DNA of 64,000 nucleotides from Podarcis muralis (lineage: Eukaryota). Positions 1 through 64,000 of this stretch are shown here, piece by piece (the stretch's first letter is position 1; each line of letters starts with the position of its first letter). The stretch is from assembly GCF_964188315.1 (NCBI RefSeq), contig NC_135656.1, positions 21,266,001-21,330,000 on the forward strand, given 5' to 3'. The notes under the pieces are model-generated. The model saw only the letters and a list, made by a program, of their open reading frames with translations. It searched no databases and was not told where the DNA came from. A program made the position numbers and the translations under genes.

Positions 1-959
1 GCAGCTGATGCACAGACCTTCCCCACAAGGTGTTATATAATGCCGTTTCCCATTTTTGCTGCTTTGCTTTTGAGCTGGAAACTAAGGAAGAAATGACTGG
101 ATCCCAGAAAGGCCCACTGCTACACAGTCATGCCACCCCTCAGGACTTTGGGGTGCAGAAGGACACTTACAGAATGAGCAGGAGAGTCCCCCAAATGCAA
201 CAGGGCTGTCATGCCACATTTTGAAGCAAATTAATTGTAATACGTATTCCCACCCAAAGAGCCCCCTATGCCTGGGCAGTTAAGTGCACAGTCTAAAACC
301 ATCACTTTCGGAACCTTCCTTACTTAACCCATATATCCACCAGGCTGCATCGATGGACTCTGCTGCCTTGGAGGCAGGACAGGGGTGGCTATTATTTCAG
401 GCCGAGTCCCTAACTCTGCCCTTTTTGCAAGAGGACCTGGAATTGTGCCTCTCTGGCGCTGCCACCAATTAAATGTCTTGCTATCTTCGGAGGGAGAAAT
501 GCCATCAGAGTGCGACCCTACCTCGGAAACCCTCTTCCCTATTCCCAAGCAGAGAGAGTTCGCAGAGATTTCTGAATATTCAGGGAGTGGGAAAAGGGAC
601 TCTGCACGAGCTCAGAGGCAACCATCTTCATCTGCTCCAAATGATGCGTTTGGGGGCGGGGCTGACTTCATCTTCATCTACCCAGAAGGATCCCCTGGGG
701 GGGGGCTGACTCCAATTGAGCTCTGGCTTGTCTTTCGCTTCATCTTTCTCAGGACCCTCCCACCACCCTAAAGGAGAACCCAGGAATCCGGGGGGCGCCT
801 GCCGCGATTAACCCCTCCCGCCCCGCCCCAGCCACTTAAATCAGCACACAAGGCTGAAGTTCCGTTTTCCGCACAGGATGTGGCCCGGCTTGCCCCCTCC
901 ATCTTCCGAGGAGGACCCAGGCGTCCTGGCACGCCCCCGCCCCCACCCCGGAGCCTCAC

Positions 960-1528
960 CTCTGCTTGAGGGCGGCCAGATCCTCGGCCATGTTGTCCCT
1001 CTCGACCTGCAGGCGGTCGCGATCCTTGCCCAGCGCGTCCACCTGCCTGCGCAGCTCGCGGAGCTCGTCTTGGAAGAGGTCGGCGGCGCGCGTGGGCTCC
1101 TTGGAGCGCGCGTGGCCCAGCTCGGCCAGCAGCGCCGCGTTCTGCGTCTCCAGGTAGCGCACTTTCTCGATGAAGCTGGCGAAGCGGTCGTTGAGCTCCT
1201 GCAGCTCCTGCTTCTCGTTGCTCCGCGTGGCCAGGAACTCCTGGTTCAGCGCCTCGGCTACCGAGAAGTCCAGCTTCTCGGCCGCCCCGTAGGAGTAGCG
1301 CGGAGCCGGCGCGCTGGAGGATCGGAAGGTAACCGCGCCACCGCCGCCACTGGCCCGGTAGGAGCGCATGGATGCCGCCGTCGAGGGCGTGCTCAGCAGC
1401 CGCGTGGCCGAAGAGGACGAGGCCAGGCGGGACGAGGAGTACGACAGCGGGGACAGCATGGGCGGCGGCCCGAAAGTGCGGCGGTACGAGGTGGCGCGGA
1501 TGGCGCCGGAGTGGTGATGGTGGCTCAT
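960..1528 (-). CDS. PRPH: Peripherin (type III intermediate filament), coding part of exon 1
   Basis: Translation [23 protein letters not shown]...[44 protein letters not shown]...[10 protein letters not shown] matches the peripherin head and coil 1A/1B. ATG at 1528. Exon ends AG|GTGAG with the donor at 959. Later exons are not in the window. Confidence 0.95.
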
Positions 1529-1643
1529 GGCGCAGCGGCTGTGCCCGGAGAGAGGTGGAGAAGGAGAAGAGGCGGCGTCGAGGCTGGGACGGAGCCGCGA
1601 AGTTCTCGACGGGGGAAGAAGGCGCCGCCTTCGGAGATGCCGC

Positions 1644-1649
1644 TTTATA
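1644..1649 (-). promoter_or_regulatory. PRPH: PRPH TATA box (TATAAA) in a CpG island (~870-2150)
   Basis: Plus-strand TTTATA at 1644-1649, about 115 nt upstream of the ATG, in GC/CpG-rich context. Confidence 0.8.
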
Positions 1650-1878
1650 GGCCCCCAAGTCGCGAACTGGGGGGGGAGGGCAGCAGCAGCAGCAGGAGGA
1701 GGCTCCACCTCTCTTGGATGCAGCCCAGAGCCCCGCATTGCAGCCCCGTCGTCTGGGAAAGGGAACCACCCCGCCCAGGCTGCTCTGCAAAGATGCTCCG
1801 GCGGGCAGGAAGGGAGGGTGAGTGGGATCCCAGGCGCCCTGCTCGGTCCTGTCCGGTCCACCGCCCTCCATGTCATAC

Positions 1879-2004
1879 GTGCCAACTCCCTGGGTGCACG
1901 AGCACCTACAAAATTCCCCGTGAATGGGCCGGGGCACCCACCAATTTCGGTGCCAGGGCCATGCGCGCTGCATGGCACCCACGGTCGCGGTGCCAAGCTG
2001 GCAC
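1879..2004. repeat. GC-rich GGCACCCA-containing element, copy 1 (upstream of PRPH)
   Basis: Aligns to 58248-58366 (90/107 identical by manual alignment) and to the reverse complement of 24623-24733. Confidence 0.8.
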
Positions 2005-2279
2005 ACCTGCTCCAGGTTGTTGGAGAGACAGAGCATCGCACTGCAGCCCCCCTCCCCCCTCCTATGCAGGTTTCTGTAGAAGTAAATCCCCTCGATTATC
2101 CCCAGCGGACCTGACACCCAGGGCCTTGTAGAGCCAGGCAGAGGCCCGGACCGGGTAGATAATGTGCCCCCCCCCCTTTATAAATAAGTATATAAAAAAA
2201 ATTCACAAAAGTTATGCTGACAAATAATTTTATTTCAAGGCTTGAACCGTATCTGCATACAAAGATAAAATGGAAAATA

Positions 2280-2505
2280 CAGTGGTACCTCGGATTAAGT
2301 ACTTAATTCATTCCGGAGGTCCGTTCTTAACCTGAAACTGTTCTTAACCTGAAGCACCACTTTAGCTAATGGGGCCTCCTGCTGCCGCCACGCCGCTAGA
2401 GCCCAATTTCTGTTCTCATCCTGAAGCAAAGTTCTTAACCTGAAGCACTATTTCTGGGTTAGCAGAGTATGTAACCTGAAGCGTATGTAACCCGAGGTAC
2501 CACAG
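2280..2505. mobile_element. pogo/Tigger-like MITE, family A
   Basis: TIR CAGTGGTACCTCGG...CCGAGGTACCACAG, TA flanks, about 12 related copies in the window. Confidence 0.8.
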
Positions 2506-3084
2506 TATAGATATACAATAGTGAATATGCTGACCGAGGCCCCGTCTGGACCTGCTGACACCGGACTGGGGCATCCAGAAGTATGGAGAAGTATATCGTT
2601 CGCGGTTGGGGTCTCTCTCTACCCAGGGTGGGGGAAGTGCGTGCGTGGGGGGAGCTAGGGCACAGGGCGGTGGACCACCGATTCTCCCCCTAGATCTGTC
2701 GGCAAAAATGGAATGGGTTGGTTAAATATGCCAGGGCCGTGGTTCCCAATTAGTTAAATCCTGTTTTTCCAAAGCCAACCCGTGGACCCCGCTGCTTTTG
2801 AAATATTTTGATTCCTCTATGGTGGTTTTTGTTCAGTGAATGGTGCCACAGTCCCCCCCCCCCCGTGGGTGGGTCACGTGGACCCCTGGGGCCCATGGAC
2901 CACCAATGGGAAACCATTCTGTGTTAGGGGGTTCTGGAGAGGAAGCATGGAGGCAGGCGAACTAAGTGAGATGGGGGAGCCACCATTGCGTGGCAGAAAA
3001 GAGGCATTAAAACTCAGCAGGATAGTTTATTATTATCAGCAGCAGCCGAGCAGGAAGAGTTTTCTGTGGCTCCCTGAAACATAG

Positions 3085-3178
3085 GCTCATAGAATTGTAG
3101 AGTTGGAAGGGACCCCAGGGGTCATCTAGTCCAACCCCCTGCAAAGCAGGAATCTCAGCTAAAGCATCCATGACAGAA
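3085..3178 (-). mobile_element. CR1-like LINE 3' end fragment
   Basis: CATAGAATTGTAGAGTTGGAAGGGACCCCAGGGGTCATCTAGTCCAACCCC resembles the reverse complement of a sauropsid CR1 3' terminus (recognised from memory). Confidence 0.5.
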
Positions 3179-3207
3179 GGCCGGAGCGGGGTGACATTTT
3201 GGCAATA

Positions 3208-3453
3208 CAGTGGTACCTCGGGATGCGAACAGGATCCATTCCAGAGCCCCGTTTGCATCCTGAAGTGAACACAACCCACGTCTGTGCGTGCACAGGACGT
3301 GTTTCTCCGCACATGCGCATGATGTCATTTTGACCATCTGTGCATGCACACACGGCAAAACCTGGAAGTAACGCGCTCCGTTACTTCCAGGTCACCGTGG
3401 AGCGCAACCCGAAAATACTTAACTGGAAGCACATTTATCCTAAGGTATGACTG
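3208..3453. mobile_element. pogo/Tigger-like MITE, family B
   Basis: Ends CAGTGGTACCTC and AGGTATGACTG, TA flanks. Related to 19328-19577 and 27938-28195. Confidence 0.7.
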
Positions 3454-3458
3454 TATTC

Positions 3459-3815
3459 GGGATGCAGGTGGCGCTGTGGGTTAAACCACAGAGCCTAGGA
3501 CTTGCCGATCAGAAGGTCGGAGCTTCGAATCCCCGCGATGGGGTGCACTCCCGTTGCTCAGTCCTAGCTCCTGCCAACCTAGCAGTTCCAAAGCACGTCA
3601 AAGTGCAAGTAGATAAATAGGTACCGCTCCAGCGGGAAGGTAAACGGCGTTTCCGTGCGCTGCTCTGGTTCGCCAGAAGCGGCTTAGTCATGCTGGCCAC
3701 ATGACTTGGAAGCTGTACGCCGGCTCCCTCGGCCAGTAAAGCAAGATGAGCGCCGCAACCCCAGAGTTGGCCATGACTGGACCTAATGGTCAGGGGTCCC
3801 TTTACCTTTACCTTT
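3459..3815 (+). mobile_element. Sauria SINE, full length
   Basis: tRNA-like head with A/B boxes (TGGCGCTGTGG, GCTTCGAATCC), (ACCTTT)n tail, 13-bp TSD TATGACTGTATTC at 3446-3458 and 3816-3828. Confidence 0.9.
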
Positions 3816-4667
3816 TATGACTGTATTCAGACCCAGTGAGCACTCAAGCCATTGCATCTTGCTCCATCTGCACTGCACTGGCTACCAATGAGTTTCCGGG
3901 CCCAATTCAAAGTGCTGGTTTTGACCTATGCAGCCTTAAATGGCTCAGGACCACAGTACCTCAAGGACCGCCTCTTTCCATATGAATCTACCCAGACCCT
4001 GAGATCATCCCTCTTTTGTGTGCCTCCCCCATCGCTTGCTTAATAAGTCACTCTGTGTTTGCCAGCTTCCATCTGAGAAGCGGGAGAGAGAGAGAAATTG
4101 ATCACAACAGCAGCAGCACTGTCAAGTACTTCAACTTGCATATCCAGCAAGCATGAAACTATGGGGATGTACACACAAATGCAAGTCATGGGTGATGCAG
4201 CCAAGAGAGCTCACACCCACAAGCTGACTCACATAGGCCTGGTACCTCATCCAATTTACCAACCTTGCAGTCTGCATAGAAATCAGCTGTGGTTTCAGGG
4301 AGACGTCCATGCCGACAAACCATACGCCAAGAAACCTCTTTAAAATCTCATATGCATATCATATTGCAGTTGGTCTTATCATTCCTGACCTCCGCACATA
4401 TATATATTGGGGGGGCTAGTTTTTTTGGAGCTGTAGAGCTGCATCAGAAAACTTTGACAGAAGCCCTTTCTTTTTCTCCCCCCCCCCCCATGTAATATTT
4501 TTTTATTATTTTACATAAAGTTATACACAATAACCATAACCATTCCAAAACATGAGAATAGAGAAGGTTCTTTCAAACCTTCGGACCTCCTTCCCTCCCT
4601 CCGTGGGTCCCATTTCAAAAAGTTTAATCTGTTTTCCTGAATCTTTTACCTTTCTCAATCTATTATT

Positions 4668-4730
4668 TAATCCGTGTTTATGGAAGACAATCTTACTCGA
4701 CTGTGAGTGATCGCCAAAGGAGAAGACGAC
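4668..4730 (+). mobile_element. RTE LINE extreme 3' tail only
   Basis: CCGTGTTTATGGAAGACAATCTTACTCG...GAGTGATCGCCA is nearly identical to the 3' end of the RTE at ~10086-10143. Confidence 0.7.
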
Positions 4731-4989
4731 CTAATACTGTACCTCTCTGACTGGCACAAAAAGGGGGAAATAGAAATCTACTCCCTTATGGCAACACCAC
4801 TCATACAATCCATCAGCCTGCCAGAGGGAGTACTCTCAGTGGGGGGGCGGAGGGTGGGGAGGGAGGAAAGAGGGGGGGAGAATAGCTGGAGGGGTTTGTC
4901 CAGTTCTTGACCACCTGCTGAGGTTGCCAATATCTAATTAATACCAGATACAGAATAGATGCCCATTTAATGGGGCCTTCCAGGCTCTC

Positions 4990-5510
4990 AGCCGAGTAAC
5001 GTCAAGAGCTGGAATATTTTGAGATCTAACAAAACCTGTTTCATATGTGGCATGCCATGGGAGCACAGCCGTGTTTATATTGCAAGAAAAATCCAACTTC
5101 TCTGCCCAGGAGTGTTGAGCTGTACAGTCTCTGTCAGCTGAGATATCAAAAATGCACCGAAATGGCAAAAGTGACCAGAAAGCTCAGGAACCAAGAAGAC
5201 AAAAACTTTAAGAAAGAATGGGGGGAAATTACAATTTATTTAGGAGACCACTGTAAGCAGATGTAAACATTGGAATGATTTTAATAACACTTGTAATGTA
5301 ACAAACACTGTGGATAATATGGAGAGATACAATATATGGATTGTGAAATAATATGCAGTTGAAGATGTTGACAATTGGACCAACGGAGGGTAGGTGGGAA
5401 GTTGGGAGACTCAGAGAAATCTCAATATATGGTTATGTATTTGGTATTGTTATAACTTTTTGTTTGTAAAATCAAATACATATTTTTTTTACAAATAAAA
5501 TAAAATAAAA
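4990..5510 (+). mobile_element. L1-like LINE 3' fragment, degraded
   Basis: Remnant ORF2 C-terminus (EMAKVTRKLRNQEDKNFKKEW) and A-rich tail. Similar pieces at ~8640-9050 (-), ~22000-22300 and ~49050-49290. Confidence 0.6.
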
Positions 5511-6084
5511 TGCATATGCATATGCATATTTACTTATCTTGGCTTAATTTAATCTAAGTGGGTTTTCCTGGGGGGAAGTGGTGTCAACATTGTAAAGCAT
5601 TCTGAACATGGAAAGTATAGAAATCGTAGCAAAGATGTGCCCAAGATTTGATGGTGGGTGGGTGTCATATCATAGCAAGCATAGAATGAGCTGTGTAATC
5701 AGATTGCCAAGCATTTCCTGCAAACCCCTCTGGCTCTTAATGATTAATGGAGTTTAGCTTTAAAAAAACAACAACAGGAAAAAAGAACCTAAGAGATCTG
5801 ATCCCTCATCAGCAGGAAGTGCTGAAGACAAAGAGGGAGCCAGACAGCCGCAGATTAAAAGACAAGCAAAAAATAAAACCCTGCCCTTGCTATTATTACA
5901 GTTCTTATTCCCTGGCTGCTTGAGACACACACTAAAATATATCCCTCCTCAAGAGCAGTTTATAAAATCGGCTGAGGTAGAATATAGTTCCACTGGTACT
6001 GCTGATCTCATCGCCTGGCAAGCGATGTGATGTTGGGGCAGCCTTCCTTAAGCTGGTGCTGATTTTGCCTTCCTGAACATTTAC

Positions 6085-6502
6085 TGAATGGGACCACATA
6101 ACACGGTCCTGAAAGACCTGCATTGGCTCCCAGTATGTTTCCGAGCACAATTCAAAGTGTTGGTGCTGACCTTTAAAGCCCTAAACGGCCTAAGCCCAGT
6201 ATACCTGAAGGAGCATCTCCACCCCCATCGCTCAGCCCAGACACTGAGGTCCAGCTCTGAGGGCCTTCTGGCGGTTCCCTCCCTGCGAGAAGTGAGGTTA
6301 CAGGGAACCAGGCAGAGTGGTGCACGCCCTGTGGAACACCCTCCCATCAGATGTCAAGGAAATGAACAACCATCTGACTTTTAGAAGACATCTGAAAGCA
6401 GCCTTGTTTAGGAAAGTTTTTAATGTTTGATCATGTTTTTAATATTCTGTTGGGAGCCACCCAGAGTGGCTGGGTAAACCCAGACAGATAGGCAGGGTAT
6501 AA

Positions 6503-6547
<45 letters not shown>

Positions 6548-6548
6548 A
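6085..6548 (+). mobile_element. L2 LINE 3' fragment with (GTT)n tail
   Basis: LHWLPVCFRAQFKVLVLTFKALNGLSPVYLKE, an L2-type ORF2 C-terminus, ending in a simple-repeat tail. Confidence 0.75.
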
Positions 6549-6590
6549 TATGAGGGGTGGAAAACTTGTGTTCCTCCTGATGCTCTAAAG

Positions 6591-6841
6591 CAGGGGTCAG
6601 CAACCTTTTTCAGCCATGGGCTGGTCCACTGGCCCTCAGACCATGTGGTGGGCTGGACTATTTTTTTTGGGGGGGGGATGAACGAATTCCTATGCCCCAC
6701 AAATAACCCAGAGATGCATTTTAAATAAAAGGACACATTCTACTCATGTAAAAATATGCTGATTCCCGGACCGTCTGCGGGCCGGATTGAGAAAGCGATT
6801 AGGCCGCATCCGGCCCACGGGACTTAGGTTGTCTACCCCTG
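6591..6841. mobile_element. hAT (Charlie-type) MITE
   Basis: CAGGGG...CCCCTG ends with 8-bp TSD CTCTAAAG at 6583-6590 and 6842-6849. Confidence 0.85.
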
Positions 6842-7794
6842 CTCTAAAGGCTCCAACTCTTCATTCGCAGCCAGCAGGGATGATGGTAGTTGGAGTCCCA
6901 ACAACATTTGGAGGGCCACAAATTCCCCACTCCTGGTTTACTCCATCATGGAGCAGGGGAAATGGCTCAGTCGTTTGTGGTGATAATAAATGGCTCCATG
7001 CGAACAACTTGCCTCACAGTGATAATGGACCCCACCAGTTTTAGGTGGTCATTAAAATATTTCTGTATCGCTTTTCATTTACAAAAAGAATTAGCGAAGT
7101 GGTTCACGCTACGAATCTGACAGAGAAGGAGAATTAAATATCCAGTACCAATAATCACCGACAGGGTCAGTAAAAATAATCGCAATGGCCAAAGACATCA
7201 GGAACTGCTATCAATAATATTAAAGGTCAAGGAAAGACTAGGGAAAGAGGAAGGTCTTCGACCGGCAATGAAAACACCCTGCAGTTGGAGCAATTTTTCT
7301 TTTTACGTATTATCTAGTTCATATCCTGCCCTTCTTCCTGAAATGTCCTCAGAGTGGTATAAAGTATAAATTTGGCTCTAAAGTAATAATGCTTCATTTA
7401 AATCAAAATAGATTTCTTGCGTTAAACAAACTTTTAATTGTGGTTTTTGACCACTGAAACTATTATGTTTCATCAGAGGTTGTGGGAATTGGCCCTGGAT
7501 GCCTTTTGTGGCTCTATGAACCCATGCATGGGGTATGTGGGTGTCTAGAGAGCAAGGATAAAAAGAAGCTGACCAATGGATCGTGAGCCTTGGAGCAAAT
7601 GAGGTGGGTGAGAGAGGCTTGGGTGCAAATTCCTGCTCAGCAGCCACTGTCCTGCATGAGCTTTGGATAAATCTCCCCTTCTTTCTTTCCTACTTCTTCA
7701 GCTCTGAAACAGACAATATGAGCAACATACTAATGTGAAGACCAGAGAGGCAATTGGGGTGGCGCCTTTGAAAGTGTGAGGGAGGTAATAAATA

Positions 7795-8003
7795 CAGTGG
7801 TACCTCGGGTTAAGAACTTAGTTCGTTCTGGAGGTCCGTTCTTAACCTGAAGCACCACTTTAGCTAATGGGACCTCCCGCTGCTGCTGCGCCACTGCCAC
7901 ACGATCTCTGTTCTCATCCTGAAGCAAAGTTCTTAACCCGAGGTACTATTTCTGGGTTAGCGGAGTCTGTAACCTGAAGCGTCTGTAACCCAAGGTACCA
8001 CTG
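7795..8003. mobile_element. pogo/Tigger-like MITE, family A
   Basis: CAGTGGTACC...GGTACCACTG with TA flanks. Confidence 0.8.
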
Positions 8004-9419
8004 TAAAAGGAAATGACTATTTACAGGGACAGCTCAGAGAGGGCAGACTCAATTCTACTCACCTGCCTTGTGTTCCAGAAAATGCTTTTGAGCACAATAC
8101 AGGGCCAGTCCTGCCATTGGGCAGAGAGAAGCATCCGCCTCATGCAGCAGTTGCTAGAGGTGGGGAGATATTGTAGGGCAGTCTATTCCAGTGGGGCCTC
8201 TAAGCTGCTGCTGCTGCTGCTCAGGAAGAAGCTGACCTCTCAACACTGCCAAAATGCTACTGTCAACCCAGTTGATTTCTCAACACGAAGTTGGGGTGCC
8301 ATCTTGCCCTTTGCCTCAGGCAGCAAAAAGTTTTGGGTCGACCCTGCCTTAGGGAAAGAGTGGCCAGTTGTTATTCTTCATATAATACCATTGCCGTCTG
8401 TACCACTCTGCCGAATAACAGAAACAGATACCTCCCCTGGGGAGCTTATAATCTAAATGTTGATGGGGGGGGGGGATAGCAGAAGGAGGAGGAAGGGAGA
8501 GCAGAGAGGAAAAGGCGACAAAAATGCTTAAATCAAGAAAGAATATGCCTCAATGCCCTTGTACTTGGGGGTAGTTTCGGTAGAGCTTGAGGACTAAAGA
8601 GTTAAGCCAATATAACAAAATAGGTTTTAAAGGAGGATTTCATTTTTATTTTTATTCTGAAATCATTTTTATTTGATTTTACAAATATAAGTTTATAACA
8701 ATACCAAATACATATCCATATAAAGAGATTTCTCTGAATCTTGAGACTTCCCTCCATCCCCTACATGGGTCCTATTGTCAACATTTTCAACTGCATATTA
8801 TTTCATAATCTATATTTTGTTTCCATCCATATTTATCCAGTTTTTGTTACATTACAAATGAGATTAAAATCCTGCTAATGTTTTCATCTGCTTACAGTGG
8901 TCTCCTAAATAAATCGTAATTTCCCCCCATTATTTTTTAAAAATTTTGTCCTCTTGGTTCCTGAGCTTTCCAGTTTGCCATTTCAGTGCAGTCCATCAGC
9001 TTAGTTTGCCATTCCTTTCTGGTAGAGACTCTTCTTTCCATCTCTGGGCTAGTAGCATCTGTGCTGCTGTTGTCGCACACATTTAAAGGAAGATTTGAAA
9101 GAAGATGAATCATTTGCGAGAGGGGGAGATCTTAAAGCAGCTGAAGGTTGCAGAATTTGGGGTGGGTGGGGAGAAAAACAAATTAAATGAGCAAAAGTCA
9201 TGGGTGGGGATGTGAGATAAATGGGATAAGCATAGAGACAATGTAGGCCCAACTCTAGGTTTGTGTCCTCTGCTGGTCTTTCCAGCAAGCTTATTGGGCA
9301 GTAACAGGGATGAGTGGCAGAGGATGGTGATGAAGGCTGGTGGCATTGCTGATGAGAACCACCCCATGTTTCTCTCGGTAGTATCCTACGCTGCACCTGA
9401 GCTCTGCGATTGCAGCTTT

Positions 9420-10145
9420 CTCCCATTTGAAGTGCAGAGTGTTTGAGGACCGGGACATTCGCAGGGAAACCAGAATGCTTGTTTACAAAGCTACTGTGCT
9501 ACCAACCTTACTGTATGCTTGTAAAACATGGACCACTTATAAACGCCATCTCCAACTCCTTGAAAGATACCATCAATGGTGTCTCCAAATAATTTTACAC
9601 ATCACTTGGGAAGACAGGTGGACTAATGCCAGGGTACTGGAAGAAGCAAAGATCACCAACGTTGAAGAAATAATCCTTCAACATCAACTTCGTTGGACTG
9701 GTCATGTTGTTTGGATGCCGGATTATTGTCTTTCCAAAGCAACTACTCTATTCCAAACTTAAAAATGGTAAGTGTAATGCTGATGGTCAACAAAAGAGGT
9801 TCAAAGGCTCTCTCAAGGCAAATCTTTAAAAAATGTAGTATAAACACCGACAACTGGGAAACACTGGCCTGCGAGCGCTCCAGTTGGAGAACAGCCTTTT
9901 CCAAAGGTGTCCTGGGCTTTGAAGACACTCAAACTCAGGACGAAAGGGAGAAATGTGCTAAGAGGAAGGCATGCTTGGCAAACCCTCACCGTGATCAGCT
10001 CTCATCCGGAAACCTATGTCCCCACTGTGGAAGGACATGTGGATCCAGAATTGGCATCCGCAGTCACTTACAGACTCACTGCTAAATCCGTGTTTATGGA
10101 AGACAATCTTACTCGCCTCGAGTGATCGCCACAGAAGATGATGCT
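9420..10145 (+). mobile_element. RTE-clade LINE 3' fragment, frameshifted
   Basis: VYKATVLPTLLYACKTW...QLRWTGHV...CPHCGRTCGSRIGIRSHLQTH (post-RT domain plus C2H2 finger), followed by a GAT-repeat tail. Confidence 0.8.
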
Positions 10146-11893
10146 GAGACAGGGCATGGGAAGTTGAGTGGGCCTGCTGGCTATCTTACTGTATTTACTC
10201 GAATCTGATGCTCACCTTCTTACCTTCTTTTGGCCAAATTGTGTTGCAAAAATTAAGGTGCACAATAGATTTGATGGCCCATTTACATTTGCCAGCAATT
10301 ACTTTTTGGGGTTTCAAGGTTCTGAAAACTGAGATCCGATGGCACGTTAGACTTGAGTAAATCCAGTAATTCCCACACAAGGCCTCTGGGGCCCCATTTT
10401 GGATTATTATAAAAGGTGCAGTAGAAAAGGCTTAACAATGGGACGTACAGAGGGGGAGGAGAAAGTCCAGAGATTCGTCGGAATATTATATTTTTGGATG
10501 TGTTGTGGTATGATTGCAAATTCGAATATGTAAAACCAAATAATATTTTTTTTGGGGGGGAAGGGAATAAAAAAAAGATTTTTTAAAAAAGCCAACGACA
10601 GCAACAGCAACACCCCCTCCCCCCAAAAAACCCTGAACACAACACCCCGGGCCCTTCGTGCACGCTAACAATAAAAGCTAATCCCACTTTCCTGATGCTG
10701 CTGATGGTTTTGATGTTAGTGGTACCACCACTCTAATTTGTCTTGGGACAGATTATGAGGTCGGCATGATGCGATGCGGGCACAGAAACCGATTAATCAT
10801 TCCTGAAACAAAAGCTCTGAGGAGGAATGCAGACAATCAGTGGTGGACATTTCTGAGATCACTCATTCTCGGAGAGGTCTATCTGCCATTCCCTGCAGCT
10901 CTAGTCTGCCTGCCACTGCCGCCAGCCGCCAGCCAGGCCCCCTCCCAACTGCGAACTCTGCCAGCTACTTACGGGAAAGCCGAGCAAATGAATATATCTG
11001 CTGAGGGACTTGAAATGTGCCCAAAGGACAGCTAAAGGGGAGGGAGAGGGCAGCGAGCGAGCGAGCGAGCGAGCGAGCTAGAAGCAGAGCAACGGAAACA
11101 TCCGTGAAATGGCAACTATATTGGATTTTCAGCCTTAATGGATCCGCCACAGCCACACCGGCCTGGGGGAAAGGGTTTTGCTAAAGGAAGGGTGCTGAAT
11201 CAAGTGGAATCCTCCTTTTTATTTTTATTTTAAAATGTTGCTTGTTGGGGAAACAGGAAAGGACATGCTTGCATGTGCCAGCAATAATAATAAAATCATT
11301 TTTGGGGGGCAGTGTTAGAAACTGGGATAGAAAAGCTAGGAGCCAAATGGCTCCTGGGACCTGGGTTGTGGGTGCCAAAACAGAATGTCTAGTTGCCATT
11401 TGGGGGGGGGGGTGTCAGCAACACTTTCTATTTATTATTTTGATAAGCATGAACTACGTAATACACAATTCACGTAAGTGACACAATGCTAATATCACAT
11501 TTTAAACGGAAATTGTTAATACGTGTTTAATTTGGTGTTAGCGATAAAAACATTGGTACCGTACTTCAGTTTTCGAAACACTGCACTCTTTATTGTTAAA
11601 CTCCTTAACATATTGTCTGTCCTTAACATATACTTTGAGGCTTAAAAGCAAAGATATTTCAGTAATCCTTAAGTGTCAGAGCACAAAATGGCACCCAGAC
11701 TTTTTGAGGTGCTTGCAAATGGAGAATCTTTAGGTGCAAAATGCGCCTAGCACCCTGCTAATTTCGAACCCTGTTGAAGGGGCAAGTTGTGCCTCACATA
11801 TTAAGCTGGGGGGGGGGATAGCAGTATATAGAATCAGGGAAGTTCTGGGTTTGTGGGCTCAGCTGCCACATCTGAGCGGTGAGTTTTATTCTA

Positions 11894-13925
11894 TTTTTTT
11901 TAAATAAATTTTTATTGATTTTCCAACACAAATTAAAAACAAAACAATACACAATACATAAACAAACAAACATATAAACATGTATAATTTCAAAACCTCT
12001 TTTTCATAAACCTTACTTCCCGGACTTCCCCATGCCTCCCCTTTTCTGCATCCTTGTTTTAATATTTCTTCAGCAACCCTTCAGTTAACTAATTACTCAT
12101 TTCCTTTTTTACCTTCTTCTCTTACTTAATCGATTACAGCTGTAATTCTATATTTTCCATTCCCTTGACATTTTAGCACTCATTAATTTTGCAACAGTTC
12201 TTAAGATATATTTTAAATTTCTTCCAATCTTCCTCCACCGTCTCTTTTCCTTGGTCACGGATTCTGCCAGTCATCTCCGCCAGTCCCATATAGTCAATCA
12301 CCTTCGTCTGCCATTCTTCCAGCGTGGGTAGTTCTTGTGTCTTCCAATACTTTGCTAAGAGAATCCTTGCTGCTGTGGTAGCATACATAAAAAACGTCCT
12401 ATCCTTCCTTGACACCAATTGGCCGACCATGCCCAGGAGAAAAGCCTCTGGTTTCTTATGAAAGGTACATTTAAGGACCTTCTTAATTTCATTATAGATC
12501 ATTTCCCAAAAGGCCTTAATCCTCGGGCACGTCCACCAAAGGTAATAGAAGGTGCCTTCAGTCTCATTACATTTCCAGCATTTATTATTGGGCAGATGAT
12601 AAATTTTTGCAAGCTTGGCTGGGGTCATGTACCACCTATAAATCATTTTCATAATATTTTCTCTTAAGGCATTACATGCCGTAAACTTTATACCGGTGGT
12701 CCATAACTGTTCCCAGTCAGCAAACATAATTTCATGACCAATGTCTTGTGCACACTTAATCATGGCTGATTTGACTATTTCATCTTGTGTATTCCACATC
12801 AACAGCAGGTTATACATTCTTGACAAATTCTTAGTATTGGGTTCTAACAATTCTGTTTCTAATTTTGACCTCTCCATCTGGAAGCCAATTTTCCTGTCTT
12901 GTTTGAACACCTCCATTATTTGATGATAATGAAGCCAATCTCGTACTTTAAACTTCAATTTCTCATAACTCTGTAGTTTAACTTTTTCACCATCTTGCTC
13001 TAAAATTTCACAATATTTTGGCCATTTAGATTCCATATTAAGTTTTTTCACCTCCTTGGCTTCCATTGGTGACAACCACCTAGGGGTTTTGTTTTCCAAC
13101 AAATCTTTATAACGAGTCCAAACATTATATAGTGCTTTCCTAACAATATGGTTTTTGAACCCTTTATGAGTTTTTACCTTGTCATACCATATATATGCAT
13201 GCCAACCAAATCTATTGTCAAACCCTTCCAGATCCAAAATGTCTGTGTTCTCAAAAAGTAGCCAGTCTTTCAACCAGCAGAAAGCTGCCGATTCATAATA
13301 CAGTCTTAAGTCCGGCAGGGCAAACCCCCCCTCTCTCTTTTGCATCAGTTAATATCTTAAATTTTATTCTGGGCTTTTTGCCCTGCCAGACAAATTTGGA
13401 TATATCTTTCTGCCACTTCCTGAAACAGTCCATTTTGTCCACAATCTGTAATGTCTGAAACAAAAATAACATTCTAGGCAATACATTCATCTTGATAACA
13501 GCAATTCGGCCTAACAAGGAAAGTCTCAAACTTGACCATATTTCTAGATCTTTTTTTACCTCTGTCCAACATTTATCATAGTTATCTTTAAATAAGTTCA
13601 CATTCTTAGATGTCAAGTTAATCCCCAAGTATTTCACTTTCTTTGCCACAGTTAATCCCGAGGTTTCACTCTGAAACCTCTCTTTTTCAACATTTGTTAG
13701 ATTTTTCTCCAGTACTTTAGTTTTTTGCTTGTTCAACTTAAATCCTGCTACTTGACCAAATACTTGAATTAATTCTAAAACTCTTTTCGTTCTAGTGTCT
13801 GGCTGTTGCAATGTCAATACTAAGTCATCTGCAAAAGCCCTCAGTTTATATTGTTTGGCTCCAACCTGAACTCCTTTGACCAGCTGGTCCCCTCTAATCA
13901 TATTTAACAAAACCTCCAAGACAGA
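11894..13925 (-). mobile_element. 5'-truncated L1 LINE (~2 kb of ORF2 and 3' UTR)
   Basis: RT motif LRAFADDL, C-terminal CWKC...LWWTC, one frameshift near 13330, A-rich tail, 7-bp TSD TATTCTA at 11887-11893 and 13926-13932. Confidence 0.85.
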
Positions 13926-14025
13926 TATTCTAAGCACCCCGAAGACAATTACGAGCATCCTGCAATGCCAGACCCTCCAAGTGTCCCTGTTTTCAAGAGA
14001 TGTCCCTAATTTAGAGAAGCCATCC

Positions 14026-14407
14026 TTGTTGTTGTTTAGTCGTTTAGTCGTGTCCGACTCTTCGTGACCCCATGGACCAGAGCACACCAGGCACTCCTGT
14101 CTTCCACTGCCTCCCGCAGCTTGGTCAAACTCATGCTGGTAGCTTCGAGAACACTGTCCAACCATCTCCTCCTCTGTCGTCCCCTTCTCCTTGTGCCCTC
14201 CATCTTTCCCAACATCAGGGTCTTTTCCAGGGAGTCTTCTCTTCTCATGAGGTGGCCAAAGGATTGGAGCCTCAGCTTCAGGATCTGTCCTTCCAGTGAG
14301 CACTCAGGGCTGATTTCCTTAAGAATGGATAGGTTTGATCTTCTTGCAGTCCATGGGACTCTCAAGAGTCTCCTCCAGCACCATAATTCAAAAGCATCAA
14401 TTCTTCG
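14026..14407 (-). mobile_element. BovB (RTE) 3' fragment inserted in a MITE
   Basis: LKLRLQSFGHLMRREDSLEKTLMLGKMEG...VHGVTKSRTRLND plus (CAA)n tail. It splits a CAGACCCTCCAA-ended MITE spanning about 13970-14450. Confidence 0.85.
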
Positions 14408-14849
14408 GCTTTTCTTTGGATGTCCCTATTTTCATCAAGAAATGTCAGAGGGTATGGGGTTATCTGACCCCCAAGCCGTCTGAAGGCAATCCTGTATAGG
14501 GAAGTTTTCTTAATGTTTAGTGTTTTATTATGTTTCATATATAAAATACCTTGGAAGCCGCCCAGAGTGACTGGGGCAACCCAGTAAGATGTGTAGGGTA
14601 TAAATAGTAAAATTATCATTATGGAATGGGACGTCGCTGTTTTCATTGGAGAAATGTTGGAGGGTATGGAGTTATCCAACCCGCCGGCTCCCCAGCCGTC
14701 TGAAGGCAATCCTGCGCAGTGACTTTTTTAAAAAAAAAGTTTAGTGTTTTATTATTTTTCTTATATATCTTGGAAGCCGCCCAAAGTGGCTGGGGCAACC
14801 CAGTCAGATGTGTGGCGCATAAATCGTAAAAATTATCATTAGGGTATGC

Positions 14850-15310
14850 AATTCTGTTGTGCCCTGCGTCCTGGCGCTGCGTCTGGCGCCACTCCCAGAG
14901 CCACTCATCTCGCCAGATCGATCCCTACTGGGGGCGGGGAGCCTCCCCACAGCCCCTCCTTAGTGTTAGCAGAGGGCACTTCGTGGGAGCCAAGCATTAG
15001 CTTTAGTAAGAGGCTGGCTGGGACGTGCTCCTTACGGCTCCCTAGTTAAAACCCCGCAGAAAGATTATAGTGTTTCGCGTAAGCTGCAATGCGGGGAGAG
15101 CGCCGCTTCCCACCCCGAACCCCTCTTCTGCGCCTAGGCGAGCCCTAGAGGGCGCTGTTGTCGAGCCAGCTGTGTCTATGGCGGGCGGCCAACGTGGCGG
15201 ACCTCGTCGCGGATCTCTGAATTGGAAAAGAAACCGTGAGCTTCCTCCTGCTGCAAAGGGAGAATAATATCATGGGAACCTTGCAAAGAGGGTAGGCGAC
15301 GCTTTCAGAA
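14850..15310. promoter_or_regulatory. Orphan CpG-rich island with a CTCF-like motif at 15142-15157
   Basis: Local CpG enrichment with no gene recognised. GCCCTAGAGGGCGCTG fits the CTCF core consensus. Confidence 0.5.
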
Positions 15311-16490
15311 AAGCAGCCATCTGCCCCACACTCTGTGGCCAAAAGGGGCAGGCTCTCCAACATTTCTCCAATGAAAATAGGGACGTCCCATTTCATAATG
15401 ATGATTTTGCTTTTATATATATATAGAGAGAGAGGGAGAGAGAGTATGAGATTTCTTAATTTACAAAAATACATGCATTGTCTCTTTTTTCAAGTTGCGT
15501 TTTTTTACAGATCAGTTTCATTTGTTGTGAGATACAATGTTAGGTTAGGAAGAAGAAAGGGGGAGGGGGTAATTTTACTATTTATACCCCAAACATCTTA
15601 CTGGATTGCACCAACCACTCCGAGTGGCTTCCAACATATATAAAAAAAATAAGAAAATATCAAACATTTTTTAAAAAAACCTCCCCTATACAGGATTGCC
15701 TTCAGATGACTCCAGGGTTGGATAACTCCATACCCTCCAACATTTCTCCAATGAGACATCTTAAAGAAAAGTGGGACATTTTGGGATCAAATATCAGAAA
15801 CCAGGATGGCTTCTGTAAATTTGGGACTGTCCCTGGAAAATAGGACATGTGGAGGGTCTGCTATTGTTGTGGTTTTCCAAACAGCTTATGGAGAAATCTA
15901 ATGGTCTTGACTTTCCCATTCAGCTTACTTCCTGGGCAATTATCCCCTTATGTATGCATTGAGTTGAACAACACGTGCATCTAACACCAGGTCCTCAGCA
16001 CCGCTTATGGTCCAAAATTGCCTCCCCTCTGGTTGGATCCTAGGGCAGAGTCATTTAGGGTAGAAATTTTACTTCTGTGCATGCCTGGAACACACATCTT
16101 CCCAGTCTCATTCCCTCCCAACATTTGTCCGACAAAAATAGGAATGTCCTATTCAATGATGATGATGGGCAGGCTGGGTCAATCTCTTATATACCTTGAG
16201 TCTGTACTCTGAATAGTGACACCAGGGACCCAGAAGGTGCAGGGCTTGTCAGTCCAGCCCTGCACAGTCTCATCAGGGCTGACCTTAAGGCAATTGGAGC
16301 AATTTGGCCAAATTGGGCCCTGTGTGCCGCTCCTAAGGGGGCCCCTGCACCAGGGCATTCTAGATGGATTTTATTTATAGTTATAAGATTTTGCAGACTT
16401 TGGCTGTGAACTGGAGCCCAACCAAAAAATAATTCAAGCAGTGCCCCACTGCTTCAAATTGGGCCCCACTGGCTAGCCCTGAGTCTAATA

Positions 16491-16730
16491 CAGTGGTACC
16501 TCGGATTAAGTACTTAATTCGTTCCGGAGGTCCGTTCTTAACCTGAAACTGTTCTTAACCTGAAGCACCACTTTAGCTAATGGGGCTTCCTGCTGCCGCC
16601 GCGCCGCCGGAGCATGATTTCTGTTCTCATCCTGCAGCAAAGTTCTTAACCTGAAACTATTTCTGGGTTAGCAGAGTCTGTAACCTGAAGCGTATGTAAC
16701 CTGAAGCGTATGTAACCTGAGGTACCACCG
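16491..16730. mobile_element. pogo/Tigger-like MITE, family A
   Basis: Same TIRs and interior as other family A copies. Confidence 0.8.
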
Positions 16731-16744
16731 TAGTTGCTGGGCCT

Positions 16745-16962
16745 GAGTTGCCCTGCCCTTGCATGAAGTCTTGGGTTTACAATTTTGGGAGAGGGGAGAC
16801 TGCAGCACTGGGGAGAGGGCAGGCTGGTGAGGCCCCCTAGACTTAGAGGCCCAAGTTCCCCTGCCCTCGCATGAAGTCTTGGGTTTGCAGTTTTGGGAGA
16901 GGGTGGTGACTGCCCGTTGGAGAGCGGGAGGGCTGGCGAGGCCCCCTAGATTTAGAGGCCCT
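16745..16962. repeat. Tandem duplication, 2 x ~108 bp
   Basis: CCCTGCCCT(T/C)GCATGAAGTCTTGGGTTT... recurs at 16751 and 16859. Confidence 0.8.
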
Positions 16963-16967
16963 AGGCT

Positions 16968-17115
16968 TTAGAGATGGTTGGATAGTGTTCTCGAAGCTAC
17001 CAGCATGAGTTTGACCAAACTGCGGGAGGCAGTGGAAGACAGAAGTGCCTGGTGTGCTCTGGTCCATGGGGTCATGAAGAGTCGGACACGACTGAACGAC
17101 TAAACAACAACAACA
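16968..17115 (+). mobile_element. BovB 3' end fragment
   Basis: GATGGTTGGATAGTGTTCTCGAAGCTACC...GAGTCGGACACGACTGAACGACTAAACAACAACAAC. Confidence 0.8.
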
Positions 17116-17218
17116 AGGCTTTAGCCTACTTAGCTATACATAAATCTGGCACTGGTCGTGGGGGCACTATGGAGAGTCCCTTGCCTGGAGCCAACACCGT
17201 GCTGTATAAATTGTGGGA

Positions 17219-17931
17219 TGTAACATAAGCAGTCAAGTACAACACTTCCTGTTTGCCCTGTTAACGGAGAAATCTGAGGGCTCCCTTGGAGAAAAAAAAC
17301 AAGGACACCAGCCAGGAATACCAGAACAAAACAGCAGCCAGTAGGCTTGGTCTTTATTGAAGACTGTCGTGACAGGACTCCCACCTGCCACCAGGTGAAA
17401 CAAAATGGAAGCCCAGAACAAAAGAAGACCCCAACTTTTATTAGTTACTAATCCCCCAAGCTACACCCCTAGAACTACATCACAACTACATCATGACTAC
17501 ATCATTGACACATCACAAAAAGGAGGGGTTGAGGGAGGAGTTGTGGTGGTAACCTGAGTATCTTGGCACCTGGCTGGTTCCTCCTTTCCCCCTCCCCATG
17601 AGTACATTCCAGAGGACAAAGGGGAGTTGGCAGTTTCCTGCCCCCCCAGAGGGAAGATCTGATCATTGTCCTTTGTTCCAGTCTGTGTTGAATCCACTCC
17701 CATATGCAAGTCCTTTGTGACTATGATGGTCTTCTGTCTGGGACCATCAAGGTTGTCATCCCAACTGGGTAGGGCTCCTGAGTACGTGTTGGTACGCTTA
17801 AGGGATTATGGCCATCCTGTATCAAACCATCCCTCTTTGTTAGTCCTTCCTTCATGGAGCAAAATAAATGTGGACCGGTGTAAATCCGATGTACGGTTGA
17901 TTTACTATGAATTTATAACAGAAACGTCACA
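17219..17931 (-). mobile_element. Possible solo LTR
   Basis: TG...CA ends and a minus-strand AATAAA about 135 nt from the inferred 3' end. No TSD found. Confidence 0.3.
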
Positions 17932-18278
17932 TATGTCATGTGTGAGTGTGTTTGTCGTGTTTGTACAAACTGAATGATTTGCGGGGGGGGGGGGGGTGTT
18001 TCCTGCAACAGCCCAGAGTGGACACGCGGGGGTGGGAGTGTTACTCTAGCCAGGATCTTCCTGCCTCTGCGTGTGACCAGGTAGGTGGGTGTGACACTGG
18101 GAGACCCCATAAGAGGGGCTGGTCATGCAGCAATCTCTCTCCTTTGACTCTTCTTTTCTTGATGCCATTCTCTCTTTATACTGATGTACCTATTTTGCTG
18201 TCTGCTGACTCTCAGCCACCAGGACATGGGCTCATTCCCATATGGGATGAATTCAAACCCTCTTCTGTAACTCTAAGC

Positions 18279-18414
18279 CAGGCCTGGCCAAACTTGGCCC
18301 TCCAGCTGTTTTGGGACTACAACTCCCATCATCCCTAGCTAACAGGACCAGTGGTCAGGGATGATGGGAATTGTAGTCCCAAAGCCGCTGGAGGGCCAGG
18401 TTTGGCCATGCCTG
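18279..18414. mobile_element. hAT MITE (~136 bp, palindromic)
   Basis: CAGGC...GCCTG ends with 8-bp TSD CTCTAAGC at 18271-18278 and 18415-18422. Confidence 0.85.
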
Positions 18415-18822
18415 CTCTAAGCTAAAGCCTGCCTTCAGGGATCTGAATGTGAACTGAACGTGAATAAACTTCTAATTACTTTTAAAAGAAGCTTCTTGTG
18501 TCTTTATTCTTTCTTAAGTAGGGATAAAAGGGGACATACCAGGAACACAAAGCCAGATTCAATTATTAAGTAAAGAGATTCAAATGAATCTACCAACTAG
18601 CTTCCTGCTATTTATTGGGGAATGCACTCTGCTGCTGACTCACAAGCGCAAGTTAGGAAGGATATTATTAAATAAATATATCCTCTCCTAGTATCTACAA
18701 TGTTCCCACATAAATAGAACTCTGCTTTTATGTAAGCTACTTTGTAAAGGATGACCGTTGGAAAAAGCATTGTGATGGATGAAATGGCCTTGACTGCCAC
18801 CTCCTGGACATAGGTTTTTTAA

Positions 18823-19200
18823 AAAGGTAAAGGACCCCTGGACGGTTAAGTCCAGTCAAAGGCGACTATGGGGTGCAGCGCTCATTTCGCTTCTCAGGCC
18901 GAGGGAGCCAGCGTTTGTCCACAGACAGCTTTCTGGGTCATGTGGCCAGCATGATTAAACCGCTTCTGGCGCAACAGGACACCATGACGAAAACCAGAGC
19001 GTACGGAAACACTGTTTACCTTCCTGCTGCAGCGATACGTATTTCTCTACTCACGCTGGTGTGCTTTCAAACTGCTAGGTTGGCAGGAGCTAGGACAGAG
19101 CGACAGGAGCTCACCCCGTCACTGGGATTAGAACTGCTAAACTTCTGATCGGCAAGCCCGAGAGGATCAGTGGTTTTAGACCACAGCGCCACCCGCATCC
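18823..19200 (-). mobile_element. Sauria SINE
   Basis: Reverse complement of the consensus seen at 3459-3815. Confidence 0.85.
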
Positions 19201-19327
19201 TGGACCTAGTGCTGCATAACACTCTGTAAGTGGGGAATCAATATTCTAGGTGGGGCTTGGGCTCTCCATGTCATACCCCTATGGGGGGCAGCAGGTAAAA
19301 ATGCCAGGGATGATTCAAACCTTTATA

Positions 19328-19577
19328 GAGTCATACCTCATGTTACGTTTGCTTCAGGTTAAGCGTTTTCAGGTTGTGTCCTGCGGCGACCCAGAAGTGC
19401 CAGAAAGGGTTACTTCTGGGTTTCGCCGCTCGCGCATGTGCAGGCACTCAAAATGACTTCATGCACATTCGCAGAAGCGGTGAATCGTGACCTGCGCACG
19501 CACAGGCGGGTTGCGTTCTTTTCATGTTGCGAACAGGCCTCCGGAACAGATCCCATTCGCAACCAGAGGTACCACTG
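19328..19577. mobile_element. pogo/Tigger-like MITE, family B
   Basis: (G)AGTCATACCTC...GAGGTACCACTG-TA. Confidence 0.65.
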
Positions 19578-20344
19578 TACCTGTAAGAATTCCTGAGCTA
19601 GTCTTTGTTCAAGCTACACCATTGATCAAGACAACTGTGTGGAGACCCGGTGTGTCACCTTGGAAGGCTTCTTTTCTGGAGCATGGGTTCAAGATCCACA
19701 ATAGAGGCTGGTGCAATTCATCACAACCATGGGCTGCTATCCAGTCCTACAAATGCATGTGAGAGTGAGCGATGCAACCTGAAGCGGCCTTCAGTGGTTC
19801 TCAAAGGACTAGGAGGCACTAAGGTAGGAAATTGAAGGAATCTGGGGACACAGATCATGTTTTCCTTGCTCCTTCCCATGCTGTTTTGCTAAAGGCAAAT
19901 GGATTCTTTGCTCTGATGCAAAGGTAGACCACCAGTGGAGGAGGAAGGCTGAATTTTATTGGGCAAAATGACTTCACACACAAGTGTACAGAACACTTCC
20001 AAGGATCAAACAACAATTCTTCCTTTGCACAAGGACACAATACAATACTACCCAGCCCTCCGTTGCAAGAGAATAGAGAGGCAAACAACAAACAAACCTT
20101 AACACAGAATACTAACCAACCAACCAACAAGCCCTCAGTGCCGGATTACCAAACGGGCAGAGTAAGAACCCATACTTTTTAGGGTTCCCGCGACAATGGG
20201 TCAAAATAAATATTGATTTGTTTTGTGTAATAACATTGGTTTATTAAAATTGTTGGCTGGTAAAATCCGAAACATATTAGGAGATAATTTGTGAGGGGTG
20301 TCCTGAGATTTTGATTACCTATGGGCCTCCACACGGTTTACAAC

Positions 20345-21365
20345 TGGTGGCTGGGAGTGGCCGCCGGGACCATATAACACTGGTCCTGAAAGAACTACAT
20401 TGGCTCCCAGTATGGGGACGCGGGTGGCGCTGTGGGTTAAAGCCTCAGCGCCTAGGACTTGCCGATCGAAAGGTCGGCGGTTCGAATCCCCACGGCGGGG
20501 TGCGCTCCTGTCGCTCGATCCCAGCGCCTGCCAACCTAGCAGTTCGAAAGCACCCCCGGGTGCAAGTAGATAAATAGGGACCACTTACTAGCGGGAAGGT
20601 AAACGGCGTTCCGTGTGCTGCGCTGGCTCGCCAGATGCAGCTTGTCACGCTGGCCCGTGACCCGGAAGTGTCTGCGGACAGCGCTGGCCCCCGGCCTATA
20701 GAGTGAGATGGGCGCACAACCCTAGAGTCTGTCAAGACTGGCCCGTATGGGCAGGGGTACCTTTACATTTACCTTTACCTTATGTTTCCAAGCAAAAGTC
20801 AAAGTGTTGGTGCTGAACTTTAACGCCCTTAACGGCCTCGGCCCAGTATACCTGAAGGAGTGTCTCCATCGTTCAGCCCAGACACTGAGATCCAGCTCCA
20901 AGGGCCTTCTGTTGGTTCCCTCCCTGCGAGAAGTGAAATTTAAGGGAACAAGGCAGAGGGCCTTCTCGGTAGCAGCACCCACCCTGTGGAACGCCCTGCC
21001 ATCAGATGCCAAGGAGATAAATAACTACACAACTTTTAGAAGGCATCTGAAGGCAGCCCTGTATTGGGAGGTTTTTAACGCTTGATGTTTTTACAGTGGT
21101 ACCTCGGGTTACAAACGCTTCAGGTTACAGACTCCGCTAACCCGGAAGTAGTACCTCGGGATAAGAACTTTACCTCAGGATGAGAACAGAAATTGCGCGG
21201 TGGCAGCAGCAGGAGGCCCCATTAGCTAAAGTGGTACCTCAGGTTAAGATCACTTTCAGGTTAAGAACGGACCTCCGGAACGAATTACGTAAGTTCTTAA
21301 CCAGAGGTACCACTGTATTATGTTTTTAGATATGCTGCAAGCCACCCAGAGCGGCTGGGGAAACC
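20345..21365 (+). mobile_element. L2 fragment carrying a nested Sauria SINE (~20414-20780) and a family A MITE (21094-21315)
   Basis: The L2 consensus resumes across both insertions (GGCTCCCAGTAT | GTTTCCAAGC). Confidence 0.75.
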
Positions 21366-22314
21366 AGGGTTGCGGCTAAATGACTCTGCTACTTCCAACC
21401 GGGCTTGATGGCTTGGGGGTCTCATGATCCAGGCCAGCAAAGCCGTCAACCCACAGCTGGGCCATCTCCAAGAATAGGAGTGGTCCTGCAAGCACTTAAA
21501 TCAGTGTTAAATGAATGGTTAAATGTGCAAGGCCACCTGCACCTCCTTGAATGGTGCACGCTGGAGATCTCTGTGGGGGGCGCCTGGTTCCTGTGCCCCC
21601 CAGATTGTGCCCCCAGGCCACACACACCCCGCCACGCTACTTCACTGGTGCCAGGAGAGGATGGCAAGTGTGGCAGGAAGATGCAAGGGCAAAGAAACGC
21701 TTACCTTAAAACACTTATTTTGTGGTTTTATATTTTGATTTTGTTCTGTGAACCGCCCTGAGACCTCCAGGTATGGGGCAGTATATAAATTCAATTAATA
21801 ATAACAATAACAATAAACAACATTTCAGCGTAGTATAGGATAGGGTAGTATTTTTTTTTAGTTGTGTTATAAATCAAACACGGCTAGTTTTTTCCTTCAA
21901 GGGAGCAGAAAATACATACTTTTTATGTATGCAACAACAACTGTGCAGATGCTTTACTCCCAGAGGTAGAACTGAAGGAAGATAAAAGTTCCAACCAGAG
22001 AAGAATGAATATACAAGATGATGGACTATGCTCAAATGGCAAAACTGACTGGGAGATTTAGAAACCAGGAAGACAAGGAATTTAATAAAGAATTGGGGGG
22101 GGGGATTCTAGATTACCTACAAGAACACTGTAAACATTTTAAAACGTTAGCAGGATCGATAGAACACTTGCAATGTAATAATTATAAGGTTGAAATAAGA
22201 TAGAAACGAAATTTGGATGTCATAAGATGCAGTAGGAAAAGGTTTGCAATGGAAACCATGAGGGGATGGAGGGAGGTCCAAGGATTTGGGGAATCCTATA
22301 TATCTATCTATGGA

Positions 22315-22610
22315 TGTGGGTGGCGCTGTGGGTTAAACCACAGAGCCTAGCACTTGCCGATCAGAAGGTTGATGGTTCAATCCCTGTGACGGGGTGAACT
22401 CAAAGCATGTCAAAGTGCAAGTAGATAAATAGGTACTGCTCCGGCGGGAAGGTAAACGGCGTTTCCGTGCTCTGGTTTGCCAGAAGCGGCTTAGTCATGC
22501 TGGCCACATGACCCGGAAGCTGTACGCCAGCTCCCTTGGCCAATAAAGTGAGATGAGCGCTGCAACCCCAGAGTCGGCCATGACTGGACCTAATGGTCCC
22601 TTTACCTTTT
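22315..22610 (+). mobile_element. Sauria SINE
   Basis: Consensus match. Confidence 0.8.
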
Positions 22611-23090
22611 ATATATATGTATGTGTGTGTATACACATACATATATATGTATGTATGTGTGTGTATAAAATTGATTACATTTGAATGGAAATGGTATTTG
22701 TAAAAACGGGTGGGGGGGTTAAAAAAATGAGTTGTTTCCTTTTCCCCACCCCCATGTTATTTCTTTAGCAATTAAAGAAAAAAAATCTTTTTTTTTTTAT
22801 TCTGAAAGTGCGGCGCACAGGGGGGGAAATGTTTGCGAAGCGCTGCTTTGATGCGTCATGAGCCTCTTCCCACCCATCTTTGTGTGTGTGGCTTTCGCTT
22901 CTATCGCACCAGCAGGGCTTTCCCGCTGGAATGTGCAGCGCCGGCATTTCCGAAGCAGGAATCGCGGAGAACTGTCGCTCGCCAGCAGTTCCCAACCCGG
23001 CTGATTCCTCCTTCGTTGTTCTTCTTGGGCTCCTCCCTCCATTACCTCATTCATCACCCCTTCCGGATCTCCATCCCCCCGTAGCTGCCC

Positions 23091-23257
23091 TATGGGCGTA
23101 GCCAGGATTTTTGTTGGGGGGGGGGAGGACAGGTCCTTTGTTGGGGGGGGGAGCCTTTTGCTAGGAGAAGGCAGAACCTCAGCTGGGTGGTTTTACTGAT
23201 TTTTATTATGGGGGGGGGGCAGATGCACCTCCCGACCCCCCCTTGGCTACGCCCATG
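23091..23257. mobile_element. Small hAT-like MITE
   Basis: 13-bp inverted ends ATGGGCGTAGCCA/TGGCTACGCCCAT. Flanks AGCTGCCC and CGCTGCCC match at 7/8. Confidence 0.6.
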
Positions 23258-23749
23258 CGCTGCCCCCCACCCCACTTCCCGCAGCGCATCACCACCAATG
23301 GGGAGCAGCAGGAAATAGATACCGGCGGGAAGAGCAAGGGCGCTAAGCGCATTTTGCGCAGGGGCGGGTCGCTTTTTGTCCAACATATTTAATTGCCTGC
23401 CGGAAGAATAACGGTCTGTTAAGCCCCACGAATATCCCTCTGGTTAGGTTGGAACTGAGTTTCCAAATAAACAGGCTTCCGCTCTTTGAACAGCTATATG
23501 GGGGGGGGGACTTAAAGTAGGGCTGTCACACGTCCGGATCGCCCCGGACATTACGGAGGGGGGTAATTGACCCGGGGGTGGGGATCTCTAAAAAGCGGCT
23601 CTTTGTCCTGGATCTTCGGCAAATCGCGGGGTTTTTTTAGTGCTTTGGTAAGAAAAAGTTCGACGGTTTTGGGGGCGTCCTGGTTTTTACTTTTTGGAAA
23701 TATGGCAAACCTACTTGAATGAAACATTTGGAGGTGGCGGTGGGGGGGA

Positions 23750-23997
23750 CAGGCTAAGCCCCGCCCCACATCCTCCATCACGTGGCACGGTGCACGCACA
23801 CCATTTGAATGGCAATGTCCATCAACCATAGGAGCCAACTCCTAGGGGTCTTCGGACGCCCTTCGATAAAATATTTTAAGGGGTTTAAGCCCCCCACCCC
23901 AGTTTATATGGCCCCCCACCAGTTTATAGACATTGCCATTCAAATAGTGTGCGTGCACCGTGCCACGTGATCGAGGATGCGGGGTGGGGCTTACCTG
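23750..23997. repeat. Inverted repeat, ~70-bp arms with ~110-bp spacer
   Basis: 23750-23819 is the near-perfect reverse complement of 23929-23997. Confidence 0.85.
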
Positions 23998-24258
23998 CCC
24001 CCCCCCAGTATTTTATTCAAGTTGGCACCCCTGCCATCAGTTTGGGGGGGCCCAGATATTTTCTTGGAGGGCCAATTTTGGGGGGGGCACAGAACCTTAG
24101 TTAAGTATTTTTATTGATCTGTGGTGGCAGCTGCTCTCCCCTTGGCTACGCCCTTGGCTCCTATGAATTCCTCTGTGAAAAACGGGGTCCTTGTCCTCCC
24201 CCCCCCCCCCTCCATTCATGGCGGTAGCCGCTTCTCCCCTCCTCATTCGCTGGCCCGC

Positions 24259-24376
24259 CCGCCTTCCCCTTTCGGGAAATTCGAACCCGCCAATCAGGGG
24301 CCGGTGAAGGGGCGGCTCTTTCTCCCTCCGCCAAGCCCCGCCCCTGCTGTGACGACACGCTCCCAGCCCTATAAAA
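24259..24376 (+). promoter_or_regulatory. Tubulin copy A promoter (CCAAT at 24290, GC boxes, TATAAAA at 24370-24376)
   Basis: Motifs are visible and the block is conserved with the copy B promoter. Confidence 0.85.
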
Positions 24377-24520
24377 GGCCCCGCCCCAACCCTTCCCGCA
24401 GTTCGGACGAAGTTTTGGCTCACCGGCGGCTCCCTCAACGGGTCGACTAGTGAGGAAGACTCGGTTCCTCCTTCTCCCGCTTCGTTGTTGTTTTTTTTGC
24501 TTCCTTGCCGTCGAGGAAAC

Positions 24521-24523
24521 ATG
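24521..24523 (+). CDS. TUBA1C: Copy A exon 1 (ATG only)
   Basis: GAAAC ATG|GTAAGT, the canonical vertebrate alpha-tubulin first intron position. Confidence 0.9.
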
Positions 24524-24622
24524 GTAAGTAGCGAAGAGGAGGAGGAGGAGGCTTGGAGACAAAGGCTTCGCGGGGGTTCGTGCCTGGGGACCAGGAAAGC
24601 GAGGTTGGGGGGGGGTGCAGCG

Positions 24623-24733
24623 GTGCCAATTTGGCCCCACAAGCGTGGGTGCCCATGCGACGTGCATGATCCTGGCACCCAGGTTAGTGGGTGCTCTCCA
24701 CGGGGAACTTTGTGGGTGCTCGGGCATCCAGGG
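24623..24733. repeat. GC-rich GGCACCCA-containing element, copy 2 (copy A intron 1)
   Basis: Its reverse complement aligns with 1888-2004 and 58257-58366. Confidence 0.75.
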
Positions 24734-26355
24734 CCATGGGGCGTGAGGCCAGGAGTCGTGCGATGGAGCTGCGCCCTGTGGGTGTCGGTAGCCAGCTCGG
24801 GGCTCCCGGGACGCGGGTGTCGAGGAGCGGATGGGGGCCAAAAGGCGCTGGCTGCCTTCTCCTCCCTCGTTGTCCCAGGAGGAGCTCCATCCCGGGGTGG
24901 GGCGCCACCCCCCGGCTCCCGGGAAGAGCGTTTCCGCGTGTAGGAAATCGCGCCGCGCAGACACGTGTCCGCCTGTGCGCACATCCGGAGGAGCGTTGCC
25001 CGAGTCGTTTCCGCGCAATGGATTGGGGGAGCGAGTGGCCTGAAACTTGCGCGCACGCGGTGGGACGCCCAGCTTCCTTGGTGTAGGAAAAGCCCCTAAA
25101 GGGCCTTACTCGTCTCTTTAACCTTTAACGTGCCATTTAGAAGCATAAACGCGCCATTTAGAAGCATGTGCCTCATTTGCCCGGGTTCTGATATTTTTTT
25201 GGGGGGGGTGCGCTTGGGATTCAATTGCGTCTCTACGGGGCTTGTTAGGATCAGTGCCGGAAGCGGGTTCTGGGGTGCGTTGCTTAGTCCAGTCAGTACC
25301 AAACGAGACCATGAGAATATCTGAATAGTCTCTGTGCGCCTCGATTTATCCTTTCTGGGAAATGGGCCTATGGAACACAAGGTCATTTGCCAAAAATCCT
25401 CCGGAAGCGTGCTTCCGGAACCTTAAGCAGCAGGATGTGGCCGCTTAAGCCCGGCATGGCAGCCTCTTCCACACCCATGTGCGTAGCCAAGGGGGGTGGG
25501 GTAGGTGAGGTCAACTGCCCGCCCCCCAGATCAAGTAAAACAATAGAAATACTTAAGTGGCGAATCACGTAGGTTTTGTCCCCCTGACAAAAGGCCTGCC
25601 TCCCCCGCCCCACAAAATTCCTGGTTACTCCTATGTCCAGAACTTTTTTTTCTTGCTTCCGTAACTACGTGTTGAGTCACTTCTTCCAAGCAGAGTTGGA
25701 AAGCGAGAGGCCAAGGCGAGCGGCCCACCAGAGAGAACGCGCGGGAAGAGCCTTGTTGAATAACCAGCTTGTTGCGTCATTTCCCCGGGCGGTTGAATGC
25801 AGAACCTTGTGCGCTTCATTTGCCTGTTGGCAAAAGAAGGAAACGCTGCAAACCAATCCTGCCCCCCCCCCCCATGCAAGAAGAAATAAACACACACTCT
25901 TGTCCCCAAATGCCCATTGCAAATCGGCCAAGCTAAGCGGCTTAGGTTGCGCTTAAGAGGCATCCTTAGGCAAGGTATAATCCTTTTTGGGGTTGGGTCG
26001 CATCTTGAAAGCAAAAGTGGCCAAGTTTGAACTTGCCAGCTGCGAAGCTTGGCTCTGGCAAATAGATACTGCATAGAAGGGGCATTATGTGGCATTGCAT
26101 AATGTCCAGCTACCAGCAGGCAGGGCAAAATGGCTTAAAAGTTGCTGGAAAGCAAGGCGTGTTCAGCCAAAGTGAGTTAGGAGGGACAGATCTTCAAAGG
26201 GCATAACAGCTCCATTTTGTGGCTCGGTTGAAATACAAAAGATGCAGTTCCAGCATCAGTTGTTGTTTTTAAATTAAGAGCTTACTCAAAACCGAGCTGT
26301 TGAGTAGACTTTTAATTTTATCTTTCAAATCTGAGTAACTGGAGCATGGAAACAA

Positions 26356-26471
26356 AACTGGATTTGTTTCAAATCTGAATAACTGGAGGAAATTAAGGGT
26401 GTATCCTTGCAATATAACTGGATTTGTTTCAAATCTGAATAACTGGAAGAAATTAAGGGTGTATCCTTGCA
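26356..26471. repeat. Tandem duplication, 2 x 60 bp
   Basis: AACTGGATTTGTTTCAAATCTGAATAACTGGA(G/A)GAAATTAAGGGTGTATCCTTGCA repeated with period 60, plus a partial third copy upstream. Confidence 0.9.
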
Positions 26472-27841
26472 CCAAATATCATGAAAAAGATACCTCCACT
26501 TGTTGGCAGTGGAGTCTGATCCCCAGGGCAAATGGGGCATTGCCCCCCCAGCCCTAAGTCTCCCACCTTGCAGTTGATCCAAGGAGTGGCACTGCCTCTC
26601 ACCTGCCTAGTATCCGTGTTGCCTTTGTAGAACACTTATGGGGGAACAGTATGAGAAACAAAGCTAGAATCATCTTGCTCTGGTTTGCTTTTGTTTCCCT
26701 GTTGGTAAACCTGGAGCCCTGTGCAAAATCTTTCTCTGTGCCCCACAACTTGTCGGAGAGACACGTTAACCCCCTTTGGAACCCTGATCCTAGTGTTCTG
26801 GGTTCCAGAAACTGAGGCTACCTAATAATGCACAGGGCTTGAAACCAAATCTGCTCCTTGCTCTCCTCCCCCTTGTTTGCACTGTGGGAAGGATAATGGG
26901 GCTCAGTTGCCTAGCACTCAATTGCCTGCCTTGGTGGGGTGAGGCCTTGGGCCTCTTCTGCCTAGCTCTTGCTGCGTTTTCACTTCGCTGGCAGCAACTA
27001 GCTAAAACAAGCCAAATCCTGTTGGGAGTTCAAAAGAGCTGGCTCTGAAACATCGACTCATTAGCATCTGCATGAGCAGGCTAGGAACCGTGTCTCGCTT
27101 GAACTCCAGCACTCCTATAATCTCCAGGCCTTAGTCCTTTTGACCAATGGAACAACTTTGAGCACAGTGTCTGTAGTCATGGGTGTTTGCCGGGGGGTGT
27201 GTGCTCCCCCCCCCATTAAGACCCATAATCCCCTGATTCTCCTATCAAAAAGAAAATTATATTTGTCCTGGATAGTTCAAAAATTTCAGTGGTTTCAAAA
27301 AAAACACCACCACTCAAAAACTTTCAGGGTGTCCTGGTTTTTACGCTTCAAATATGGCAACTCTGTATTTGCTGCATTTGTGTAACCTAAAGCATGAGGC
27401 AAAATGTGATACTATACAGATTTTATAGTCCTGAGGGATACATTGTGCTGCTGCAACAGACACAATGACTCAACAGGCGCCGGGTTATTTGAGTCACACC
27501 CAAAGCCTGCAGTGCCGATTAGGAATGAGTAACAGTGTCTTGCATACAATTGGTGCTTCAGGGTTGAGTTACAGTGTTGTCGTGTAGGGAATCTGTTGGT
27601 CTATTGCACACCCTTGGCCAAGCTCATCTGGCTAGTCTGAGGTAGGACCTCTTTCCTACCCAGGGGACAAAGACTTCAGTGTAATCTTTGACCAGGACAG
27701 ATCTATCTCTCTTGCTCATTTATCTCACTGACTGCATTTTCAGGTAGGTTTATGAACGTTAAGAAGGGACAAGATTGTTGCAGTTCTATATGGCACTTCA
27801 GGCTTGTGGAAAATACAAATAAACTGCAATGACTACTGTCC

Positions 27842-27842
27842 C

Positions 27843-27886
<44 letters not shown>

Positions 27887-28515
27887 CCCACCCTTCTGGC
27901 TAGGTTTTCCCAGCCACTGTGGTCCGCTTCCAGCATACAGTCATACCTCTGGTTGAATACGCTTCGAGTTGAACGCGTTTGAGTTGCGCTCCACGGCAAC
28001 CTGGAAGTAACAGAGTGCGTTACTTCCGGGTTTTGCCACTTGTGCATGTGTAGACGCTCAAAATGACATCACACGCATGCGCAGAAGCGACAAAAAGCCA
28101 CGCGTGCGTGCGCAGATGTGCTGTCGCTAGTTACGTTTACCTCTAGATGCAAACGGCTCCGGAACGGATCCCGTTCGTATCTAGAGGTACCACTGTATAG
28201 GAAAACATAATGAAATGTCAAACATTAAAAGCTTCCCTAAACAGGGCTGCCTTCAGATGTCTTCTAAAAGTCAGAAAATTGTTTCCTTGGCACTTGATGG
28301 GAGGGCGTTCCACAGGGTGGGCACCACCACCAAGAAGGCCCTCTGCCTGGTTCCCTGTAACCTCACTTCTCGCAGTAAGGGAACCGCCAGAAGGCCTTCC
28401 GTGCTGGACCTCGGTGTCCGGGCTGAACAATGGGGGTGGAGACGCTCCTTCAGGTATACTGGGCCGAGGCCATTTAGGGCTTTAAAGGTCAGCACCAACA
28501 CTTTGAAATGGGAGC
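27842..28515 (-). mobile_element. L2 3' fragment with (TAT)n tail and a nested family B MITE (27938-28195)
   Basis: LVLTFKALNGLGPVYLKERL...; MITE has TA flanks. Confidence 0.75.
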
Positions 28516-29182
28516 CAGTGAAGATCCTTCAGGGCCAAAGTTTTTAGGGGTGAGAGACTCAGGGCCCCCAAAAAGCTCAACAACTGTGGGCAATGACAAT
28601 GGCAATCGCAATCTCTAGAGAGTTGGATATGCCTGTACTAGGTGCCATCTATATAACATTTTCATAGAATTTTCTCTTAATCCATAATATACTGTAAATT
28701 GTATATCCGTATTCCATAAGAGTTCCCTTCTCTTCAGATAGAATGATGAAGGAGAATTAGTTTTTGCCAACAGTTTCTGGGTAAAAGCTGTTGGCTTCCA
28801 AGGCTGTCACAAGCCACTTTCTCCTTATCAATCATCAAAAAATGGATTAAAGTCACAACAGACTGGCATGTGGACAACTTTAAATGACTCCCCAGTATTA
28901 TCAGCTTAGCTTTAAGAAAGTGAGTGAATTTTCCACATGTCTTATTTCTTAGGCAATGGATTTTGTTTGCATTCTGGTTTCTGGGTCTTTGGCATATACA
29001 GTGTTCTAAAAATCTGAGGTTAAAGCACAATTTCTATAAACACACTTTGAATTCTGCAAGTTTGAGGCCACAGAAAAGGGGCAGGATGTGGGAGTGCTTA
29101 TTCCGAGCTGTTCCACAGCAGCTCTGTCTTGGGGATGATGACATTGCATTGTGGGCAATTCATTAGCTGCTTACTTCCTAGT

Positions 29183-29540
29183 AAAGTTAAAGGATCCCTG
29201 GGCGGTTAAGTCCAGTCAAAACTGACTATAGGGTTGCGGAGCTCATCTTGCTTTCATGCCGAGGGAGCCGGCTTTTGTCCACAGACAGCTTTCTGGGTCA
29301 TGTGGCAGCATGACCAAACCACTTCTGGAGCAACAGGACACCAGAGCGCATGGAAATGCTGTTTACCTTCCCACTGCAGCGGTGCCTATTTATCTACTTG
29401 CACTTTGATGTGCTTTTGAACTGCTAGGTTGGCAGGAGCCTGGACCGAACAACGGGAGCTCACCCCGTCACCAGTATTCGAACCCCTGACCTTCTGATTA
29501 GCAAGCCCAAGAAACTCAGTGGTTTAGACCTCAGCGCGAC
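29183..29540 (-). mobile_element. Sauria SINE in copy A intron 1
   Basis: Consensus match. Confidence 0.8.
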
Positions 29541-29783
29541 CGCTGACTAGCACGGCTTTGCTCAGTCAGTGTGTGAATGCACAAACTGCTCTAGATATAT
29601 CACTTTATTTCTTTCTGTGCAATTGTGGAGGCAGGCCCTAAACTCACACTTAAGACGCAGGGGTAAGAATGGGGGATTTAAAATAACATAGAATTGGTTG
29701 GACAGGCGAGTTCCAGGTCTGTGGGGTGTGTGTCTGCATTGAGGAAGGATGTATGCATTCATTTTAACCGCTTCTCTTTGTAG

Positions 29784-30006
29784 CGTGAGTGCATCTCCAT
29801 CCATGTTGNNNNNNNNNNNNNNNNNNNNNNNNNNNNNNNNNNNNNNNNNNNNNNNNNNNNNNNNNNNNNNNNNNNNNNNNNNNNNNNNNNNNNNNNNNNN
29901 NNNNNNNNNNNNNNNNNNNNNNNNNNNNNNNNNNNNNNNNNNNNNNNNNNNNNNNNNNNNNACGTGCCCAGGGCGGTCTTTGTGGACTTGGAGCCAACTG
30001 TGATTG
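29784..30006 (+). CDS. TUBA1C: Copy A exon 2 (interior unsequenced)
   Basis: TTTGTAG|CGTGAGTGCATCTCCATCCATGTTG (RECISIHV) ... [16 protein letters not shown]|GTGAG; total span 223 nt. Confidence 0.9.
29809..29961. other. Assembly gap, 153 N
   Basis: Run of N inside exon 2. Confidence 1.
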
Positions 30007-30079
30007 GTGAGCAAACAAGGCACTTCTAATAGCTTTCTAGCTGTGTTTGTGTCTACAGGAGGGATGCCAGAGGTCTTGA

Positions 30080-30259
<180 letters not shown>

Positions 30260-33200
30260 TGATGTCTGCTGCCCGTGGGACTGGGGGAAGGAAGTATTCA
30301 GGGGCTGCTAAACACAACAGGAAAGACATTTCAAAAAAGCACCCATTATAAATGGAGAAAGGACATTTCTTTAATATGTTCCTCCTTGTTTCCTCTGCTC
30401 CGGCTGTGAGCATGGTTGTAGCAAGAAAAAGCACTGCCCCCATGTTAACAGGGAAAGGCCAGCTTTTCGGGAACAGACAAAACCCTTTAAAAAAAGAACA
30501 AAGAGGGACCCTCCAAAATTGATAAGTGAGGACTGAGTGTGCTTGGAGTCCATAGAATTCTATGTGCTAGGAGGAGAAAATGTAAAAGCAAAGGGGAGAG
30601 GGGAATGGAATGGCAAAGGGGGGGGATCCTGACACTCCTCCCACTGCAACATTTTGTTGCAGGTTTTGCTTTATGTCCAAGCTGTGTTAAACTTTTGAGC
30701 AGGTCCTCCCTGCCTGTACTGTTCGTGCAAGTCTGCCTCTTTCCTTCACCTCCTTAAAGGCAAGAATAAATTGTATACTCAGTTGTACACTGCTGCTAAT
30801 TAATACTTCACATGCACTGTATCCTGCTTTTCCCCAAAGAGCTTAGGATAGCAGAGGTAGTGGTGTGATCAGGCAATAACTTGTGCAGTCATTTTGATCT
30901 GTCTTCCATAGCCAAATGCTGGGGCAGGAGTACCATAGGCATAAATTTAGCAGGACCAGTTGGTCTAAGAAGGGGCATTTAATGGTTGAGTTGTCCTCCA
31001 TATAAGGTCTAGCCCTTGAATTAACAGGCCACAGTTGTCTGGAAGCTACAGGGACATAGTATTAAGCAAGGCTCAGTGTCTCTGTCCCCCTCTCCTTCAT
31101 CCCATTCAGAAGTCTCTGCTGCACTGCCTATGAGCCTTCAGCAGAGACTTACTTCTGTTGTGTGGTCTTCTGAAAAGCTGACTGGGGGAAGGAGGTCTTC
31201 ACAGGATCTTCTAAAGACAAAGGAAAGGATGCTTGAGATAGACTTAAAAAACCCCAACTCCAAATCTGAATGTGCAGTGGTTCTCCTCCCCTGCCTGCCC
31301 TCATACAGCCTCAGAAGGCAAATTCTTTGATCTTGGCAAGCGAGAGAGGAATGTCACTCTACAGCTGCCAAAATTGGGCTTGCAGGAAAAACCTGGAGTG
31401 GATTTTTGTGAGAGGAAGCCCGTGGTCTCTAGTCCTTGAATGCATTTGGGAATGCTTTTCCCCATCGCTACATGCACAATATTCCAAGCAAGGGTCTGCA
31501 TCTTATTGGACTTAGGGGTGTGTGGCCGCACAAATTGGAGTCTTTTCTTTTTTGTTGCCTAATCTCAAGTTTTTGGTTATTTTTGCCTGTACTGTGTTTT
31601 CTCTGCTTCTCCTGGAGCTTGGGGGCAGCTTTTCAATGAGCCTTTGTTCCATTTCACTTGCAGGTGGGATCTCCCCCACACCGACTCCACAAATAGCAAA
31701 GGAATAATATCCATAAGTAGTACTAAGTAACCCCTAGCTCAAGCAGAACACTTTCACAATGAGACTTCCCTCCTCTTTTCACCCCAGAAACTGTTCCAGG
31801 GGTTCCTCAAGCCACCTGGATCATATTTTGGGGTGCACATGGGAGGGCGAGTTCCATTGCGCAAGCCAAAGTTTTTCCGCTCCCATAATTATTTATTTGG
31901 ATGCCACCCAAAGAAACAATTGCTTGGTTAGAAAAGCAGAAATAGAGCTTTGTGTAAAGTGGAAGAGCTCTCTGTATAGCTCTAGTCATGGGAAAATAAA
32001 ATTCCTAGGCTGTGAATGTGCTCACAGGAGCCTTGTTATTTAAATTCTAATCTTTCAGCCTATGGAAATGAAACAAGCACAGAGAGTTGTGGGGGGTGGG
32101 GAATTGTACAGTTTAAGGAAGCCAGGAGTGGCATTGTTGAGTTTCTGAAGATAAAAGCTCTTGGGCTTATCTGTATGGGAGACTGTTAGCTCTGCTCTTT
32201 ATCTTTAGCAAGAGTTGAAGAGGTGGGATTGTACAGGCTGTAGTTTCTCATAAATATTTGGAGGGGAAACTGCTCTGCGTATGCCGATAGGCAGCCTGCT
32301 GCTTTAAGGCTAAAGAACAGTAACTGAGTAAAAATGCATGCAGCCAAGCTGTTAATCTGCTTGTTGCATTGAGGTGCTTTTTATAGGCAATCATAAGCAT
32401 AGTTGCCTTTTCCCAGGAAGTTGGAGATTGCTGAGTCTCTGTGATCTCTAGCTCTAAAATGGGGCTTCGTGATTTAAGAAAGTTGGTGCCATTTGCTGCG
32501 TCTTATATAAACCACAGCTCGAAGAATTATTATCGGACGCATGCTTCATGGCTTACCTTGTGGCTTCAGTGGTCTTCTGTAAAATGAGCATTGTTCAAAG
32601 GGAGACTTTGATTAATACCATTCCTTACTTCATGGGTGAGGAAGCTTTGGACTTCTGGAAATGGTTAAGCAAAAATGTCCCTGTCATCCCAGACCATGAG
32701 CTATTTTAATTTGAGTCCAGCAGTGTATGGAAGCCACGGGTTCCCATCCATGCCTTATGCAGATTGTCCCAGTGGTGTGCAAAAGGTCATTTGTTTCAGC
32801 CCCTGTGTCCCAATTTTGGATGTTGCTCAGGTAGGTAACTCCCAAGTTGTACAAGAGAGGAAGGAGATAGATCATCAGTCTGTCCTTGATGTGTGGACAA
32901 TGGTACATTGCTCAGTCAACAACTCATGGGCAGTTATGTTGAAGGGGGTAAGTGCTGTGGGTGGGAAGGAGATAATCATGAAGAATAGTCTTCTTGTGTT
33001 GTGATCTTAAATTAGTGTTAGGATCAAAATTCTTAAATAAGCAAAGGCCCAGGGATTATCTTCTGCTGCAACAGAGTTAGCTAGCATTGTGACCTCTGGA
33101 CGTTGTTAGACTACAATCCCCATCATTGCTTACCACCTCATAAGATGGTGTGTGCCAAGACTGCTTGGGTTGATGGGAGATAGACCCCACAGCCTTTGGA

Positions 33201-33627
33201 GGACACTACGTTGGCTAATGGAGGAATATGCCATCTTCAAGGAAATTGGATTTTGCGCTTTCCAAACCCCCAGTAGCAGAGGAGGCGGTGTGATCATGCA
33301 ATGATTTGTGCAGTCAGATTGATCTGTCCTCCAAAACTAAGAGCTGGGGCAGGAGTAGCATAGGCATTAATTTACCAGGATCAGCTGGTCTAAGAAGGGG
33401 AGCTTAATGGTTGAGATGTTCTCAATATAAGCCCTTGAATTACAGGTCATAGTTGTCTGGAAGCTACAGGGACATAGCTCAGTGTCTCTGTCCCCCTCTC
33501 CTTTATCCCATTCAGAAGTCTCTGATGCACTGCCTAGGAGCCTTCTGCAGAGACTTGTCTTCTGCTGTATGATCTTGTGAAAAGCTGACTCTTACTGTCT
33601 CCAAACCCCCAGTAGTCTCCATATTAA

Positions 33628-34677
<1,050 letters not shown>

Positions 34678-34758
34678 TTTCTGTGTGTATCCGTTTGTTT
34701 TCTACTTCTCGCTCCTGTCTCCTGCTGCATGCCTTCTGCTCCCCATTGTGTTAGACTC

Positions 34759-34764
34759 ATTAAA
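34759..34764 (+). terminator. Probable polyA signal ATTAAA, copy A
   Basis: About 80 nt after the stop, followed by a T-rich tract, and conserved in copy B. Confidence 0.6.
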
Positions 34765-35331
34765 AAGAAACATTTGGTTGAAAGCAGTCTTGTTTCTTTC
34801 TTTATAGAACAAACCGTGCCCTGTCCTTCTGGGTTGTAGGCCTGGGTCCAAGATTCAGCACTGGAAGCCATGTGTCTGCAACCCTGTTGCTGAGGAACAC
34901 GAGCGAGAAAGGGCTATTATGCCCCTGTCCCTGTTTGTGGGCTTCCCATCAGTGTCTGGCTGGCTACAATGGGAACAGGCTGGCACATTTGGAACTCTAA
35001 AGTCCCATGGGTGTTGGTCAACAACTGGGTGTGCTGGCGGTGGAGAGGGCATAACACAAGATGGCTGCCTTGGCAGTGTGGCTTGACAATATAGCTGCCA
35101 CATCTAAAAGAGCAGAAAAACGGGTGCATGCCTTTATATGCCTCTGTCACCCAGAGAACAAGGATGGCATCCTTTATCAGTCCCTGCTGGACTCCGTCCC
35201 AGAGACAAGTTACTTGCACTTCTGCTCTTGTTATTTGTTGATTTTATATACCGCCCTATACCTGGAGGTCTCAGGGCAGTTCACATAAAAAGTTCACAGT
35301 ATATAAAATAAAAAAAGCAATAGCCCAGTAA

Positions 35332-35681
35332 TAAAGGTAAAGGGACCCCTGACCGTTAGGTCCAGTTGCGGACGACTGGGGTTGCAGCGCTCCTCTCGCT
35401 TTACTGGCAGAGGGAGCCGACATACAGCTTCCGGGTCATGTGGCCAGCATGACTAAGCCGCTCCTGGCGAACCAGAGCAGCGCACGGAAACGCCGTTAAC
35501 CTTCCCGCCGGAGCGGTACCTATTCATCTACTTGCACTTTGACGTGCTTTCGAACTGCTAGGTTGGCAGGAGCTGGGACCCGGCAATGGGCACTCACCCC
35601 GTCATGGGGATTTGAACCGCCAACCTTCTGATCGTCAAGTGCTAGGCTCTGTGGTTTAACCCACAGCACCAACCGCGTCCT
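35332..35681 (-). mobile_element. Sauria SINE
   Basis: Consensus match. Confidence 0.85.
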
Positions 35682-36119
35682 TCAGCCCAATAATACCCGC
35701 CCCCCAAAGAGCCACATTTTAAAAGGGCATAGGATGTCACTAAGCTCAACCAAAGACTTGGTTAAAAATGAACGCTTTTGCCTAGCGCCTAAAAGTGTCT
35801 AATGAAGGTGCCAGGCGAACTTCCCTGGGGAGAGCATTCCAGACAGGGAGCCACTGCAGAGAAGGCCTGTTCTTGTGTTGCCACCCTCTGGACCTCTTGC
35901 AGAGACAGCACAGAACATGGATGTCCTATCTTCGGCATCCAATGAAATGTTGGCATGTAGAAGAGGCCAAGCCAGTTGAAGTAGGAAGAGCTGTCTCCTT
36001 GAACAGACTGGGTTTTTAGGTGATGTTTGCAGAGACCATTTGCATGTGTTAAAATACTGGTAGGCACATCTGCCCCCAAATATGCCACATTGGTGATCCC
36101 TAAAACATTCCCAGGTGTC

Positions 36120-36540
36120 AAAAAGGGTTATTTATGTATGCCACTACTGCGGCCCGTGTTTTGTTAGCCCAAAAATGGAAAATGAGCAAAGTTCCAACTA
36201 AAGAAGAATGGAGACTTAAGCTGATAGGTCTGCAAGCTGCACATATTCCAACATACAGAATAAGAGAACCAGAAGAACATATGTTTAAAGAAAATTGGAA
36301 AATGTTTATCGAATATATGGGGGGAAATTGTGTACATATGCTGGCAGCAATAAGATAAGATAAATACGCTGGCAGCAATAAGATAAATTCAACAGTGTAA
36401 ATAAGTTTTGATGGATGCAGTAATGGAATACTGAATGGTTTAGTTTATATAAAATATGCAGGAATTTATGTTACGCAAAATGAACCACGGAAAGAGAAGA
36501 AGGGAAGTCACTGTTACTTTAAGGTTGTTTAAATGAATAC
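36120..36540 (+). mobile_element. L1 3' fragment
   Basis: MYATTAARVLLAQKWK...PTKEEW is similar to the ORF2 C-terminus of the L1 at 11894-13925. Confidence 0.7.
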
Positions 36541-36542
36541 AT

Positions 36543-36750
36543 TCTGGTTACGAACTTAATTCATTCTGGAGGTCTGTTCTTAACCTGAAACTGTTCTTAA
36601 CCTGAGGTACCACTTTAGCTAATGGGGCCTCCCACTGCCGCCGCAGCGCGATTTCTGTTCTCATCCTGAGGTAAAGTTCTTAACCCGAGGTACTACTTCT
36701 GGGTTAGCGGAGTTTGTAACCCAAAGTGTTTGTAACCCGAGGTGCCACTG
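36543..36750. mobile_element. Family A MITE, left-truncated
   Basis: Right TIR GAGGTGCCACTG-TA present. Confidence 0.7.
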
Positions 36751-37319
36751 TATTCTAAAATGTAAAACAGAAAATTTAATAACAATTATGGGGGTGGGGA
36801 AGGAAAAGGCCTTCCTCGCCACTGAGGTCATCTAGGAGCACCCTCAGCTTGTGAACCTGTTCCTTCAGAGGGAGTAGCATGTCGCTCAAAGCAGGCCGTG
36901 GACCAAATGATCCAAACTGGCTAACTGCCCACCCGCAGCGCTTCCACCTTGGCAGGATTCAGAGCCTGTTGCTGGCCATCACGCAGCCCACCTCTGAGTC
37001 TAGGCACTGGTCCAGACCTCGCATGACCTCTCTTGATTCGGATGTGGCAAAGAAATTTATTCCTACTCATTATTTACTTGCCCCTGTGATTGAGTCTGTT
37101 GGATCGTTAAACCTTCTATTTGGGGCCAAACGTTTTCAAATTGATTTACTAAAAAAAAATAAAAATCAGTCAATTAAGTTTACAGGAATTCATTCATTTC
37201 CTGCCCAACCCCTACACCCCCCCCCAAAAAAAAATATCTCCCACCCTTCCTTCCTTAACTTCCCCCCTTCTCCAGTTACACAATGCTTTTGCACTGGTGG
37301 TTATGCCCTCCCCTTGTTT

Positions 37320-37852
37320 CAGCGGCGTAGCGTGGGTTGTCAGCACCCGGGGCAAGGCAAGTAATTTGCGCCCCCTAACCCGGGGCAAGGCAAGTAATTT
37401 GCGCCCCCTAATCCCTAACCTGCCGCCGCTGCCAGCTTCTTCTTGCTGCTGCCTGGGCTGGGGTATTTACGGTAAGGTAGCCGCGGCGGCAGGTCCATGT
37501 CAGGTGATCTGAGGCGAGTTGCCACTGGCGCTGCCCCCCGAACGACGCTGCTTGCCCGGAGAAGGAGGAGGAGGGCAGAGAGGCGAGGAAAATGCAACAT
37601 GGCCCAGCAGCTGCAGCGGCGGCGGTGGGGCTGTGAGGAGGGGCTGCCTGGCACACCCTCCGCGGCCCTGATGCGCGGGGACCACGGCGAGCGCTGAGAG
37701 CCGCTGCCAGCTCGTCGGTTCCACGAGACACGGGGCTCTGCTACAGCCTGCGTCCGAGGCTCTTCGGCGACTCTGGAGGCGGCGAGCGCGCCCCCCCAGA
37801 TGTTGCGCCCGGTGCGGCCGGGCCCCCCTGCACCCCCCACGCTACGCCACTG
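37320..37852. mobile_element. CpG-rich non-autonomous hAT-type element (533 bp)
   Basis: 15-bp TIR CAG(C/T)GGCGTAGCGTG and exact 8-bp TSD CCTTGTTT at 37312-37319 and 37853-37860. Confidence 0.85.
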
Positions 37853-37962
37853 CCTTGTTTTCCTCAAGTTTCTCCTGATCCAGCCTTGTGTCAGTGTTCT
37901 GCTCTCACCACTTATTGTCCAGTTTCTTCCAATAACTTCATCCTCGCCTTTTCCATCTAACT

Positions 37963-38098
37963 CAGGTTTCCTCAACCTCGGCCCTCCAGATGTTTTGAGA
38001 CTACAATTCCCATCATCCCTGACCACTGGCCCTGCTAGCTAAGGATCATGGGAGTTGTAGGCCAAAAACATCTGGAGGGCCGAGGTTGAGGAAGCCTG
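37963..38098. mobile_element. hAT MITE (~136 bp family)
   Basis: Palindromic and related to 18279-18414 and 54313-54447. No TSD match seen. Confidence 0.7.
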
Positions 38099-39184
38099 CA
38101 TTAGGCATTTGTAGTTTGCTTAGCGCTTCCACACTCAAACCCTGAAATAATTGGATCTGATCTCTGCCATAGTGTACACATCCCATCTGACACACATTGT
38201 TTAAAATGGTATCTTTTGTCCAGCTACAGATGAATAGTTCATTTGCATTTATTGGACAAACTTGGAATACTTTAGTTGAAAGCAGTGTCTCAGTGGAAAT
38301 CGGCTAAATGTCAAGGAAAATCTGGACCTATGGCAACTGATGTCAGCAGTGTTATTTTTGCCAATTTTCCTTAAAAAATAGCTTTTAAATTTTTAAAACA
38401 TTTTAAAAACAATATATTTTATTTTTGAATTTTCTATTTTACATTATCAAACAAATTAAATACATAGACATATAATCCCTTTTTGACTTCCTCCCCCCCA
38501 ATGTGGACTTTAATATAATGATTTCCCCCTCTGCACCTCTTTTATAACTCCATTCTCATAAATCCTTTGTCAATCCATAGTTCAAATTTCTATCTACAAG
38601 TTTTATGTCAATCCTACCAATGTACGTAATTGTACAAATGTGATCAGTGGTTGGCCTCCACCTTTCGTCAATGCCTTCATTCCTCAAATTCCCTCCATGA
38701 GAAAGTTAGGCTAAGGATCTGCCCTACATCTCCCAGTGAAGACAGAGGCAAGGTATTCGTTCAGCCCAGGGCTGGTCCAAGACTTTTTGGCACCTGAGCC
38801 CCACCCCAGCCAGGGAAGAAAGAGCGTGTGAAGTGCTACATTAGGAACATGGGAGGAATAAATATATCCACCAGAAAAAGGAGGAGACTAGCAGCATCAA
38901 TGTTTTAAGCATAATCTTCAAATTCTTCTTGAAAACCTGTTTTGTCAACTTGCATTTCTTTTACCAAAGTGTGGGTCTCTTCTCCCCATTTGGATAAAGG
39001 CCTCGACTTCCTAAACAAAGCCTCCTTTCCTCTTATACCTTCTTTGACTGATCATGAACTACATTAGCGTCCTCTGGGCCTTGGTGGTACCTTTCCTGAT
39101 CAGTGGCACACGTTCTGCCTGAACTCCTATTGCATCCCTTCCAACATTTCTCTGATTAAAATAGGAATGTCCTACTCCATAATA

Positions 39185-39721
39185 TGCCTGTTGTCTTTGC
39201 CCATGGAGTTTTCTTGGCAGGGATACTGGAGTGGCTTGCCGGTTCCTCCTCCAGGTGGATCACGTTTGGTCAAAACTCTCCACTATGACCTGTTCATCTT
39301 GGGTGCCCTGCTCGGCATAGTTCATAGCTTCTCTGAGTTATTCAAGCCCCTTCACCACGGCAAGGCAGTGATCCATGAAGGAGAGTCCCATGGACAGCAA
39401 GAAGATCAAACCTCTCAATTCTTAAGGAAATCAGCCCTGAGTGCTCACTGGAAGGACAGATCGTGAAGCTGAGGCTCCAGTATTTTGGCCACCTCATGAG
39501 AAGAGAAGACTCCCTGGAAAAGACCCTGATGTTGGGAAAGATGGAGGGCACAAGGAGAAGGGGACGACAGAGGACGAGATGGTTGGACAGTGTTCTCGAA
39601 GCTACCAGCATGAGTTTGACCAAACTGCGGGAGGCAGTGGAAGACAGGATTGCCTGGCGTGCTCTGGTCCATGGGGTCACAAAGAGTCGGACACAACTAA
39701 ACGACTAAACAACAACAACAT
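39185..39721. mobile_element. BovB insertion with inverted 5'-region segment (39185-39381, -) joined to the 3' end (39382-39721, +)
   Basis: TSD TCCATAATA at 39176-39184 and 39722-39730; (CAA)n tail. Confidence 0.75.
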
Positions 39722-39954
39722 TCCATAATAATAATCATTTTATTACTTGCACCCCTCCCATATGTCTCTGTTGCCCCAGCCACTCTGGGCGGCTTCTAAC
39801 ATACATGAAGCATAATTAATTATTTTAAAACTTCCCTATACAGGGCTGCCTTCAGATGTTTTCTAAAGGTTGTGTAGTTATTTATCTCCTTGGATCAGGG
39901 GTCACATAATTCCATACCCTCTAATATTTATCCGATGCAAATAGGGATGTCCCA

Positions 39955-40277
39955 AGAGCACGGAGCCTTGGGCTTGCCAATCAGAAGGTAGGCGGTTCGA
40001 ATCCCTGTGATGGGGTTAGCTCCCATTGTTTGGTCCCTGCTCCTGCCAACCTAGCAGTTCGAAAGCACATCAAAGTGCAAGTAGATAAATAGGTACCACT
40101 CTGGCGGCAAGGCAAATGGCATTTCCGTGTGCTGCTCTGGTTAGTCATGTTGGCCACATGACCCGGAAGCTGTCTGTGGACAAACGTTGGCTCCTCGGAC
40201 AGTAAAGCAAGATGAGCGCCGCAACCCCCGAGTGGTCCGCGATTGGACCTAACGGTCAGGGGTCCCTTTACCTTTAC
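39955..40277 (+). mobile_element. Sauria SINE, 5'-truncated
   Basis: Consensus match. Confidence 0.8.
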
Positions 40278-40847
40278 GGAAAAATGAGACATTCCAGGAT
40301 CAAATCAGAAACCACTATCCCTGGAAAATAAAGACACATGGAGGGTCTGCTATTGTTGTGGTTATGGAGAAATCTAATGCTCTTGATTTTCCCATTCAGC
40401 TTCCATTTTACTAAACCCCTCATTTTTGTCTAGTCAAATGTGACTTTTATACTTCCTGGGCAATTATCCCCTCATGTATACATTGAGTTGAACAACACTT
40501 GCATCCCACTGACTGCATCCTAGGCCAGAGTCATTTAGGGTAGAAATTTTACTTCTTTGTCATGCCTGGAACACACATCTACCCAATCTCATAGCCTCCA
40601 ACATTTCTCTGATGAAAATCAGGACATCCTATTTAATAATAATATTAATAATAATATCTCACCCATTTGACCAGGTTGCCCCAGCCACTCTGGGTGGCTT
40701 CTAACATATATAAAAAAAACTTTAAACAATAAAAAAAACTTCGCTATACAGGGCTGCCTTCTCCTAAGGGTTGTATAGTTACTGATCTCCTTGGCTTGGG
40801 GGTAGCATAACTCCATACACTCCAACATTTCTCTAATGAAAATAAAG

Positions 40848-41214
40848 TAAAGTAAAGGTAAAGGGACCCCTGACCATTAGGTCCAGTCGTGACCGACACT
40901 GGGGTTGCGGCGCTCATCTCGCTCTATGGGCCGAGGGAGCCGGCGTTTGTCTGTAGACAGCTTCCGGGTCATGTGGCCAGCATGACTAAGCCGCTTCTGG
41001 TGAACCAGAGCAGCACACGGAAATGCCGTTTACCTTCCCGCCGGAGTGGTACCTATTTATCTACTTGCACTTTGTGTGCTTTCGAACTGCTAGGTTGGCA
41101 GGAGCAGGGACTGAGCAACGGGAGCTCACCCCGTTGCGGGAATTCGAACCGCCGACCTTCTGATCGGCAAGTCCTAGGCTCTGTGGTTTAACCCACAGCA
41201 CCACCCGCGTCCCC
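40848..41214 (-). mobile_element. Sauria SINE
   Basis: Consensus match. Confidence 0.85.
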
Positions 41215-41822
41215 TCTAATGAAAATAGGGACGTCTTAAGGAAAAGCCGGACATTACAGGATGAAATCAGAAACCAGGACGGCTTCTGTAAATCCAGGAC
41301 TGTCCCTGGAAAATAGGTTCTGCAGTCTATGTGAAGGAAGGGAAGATGGATGTAAGAAGGAGCAAGCAAAGAGGCAGCTGTTAAAAATATCACCTAACCA
41401 GACATAGCCAACTCCACATAGGGCTAACTGGAGTCCGTCCAATGATGCTTTTGTATTTATGCAGATACAGCTGCAGCAGAAGCTGAAGGAGGCAGCAGTC
41501 ATTAATGTAATCCATTCCGATTCGCCCTTGCTGGAGTATCCTGCTGTCTGGAAGAAACCACTTGGCAGGAGCTTGCTTTCTCATGCAGAGGCGGCTGAAT
41601 TCCGAGCTGCAGACTTAGCAACCCGCACCCATCCCATTTATTCCACTGCTTGTTGGGGCTAGAACAAGCTCTGCAGATTGGAAGCTTACTGGCAAAGGAC
41701 AAAAATGAAGCAGAACTGTTTTGACACTCAGAGGAGTCCTGCAGGCCTCATTCCTAACCTAGAAACTCATTGATGTCAGGGTACTTTTGTAGCAATACAG
41801 GAAAGACTGCTGACACAATCTA

Positions 41823-42072
41823 CAGGGATACCTTGGTTCTCAAACGCCTTGGTACTCAAACAACTTGGAACCCAAACACTGCAAACCCAGAAGTAAGGTT
41901 CCGGTTTGCGAACTTTTTTCGGAAGTCGAACATGCTCCATTTTGAGAGTTACACTTCCAATTTGAGTGCCACACTTCTATTTTGAGTGTTACGCTGAGGT
42001 TTGTCTGTTTTTGCTATTTATTTTGCGGTTTTTGTTTTGTTTTTGTGACTGTGTGGAACCCAGTTCAGCTAC

Positions 42073-42103
<31 letters not shown>

Positions 42104-42329
42104 GTGACTGCAGTACATTGTTTATTGCTTTCATTTTATGGAACAATGGTCTTGTTAGTAAAATTCCTGTTAAATGGCTGTTTTAGGGGTTGTTTTTAAA
42201 AGTCTGGAATGGATTAATCCGTTTTGCATTACTTTCTATGGGAAAGCGCGCCTTGGTTTTGGAATGCTTTGGTTTTGGAAAGGGCTTCTGGAACGGATTA
42301 GGGTAAGTTTGAGAACCAAGGTACCACTT
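41823..42329. mobile_element. pogo/Tigger-like MITE, family D, with internal (GATT)n
   Basis: CAGGGATACCTTGGTTCTCAAAC...GTTTGAGAACCAAGGTACCACT inverted ends. Confidence 0.7.
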
Positions 42330-44142
42330 TACTGAAAAGTACTCAAAAATGAAGGGGTTTCAAAGAGCAGCAATATACGGCTCCAAAAGCACATTTTGGA
42401 AATCCAGGTTTTAATTCCAGCACGATCACGGCATGTAATAAGGACTTGTACTTTCTCATTCTAATATGCAACTTCTGTATGTAGTTAGTCATCTGCTTCT
42501 AAGACAGCCTTCAGAACCGATCTCAGCACATCTTCTTTGTTCCATTTCCCCACTTTTTCTAGTCACCTTTTAGCCATTTTTATTAGATTCGCTTTTCTAG
42601 GGTGGCTGGTGTCTTTATAGCAACAGGGCATAGCCCGGGAGTTAAATACTAGCAACTGAGATTTATCCCCCACCTACTCACCAAGATCAAGTTCTGTATC
42701 TTGTAGCCCTGGCAGGGCTTACTTTGCCAACAGAAAGAGCTTGCGTATGGCTTTATTACCTCCACTGAACAAAACAGGCATGAAAAATAAAACCCATGTG
42801 CTACTCTAGTGGGAGAGGAGATGGCATGTTGCCCATGCACCTCCTTATGAAACAGCCAGGGCCGTCTTACCCATAGGCACTAGGGGTGCGGGGTGTTACG
42901 AAAAAGGAGCAATGCAGCAGCGAGCTGCAGCTGGCTGGAAAGCCAAACAGGATGTTGATGTTTGGGACTGTACCGTGGGAACAAAGGGACAGTCTATTCA
43001 CTGTACTGAGCACCGGATGTTAGCTCAGAGTGTCATCTGGCCTGTACTGGAATTACAGGGGTGGAGTCTCTTTCTCTGCTGTTGGTGTTTGGAGAGTGCA
43101 GAGGTGTTTCTCTGTACTGCTGCAAAGACAGAAATAAAGGCATGTAAAAACATTTCTGTCTGTCTCTTTCCCCTCCCTGGGGGAGGCAGGGAGGAGGGAA
43201 GAGTGGTGTGTTCTTCTCACGTTTGAGGAGGATCGCCGATAGAGACCTCGCCTGTATCCTGCCGGGAGTCGCAGACGGGGAGGTCAACAAGGAGCTCAAG
43301 CCGGGAGCCTGGAGAGTGGCCAATTCCTCTGACAAGGCTTGAAGATTCCAACACGGGGCACCCAGGTGCCAGTCTCTCAGGGGAGTAACCAAACAAACCC
43401 CTGTGTTGCAAAGAGAACATCAGCAATGTCAAGGCAACACAATGACCATATACATATGTAATAGACAATCTTTACAGAATTCCTTCAAACCATAACAAGT
43501 ACAAAATGAAATCTTTAGTCTCAAAGTCTCTGAAATCAATCTTTAAATGAAGCGAGGTGCCAAACTTTGTACGATGAAAGACAAGCTGTGAAGCTTTGTG
43601 TATTCAGCAATGATGATGTCCAACACTGAACAGTGATTCTGGATATTGACTCCTGTTTCGTAGAATTCTTTGTCAGCATGGTTGGAGGATATAGAATTGC
43701 TTCATAAACTGAAAATAAAATTTTACAGACGATCATATTTGCTCCAGTGTGCTCCAGTGGTGAAATGTTAGCACCATCAAAAAGGTGATCAAAATATCAC
43801 AAACCTTACCACCACCCAAATGCTGCAAAACCGGTGTAACTAGATATAATGAGATTCAAATTTGCCCTTTCACAGAAAGTTGTAGCGCCTCCCTCCAATT
43901 TAAAAAAGATTGCAGTGAAGGCCAAGCAATCTGTTTGCAGACCTTCTGGTGCATTTCGTTGCAAAGGCAATGCTTACAAATCCATAAAGTCACATAATGT
44001 AAAGAACGGTCAAGAATATCTATGGGGCTTGTTGCATTGGGGGTGGTCAATCTTAGTAACCAGTCATAAGTTAAGGAGAACGTGGACTAAGGTCAAAGGT
44101 CCATCAGCAAACTCCTATTTCTCTTTGCTAGTCAACATACAG

Positions 44143-44713
44143 TGGGACGCGGGTGGCGCTGTGGGTTAAACCACAGAGCCTAGGACTTGCCAATCATAAG
44201 GTTGGCAGTTCGAATCCCCGCGACGGGGTGAGCTCCCATTGCTCGGGCCCTGCTTCTGCCAACCTAGCAGTTTGAAAGCACGTCAAAGTGCAAGTAGATG
44301 AATAGGTACCGCTCCAGCGGGAAGGTAAACGGTGTTTCCGTGCGCTGCTCTGGTTCGCCAGAAGCGGCTTAGTCATGCTGGCCACATGACCCGGAAGCTG
44401 TACGCTGGCTCCCTTGGCCAATAAAGCGAGATGAGCGCCGCAACCCCAGAGTCGGTCACGACTGGACCTAATGGTCAGGGGTCCCTTTACCTTTACCTTT
44501 ATACGGTGGTACCTCGAGTTAAGTACGTAATTTGTTCCGGAGGCCCATTCTTAAGCTGAAACTGTTCTTAACCTGAAGCACCACTTTAGCTAATGGGGCC
44601 TCCCGCTGCCACTGTGCTGTCGCCGCCCAATTTCTGTCCTCATCCAGAAGCAAAGTTCTTAATCTGAGGTAATATTTCTGGGTTAGCAGAGTCTGTAACC
44701 TGAGGTACCACTG
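44143..44713 (+). mobile_element. Sauria SINE (44143-44500) followed by a family A MITE (44504-44713)
   Basis: Consensus matches. Confidence 0.8.
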
Positions 44714-45179
44714 TAATTTCTTTGATACCATTTTAAAGATGTTACTTTGAAGCAGGCCAGAGGAATCTTGTTGATGCAATGGCCAAGTTTCTCAGTATCA
44801 AATCCGTAAGCAGGAAAGTGGAGTCATGCGCCCCAGCAGGAGAAAAGATTTTGCAACAGAATTGCTAAAGTGCTGCAAATATATAGGTCAGTGCCCTTGC
44901 ACAGCAAATGCCTGTGTTGTCCTGGTGCAAAGACATTCAAGCTTTGCCAACCCTAAGAGCCCGGCCAGTCCAGCTCCACTCATTCAAAAAGCATGTTCTC
45001 AGCTGACATCATCTATAGCAGGACCGAGTCCTACAAACCCTTTATGCAACTCTAAAGCACAGGGCACAGACACATGGTCTCCAATGCTGAATCTTGGACC
45101 CAGGCCTACAACCCAGAAGGACAGGGCACGGTTTGTTCTATAAAGAAAGAAACAAGACTGCTTTCAGCTAAACATTTTG

Positions 45180-45185
45180 TTTAAT
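45180..45185 (-). terminator. Probable polyA signal ATTAAA, copy B
   Basis: Same position relative to the stop as in copy A. Confidence 0.6.
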
Positions 45186-45266
45186 GAGTCTAACACAATG
45201 GGCAGCAGAAGGCATCCAGAAGGAGACAGGAGCGAGAAGTAGAAAACAAACGGATACAAACAGAAA

Positions 45267-46283
<1,017 letters not shown>

Positions 46284-46534
46284 TTAATTCAGCTTGAACA
46301 TAAAGTGAAACCTCCAACAAAACATTGCAGTGGGATGAGTGGGGGGGGGTGTTTCAGGACCCCCCCTTTGCTATTCCATTTCCCCTCTCCCCTTTGATTT
46401 TGCAATTTCTCCTCATTCTAGCATCTAGAATTCTATGGACTCTAAGTACACTCAGTCCTCACTTATTGTGTTGTTTTTATGACATTAACTGCTCTGAGCC
46501 CGGCCTCAGCTGGGGAGGGTGGGATACAAATGAA

Positions 46535-46586
<52 letters not shown>

Positions 46587-46834
46587 GTTTTGGAGGGTCC
46601 CCATTTGTTCTTTTTTTAAAGGGTTTTTTCTATTCCCGAAAAGCTGGCCATTCCATCTTAACACGGCCAGTGCTTTTTCTTGCTACAACTATGCTCACAT
46701 CCGGAACAGAGGAAACAAGAAGGAACGTATTAAAGAAATGTCCTTTCTCCATTTATAATGGGTGTTTTTGCGAAAACGTCTTTCCCGTTGTGTTTAGAAG
46801 CCCCTTCCCCCAGTCTCGCAGGCAGCAGACATCA

Positions 46835-47023
<189 letters not shown>

Positions 47024-47257
47024 TTAAGACCATCTGCCCTTGGGGAATCATATCCGTTGTACACCAGGACAAACACATGTCTAAGGCTTCTGAGGAGATT
47101 TGGGCGGCATGCCCACCATATAGCTAAAGCACATGACTTCTCCCAAGGAATCCTGGGAACTGTAGTTTGTCAAGGGTGCTGGGGATGTTGGCTCTGTGAG
47201 GGGGAAACCACAGTTGCTATGATTCTTGGGGGAGGGGAAGAGAATGGGCTTTAAATA

Positions 47258-48514
<1,257 letters not shown>

Positions 48515-49579
48515 TCAGGGAGGTTTCGGCTGAAGGGCCGGTCACCACTTGACAATTTCCCCACGTGTCAATCAATTACCACCCGTTCCCATGCAAATTC
48601 AAGTTAGCGAAATTAACCGTGACCTGTTCTTAGAAAACATTAACCATTCCCCCCTCCCCTCTGTGGGCAAGGTACGCTTCAGCAGCTTAAACTCATGTGC
48701 AAGTCAACCTGTAACTACTTATGCACCAATTCACAGGGTGACTTTGGGCTGCTAATTGCAGCAGCCTCGTTTATCTTCTACTTCAGAAGTGGAGGCATTT
48801 GACTTGCCTCCAGAATTGCTGAGATGAAAGAGCAGTTCTCACAAAGGCACTAGCCACTGTTTCTGAGCAAATCTTTGCTAGTTAGCTGCTTCGTTACCGG
48901 TAGGGCTGCCATCTTTCTAAAAGTAAAAACCAGGACATCCCAAAGGTTGTTGAGTTTTGGTTTTTTTTTACAAAAACACCAACAGTCTTGCCTAAAATCC
49001 AGGACAAAGCGCCGACCAACATCAATTCCATCTTTGAAATTCCAATAATGTTACAAGTGTAAAATACATTGCAAGTGTCATGTCTTTTGCTACTTGTAAT
49101 GTGGCAGATATTACGGACAAAATGGAGAGATACTGTATAAAATATGGATTATGAAATAATATGCAGTTGAAAAGGTTCTCAATAGGACCCATGGAAGGGA
49201 AGGTGGAAAATTCTAAATATGGATATGTATTTTATATTGTTATAATTCTGTATTTGTAAAACCAAATAAACTTTATTTCAATAAAAGAAGTCCTTATAAT
49301 GTCCTGGGAAAACCAGGCGTACGACAGCCCTGGTTACTAACAGGCTGTTGTGTAATTTTCATGCAACAGAACAGTCTATTCATAAACCCCCATCATTAAG
49401 GAAGTCTTCTTGCCCGTTTAGAATTGAAATGCATGTTATTAGAAATTATGTGCTTACTGATGACTTGTAGAATATTCTGAAGACTTGACAGTACAAAAGC
49501 AAAGGCAGCCACAATTCATTGACTTAGAAACAGGATATGTGAAAAATACACTCCTCTTTTAATAAGTGAGATGTTGATA

Positions 49580-49844
49580 CAGTGGTGCCCCGCAAGACGA
49601 AAAACTCGCTAGACGAAAGAGTTTTCCGTTTTTTGAGGTGCTTCGCAAGACGAATTTCCCTATGGGCTTGCTTCGCAAGACGAAACGTCTTGCGAGTTCT
49701 TGCGAGTTTGTTTCCTTTTTCTTAAAGCCGCTAAGCCGTTAATAGCCGCTAAGCCGCTAATAGCCGTTAAGCCGCTAATAGCCATGCTTCGCAAGACGAA
49801 GAGACTCGCGGAATGGATTAATTTTGTCTTGCGAGGCACCACTG
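49580..49844. mobile_element. pogo/Tigger-like MITE, family C
   Basis: CAGTGGTGCCCCGCAAGACG...GTCTTGCGAGGCACCACTG, TA flanks. Confidence 0.8.
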
Positions 49845-50278
49845 TATTTGGAGTTCTTTTCAGTAGGGTTGCCATATTTCAAAAAAGAGCTTTTTCTTTC
49901 TTTCTTTTTTGGAACCCCCCGAAGTTGTTGAGCTTTTCCCCCCAAGATCCAGGACAAAGCACCACATTTTGGAAATTCTCCCTGGAAATATGGCAGCCCT
50001 ATTTTGAGAAGAGTTAAGTTCTCACTTTATGCTTCTGTTTGACCATTGGTAACAGATACATGTCTTATGACAGCTTTTTCAGCTAACAGCATCTGCCCAT
50101 CTGAAGAGCACTCAAAATGGAATTCCTGCAGCTTCAACGGATATGCCTGGCCTTTCACCTTTGAAACAGGAAGACTTCCCCATCTCCACAAACATTCCAG
50201 ATTAGAATGTTGTCCCTTTCTTGGTGCCTGAATAGCAGTCTACTGGATGAGCAATATTAGCAGTGCTCATTCCAAGTA

Positions 50279-50520
50279 CAGTAGTACCTCGGGTTACATA
50301 CGCTTCAGGTTACATACGCTTCAGGTTACAGACTCTGCTAACCCAGAAATAGTACCTCAGGTTAAGAACTTTGCTTCAGGATGAGAACAGAAATCGTGTT
50401 CCGGTGGTGTGGCGGCTGCAGGAGGCCCCATTAGCTAAAGTAGTGCTTCAGGTTAAGAACAGTTTCAGGTTAAGAACAGACCTCCAGAACGAATGAAGTA
50501 CTTAACCCGAGGTACCACTG
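50279..50520. mobile_element. Family A MITE
   Basis: TIRs and TA flanks. Confidence 0.8.
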
Positions 50521-50576
50521 TATTCTTTAATCCTCAAATCTGGAGTTCTTCACCATACAGACTCATAGTATAACTA

Positions 50577-50923
50577 CAGTGGTACCTCGCAAGACGAATG
50601 CCTCGCAAGACGGAAAACTTGCAAGATGAAAGGGTTTTTGGTTTTTTTAGTTGCTTCGCAAGACGATTTTCCCTATGGGCTTGCTTCGCAAGACGGAAAC
50701 GCCTTGCAAGTTTGTTTCCTTTTTCTTAAAACCGTTAATACAGTTGCGACTTGGCTTCGAGGAGCAACTCATAGCAGGCGGTGTGGTAGTGAGGTTTTTG
50801 AAGACTTTGGTGATTTTTGAAGCTTTTCCAAAACTTTTCCGAAACCGTGCTTCACAAGACGAAAAAATCGCAAGACGAAAAAACTCGTGGAACGAATTAA
50901 TTTCGTCTTGCGAGGCACCACTG
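50577..50923. mobile_element. Family C MITE
   Basis: CAGTGGTACCTCGCAAGACG...CGTCTTGCGAGGCACCACTG, TA flanks. Confidence 0.8.
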
Positions 50924-51601
50924 TAGTCAGAGGAATTGGTTAGGGTGAATTTCATTTCTGAAGGCCATTTTGAAGTCATTAATCCTATTTAGAGGTTTAA
51001 ATGGGCAGCACAACTTCAATGAGCTCAGCAGTTTCTAAAAAAATTTTTTAGCAAAATGTATCTTACCACTTGACTTTTAAAAGAAACGCATCAAATTGGT
51101 TCATAGAACCTCAAAGCAGTTTACACAGCTGGCCTTTGTGGTTAGGGGTAGGTATGCCCCAATTAATCCTATATTTGGTCTTTCAAGGGAAAGGTACAAA
51201 CCTCAAGACGACCAGCAGTAAAGTTTTTGCAACAGATTGTTTAAAAGAAAAAGAACTTATCAGAGGCATTCCGTGCTTTTGCTGAAGACAAGAATTTCAA
51301 GGCTATACTAACCCTTATACTGGAATCCTTCTCGCTTAATAATCCCATGTAAATATGCACAAGATGGCAGTTTTAACTCCAGAGGAATGCAGTGGACGTC
51401 ATTCAAGGAGACATTGAGTAGGATTGTGTAGCCAGTGTGAGAAACAAGACGGATAGGTCAGAGGAAATTCAACTATGGTAGCAATTTGTGAATTGTTCAT
51501 GCAAAGCAGAACATGTTTTGCATTCTGTCCTTGTTTGAAGACAATGTGCCTTTATTTCCCGGCCTTAAAAGCTTAGAAGGTTCATAAGTAATGTTCTAGC
51601 C

Positions 51602-51850
51602 CATGGGTAGCCAAATTAAGGCCCAGGGGCCGGATCCGGCCCAATCACCTTCTAAATCCGGCCCGGGGATGGTCCGGGAATCAACGTGTTTTTACTTGAG
51701 TAGAATGTGTGCTTTTATTTAAAATGCATCTCTGGGTTATTTGTGGAGTATAGGAATTTGTTCTTTTCTCCCCCAAAATATAGTCCAGCCCCCCACAAGG
51801 TCTGAGGGACAGTGGACCGGCCCCCTGCTGAAAATGTTTGCTGGCCCCTG
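51602..51850. mobile_element. hAT (Charlie-type) MITE
   Basis: 8-bp TSD TTCTAGCC at 51594-51601 and 51851-51858. Confidence 0.85.
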
Positions 51851-51862
51851 TTCTAGCCAGTA

Positions 51863-52692
51863 CAGTGGTACCTCAGGTTAAGTACTTAATTCATTCCAGA
51901 GGTCCATTCTTAACCTGAAACTGTTCTTAACCTGAAGCACCGCTTTAGCTAATGGGGCCTCCTGCTGCTGCCGCGCCGCCGGAGCACGATTTCTGTTCTC
52001 ATCCTGAAGCAAAGTGTCTGTAACCTGAGGTACCACTGTAAGAGTTCCAGTTAGCAAACTTTGCCATGGAAGCCGAACAGTGGAAGGGCACCGGTGGCAG
52101 GACGCCTCAGTAGGGAAAGCGCGCCTCAGTTTAAGAATGCTTTGGTTTAAGAATGGACTTCCGGAACGGGTTAGGTTCATCAACTGAGGTACCACTGTAT
52201 TAGGCTTCATGCTTCCAAGTACTGCTTGTTCACTTTACTAGTCTTTTCCAGAAGGAAATGCCTACTAAATGGAAGCTTGATATATAAATGCAAACATCTT
52301 GTTCCTCCTTAAGCAGCACCAGCCTAGTTGAAGAATATCGGGCAGGGAGACAGATTATAATGGGCAGAGTACCTTCAATAAGTACAGACTCTCCATATGC
52401 ATTACAGTGGTACCTCAGGTTACATACGCTTCAGCTTACAGACTCCGCTAACCCAGAAATAGTACCTTGGGTTAAGAACTTTGCTTCAGGATGAGAACAG
52501 AAATCGGGCGGCGGCAGCAGGAGGCTCCATTAGCTAAAGTGGTGTTTCAGGTTAAGAACAGTTTCAGGTTAAGAACAGACCTCCAGAATGAATTAAGTTT
52601 GTAACCAGAGGTACCACTGTACTTCCGGTTTTGCAGAGTTCGTTTACCCAATAGTTCGTGAACAGGGCTGTTCGTAGACCGTGGTACCACTG
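51863..52692. mobile_element. Cluster of pogo/Tigger-like MITEs (51863-52038, 52405-52619, and orphan right ends near 52197 and 52691)
   Basis: Repeated GGTACCACTG-TA termini. Confidence 0.7.
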
Positions 52693-52844
52693 TATACAGT
52701 TGCAACTGTCTTGCCCCTTCTTAAACACTACTACTTGAAGAATATGCAGACACAGAGATGAATGAACAAGTGACTGTCCTGGTCAAAGAGTACACTGCAA
52801 TGTCTCCAGGTAGAATTATGTTTACAAGACTCCTATGGTGGTTA

Positions 52845-53172
52845 AACTACAGAGCCTATGGCTTGCCGATCAGAAGGTTGGCGGTTCGAATCCCCACGAC
52901 GGGGTGAGCTCCCATTGCTTGGTCCCTGCTCCTGCCAACCTAGCAGTTCGAAAGCACGTCAAAGTGCAAGTAGATAAATAGGTACTGCTCCGGCGGGAAG
53001 GTAAACGGCGTTTCTGTGTGCTGCTCTGGTTCGCCAGAAGCGGCTTAGTCATGTTGGCCACATGACCCGGAAGCTGTACGCCAGCTCCCTTGGCCAATAA
53101 AGCAAGATGAGCGCCGCAACCCCAGAGTCCGCGACTGGACCTAATGGTCAGGGGTCCCTTTACCTTTACCTT
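52845..53172 (+). mobile_element. Sauria SINE
   Basis: Consensus match. Confidence 0.85.
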
Positions 53173-53467
53173 TATAAGATAAGAAGCCAAAGATAAAGGG
53201 GTATGGACAGCACAAAGTAACAGGGGCAAAAACAAACAAAAAAAACAACACTAACAAGGGGGTGTGGCTGCAGGTCATCAGTCAGCAATGGAGATTTGGA
53301 AGCTGGTGATTTTTGGAAACCAGCGTGGACCGCGGAGAGGAAGATGAGAAGCAAATTGTACACTGTTTTGGACTAGCTCACCACACCTTAAGGGCTCCGA
53401 TTTCCAAGACTTATTTCCTCAAGTGCAGCACCAGGAAGTCTCTTTAGACATTTCTACAGTGCTTGAA

Positions 53468-53828
53468 GGGACACAGGTGGCGCTGTGGGTTAAACCACGG
53501 AGCCTAGGACTTGCCGATCAGAAGGTCAGCGGTTTGAATCCCCGCGACGGGGTGAGCTCCCATTGCTCCGTCCCTGCTCCTGCCAACCTAGCAGTTCGAA
53601 AGCACATCAAAGTGCAAATAGATAAATAGGTACCACTCTGGTGGGAAGTTAAACGGCGTTTCCATGTACTGCTCTGGTTCGCCAGAAGCAGCTTAGTCAT
53701 GCTGGCCACATACCCGGAAGCTGTCTGCGGACAAACACCGGCTCAATCAGCCAGTAAAGCGAGATGAGCGCCGCAACCCCAGAGTCGAACGCGACTGGAC
53801 TTAACGGTCAGGGGTCCCTTTACCTTTA
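53468..53828 (+). mobile_element. Sauria SINE
   Basis: Consensus match. Confidence 0.85.
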
Positions 53829-54052
53829 CAGTTCTTGAATAGTCTAGTCCTGTGGTAGCATATTACACCGATCCTGGTCCAACTGCACTGGCTACCAATG
53901 AGTAAATTCAAAGTGCTGGTTTTGACCTATAAAGCCTTAAATGGCTCAGGACCACAATACCTCAAGGACCGCCTCTTTCCATATGAACCCACCTGGACCC
54001 TGAGATCATCTTCTGGGGCCCTCCTTCGTGTGCCTCCTCAAGAGATCTAGAG

Positions 54053-54447
54053 CAGGGGTCAGCAAACTATTTCAGCAGGGGGCCGGTCCACTGTCCCTCA
54101 GACCTTGTGGGGGGCCGGACTATATTTTGAGGGGGGGGGAGAGAACGAATTCCTATTCCCCACAAATAACCCAGAGATGCATTTTAAATAAAAGGACACA
54201 TTCTACTCATGTAAAAACACACTGATTTCCGGACCGTCCGCAGGCCGGATTGAGAAGGCGGTTGGGCCGGATCCAGCCCCCCGGCCTTAGTTTCCCTACC
54301 CATGATCTAGAGCAGCCTTTCTCAACCTGTGGATCCCCAGATGTTGAACTACAACTTCCATCACCCCTAGCTAGCAAGGCCAGAGCTCAGGGATGATGGG
54401 AGTTGTAGTCCAACAACATCTGGGGACTCACAGGTTGAGAACCGCTG
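54053..54447. mobile_element. Two different hAT MITEs in tandem (54053-54304 and 54313-54447) inside an L2 remnant
   Basis: ATCTAGAG occurs three times, at 54045-54052, 54305-54312 and 54448-54455. Confidence 0.85.
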
Positions 54448-55727
54448 ATCTAGAGTGTGGCAACACAAGAACAAACCTTCTCTGCAGTGGCTCCCCATTT
54501 GTGGAATGCTCTCCCCAGGGAAGTTCACCTGGCACCTTCATAAAACGTTCCTTTTTAACCAGGCCTTTTGTTGATTTGATTGACATCTTTGCCCTTTTAA
54601 AATGTGGGGGTTTGGGTGGGAGGGGGTTATTGGGTTGTTATCTTTATTTTGATTATATATTCTGTTGTTTTACATTTTTTATTTTGCTCTGTGAACTGCC
54701 CTGAGACCTCCGTGTATACGGCGGTATATAAATTCAATAAATAAATACCTAACATATCCCAATATCACTGGAGTGCAGCTCCCATCCATGATGAATGGCC
54801 TTGCTGGCTGCAGCTGATGGAAACAGGTGAGTCACCCAGTAACCCATCTGGACTCCAAAATACACTTTATTGGATATTTGTATATTTCTATTTCTTTATT
54901 AAATTTATACACTGCCCTTCATCTGAAGATCACAGGGCAGTTTACAGCAGAAAGATACAAAAGGAAAACTCAAAATACATATAAATGACAAAAAAAATGC
55001 CTCCTATAACGACACTTGGTTGTGTTTAGTCTAATTTCACAGAAAGAGAAATTTTTCCATCATATCTGGACAAACAATTAATTACTGTACAGACTATTTA
55101 AATGTAATAGCCGAGCTGAAACCGCAAAGAGATAGTTGGAAGTCAATAAAACTAATAAGGGACTCAAACTAGTATGAAGGTAATTTCTTCTTATAATTTT
55201 GTGTATAGATTATTCAAGTTATGGTTTGTACTCCTTAAATAATGTTGTTGATAAATATTTTTCTGTCTTGTTTAGGGTTCCCCCCCTTTTTTTCTGTTCG
55301 TAAGCTGAGTTTATCTTTTTTCAATGTTTCACATTATAGCCTTTTGTGCTACTATCTTACGTATCTTTTATTTGCTTTTTTGTAAACTTTGGAAATGTAT
55401 TGAAATAAAAAATAAACAAATGACCAAAAAAAAACCCAATAACACCCACTCACACACAAATGCTATAATTTATTACATTAATGGCTATCCCTGGCATCAA
55501 CTATATTCTAAGATTAACTGTGTTACATTTATGGCATCTTCAATTTGAGCCTGTTCTGCTTCCATTCTTTTAATAATCTGCACAGAGAGATGCCTGACTG
55601 TAACAGCCACAATGCAGGCCCTGTGCTCAGAGCTCTTCCCTTGATAAAAAAAAATGGCAAGGCCTGGATATTATAGGGGAGCTGGAGTTCAAGGGAGTCG
55701 TGGTTCCTAGTCTGTAATGCTTGCTTC

Positions 55728-55770
<43 letters not shown>

Positions 55771-56185
55771 TTATTATTTATACCCCGCCCATCTGGCTGA
55801 GTTTCCCCAGCCACTCTGGGCGGCTCCCAATCAGTGTTAAAAACAGTACAGCGTTACATATTAAAAACTTCCCTGAACAGGGCTGCCTTAAGATGTCTTC
55901 TGAATGTCAGGTAATTATTTATCTCTTTGACATCTGATGGGAGGGCGTTCCTCAGGGCAGGCGCCACTACCGAGAAGGCCCTCTGTCTGGTTCCCTGTAG
56001 CCTCACTTCTCGCAATGAGGGAACCGCCAGAAGGCCCTTGACGCTGGACCTCAGTGTCCGGGCTGAACAATGGGGGTGGAGACGCTCCTTCAGGTATACA
56101 GGACCGAGGCCGTTTAGGGCTTTAAAGGTCAGCACCAACACGCTGAATTGTGCTCGGAAACGTACTGGGAGCCAATGCAGATCTC
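55728..56185 (-). mobile_element. L2 3' fragment with (AAT)n tail
   Basis: MLVLTFKALNGLGPVYLKERL...RHLKAALFREVFN. Confidence 0.8.
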
Positions 56186-56679
56186 TCAGAATTTATATCT
56201 TCTTCAGGAGTGCCCATCTTCTAATCTAGATGCTAATGGGTAGATGTTTCGAAACCAACTATTTTGAATTCCTGACTAGATTAGGCTTGCTGTAGCTGGT
56301 TGTTTGCCATGGAGGCAGTATTCAGCAACAGCTGAAAACAGAAGAGAAGGCTACCCACACGACAGATCCAAGGCGGGGTGGGGCTTACCTGCCCCCACCC
56401 CGAATATTTTATTGAAGTTGGCATCCCTGGTGCAGACGTATATAAACTTTATGAAGTAAATAAATCACTACTTACTGAGCAGCCTCATACATTTTTATTG
56501 ATGCTGCAACTGCATCTTGAGTACTTTACTACATCCCTTTTCGATTATAAAAATTCTACCTTCCATTGTCCTTCCTTGACTCTGGCTGTACGTGCCACAC
56601 CTTCCAGCACATGTTAAACGAACTTTCGTCCTTTTCACCAGCAGCTGGGCATTATGCAATGCCGCAGAAAGCCCCTTAT

Positions 56680-57040
56680 AATAATAATTTATTATTTGTA
56701 CCCCGCCCATCTGGCTGGGTTTCCACCGCCACTCTGGGCGGCTTCCAACAAAGATTAAAAATACATAAAAATGTCACACATTAAAAACTTCCCTGAACAG
56801 GGCTGCCTTCAGATGTTTTCTAAATGTCAGGTAGTTTGACATCTTTGACATCAGATGGGAGGGCCTTCCACAGGGTGGGCGCCACTACCAAGAAGACCCT
56901 CTGCCTGGTTACCTGTAGCTTTGCTTCTCACAGTGAGGGAACTGCCAGAAGGCCCTCGGCACTGGACCTCAGTGTCCGGGCTGTACGATGAGGGTGGAGA
57001 TGCTCCTTCAGGGATACTGGGCCGAGGTCGTTTAGGGCAT
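56680..57040 (-). mobile_element. L2 3' fragment
   Basis: Same family as 55728-56185. Confidence 0.75.
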
Positions 57041-58247
57041 TTCTTTGCAAGAGCAGCTGGCAAGTCCAAACTTGGCCACTTTCGCTTTCAAGATGCTACG
57101 CAAGCCCAAAGGAGCTTGCCTTTTAAGTGTTACCCAAAACAGCTTAGGCCGGCACTTTTGCAATGGGCATTTGGAAACAGAGCGGTTTTTAGAGAGCTGT
57201 GATTTGGAGAAGCGCTCTGATTCACAGCACTTCCTTCTTTTAACCAATAGCCAAAATAAGCAAGCACAAGTTTGGTTCTCCGACAGGCCCCTTCCACCAC
57301 ATTCTCTGCACCCTGCTTGTGTAGATCTTTTGAACCCGGCTGCGTTAAGCGTCTTAGCATGCCGTGTCCAAAGTCAAGAAGGGAGATGGTGCCAGGAAAC
57401 TGTCATTCTGAGCTTAAGAGGGTCACGTCCTGCCGCTGAGCATTGCAAAAGCAAGATAACCGCGCAGTCTGGAGGATTTTGGAAAGAGCTTATTTGCAGA
57501 TCCACGGAGACCCATTTCTCAGAATGAGTAAAGGGAGGCTTCTAGCAACCCCTCCCTGTTTCTCGCACATACGATTATCCTCCTGGGCCTGAGTTGTTGC
57601 TCCTTGACTACCCATGAATCCTGCTTCAGGCTTATCTCCTACCAGGCTCTACAGAGCTGCAAGAGAGCAACAAATACACTCCAAACCCTCTCCCCCAGGA
57701 TTATCAGTATCCAGCGCCTGACTCAGGCAGGGAAGGCACCTCATGTCAGCTAAATCGAGATTCAGAAAAGTTCCCCAGAGCTGGGTTCGCCCATTGGGTG
57801 GGAGTGGATGTCTATTACTATTATATTATTATTATAATTATACATGAGGAAGCTGGCAACAGAGCTGCGCATCCTGCCCACATACCTAAACCTCAGCGCG
57901 TTAGTTTGCTCACCCCACCCTTGGCGTGCAAAATCAAGACATCAGCCCAGCAGACACGTGTCTGCGCGTTACGATCCCCACGTCCTACACGCAAGTGCTC
58001 TTCCCCCGATGTTTTTTTTGTTTTCCTAAGCGCTGGGCCCCATCGCAGGAGTCAGAGAAAAGCTCCAGCGCAGCCGCGATGGGGCCAGGGGCCATCTCCC
58101 GAGGGGAAGGGAAGGGCGACTCGACGCCACACCTCCCCATTCACACGAGATCTCAACCTGGCGCCCTTCAGCCACACCCATGACCGGCTTTCCCGCTACA
58201 CACGTGTTCCGGGAGACCCAGCTGGCTGCCAACACGCGAAGGACACG

Positions 58248-58366
58248 GTGCCAACGCCCTGGGGTGCCCGAGTATCCACAAAATTGCCCACGAAGGGGCC
58301 AGGCACCCACAAATTTCGGGGCCAGGGCTGTGCACGCTGCATGGCACCCACGGGCCCAGCTGACAC
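58248..58366. repeat. GC-rich GGCACCCA-containing element, copy 3 (copy B intron 1)
   Basis: About 84% identical to 1879-1984. Confidence 0.8.
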
Positions 58367-58505
58367 AGTCCTGCGCGCCTTCCCAAGACCCACGAGGAAA
58401 CACGCATTGCGCTTTAACCAGCCTTGTTTCCCCTTTCCCAAGGCACCAAAATCCCCAGAACCGAAGCCGAGGTGAGGCTACAGGAGCATCCGACCCAAGA
58501 CTTAC

Positions 58506-58508
58506 CAT
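58506..58508 (-). CDS. TUBA1C: Copy B exon 1 (ATG only)
   Basis: GAAAC ATG|GTAAGT on the minus strand. Confidence 0.9.
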
Positions 58509-58681
58509 GTTTCCCGGCAGGCAGGATAGAGACCAAACAGATAAAGGAGAAAGAGAAGGCTGAGAAACGGGATGAGCTCCGCCTTCCTCACGAACCGACC
58601 CGTTCAGGGAGTCGCCAGTGAGCAAAAACTTCTTCCCAACTTCAGCACTTTGCCGCGGGTGGGGGGGGGGGTGGCTTTTAC

Positions 58682-58816
58682 TTTTATAAGGCGTGAGTGA
58701 CGTATGCAACGGGGGCGGGGCTTCGTGGCTGGAACAGAAGGGGGGGAGAGGGAGGCGCACCGCCCCCGCTCTGACCCCTGATTGGCACGTTCGAATTCCC
58801 CGAAAGGGGAAGGCGG
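58682..58816 (-). promoter_or_regulatory. Tubulin copy B promoter (TATAAAA at 58682-58688, CRE-like ACGTCA, GC boxes, CCAAT)
   Basis: Motifs are visible and the block is conserved with copy A. Confidence 0.85.
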
Positions 58817-59416
58817 GGACGAGCGAGCTCAGAATTCGAACCCAGACCCGAGCTAAAGGCGCTTTCTACCTCCACGAAACAGAGTTGGGGTGCCAACTTG
58901 AATAAAATATGCGGGGGGGGGGCAAGCAGGTAAGCCCCGCCCCGCGCAATCGATCACAAGACACAAACACACACCCAATGGCTATGCCCAGCAACTTTGG
59001 GGGGGGGGTGTCAGCCCCCTCAAATATTTTATATGGGGTGGGGGGGAAAGGACCACAGCCCCGCGCTTCCCATGCCTGCAAATGAAAGCATGTCTTACTT
59101 GCAAGTTAATTCCATCTTAAATAACAGAACTTATTCTTATCTGAGCCAGCTCTTCCTGCCTGTGGTTCTGGAGGGATGTGTTGGGCCATGACTGAAGTAT
59201 TGGACTGAGCACAAAGACTTGATTGTCGTCCTGTACTTCCCACAGATCTTCCTACTATTATCATAAAGGTAAAGGGACCCCTGACCATTAGGTCCAGTCG
59301 TGGCCGACTCTGGGGTTGCGGCGCTCATCTCGCTTTATTGGCCGAGGGAGCCGGCGTTTGTCCACAGACAGCTTCCGGGTCATGTGGCCAGCATGACTAA
59401 GCCGCTTCTGGCAAAC

Positions 59417-59977
59417 ATGAGAGTCCTTCAGCTCTCTATATTGGACAAACAGGCCAAACCTTACGCCAAAGAATAAACGGACATAAATCTGACATCAAGA
59501 ATCACAAGACAGAGAAACCAGTAGGAGAACACTTCAATCTCCCAGGACATTCTATACAAGATCTCAAAGTAGCTGTTTTACTACAAAGGAATTTCAGAAA
59601 TAGACTGGAAAGAGAAGCTGCTGAATTGCAACTTATTACCAAACTTAAAACCATGGAGAGACCTGGTCTGAACAAAGACATTGGATTCTTATCTCATTAT
59701 ACATGACAAAGCCATTTTTCACCTTCTCACCCCTTGCTTTTTCCTGTAAGACCTATTGCAGTCGTTAAGAGTCGTCAACAGGCTCATCACAGCTATCTGC
59801 CAATCACCCATTCCCACCACCCTTCTGAGTAATACCCCTCCCCACCAGTGTATCTGAAGAAGTGTGCATGCACACGAAAGCTCATACCAAGAACTAACTT
59901 AGTTGGTCTTTAAGGTGCTACTGGAAGGAATTTTTTTTGTTTTGACTATGTCAGACCAACACGGCTACCTATCTGTA
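59417..59977 (+). mobile_element. Penelope-like element 3' fragment with GIY-YIG endonuclease remnant (59425-59706)
   Basis: Stop-free 93-codon frame PSALYIGQTGQTLRQRINGHKSDIKNHKTEKPVGEHFNLPGHSIQDLKV...REAAELQLITKLKTMERPGLNKDIGFLSHYT*, absent from the supplied ORF track because it lacks a start codon. Confidence 0.85.
59850..59887 (+). ncRNA. Minimal type I hammerhead ribozyme motif
   Basis: GTAT-CTGAAGA-A-GTGTGC(AT)GCACAC-GAAA-GCTC-ATAC: conserved core, 6-bp stem II, GTAT/ATAC stem I, palindromic AGCT stem III, predicted cleavage after C59883. Confidence 0.75.
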
Positions 59978-60181
59978 ACGGAAACACCGTTTACCTTCCC
60001 GCCGGAGCGGTCCCTATTTATCTACTTGCACTTTTGACGTGCTTTCGAACTGCTAGGTTGGCAGGAGCTGGGACCGAGCAACGGGAGCTCACCCTGTCAC
60101 AGGGATTCGAACTGCCGACCTTCTGATCGGCAAGTCCTAGGCTCTGCGGTTTAACCCACAGCGCCACCTGCGTCCCCTGTA

Positions 60182-60399
60182 CAGTGGTACCTCTGGTTAA
60201 ATACTTACGGTAATTCGTTCTGGAGGTCCGTTCTTAACCTGAAACTGTTCTTAACATGAAGCACCATTTTAGCTAATGGGACCTCCCCGCTGCCACACGA
60301 TTTCTGTTCTCATCCTGAAGCAAAGTTCTTAACCCGAGGTACTATTTCTGGGTTAGTGGAGTCTGTAACCTGAAGCGTATGTAACGCGAGGTACCACTG
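60182..60399. mobile_element. Family A MITE
   Basis: TIRs and TA flanks. Confidence 0.8.
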
Positions 60400-61604
60400 T
60401 ATTGGAGGGTCACAGTTTCCCATCCCTGGCTTAGAGCATAATTTGTAATTTCTAAAACCCAATGGAAATCCAACTCACTACTCCTGTATGGTATCATGGT
60501 ATGGGCAGAAAAAAAACGCCCTTCCAGTCTCAGAGCAAAGCATTGCCCTCTGGCACTCAGAGTCTTGGGAGATGATTTTCAACATCCATAAATTCCTTCT
60601 GCGTCCCAGGGAAACTGAGAGAGAGAGTCAAGCTGGGAAGAATCATAGGCTTGCCACAGGAAAGCAAAGCAAGATAGCTTGCCTGTTGGCATTCTGGGCC
60701 CAAACATTCCTCATAAATCAACAGGACCTCGGAGGACACTATTGGATCGTTGCCCAAGCTCCACATCGTGGGCACAGACAGCATGAGGTTTCAGCCCCCT
60801 ATCTCACTTCAGCTTGCCTTGGAATTTGGAAAAACAGAACTGGAAAATTCACACACATCTATTCAGAGTTATATTTTCTTTAGCTGGTTGGAAAAATGCT
60901 GTTAAATCAAGGGAATAAAATATGCAGACTCACATACCCATGCAGAGAATGTTAACAGACCTTGCCTATTTTTAGACGTTCCCAGCACGACGGACAACCC
61001 TAGTTAGAATGGAACATCAGATTCTCACTGTAGTCTTTTTGGGGAGAAATCCCTAGTAAATCATTGGCATTCACCTCCCTCACTGAGGGACTTTCTCATT
61101 TGCTCCCTGCCCATGTTTGCGAGGCTTAATTCCTGTTTTGCTTCAACATTTATTTTTATTCCGAAGTCCCTGCTGTGCAGGGTGGACTTCCTCATTTGCA
61201 AATCCACCACAGTGTGTGATTTATCCCTCTGCCAAAGAAAAGGGCAACACCAGTTGACGCTGATGAAAGCCATAGGACCTGAATCAAACCATGCATATTG
61301 TTGCATTTCAAGGCAGATTTCCTGTTTAATGTTATTATTGTTTAATTCAGGAAATGTGTTCTTGGGGTGTGTTAAAGGATTCACCCACCTTGAATGAATA
61401 ACAGCCCCTTCCTTCAGTTATCTTCCCTTGGCACTTGTTCCGAGGGTGTGGTGTGCGTCCCGGGTGTGTGTGTGTGTGTGTGCGGTGAGCAGTGCGCACC
61501 CCGGGGGGTGCCGCCGATCAGGGGTCGGCATCTTGTCATCCCCCCTTTGGAATGGCACCTGGGGCGGACCGCCTCCTGCCCCTCCTCAGACCGCCCCTGC
61601 CTCA

Positions 61605-62152
61605 GTGTCCAGGCTGGAGGTGGAGACGCACCTTCAGGTATACTGGGCCGAGAGGCCATTTAGGGCTTTAAAGGTCAACACCAACACTTTGAATTGTGCT
61701 TGGAAACGTACTGGGAGCCAATGTAGGTCTTTCAGGATTTGGGTCATTAGCATGCACACCCTTATACAAAGGACCATCTAATTGTTTATAACTATGGTGA
61801 GTAGGAAGGGACGCAGGTGGCGCTGTGCGTTAACCACAGAGCCTAGGACTTGCCGATCAGAAGGTCGGCGGTTTGAATCCCCGCGACGCGGTGAGCTCCT
61901 GTTGCTCGCTCCCTGCTCCTGCCCACCTAGCAGTTCGAAAGCACGTCAAAGTGCAAGTAGATAAATAGGGACCGCTAGGGCGGTAAGGTAAACAGCGTTT
62001 CCGTGCGCTGCTCTGGTTCGCCAGAAGCGGCTTAGTCCTGCTGGCCACATGACCCGGAAGCTGTACGCCGGCTCCGTCGGCCAATAAAGTGAGATGAGCA
62101 CTGCAACCCCAGAGTCGACTGGACCTAATGGTCAGGGGTCCCTTTACCTTTA
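61605..62152. mobile_element. L2 fragment (-, ~61605-61745) and Sauria SINE (+, ~61808-62152)
   Basis: Consensus matches. Confidence 0.75.
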
Positions 62153-63024
62153 ACCCTGGTTTAAGCAGCCATTTGGAGCCAAGCTTATATATCTGAGTTT
62201 CTAACACTGATGGGAAATACGTTGGCTTGAAAGCCCATAGGTCCACTGCCAATTATTGTGCTAGATGGGCCATTAGTCTGATCAGGTATGAGGCGGTTGC
62301 CTCTGCCAATGAATTTTATCTCCCCCAACCAAAGGCATGGGGCCATGGTGAAGGAACAGAACATCTCTTTCCTGGTTGCTTGGCTTGTTTTGCTGCCAGC
62401 TCTGGGGCAAACCTTTGTCCTAGCTCTTCCCACGATAGAGCAAACCCCTGGGAGTGCAGAAAACCCTCAGTGGTTATGTGGCAGTCCTTTCTCACGGTTG
62501 GCTTGAAACACTGGCCAAAGATCATTAAGCCTAGTTGCTAGCAGTGCGTATACAAGGGGGAAATGGATAAGGGGGCTGGGAGGGAATAATAGGACCAGTA
62601 ACAAAGCATATGGGACATGGAAAGATGTGGTTGGGCCCCTTCTGTTTAACGAGTCATTTAAAAAGGATGTTGGGTGGGTGGGGACGCGCTGCAATCCTTT
62701 GGTTTTTCCAAAGCTGCTCTGTGTGTGTTCTGTTATGAACTGCGGGGAAAATACATATTTGGCTTAGATGGATGGGAGAAAAGGCTTTTTCCCTGAATGG
62801 GTTTCTCAGCTGCCTCGTACAGTTCACCCAGGCCTCTCCTGCTGGGGAGAATAGAGCTGGCACAAGGAATCACCATCCCTGGCCCTATGCCTGAGCACGG
62901 TGTGGGTGGCTGAGGACAGGGAAGGAATGCAGTCAATGAAATGTGACTGGAGATAACTAGTTAGAGCAGTTGCATGCCCAGAGGAGAAGACTATGAAGGG
63001 AAAAGCTATGCTGAGATTCTAGCT

Positions 63025-63508
63025 CGGGGTCAGCAAACTTTTTCAGTAGGGGGCCGGTCCACTGTCCCTCAGACCTTGTGGGGGGCCGGACTATATATTT
63101 TTTGGGGGGGGGGGAAATGAACGAATTCTTATGCCCCACAAATAACCCAGAGATGCATTTTAAATACAGTGGTACCTCGGATTAAGTACTTAATTCGTTC
63201 CGGAGGTCCGTTCTTAACCTGAAACTGTTCTTAACCTGAAGCACCACTTTAGCTAATGGGGCCTCCCGCTGCTGCCGCGCCGCCAGACCATGATTTCTGT
63301 TCTCATCCTGAAGCAAAGTTCTTAACCTGAGGTAATATTTATGGATTAGCGGAGTCTGTAACCTGAAGCGTATGTAACCCGAGGTACCACTGTAAAAGGA
63401 CACATTCTACTCATGTAAAAACACGCTGATTTCCAGACCATCCGCAGGCCGGATTTAGAAGGCGATTGGGCCGGATCCGGCCCCCGGGCCTTAGTTTGCC
63501 TACCCATG
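63025..63508. mobile_element. hAT MITE with a nested family A MITE (63167-63392)
   Basis: 8-bp TSD TTCTAGCT at 63017-63024 and 63509-63516. The inner element sits in a duplicated TA. Confidence 0.85.
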
Positions 63509-64000
63509 TTCTAGCTCTTTCCGAGGGTTGTATAAAACTAAGTTTTACTAGGGCAGAGACCCACTGAAATTAACTTTGTCATGTCTATTAATTTCAGTGT
63601 GTCTACTTCTGGGCATAATTCATCTTGAATATGAGTGCAATGTGAGAATTGGCTTCCTTCTTGTAAAGCAACCACTTTGGGTAATTGCTCCTTGATTTTT
63701 TACAGAAAGAAAGCCTTGATAGATCAGACCAGAAGTCCGCTTGCTGTATTATTGTCTTTCCAACAGTGCTCAGCCTGATGCTTGGGAGAAGTTGATGAAC
63801 TGGGTATTATTATTATTTACTGAATTTATATACCGCCCTATACCCAGAGGTCTCAGGGCTATTCACAGAACAAGATCAACATAAAATCCACAATATATAT
63901 AAATAATTTAATATAATATAATATAATATAATATAATATATGAATGTAACAGCACACCCCCCCCAGCCTGTTTCTTGCCCCCAGCATTTGGTATTCAAAA

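What the first reader, a model, noticed from the sequence alone, without database searches (positions are those of the whole stretch)
1879..2004. One ~110-125 bp GC-rich element at the 5' ends of all three cytoskeletal genes
Seen: the segment 230-360 bp upstream of the PRPH TATA box aligns to copy B intron 1 (58248-58366; 90/107 identical by hand, ~84%) and to copy A intron 1 (reverse complement of 24623-24733). All three copies have the same orientation relative to their gene's transcription, lie within ~400 bp of the start, and occur nowhere else in the window that I could find. The element carries repeated GGCACCCA/TGGGTGCC and TGCCA/TGGCA motifs and a short hairpin (CCATGC-GCGCT-GCATGG in the PRPH copy). 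It has no TSD or tail, and at most a 6-bp GTGCCA/TGGCAC terminal inversion. The PRPH copy appears closer to copy B than the two tubulin paralogues are to each other, which shared tubulin duplication alone does not explain. Known: peripherin and alpha-tubulins are neuronal cytoskeletal genes induced during axon growth, and TGGCA is an NFI half-site. Inference: a shared cis-regulatory module co-ordinating intermediate filament and microtubule genes, or an uncharacterised repeat that survives only in unmethylated CpG islands.
Basis: partly seen in the sequence, partly recalled or inferred. Interest (0 to 1): 0.75.

Follow-up and report, generated by a model that had tools for sequence, protein, structure and literature searches.

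The report
Small hAT-like transposon near three genes
The shared 130-bp GC-rich element is a small cut-and-paste transposon (a MITE with inverted ends and an 8-bp target duplication). It landed once in the peripherin promoter of lacertid lizards and once, earlier, in a tubulin intron that was later duplicated, so it is ordinary mobile DNA and not a designed regulatory module.

Summary
The three copies are real and far beyond chance: P-B 82%, P-A 78%, A-B 70% identity, with BLAST E-values of 1e-21 to 1e-26. All three lie antisense to their gene, within about 400 bp of the start. The window is Podarcis muralis.

The PRPH copy is a 136-bp unit (1874-2009). Its ends are inverted (CATACGTGCCAAC / CAGGTGTGCCAGC) and it is flanked by an 8-bp direct repeat, CTCCATGT / CTCCAGGT.

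Rhineura, Hemicordylus, Elgaria and Heteronotia show the uninterrupted empty site, with one copy of that 8-mer inside a conserved PRPH promoter block. Zootoca carries the insertion.

The two tubulin copies count as one event, because the whole 5' regions of the two TUBA1C-like genes are paralogous over about 650 bp.

A related ~200-bp repeat with the same termini and 8-bp TSDs sits upstream of both tubulin promoters and 3' of PRPH.

Best reading: a non-autonomous hAT-like MITE that inserted twice into open promoter-proximal DNA. The repeated GGCACC/GGTGCC motifs are probably subterminal transposase-binding repeats. Co-option as a regulatory element is not excluded but has no support here.

The parts
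1866..1873 (.). Left target-site duplication, CTCCATGT
   Evidence: The single-copy target A(A/T/G)ATGGAG is seen in the outgroups.
1874..2009 (+). PRPH-promoter copy of the 136-bp MITE. The 5' tip is CATACGTGCCAAC and the 3' tip is GCTGGCACACCTG. It contains two 41-bp-spaced internal repeats (GGCACCCAC ... CGGTGCCA).
   Evidence: The orthologue is present in Zootoca (L002 10064-10205).
2010..2017 (.). Right target-site duplication, CTCCAGGT (7 of 8 identical to the left copy)
58242..58373 (+). Tubulin B intron-1 copy. It is antisense to the gene, and its reverse-complemented 3' end reads CAGGACTG...
24618..24747 (-). Tubulin A intron-1 copy. It is antisense to the gene, and its reverse-complemented 3' end reads CAGCGGTGCCAA...
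23827..24034 (+). Related ~200-bp MITE ('R' family: CATAGGAGCCAACTCC ... CAAGTTGGCACCCCTG) with TSD CCATCAAC / CCATCAGT. It is nested inside an inverted R copy that spans roughly 23710-24085, about 340 bp upstream of the tubulin A TATA box.
58883..59040 (-). R-family copy about 200 bp upstream of the tubulin B TATA box, paralogous to the one upstream of tubulin A
56372..56429 (+). 3' fragment of an R-family copy in tubulin B intron 1
959..1528 (-). Peripherin exon 1 (190 codons). The TATAAA box is at 1649-1644.
   Evidence: The exon is 100% identical to the P. muralis peripherin protein.
24521..24523 (+). ATG-only first coding exon of tubulin A (TATA box 24370-24376). Later exons are at 30104-30265 and 33703-34674.
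58506..58508 (-). ATG-only first coding exon of tubulin B (TATA box 58689-58683). Later exons are at 48466-48239, 46990-46829 and 46241-45270.

Best explanation
The element is a non-autonomous cut-and-paste DNA transposon, a 130-136-bp MITE, most likely of the hAT superfamily.

Two insertions account for the three copies.
1. An older insertion landed in intron 1 of an ancestral TUBA1C-like gene. It was copied when that gene and its whole 5' region were duplicated into the present tail-to-tail pair A and B.
2. A younger insertion landed in the peripherin promoter. It dates from after lacertids split from amphisbaenians and before the Podarcis-Zootoca split. It duplicated the 8-bp target ANATGGAG.

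Shown here: the inverted termini, the TSD, the empty sites, the A/B paralogy and the related family.

Inferred:
- Mobilisation in trans by a hAT transposase.
- The repeated GGCACC/GGTGCC motifs act as subterminal transposase-binding repeats and not as host transcription-factor sites.
- The position near transcription starts reflects the preference of hAT elements for open, nucleosome-poor promoter DNA.
- The PRPH copy is closer to both tubulin copies because it is younger and so nearer the family consensus.
For: TSD and termini.
- An 8-bp direct repeat (7 of 8 identical) abuts the homology boundaries exactly, and the tips are inverted.

Empty site.
- In Rhineura, Hemicordylus, Elgaria and Heteronotia the conserved PRPH promoter reads ...CCA(A/G)CA-A(A/T/G)ATGGAG-GGTGG... 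without interruption.
- Podarcis reads ...CCAACA-ACCTGGAG-[136 bp]-ACATGGAG-GGCGG....
- The element is present at the same site in Zootoca at 94.5% identity.
- It is absent from 10 kb upstream of PRPH in five non-lacertid squamates.

Homology limits.
- P shares nothing with A or B beyond the element, whereas A and B are homologous over about 650 bp (58193-58826 against 24825-24247, 61% identity).

Related family.
- The R family shares both termini with P: 17 of 21 nt at the 5' end and 14 of 17 nt at the 3' end.
- It also shares internal sequence (local alignment z = 8.7 and 7.0 against shuffles; nhmmer E = 0.011).
- It has its own 8-bp TSDs and a nested copy.
- It is absent from the non-lacertid loci.

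Site patterns.
- Counts are 81 invariant columns, 7 P-only, 21 A-only and 21 B-only.
- Only 3 of the P-only changes predate the Podarcis-Zootoca split. The inserted P sequence was therefore nearly identical to the A/B ancestor, as expected for copies of one master.

Motif density.
- GGCAC/GTGCC occurs 6 times in 136 bp, against 2 per kb in the window.

Literature.
- hAT elements make 8-bp TSDs and carry subterminal repeats bound by the BED domain (PMC10368747).
- The hAT element TcBuster favours transcription start sites and CpG islands (PMC3499496).
- hAT is the dominant DNA-transposon group in a lacertid genome (PMC9498476).
Against: - No autonomous partner encoding a hAT transposase with these termini was found in the roughly 330 kb examined.
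- The tips fit the hAT YARNG rule only in part (CATAC at the 5' end, CAGGT at the 3' end).
- The TSD fits nTnnnnAn at only one of the two diagnostic positions.
- No TSD can be recovered for the old tubulin insertion.
- Genome-wide copy number is unknown. Only two independent insertions of this exact subtype were seen, and no further copy was found in about 26 kb of extra P. muralis and 37 kb of Zootoca sequence.
- The P copy changes about half as fast as intergenic DNA between Podarcis and Zootoca (8 differences in 145 bp, against about 11.5% elsewhere). It has 7 changes against 21 in each of A and B, and this is not explained by CpG decay. Some constraint on P is therefore possible.
Confidence: 0.84

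Rival explanations
1. The element began as a transposon but has since been co-opted. It would supply the same transcription-factor sites (for example CACCC boxes or NFI half-sites) to peripherin and the TUBA1C-like genes, giving lacertid-specific co-regulation.
For: - The P copy has been retained at least since the Podarcis-Zootoca split at 94.5% identity, similar to the adjacent promoter and exon 1 (93.7%) and above intergenic DNA at about 88%.
- P has 7 changes against 21 in each tubulin copy.
- All copies sit in CpG-island DNA within 400 bp of a transcription start.
Against: - Zootoca deleted 32 bp, including the 3' terminus.
- A and B are only 70% alike, which is no better than other unconverted parts of their 5' regions and introns.
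- There are only two independent events.
- The motif repeats are explained by the architecture of a transposon end.
- Slower change is expected in any unmethylated promoter island.
- No expression or binding data could be obtained.
Confidence: 0.1
2. The PRPH copy is a patch copied directly from tubulin intron 1. Possible routes are ectopic gene conversion, a templated insertion at a break, or the relic of a lost third tubulin gene.
For: - The copies lie within 57 kb of each other.
- In human, TUBA1C lies just upstream of PRPH in the same orientation (from memory).
- The left TSD of P resembles the flank of A at 5 of 8 positions.
Against: - Homology stops at the element ends.
- No tubulin exon remnants occur between 2 and 24 kb of the window, or upstream of PRPH in other squamates.
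- The TATA-like run at about 2180 lies inside a Podarcis-specific retroposon insertion.
- The patch has its own inverted tips, an 8-bp TSD and relatives elsewhere.
- P shares derived changes with neither A nor B (21 against 21).
Confidence: 0.04
3. The element is a small structured RNA gene or other non-coding RNA present in three copies.
For: The CCATGC-N5-GCATGG hairpin is kept in A, and in B through G-U-compatible transitions.
Against: - There is no Rfam match at gathering score in the window. Only chance-level hits (E above 1) fall around the element.
- The fold is no more stable than shuffled sequence (z = -1.47).
- Indels of 7 nt occur inside the element in A and B.
Confidence: 0.02

Closest known systems
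Non-autonomous hAT transposons (hAT MITEs, for example the MER5/MER20-type hAT-Charlie MITEs of mammals and the hAT-N families of squamates)
   Same: - Size of 130-210 bp with short imperfect terminal inverted repeats ending CAG...CTG.
- An 8-bp target-site duplication.
- Repeated subterminal motifs.
- Nested insertions.
- Insertion close to gene starts.
- hAT is the main DNA-transposon group in lacertids (PMC9498476).
   Different: - No matching autonomous element or transposase was seen.
- The tips match YARNG only partly.
- The sequence is unusually GC- and CpG-rich.
- Whether this family is already in Dfam or Repbase could not be checked. Its terminal strings occur in no paper in the searchable library.
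Transposon-derived cis-regulatory elements spread to several genes (for example MER20 in the mammalian endometrial network; from memory)
   Same: The same mobile sequence sits next to the starts of functionally related genes.
   Different: There are only two independent insertions, no evidence of binding or activity, and partial deletion in Zootoca.
Pack-type hAT elements carrying captured CpG-island DNA, noted elsewhere in this genome by this scan (unchecked notes)
   Same: The same genome and probably the same superfamily, with CpG-rich content.
   Different: The tubulin copies include both transposon termini. They are therefore insertions and not the source of captured cargo. The element is ten times shorter.

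Membership tests
hAT superfamily, non-autonomous element | 8-bp target-site duplication | tested here: met
   CTCCATGT / CTCCAGGT flank the P copy. The single-copy target is seen in four outgroups. An R copy has CCATCAAC / CCATCAGT.
hAT superfamily, non-autonomous element | Short terminal inverted repeats | tested here: met
   GTGCCAACT / AGCTGGCAC, 9 nt at 89%. From the tips, 9 of 13 positions match.
hAT superfamily, non-autonomous element | Tips of the form 5'-YARNG and target pattern nTnnnnAn | tested here: inconclusive
   The reverse-complemented 3' ends read CAGGT (P), CAGCG (A), CAGGA (B) and CAGGG (R). The 5' end reads CATAC. The TSD has T at position 2 but G at position 7. The target pattern is taken from PMC10368747.
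hAT superfamily, non-autonomous element | An autonomous relative with the same termini that encodes a BED/DDE/hATC transposase | not testable with these tools
   None was found in the window or the 7 loci. No eukaryotic genome search was available.
Interspersed repeat family | Many dispersed copies at unrelated sites | tested here: inconclusive
   Two independent insertions of the 136-bp type and at least 4 sites of the related R type were found in about 90 kb of P. muralis sequence.
Conserved cis-regulatory module | Presence at orthologous positions across related lineages | tested here: not met
   Present in Zootoca only. Rhineura, Hemicordylus, Elgaria and Heteronotia show the empty site, and Pogona lacks the element.
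Conserved cis-regulatory module | Factor binding or reporter activity | not testable with these tools
   No expression or chromatin data could be reached.
Segmental-duplication or gene-conversion patch | Homology continuing into the flanks | tested here: not met
   For P against A or B, homology ends at 1866/1879 and 2010/2013. It is met only for A against B, over about 650 bp.
Known RNA family (Rfam 15) | Covariance-model match at gathering score | tested here: not met

The most novel reading that the evidence does not exclude
A lacertid-specific MITE hopped locally within the TUBA1C-PRPH neighbourhood and was then kept in the peripherin promoter because it supplies the same factor-binding repeats as the tubulin intron copy. 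This would wire an intermediate-filament gene and microtubule genes into one lineage-specific response. The roughly threefold slower change of the PRPH copy would be the trace of that constraint.
Probability: 0.07. Interest if true: 0.5.

Novelty: new member of a known kind. Interest (0 to 1): 0.2.

Why it matters
This result removes an attractive but unsupported story of co-ordinated cytoskeletal gene control and replaces it with a documented transposon insertion. The documentation is a textbook set: filled site, empty site, TSD and inverted tips, dated to the lacertid stem.

It also shows that promoter-proximal CpG islands in this lizard collect small hAT-like elements. This matters for repeat annotation, because GC-rich MITEs in promoters are easily mistaken for regulatory conservation. 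It also matters for any later study of transposon-derived regulatory DNA in squamates.

Tried and rejected
1. Relic of a lost TUBA1C-like gene upstream of PRPH. Rejected.
- There is no homology beyond the element.
- There are no tubulin exon traces.
- The TATA-like run at about 2180 belongs to a Podarcis-only retroposon insertion.

2. Structured RNA. Rejected by Rfam at gathering and at relaxed thresholds and by folding.

3. CpG decay as the cause of the faster change in A and B. Rejected: 0-1 CpG transitions.

4. Fetching tubulin intron 1 from other lizards. The exon-4 search returned only non-squamate cluster representatives.

5. Looking for extra copies through translated ORFs. No candidates were found. 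The test has low power, since even the window's own ORF is not in that collection.

7. Earlier-findings look-ups by place, sequence and motif word gave nothing for this element.

8. A full-text search for the terminal strings found no paper.

The costly representative-protein search was not used.

Full report
**Setting**

The window is Podarcis muralis. Positions 1-11738 are 100% identical to GCA_964188315.1 OZ076955.1.

- Peripherin exon 1 lies on the minus strand, with the ATG at 1528-1526, the splice donor after 959 and TATAAA at 1649-1644. It is 100% identical to the P. muralis peripherin protein.
- Two alpha-tubulin genes lie tail to tail. Gene A is on the plus strand: TATA 24370-24376, ATG-only exon 24521-23, last exon 33703-34674. 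Gene B is on the minus strand: TATA 58689-58683, ATG 58508-06, last exon 46241-45270.
- Both proteins end in the TUBA1C-type tail.

**The observation**

Ungapped identities are P-B 82%, P-A 78% and A-B 70%. BLAST E-values in 1-kb comparisons are 7.5e-26 and 1.4e-21. A profile built from the three copies finds nothing else in the window at a meaningful score. All three copies are antisense to their gene and lie in the three GC-rich islands of the window. The core of the observation therefore stands.

**Two events, not three**

A and B are homologous across their whole 5' regions (58193-58826 against 24825-24247, 61% over about 650 bp), with the element at the same relative place. Further patches of 70-90% identity run along the promoters and introns. 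The tubulin copies are therefore one insertion inherited through gene duplication. Homology between P and either tubulin copy stops at the element: 1879-2010 against B and 1866-2013 against A.

**What the element is**

A weak profile hit in the Zootoca PRPH locus (E = 0.011) led to a second, ~200-bp repeat, called R here. Its copies are at:
- window 23827-24034, nested in an inverted copy spanning about 23710-24085;
- window 59040-58883;
- window 56372-56429;
- 3' of PRPH in both lacertids.

R begins CATAGGAGCCAACTCC and ends CAAGTTGGCACCCCTG. These ends are inverted with respect to each other, and R is flanked by 8-bp direct repeats such as CCATCAAC / CCATCAGT.

The P element has the same two ends, matching 17 of 21 nt at the 5' end and 14 of 17 nt at the 3' end. 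It also shares internal sequence with R (local alignment z = 8.7 and 7.0 against dinucleotide shuffles).

Read with those termini, the P copy is 1874-2009. Its tips are CATACGTGCCAAC and, reverse-complemented, CAGGTGTGCCAGC. It is flanked by CTCCATGT (1866-1873) and CTCCAGGT (2010-2017). A and B keep recognisable 3' tips (CAGCGGTGCCAA, CAGGACTG), so they too are whole elements and not a host sequence that was captured.

**Empty site**

The PRPH promoter can be aligned across squamates up to exactly this point.

- Rhineura, Hemicordylus, Elgaria and Heteronotia read ...CCA(A/G)CA A(A/T/G)ATGGAG GGTGG... without interruption.
- Podarcis reads ...CCAACA ACCTGGAG [136 bp] ACATGGAG GGCGG....
- Zootoca has the element at 94.5% identity but has lost 32 bp, including the 3' tip and one TSD copy.
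- None of the five non-lacertid loci holds the element within 10 kb upstream of PRPH.

The insertion therefore dates from after the lacertid-amphisbaenian split and before the Podarcis-Zootoca split.

**Why P looks central**

Site patterns are 81 invariant columns, 7 P-only, 21 A-only and 21 B-only. Of the P-only changes, only 3 predate the Podarcis-Zootoca split. The sequence that entered the PRPH promoter was therefore almost identical to the ancestor of A and B. This is what two copies of one master element would give, with P the younger. CpG decay does not explain the longer A and B branches. A lower rate or some constraint at P therefore remains possible.

**Mechanism**

An 8-bp TSD, short inverted tips ending CAG...CTG and repeated subterminal motifs are the signature of hAT elements (PMC10368747).
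- GGCAC/GTGCC occurs 6 times in 136 bp, against 2 per kb in the window. There are also two 41-bp-spaced repeats.
- A hAT element tested in human cells favours transcription start sites and CpG islands (PMC3499496).
- hAT is the main DNA-transposon group in a lacertid genome (PMC9498476).
- Unchecked notes of this scan also list many hAT MITEs in this genome.

The superfamily assignment rests on TSD length and tip form only. No transposase-bearing relative was seen.

**Limits**

- No eukaryotic genome-wide DNA search was available.
All protein searches were made on single exons or ORFs by reference. The joined step was left out, which is why tubulin introns of other lizards could not be fetched.
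- For the empty-site alignment, one row was the Podarcis sequence with the element cut out. One search repeats the result with unaltered references only.

**Verdict**

This is an ordinary, previously unremarked MITE of a known kind. The regulatory-module reading is not supported, although co-option cannot be excluded.

Noticed in passing
window 33677-34878 and 46267-45067; also 30094-30525 and 47000-46581: The two tubulin genes are 97.4% identical from the last exon into the 3' UTR (4-fold sites K = 0.05, one amino-acid difference) and 90% identical around exon 3. Their promoters and intron 1 are only 61-85% alike. This is a clear gene-conversion tract between inverted paralogues. Both carry the TUBA1C-type tail ...[15 protein letters not shown].
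   Followed up: partly
window 23710-24085: One R-family MITE is inserted into another, inverted, R copy, with TSD CCATCAAC / CCATCAGT. It lies about 300-650 bp upstream of the tubulin A TATA box. A paralogous R copy lies about 200 bp upstream of the tubulin B TATA box.
   Followed up: partly
window 2119-2562: A Podarcis-specific insertion of about 444 bp that is absent in Zootoca. It contains a SINE-like unit (about 2270-2500) and an A/T-rich run, and is flanked by the direct repeat GGACCTGACACC / GGACCTGCTGACACC. The TATA-like run at about 2180 is part of it.
   Followed up: partly
L002 10064-10205 and 10231-10321: The Zootoca orthologue of the PRPH-promoter element has a 32-bp deletion that removes the 3' tip and one TSD copy. 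About 90 bp of extra sequence lies between the element and the proximal promoter.
   Followed up: no
window 1400-1873: The proximal PRPH promoter is alignable at about 69-73% across Gekkota, Scincoidea, Anguimorpha, Iguania and Amphisbaenia. In the deepest alignment it reaches right up to the insertion point, including an invariant GGAGGG(T/C)GG block at the target site.
   Followed up: partly
window 12176-14303 (-): Two long ORFs, one with a reverse-transcriptase domain (RVT_1, E = 5e-8), lie in an AT-rich stretch with strong strand skew. This looks like a LINE between PRPH and tubulin A.
   Followed up: no
window 29809-29961: A run of 153 N interrupts tubulin A just before the remaining part of exon 2. 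Only codons 62-77 of that exon are readable. It was left untouched.
   Followed up: no
L001 10001-28085; L002 10001-26591: The annotated peripherin models of P. muralis (541 aa) and Zootoca (629 aa) are much longer than the 463-475 aa of other squamates, and their gene ranges span 17-18 kb. This suggests read-through or mis-joined 3' exons in the annotations.
   Followed up: no
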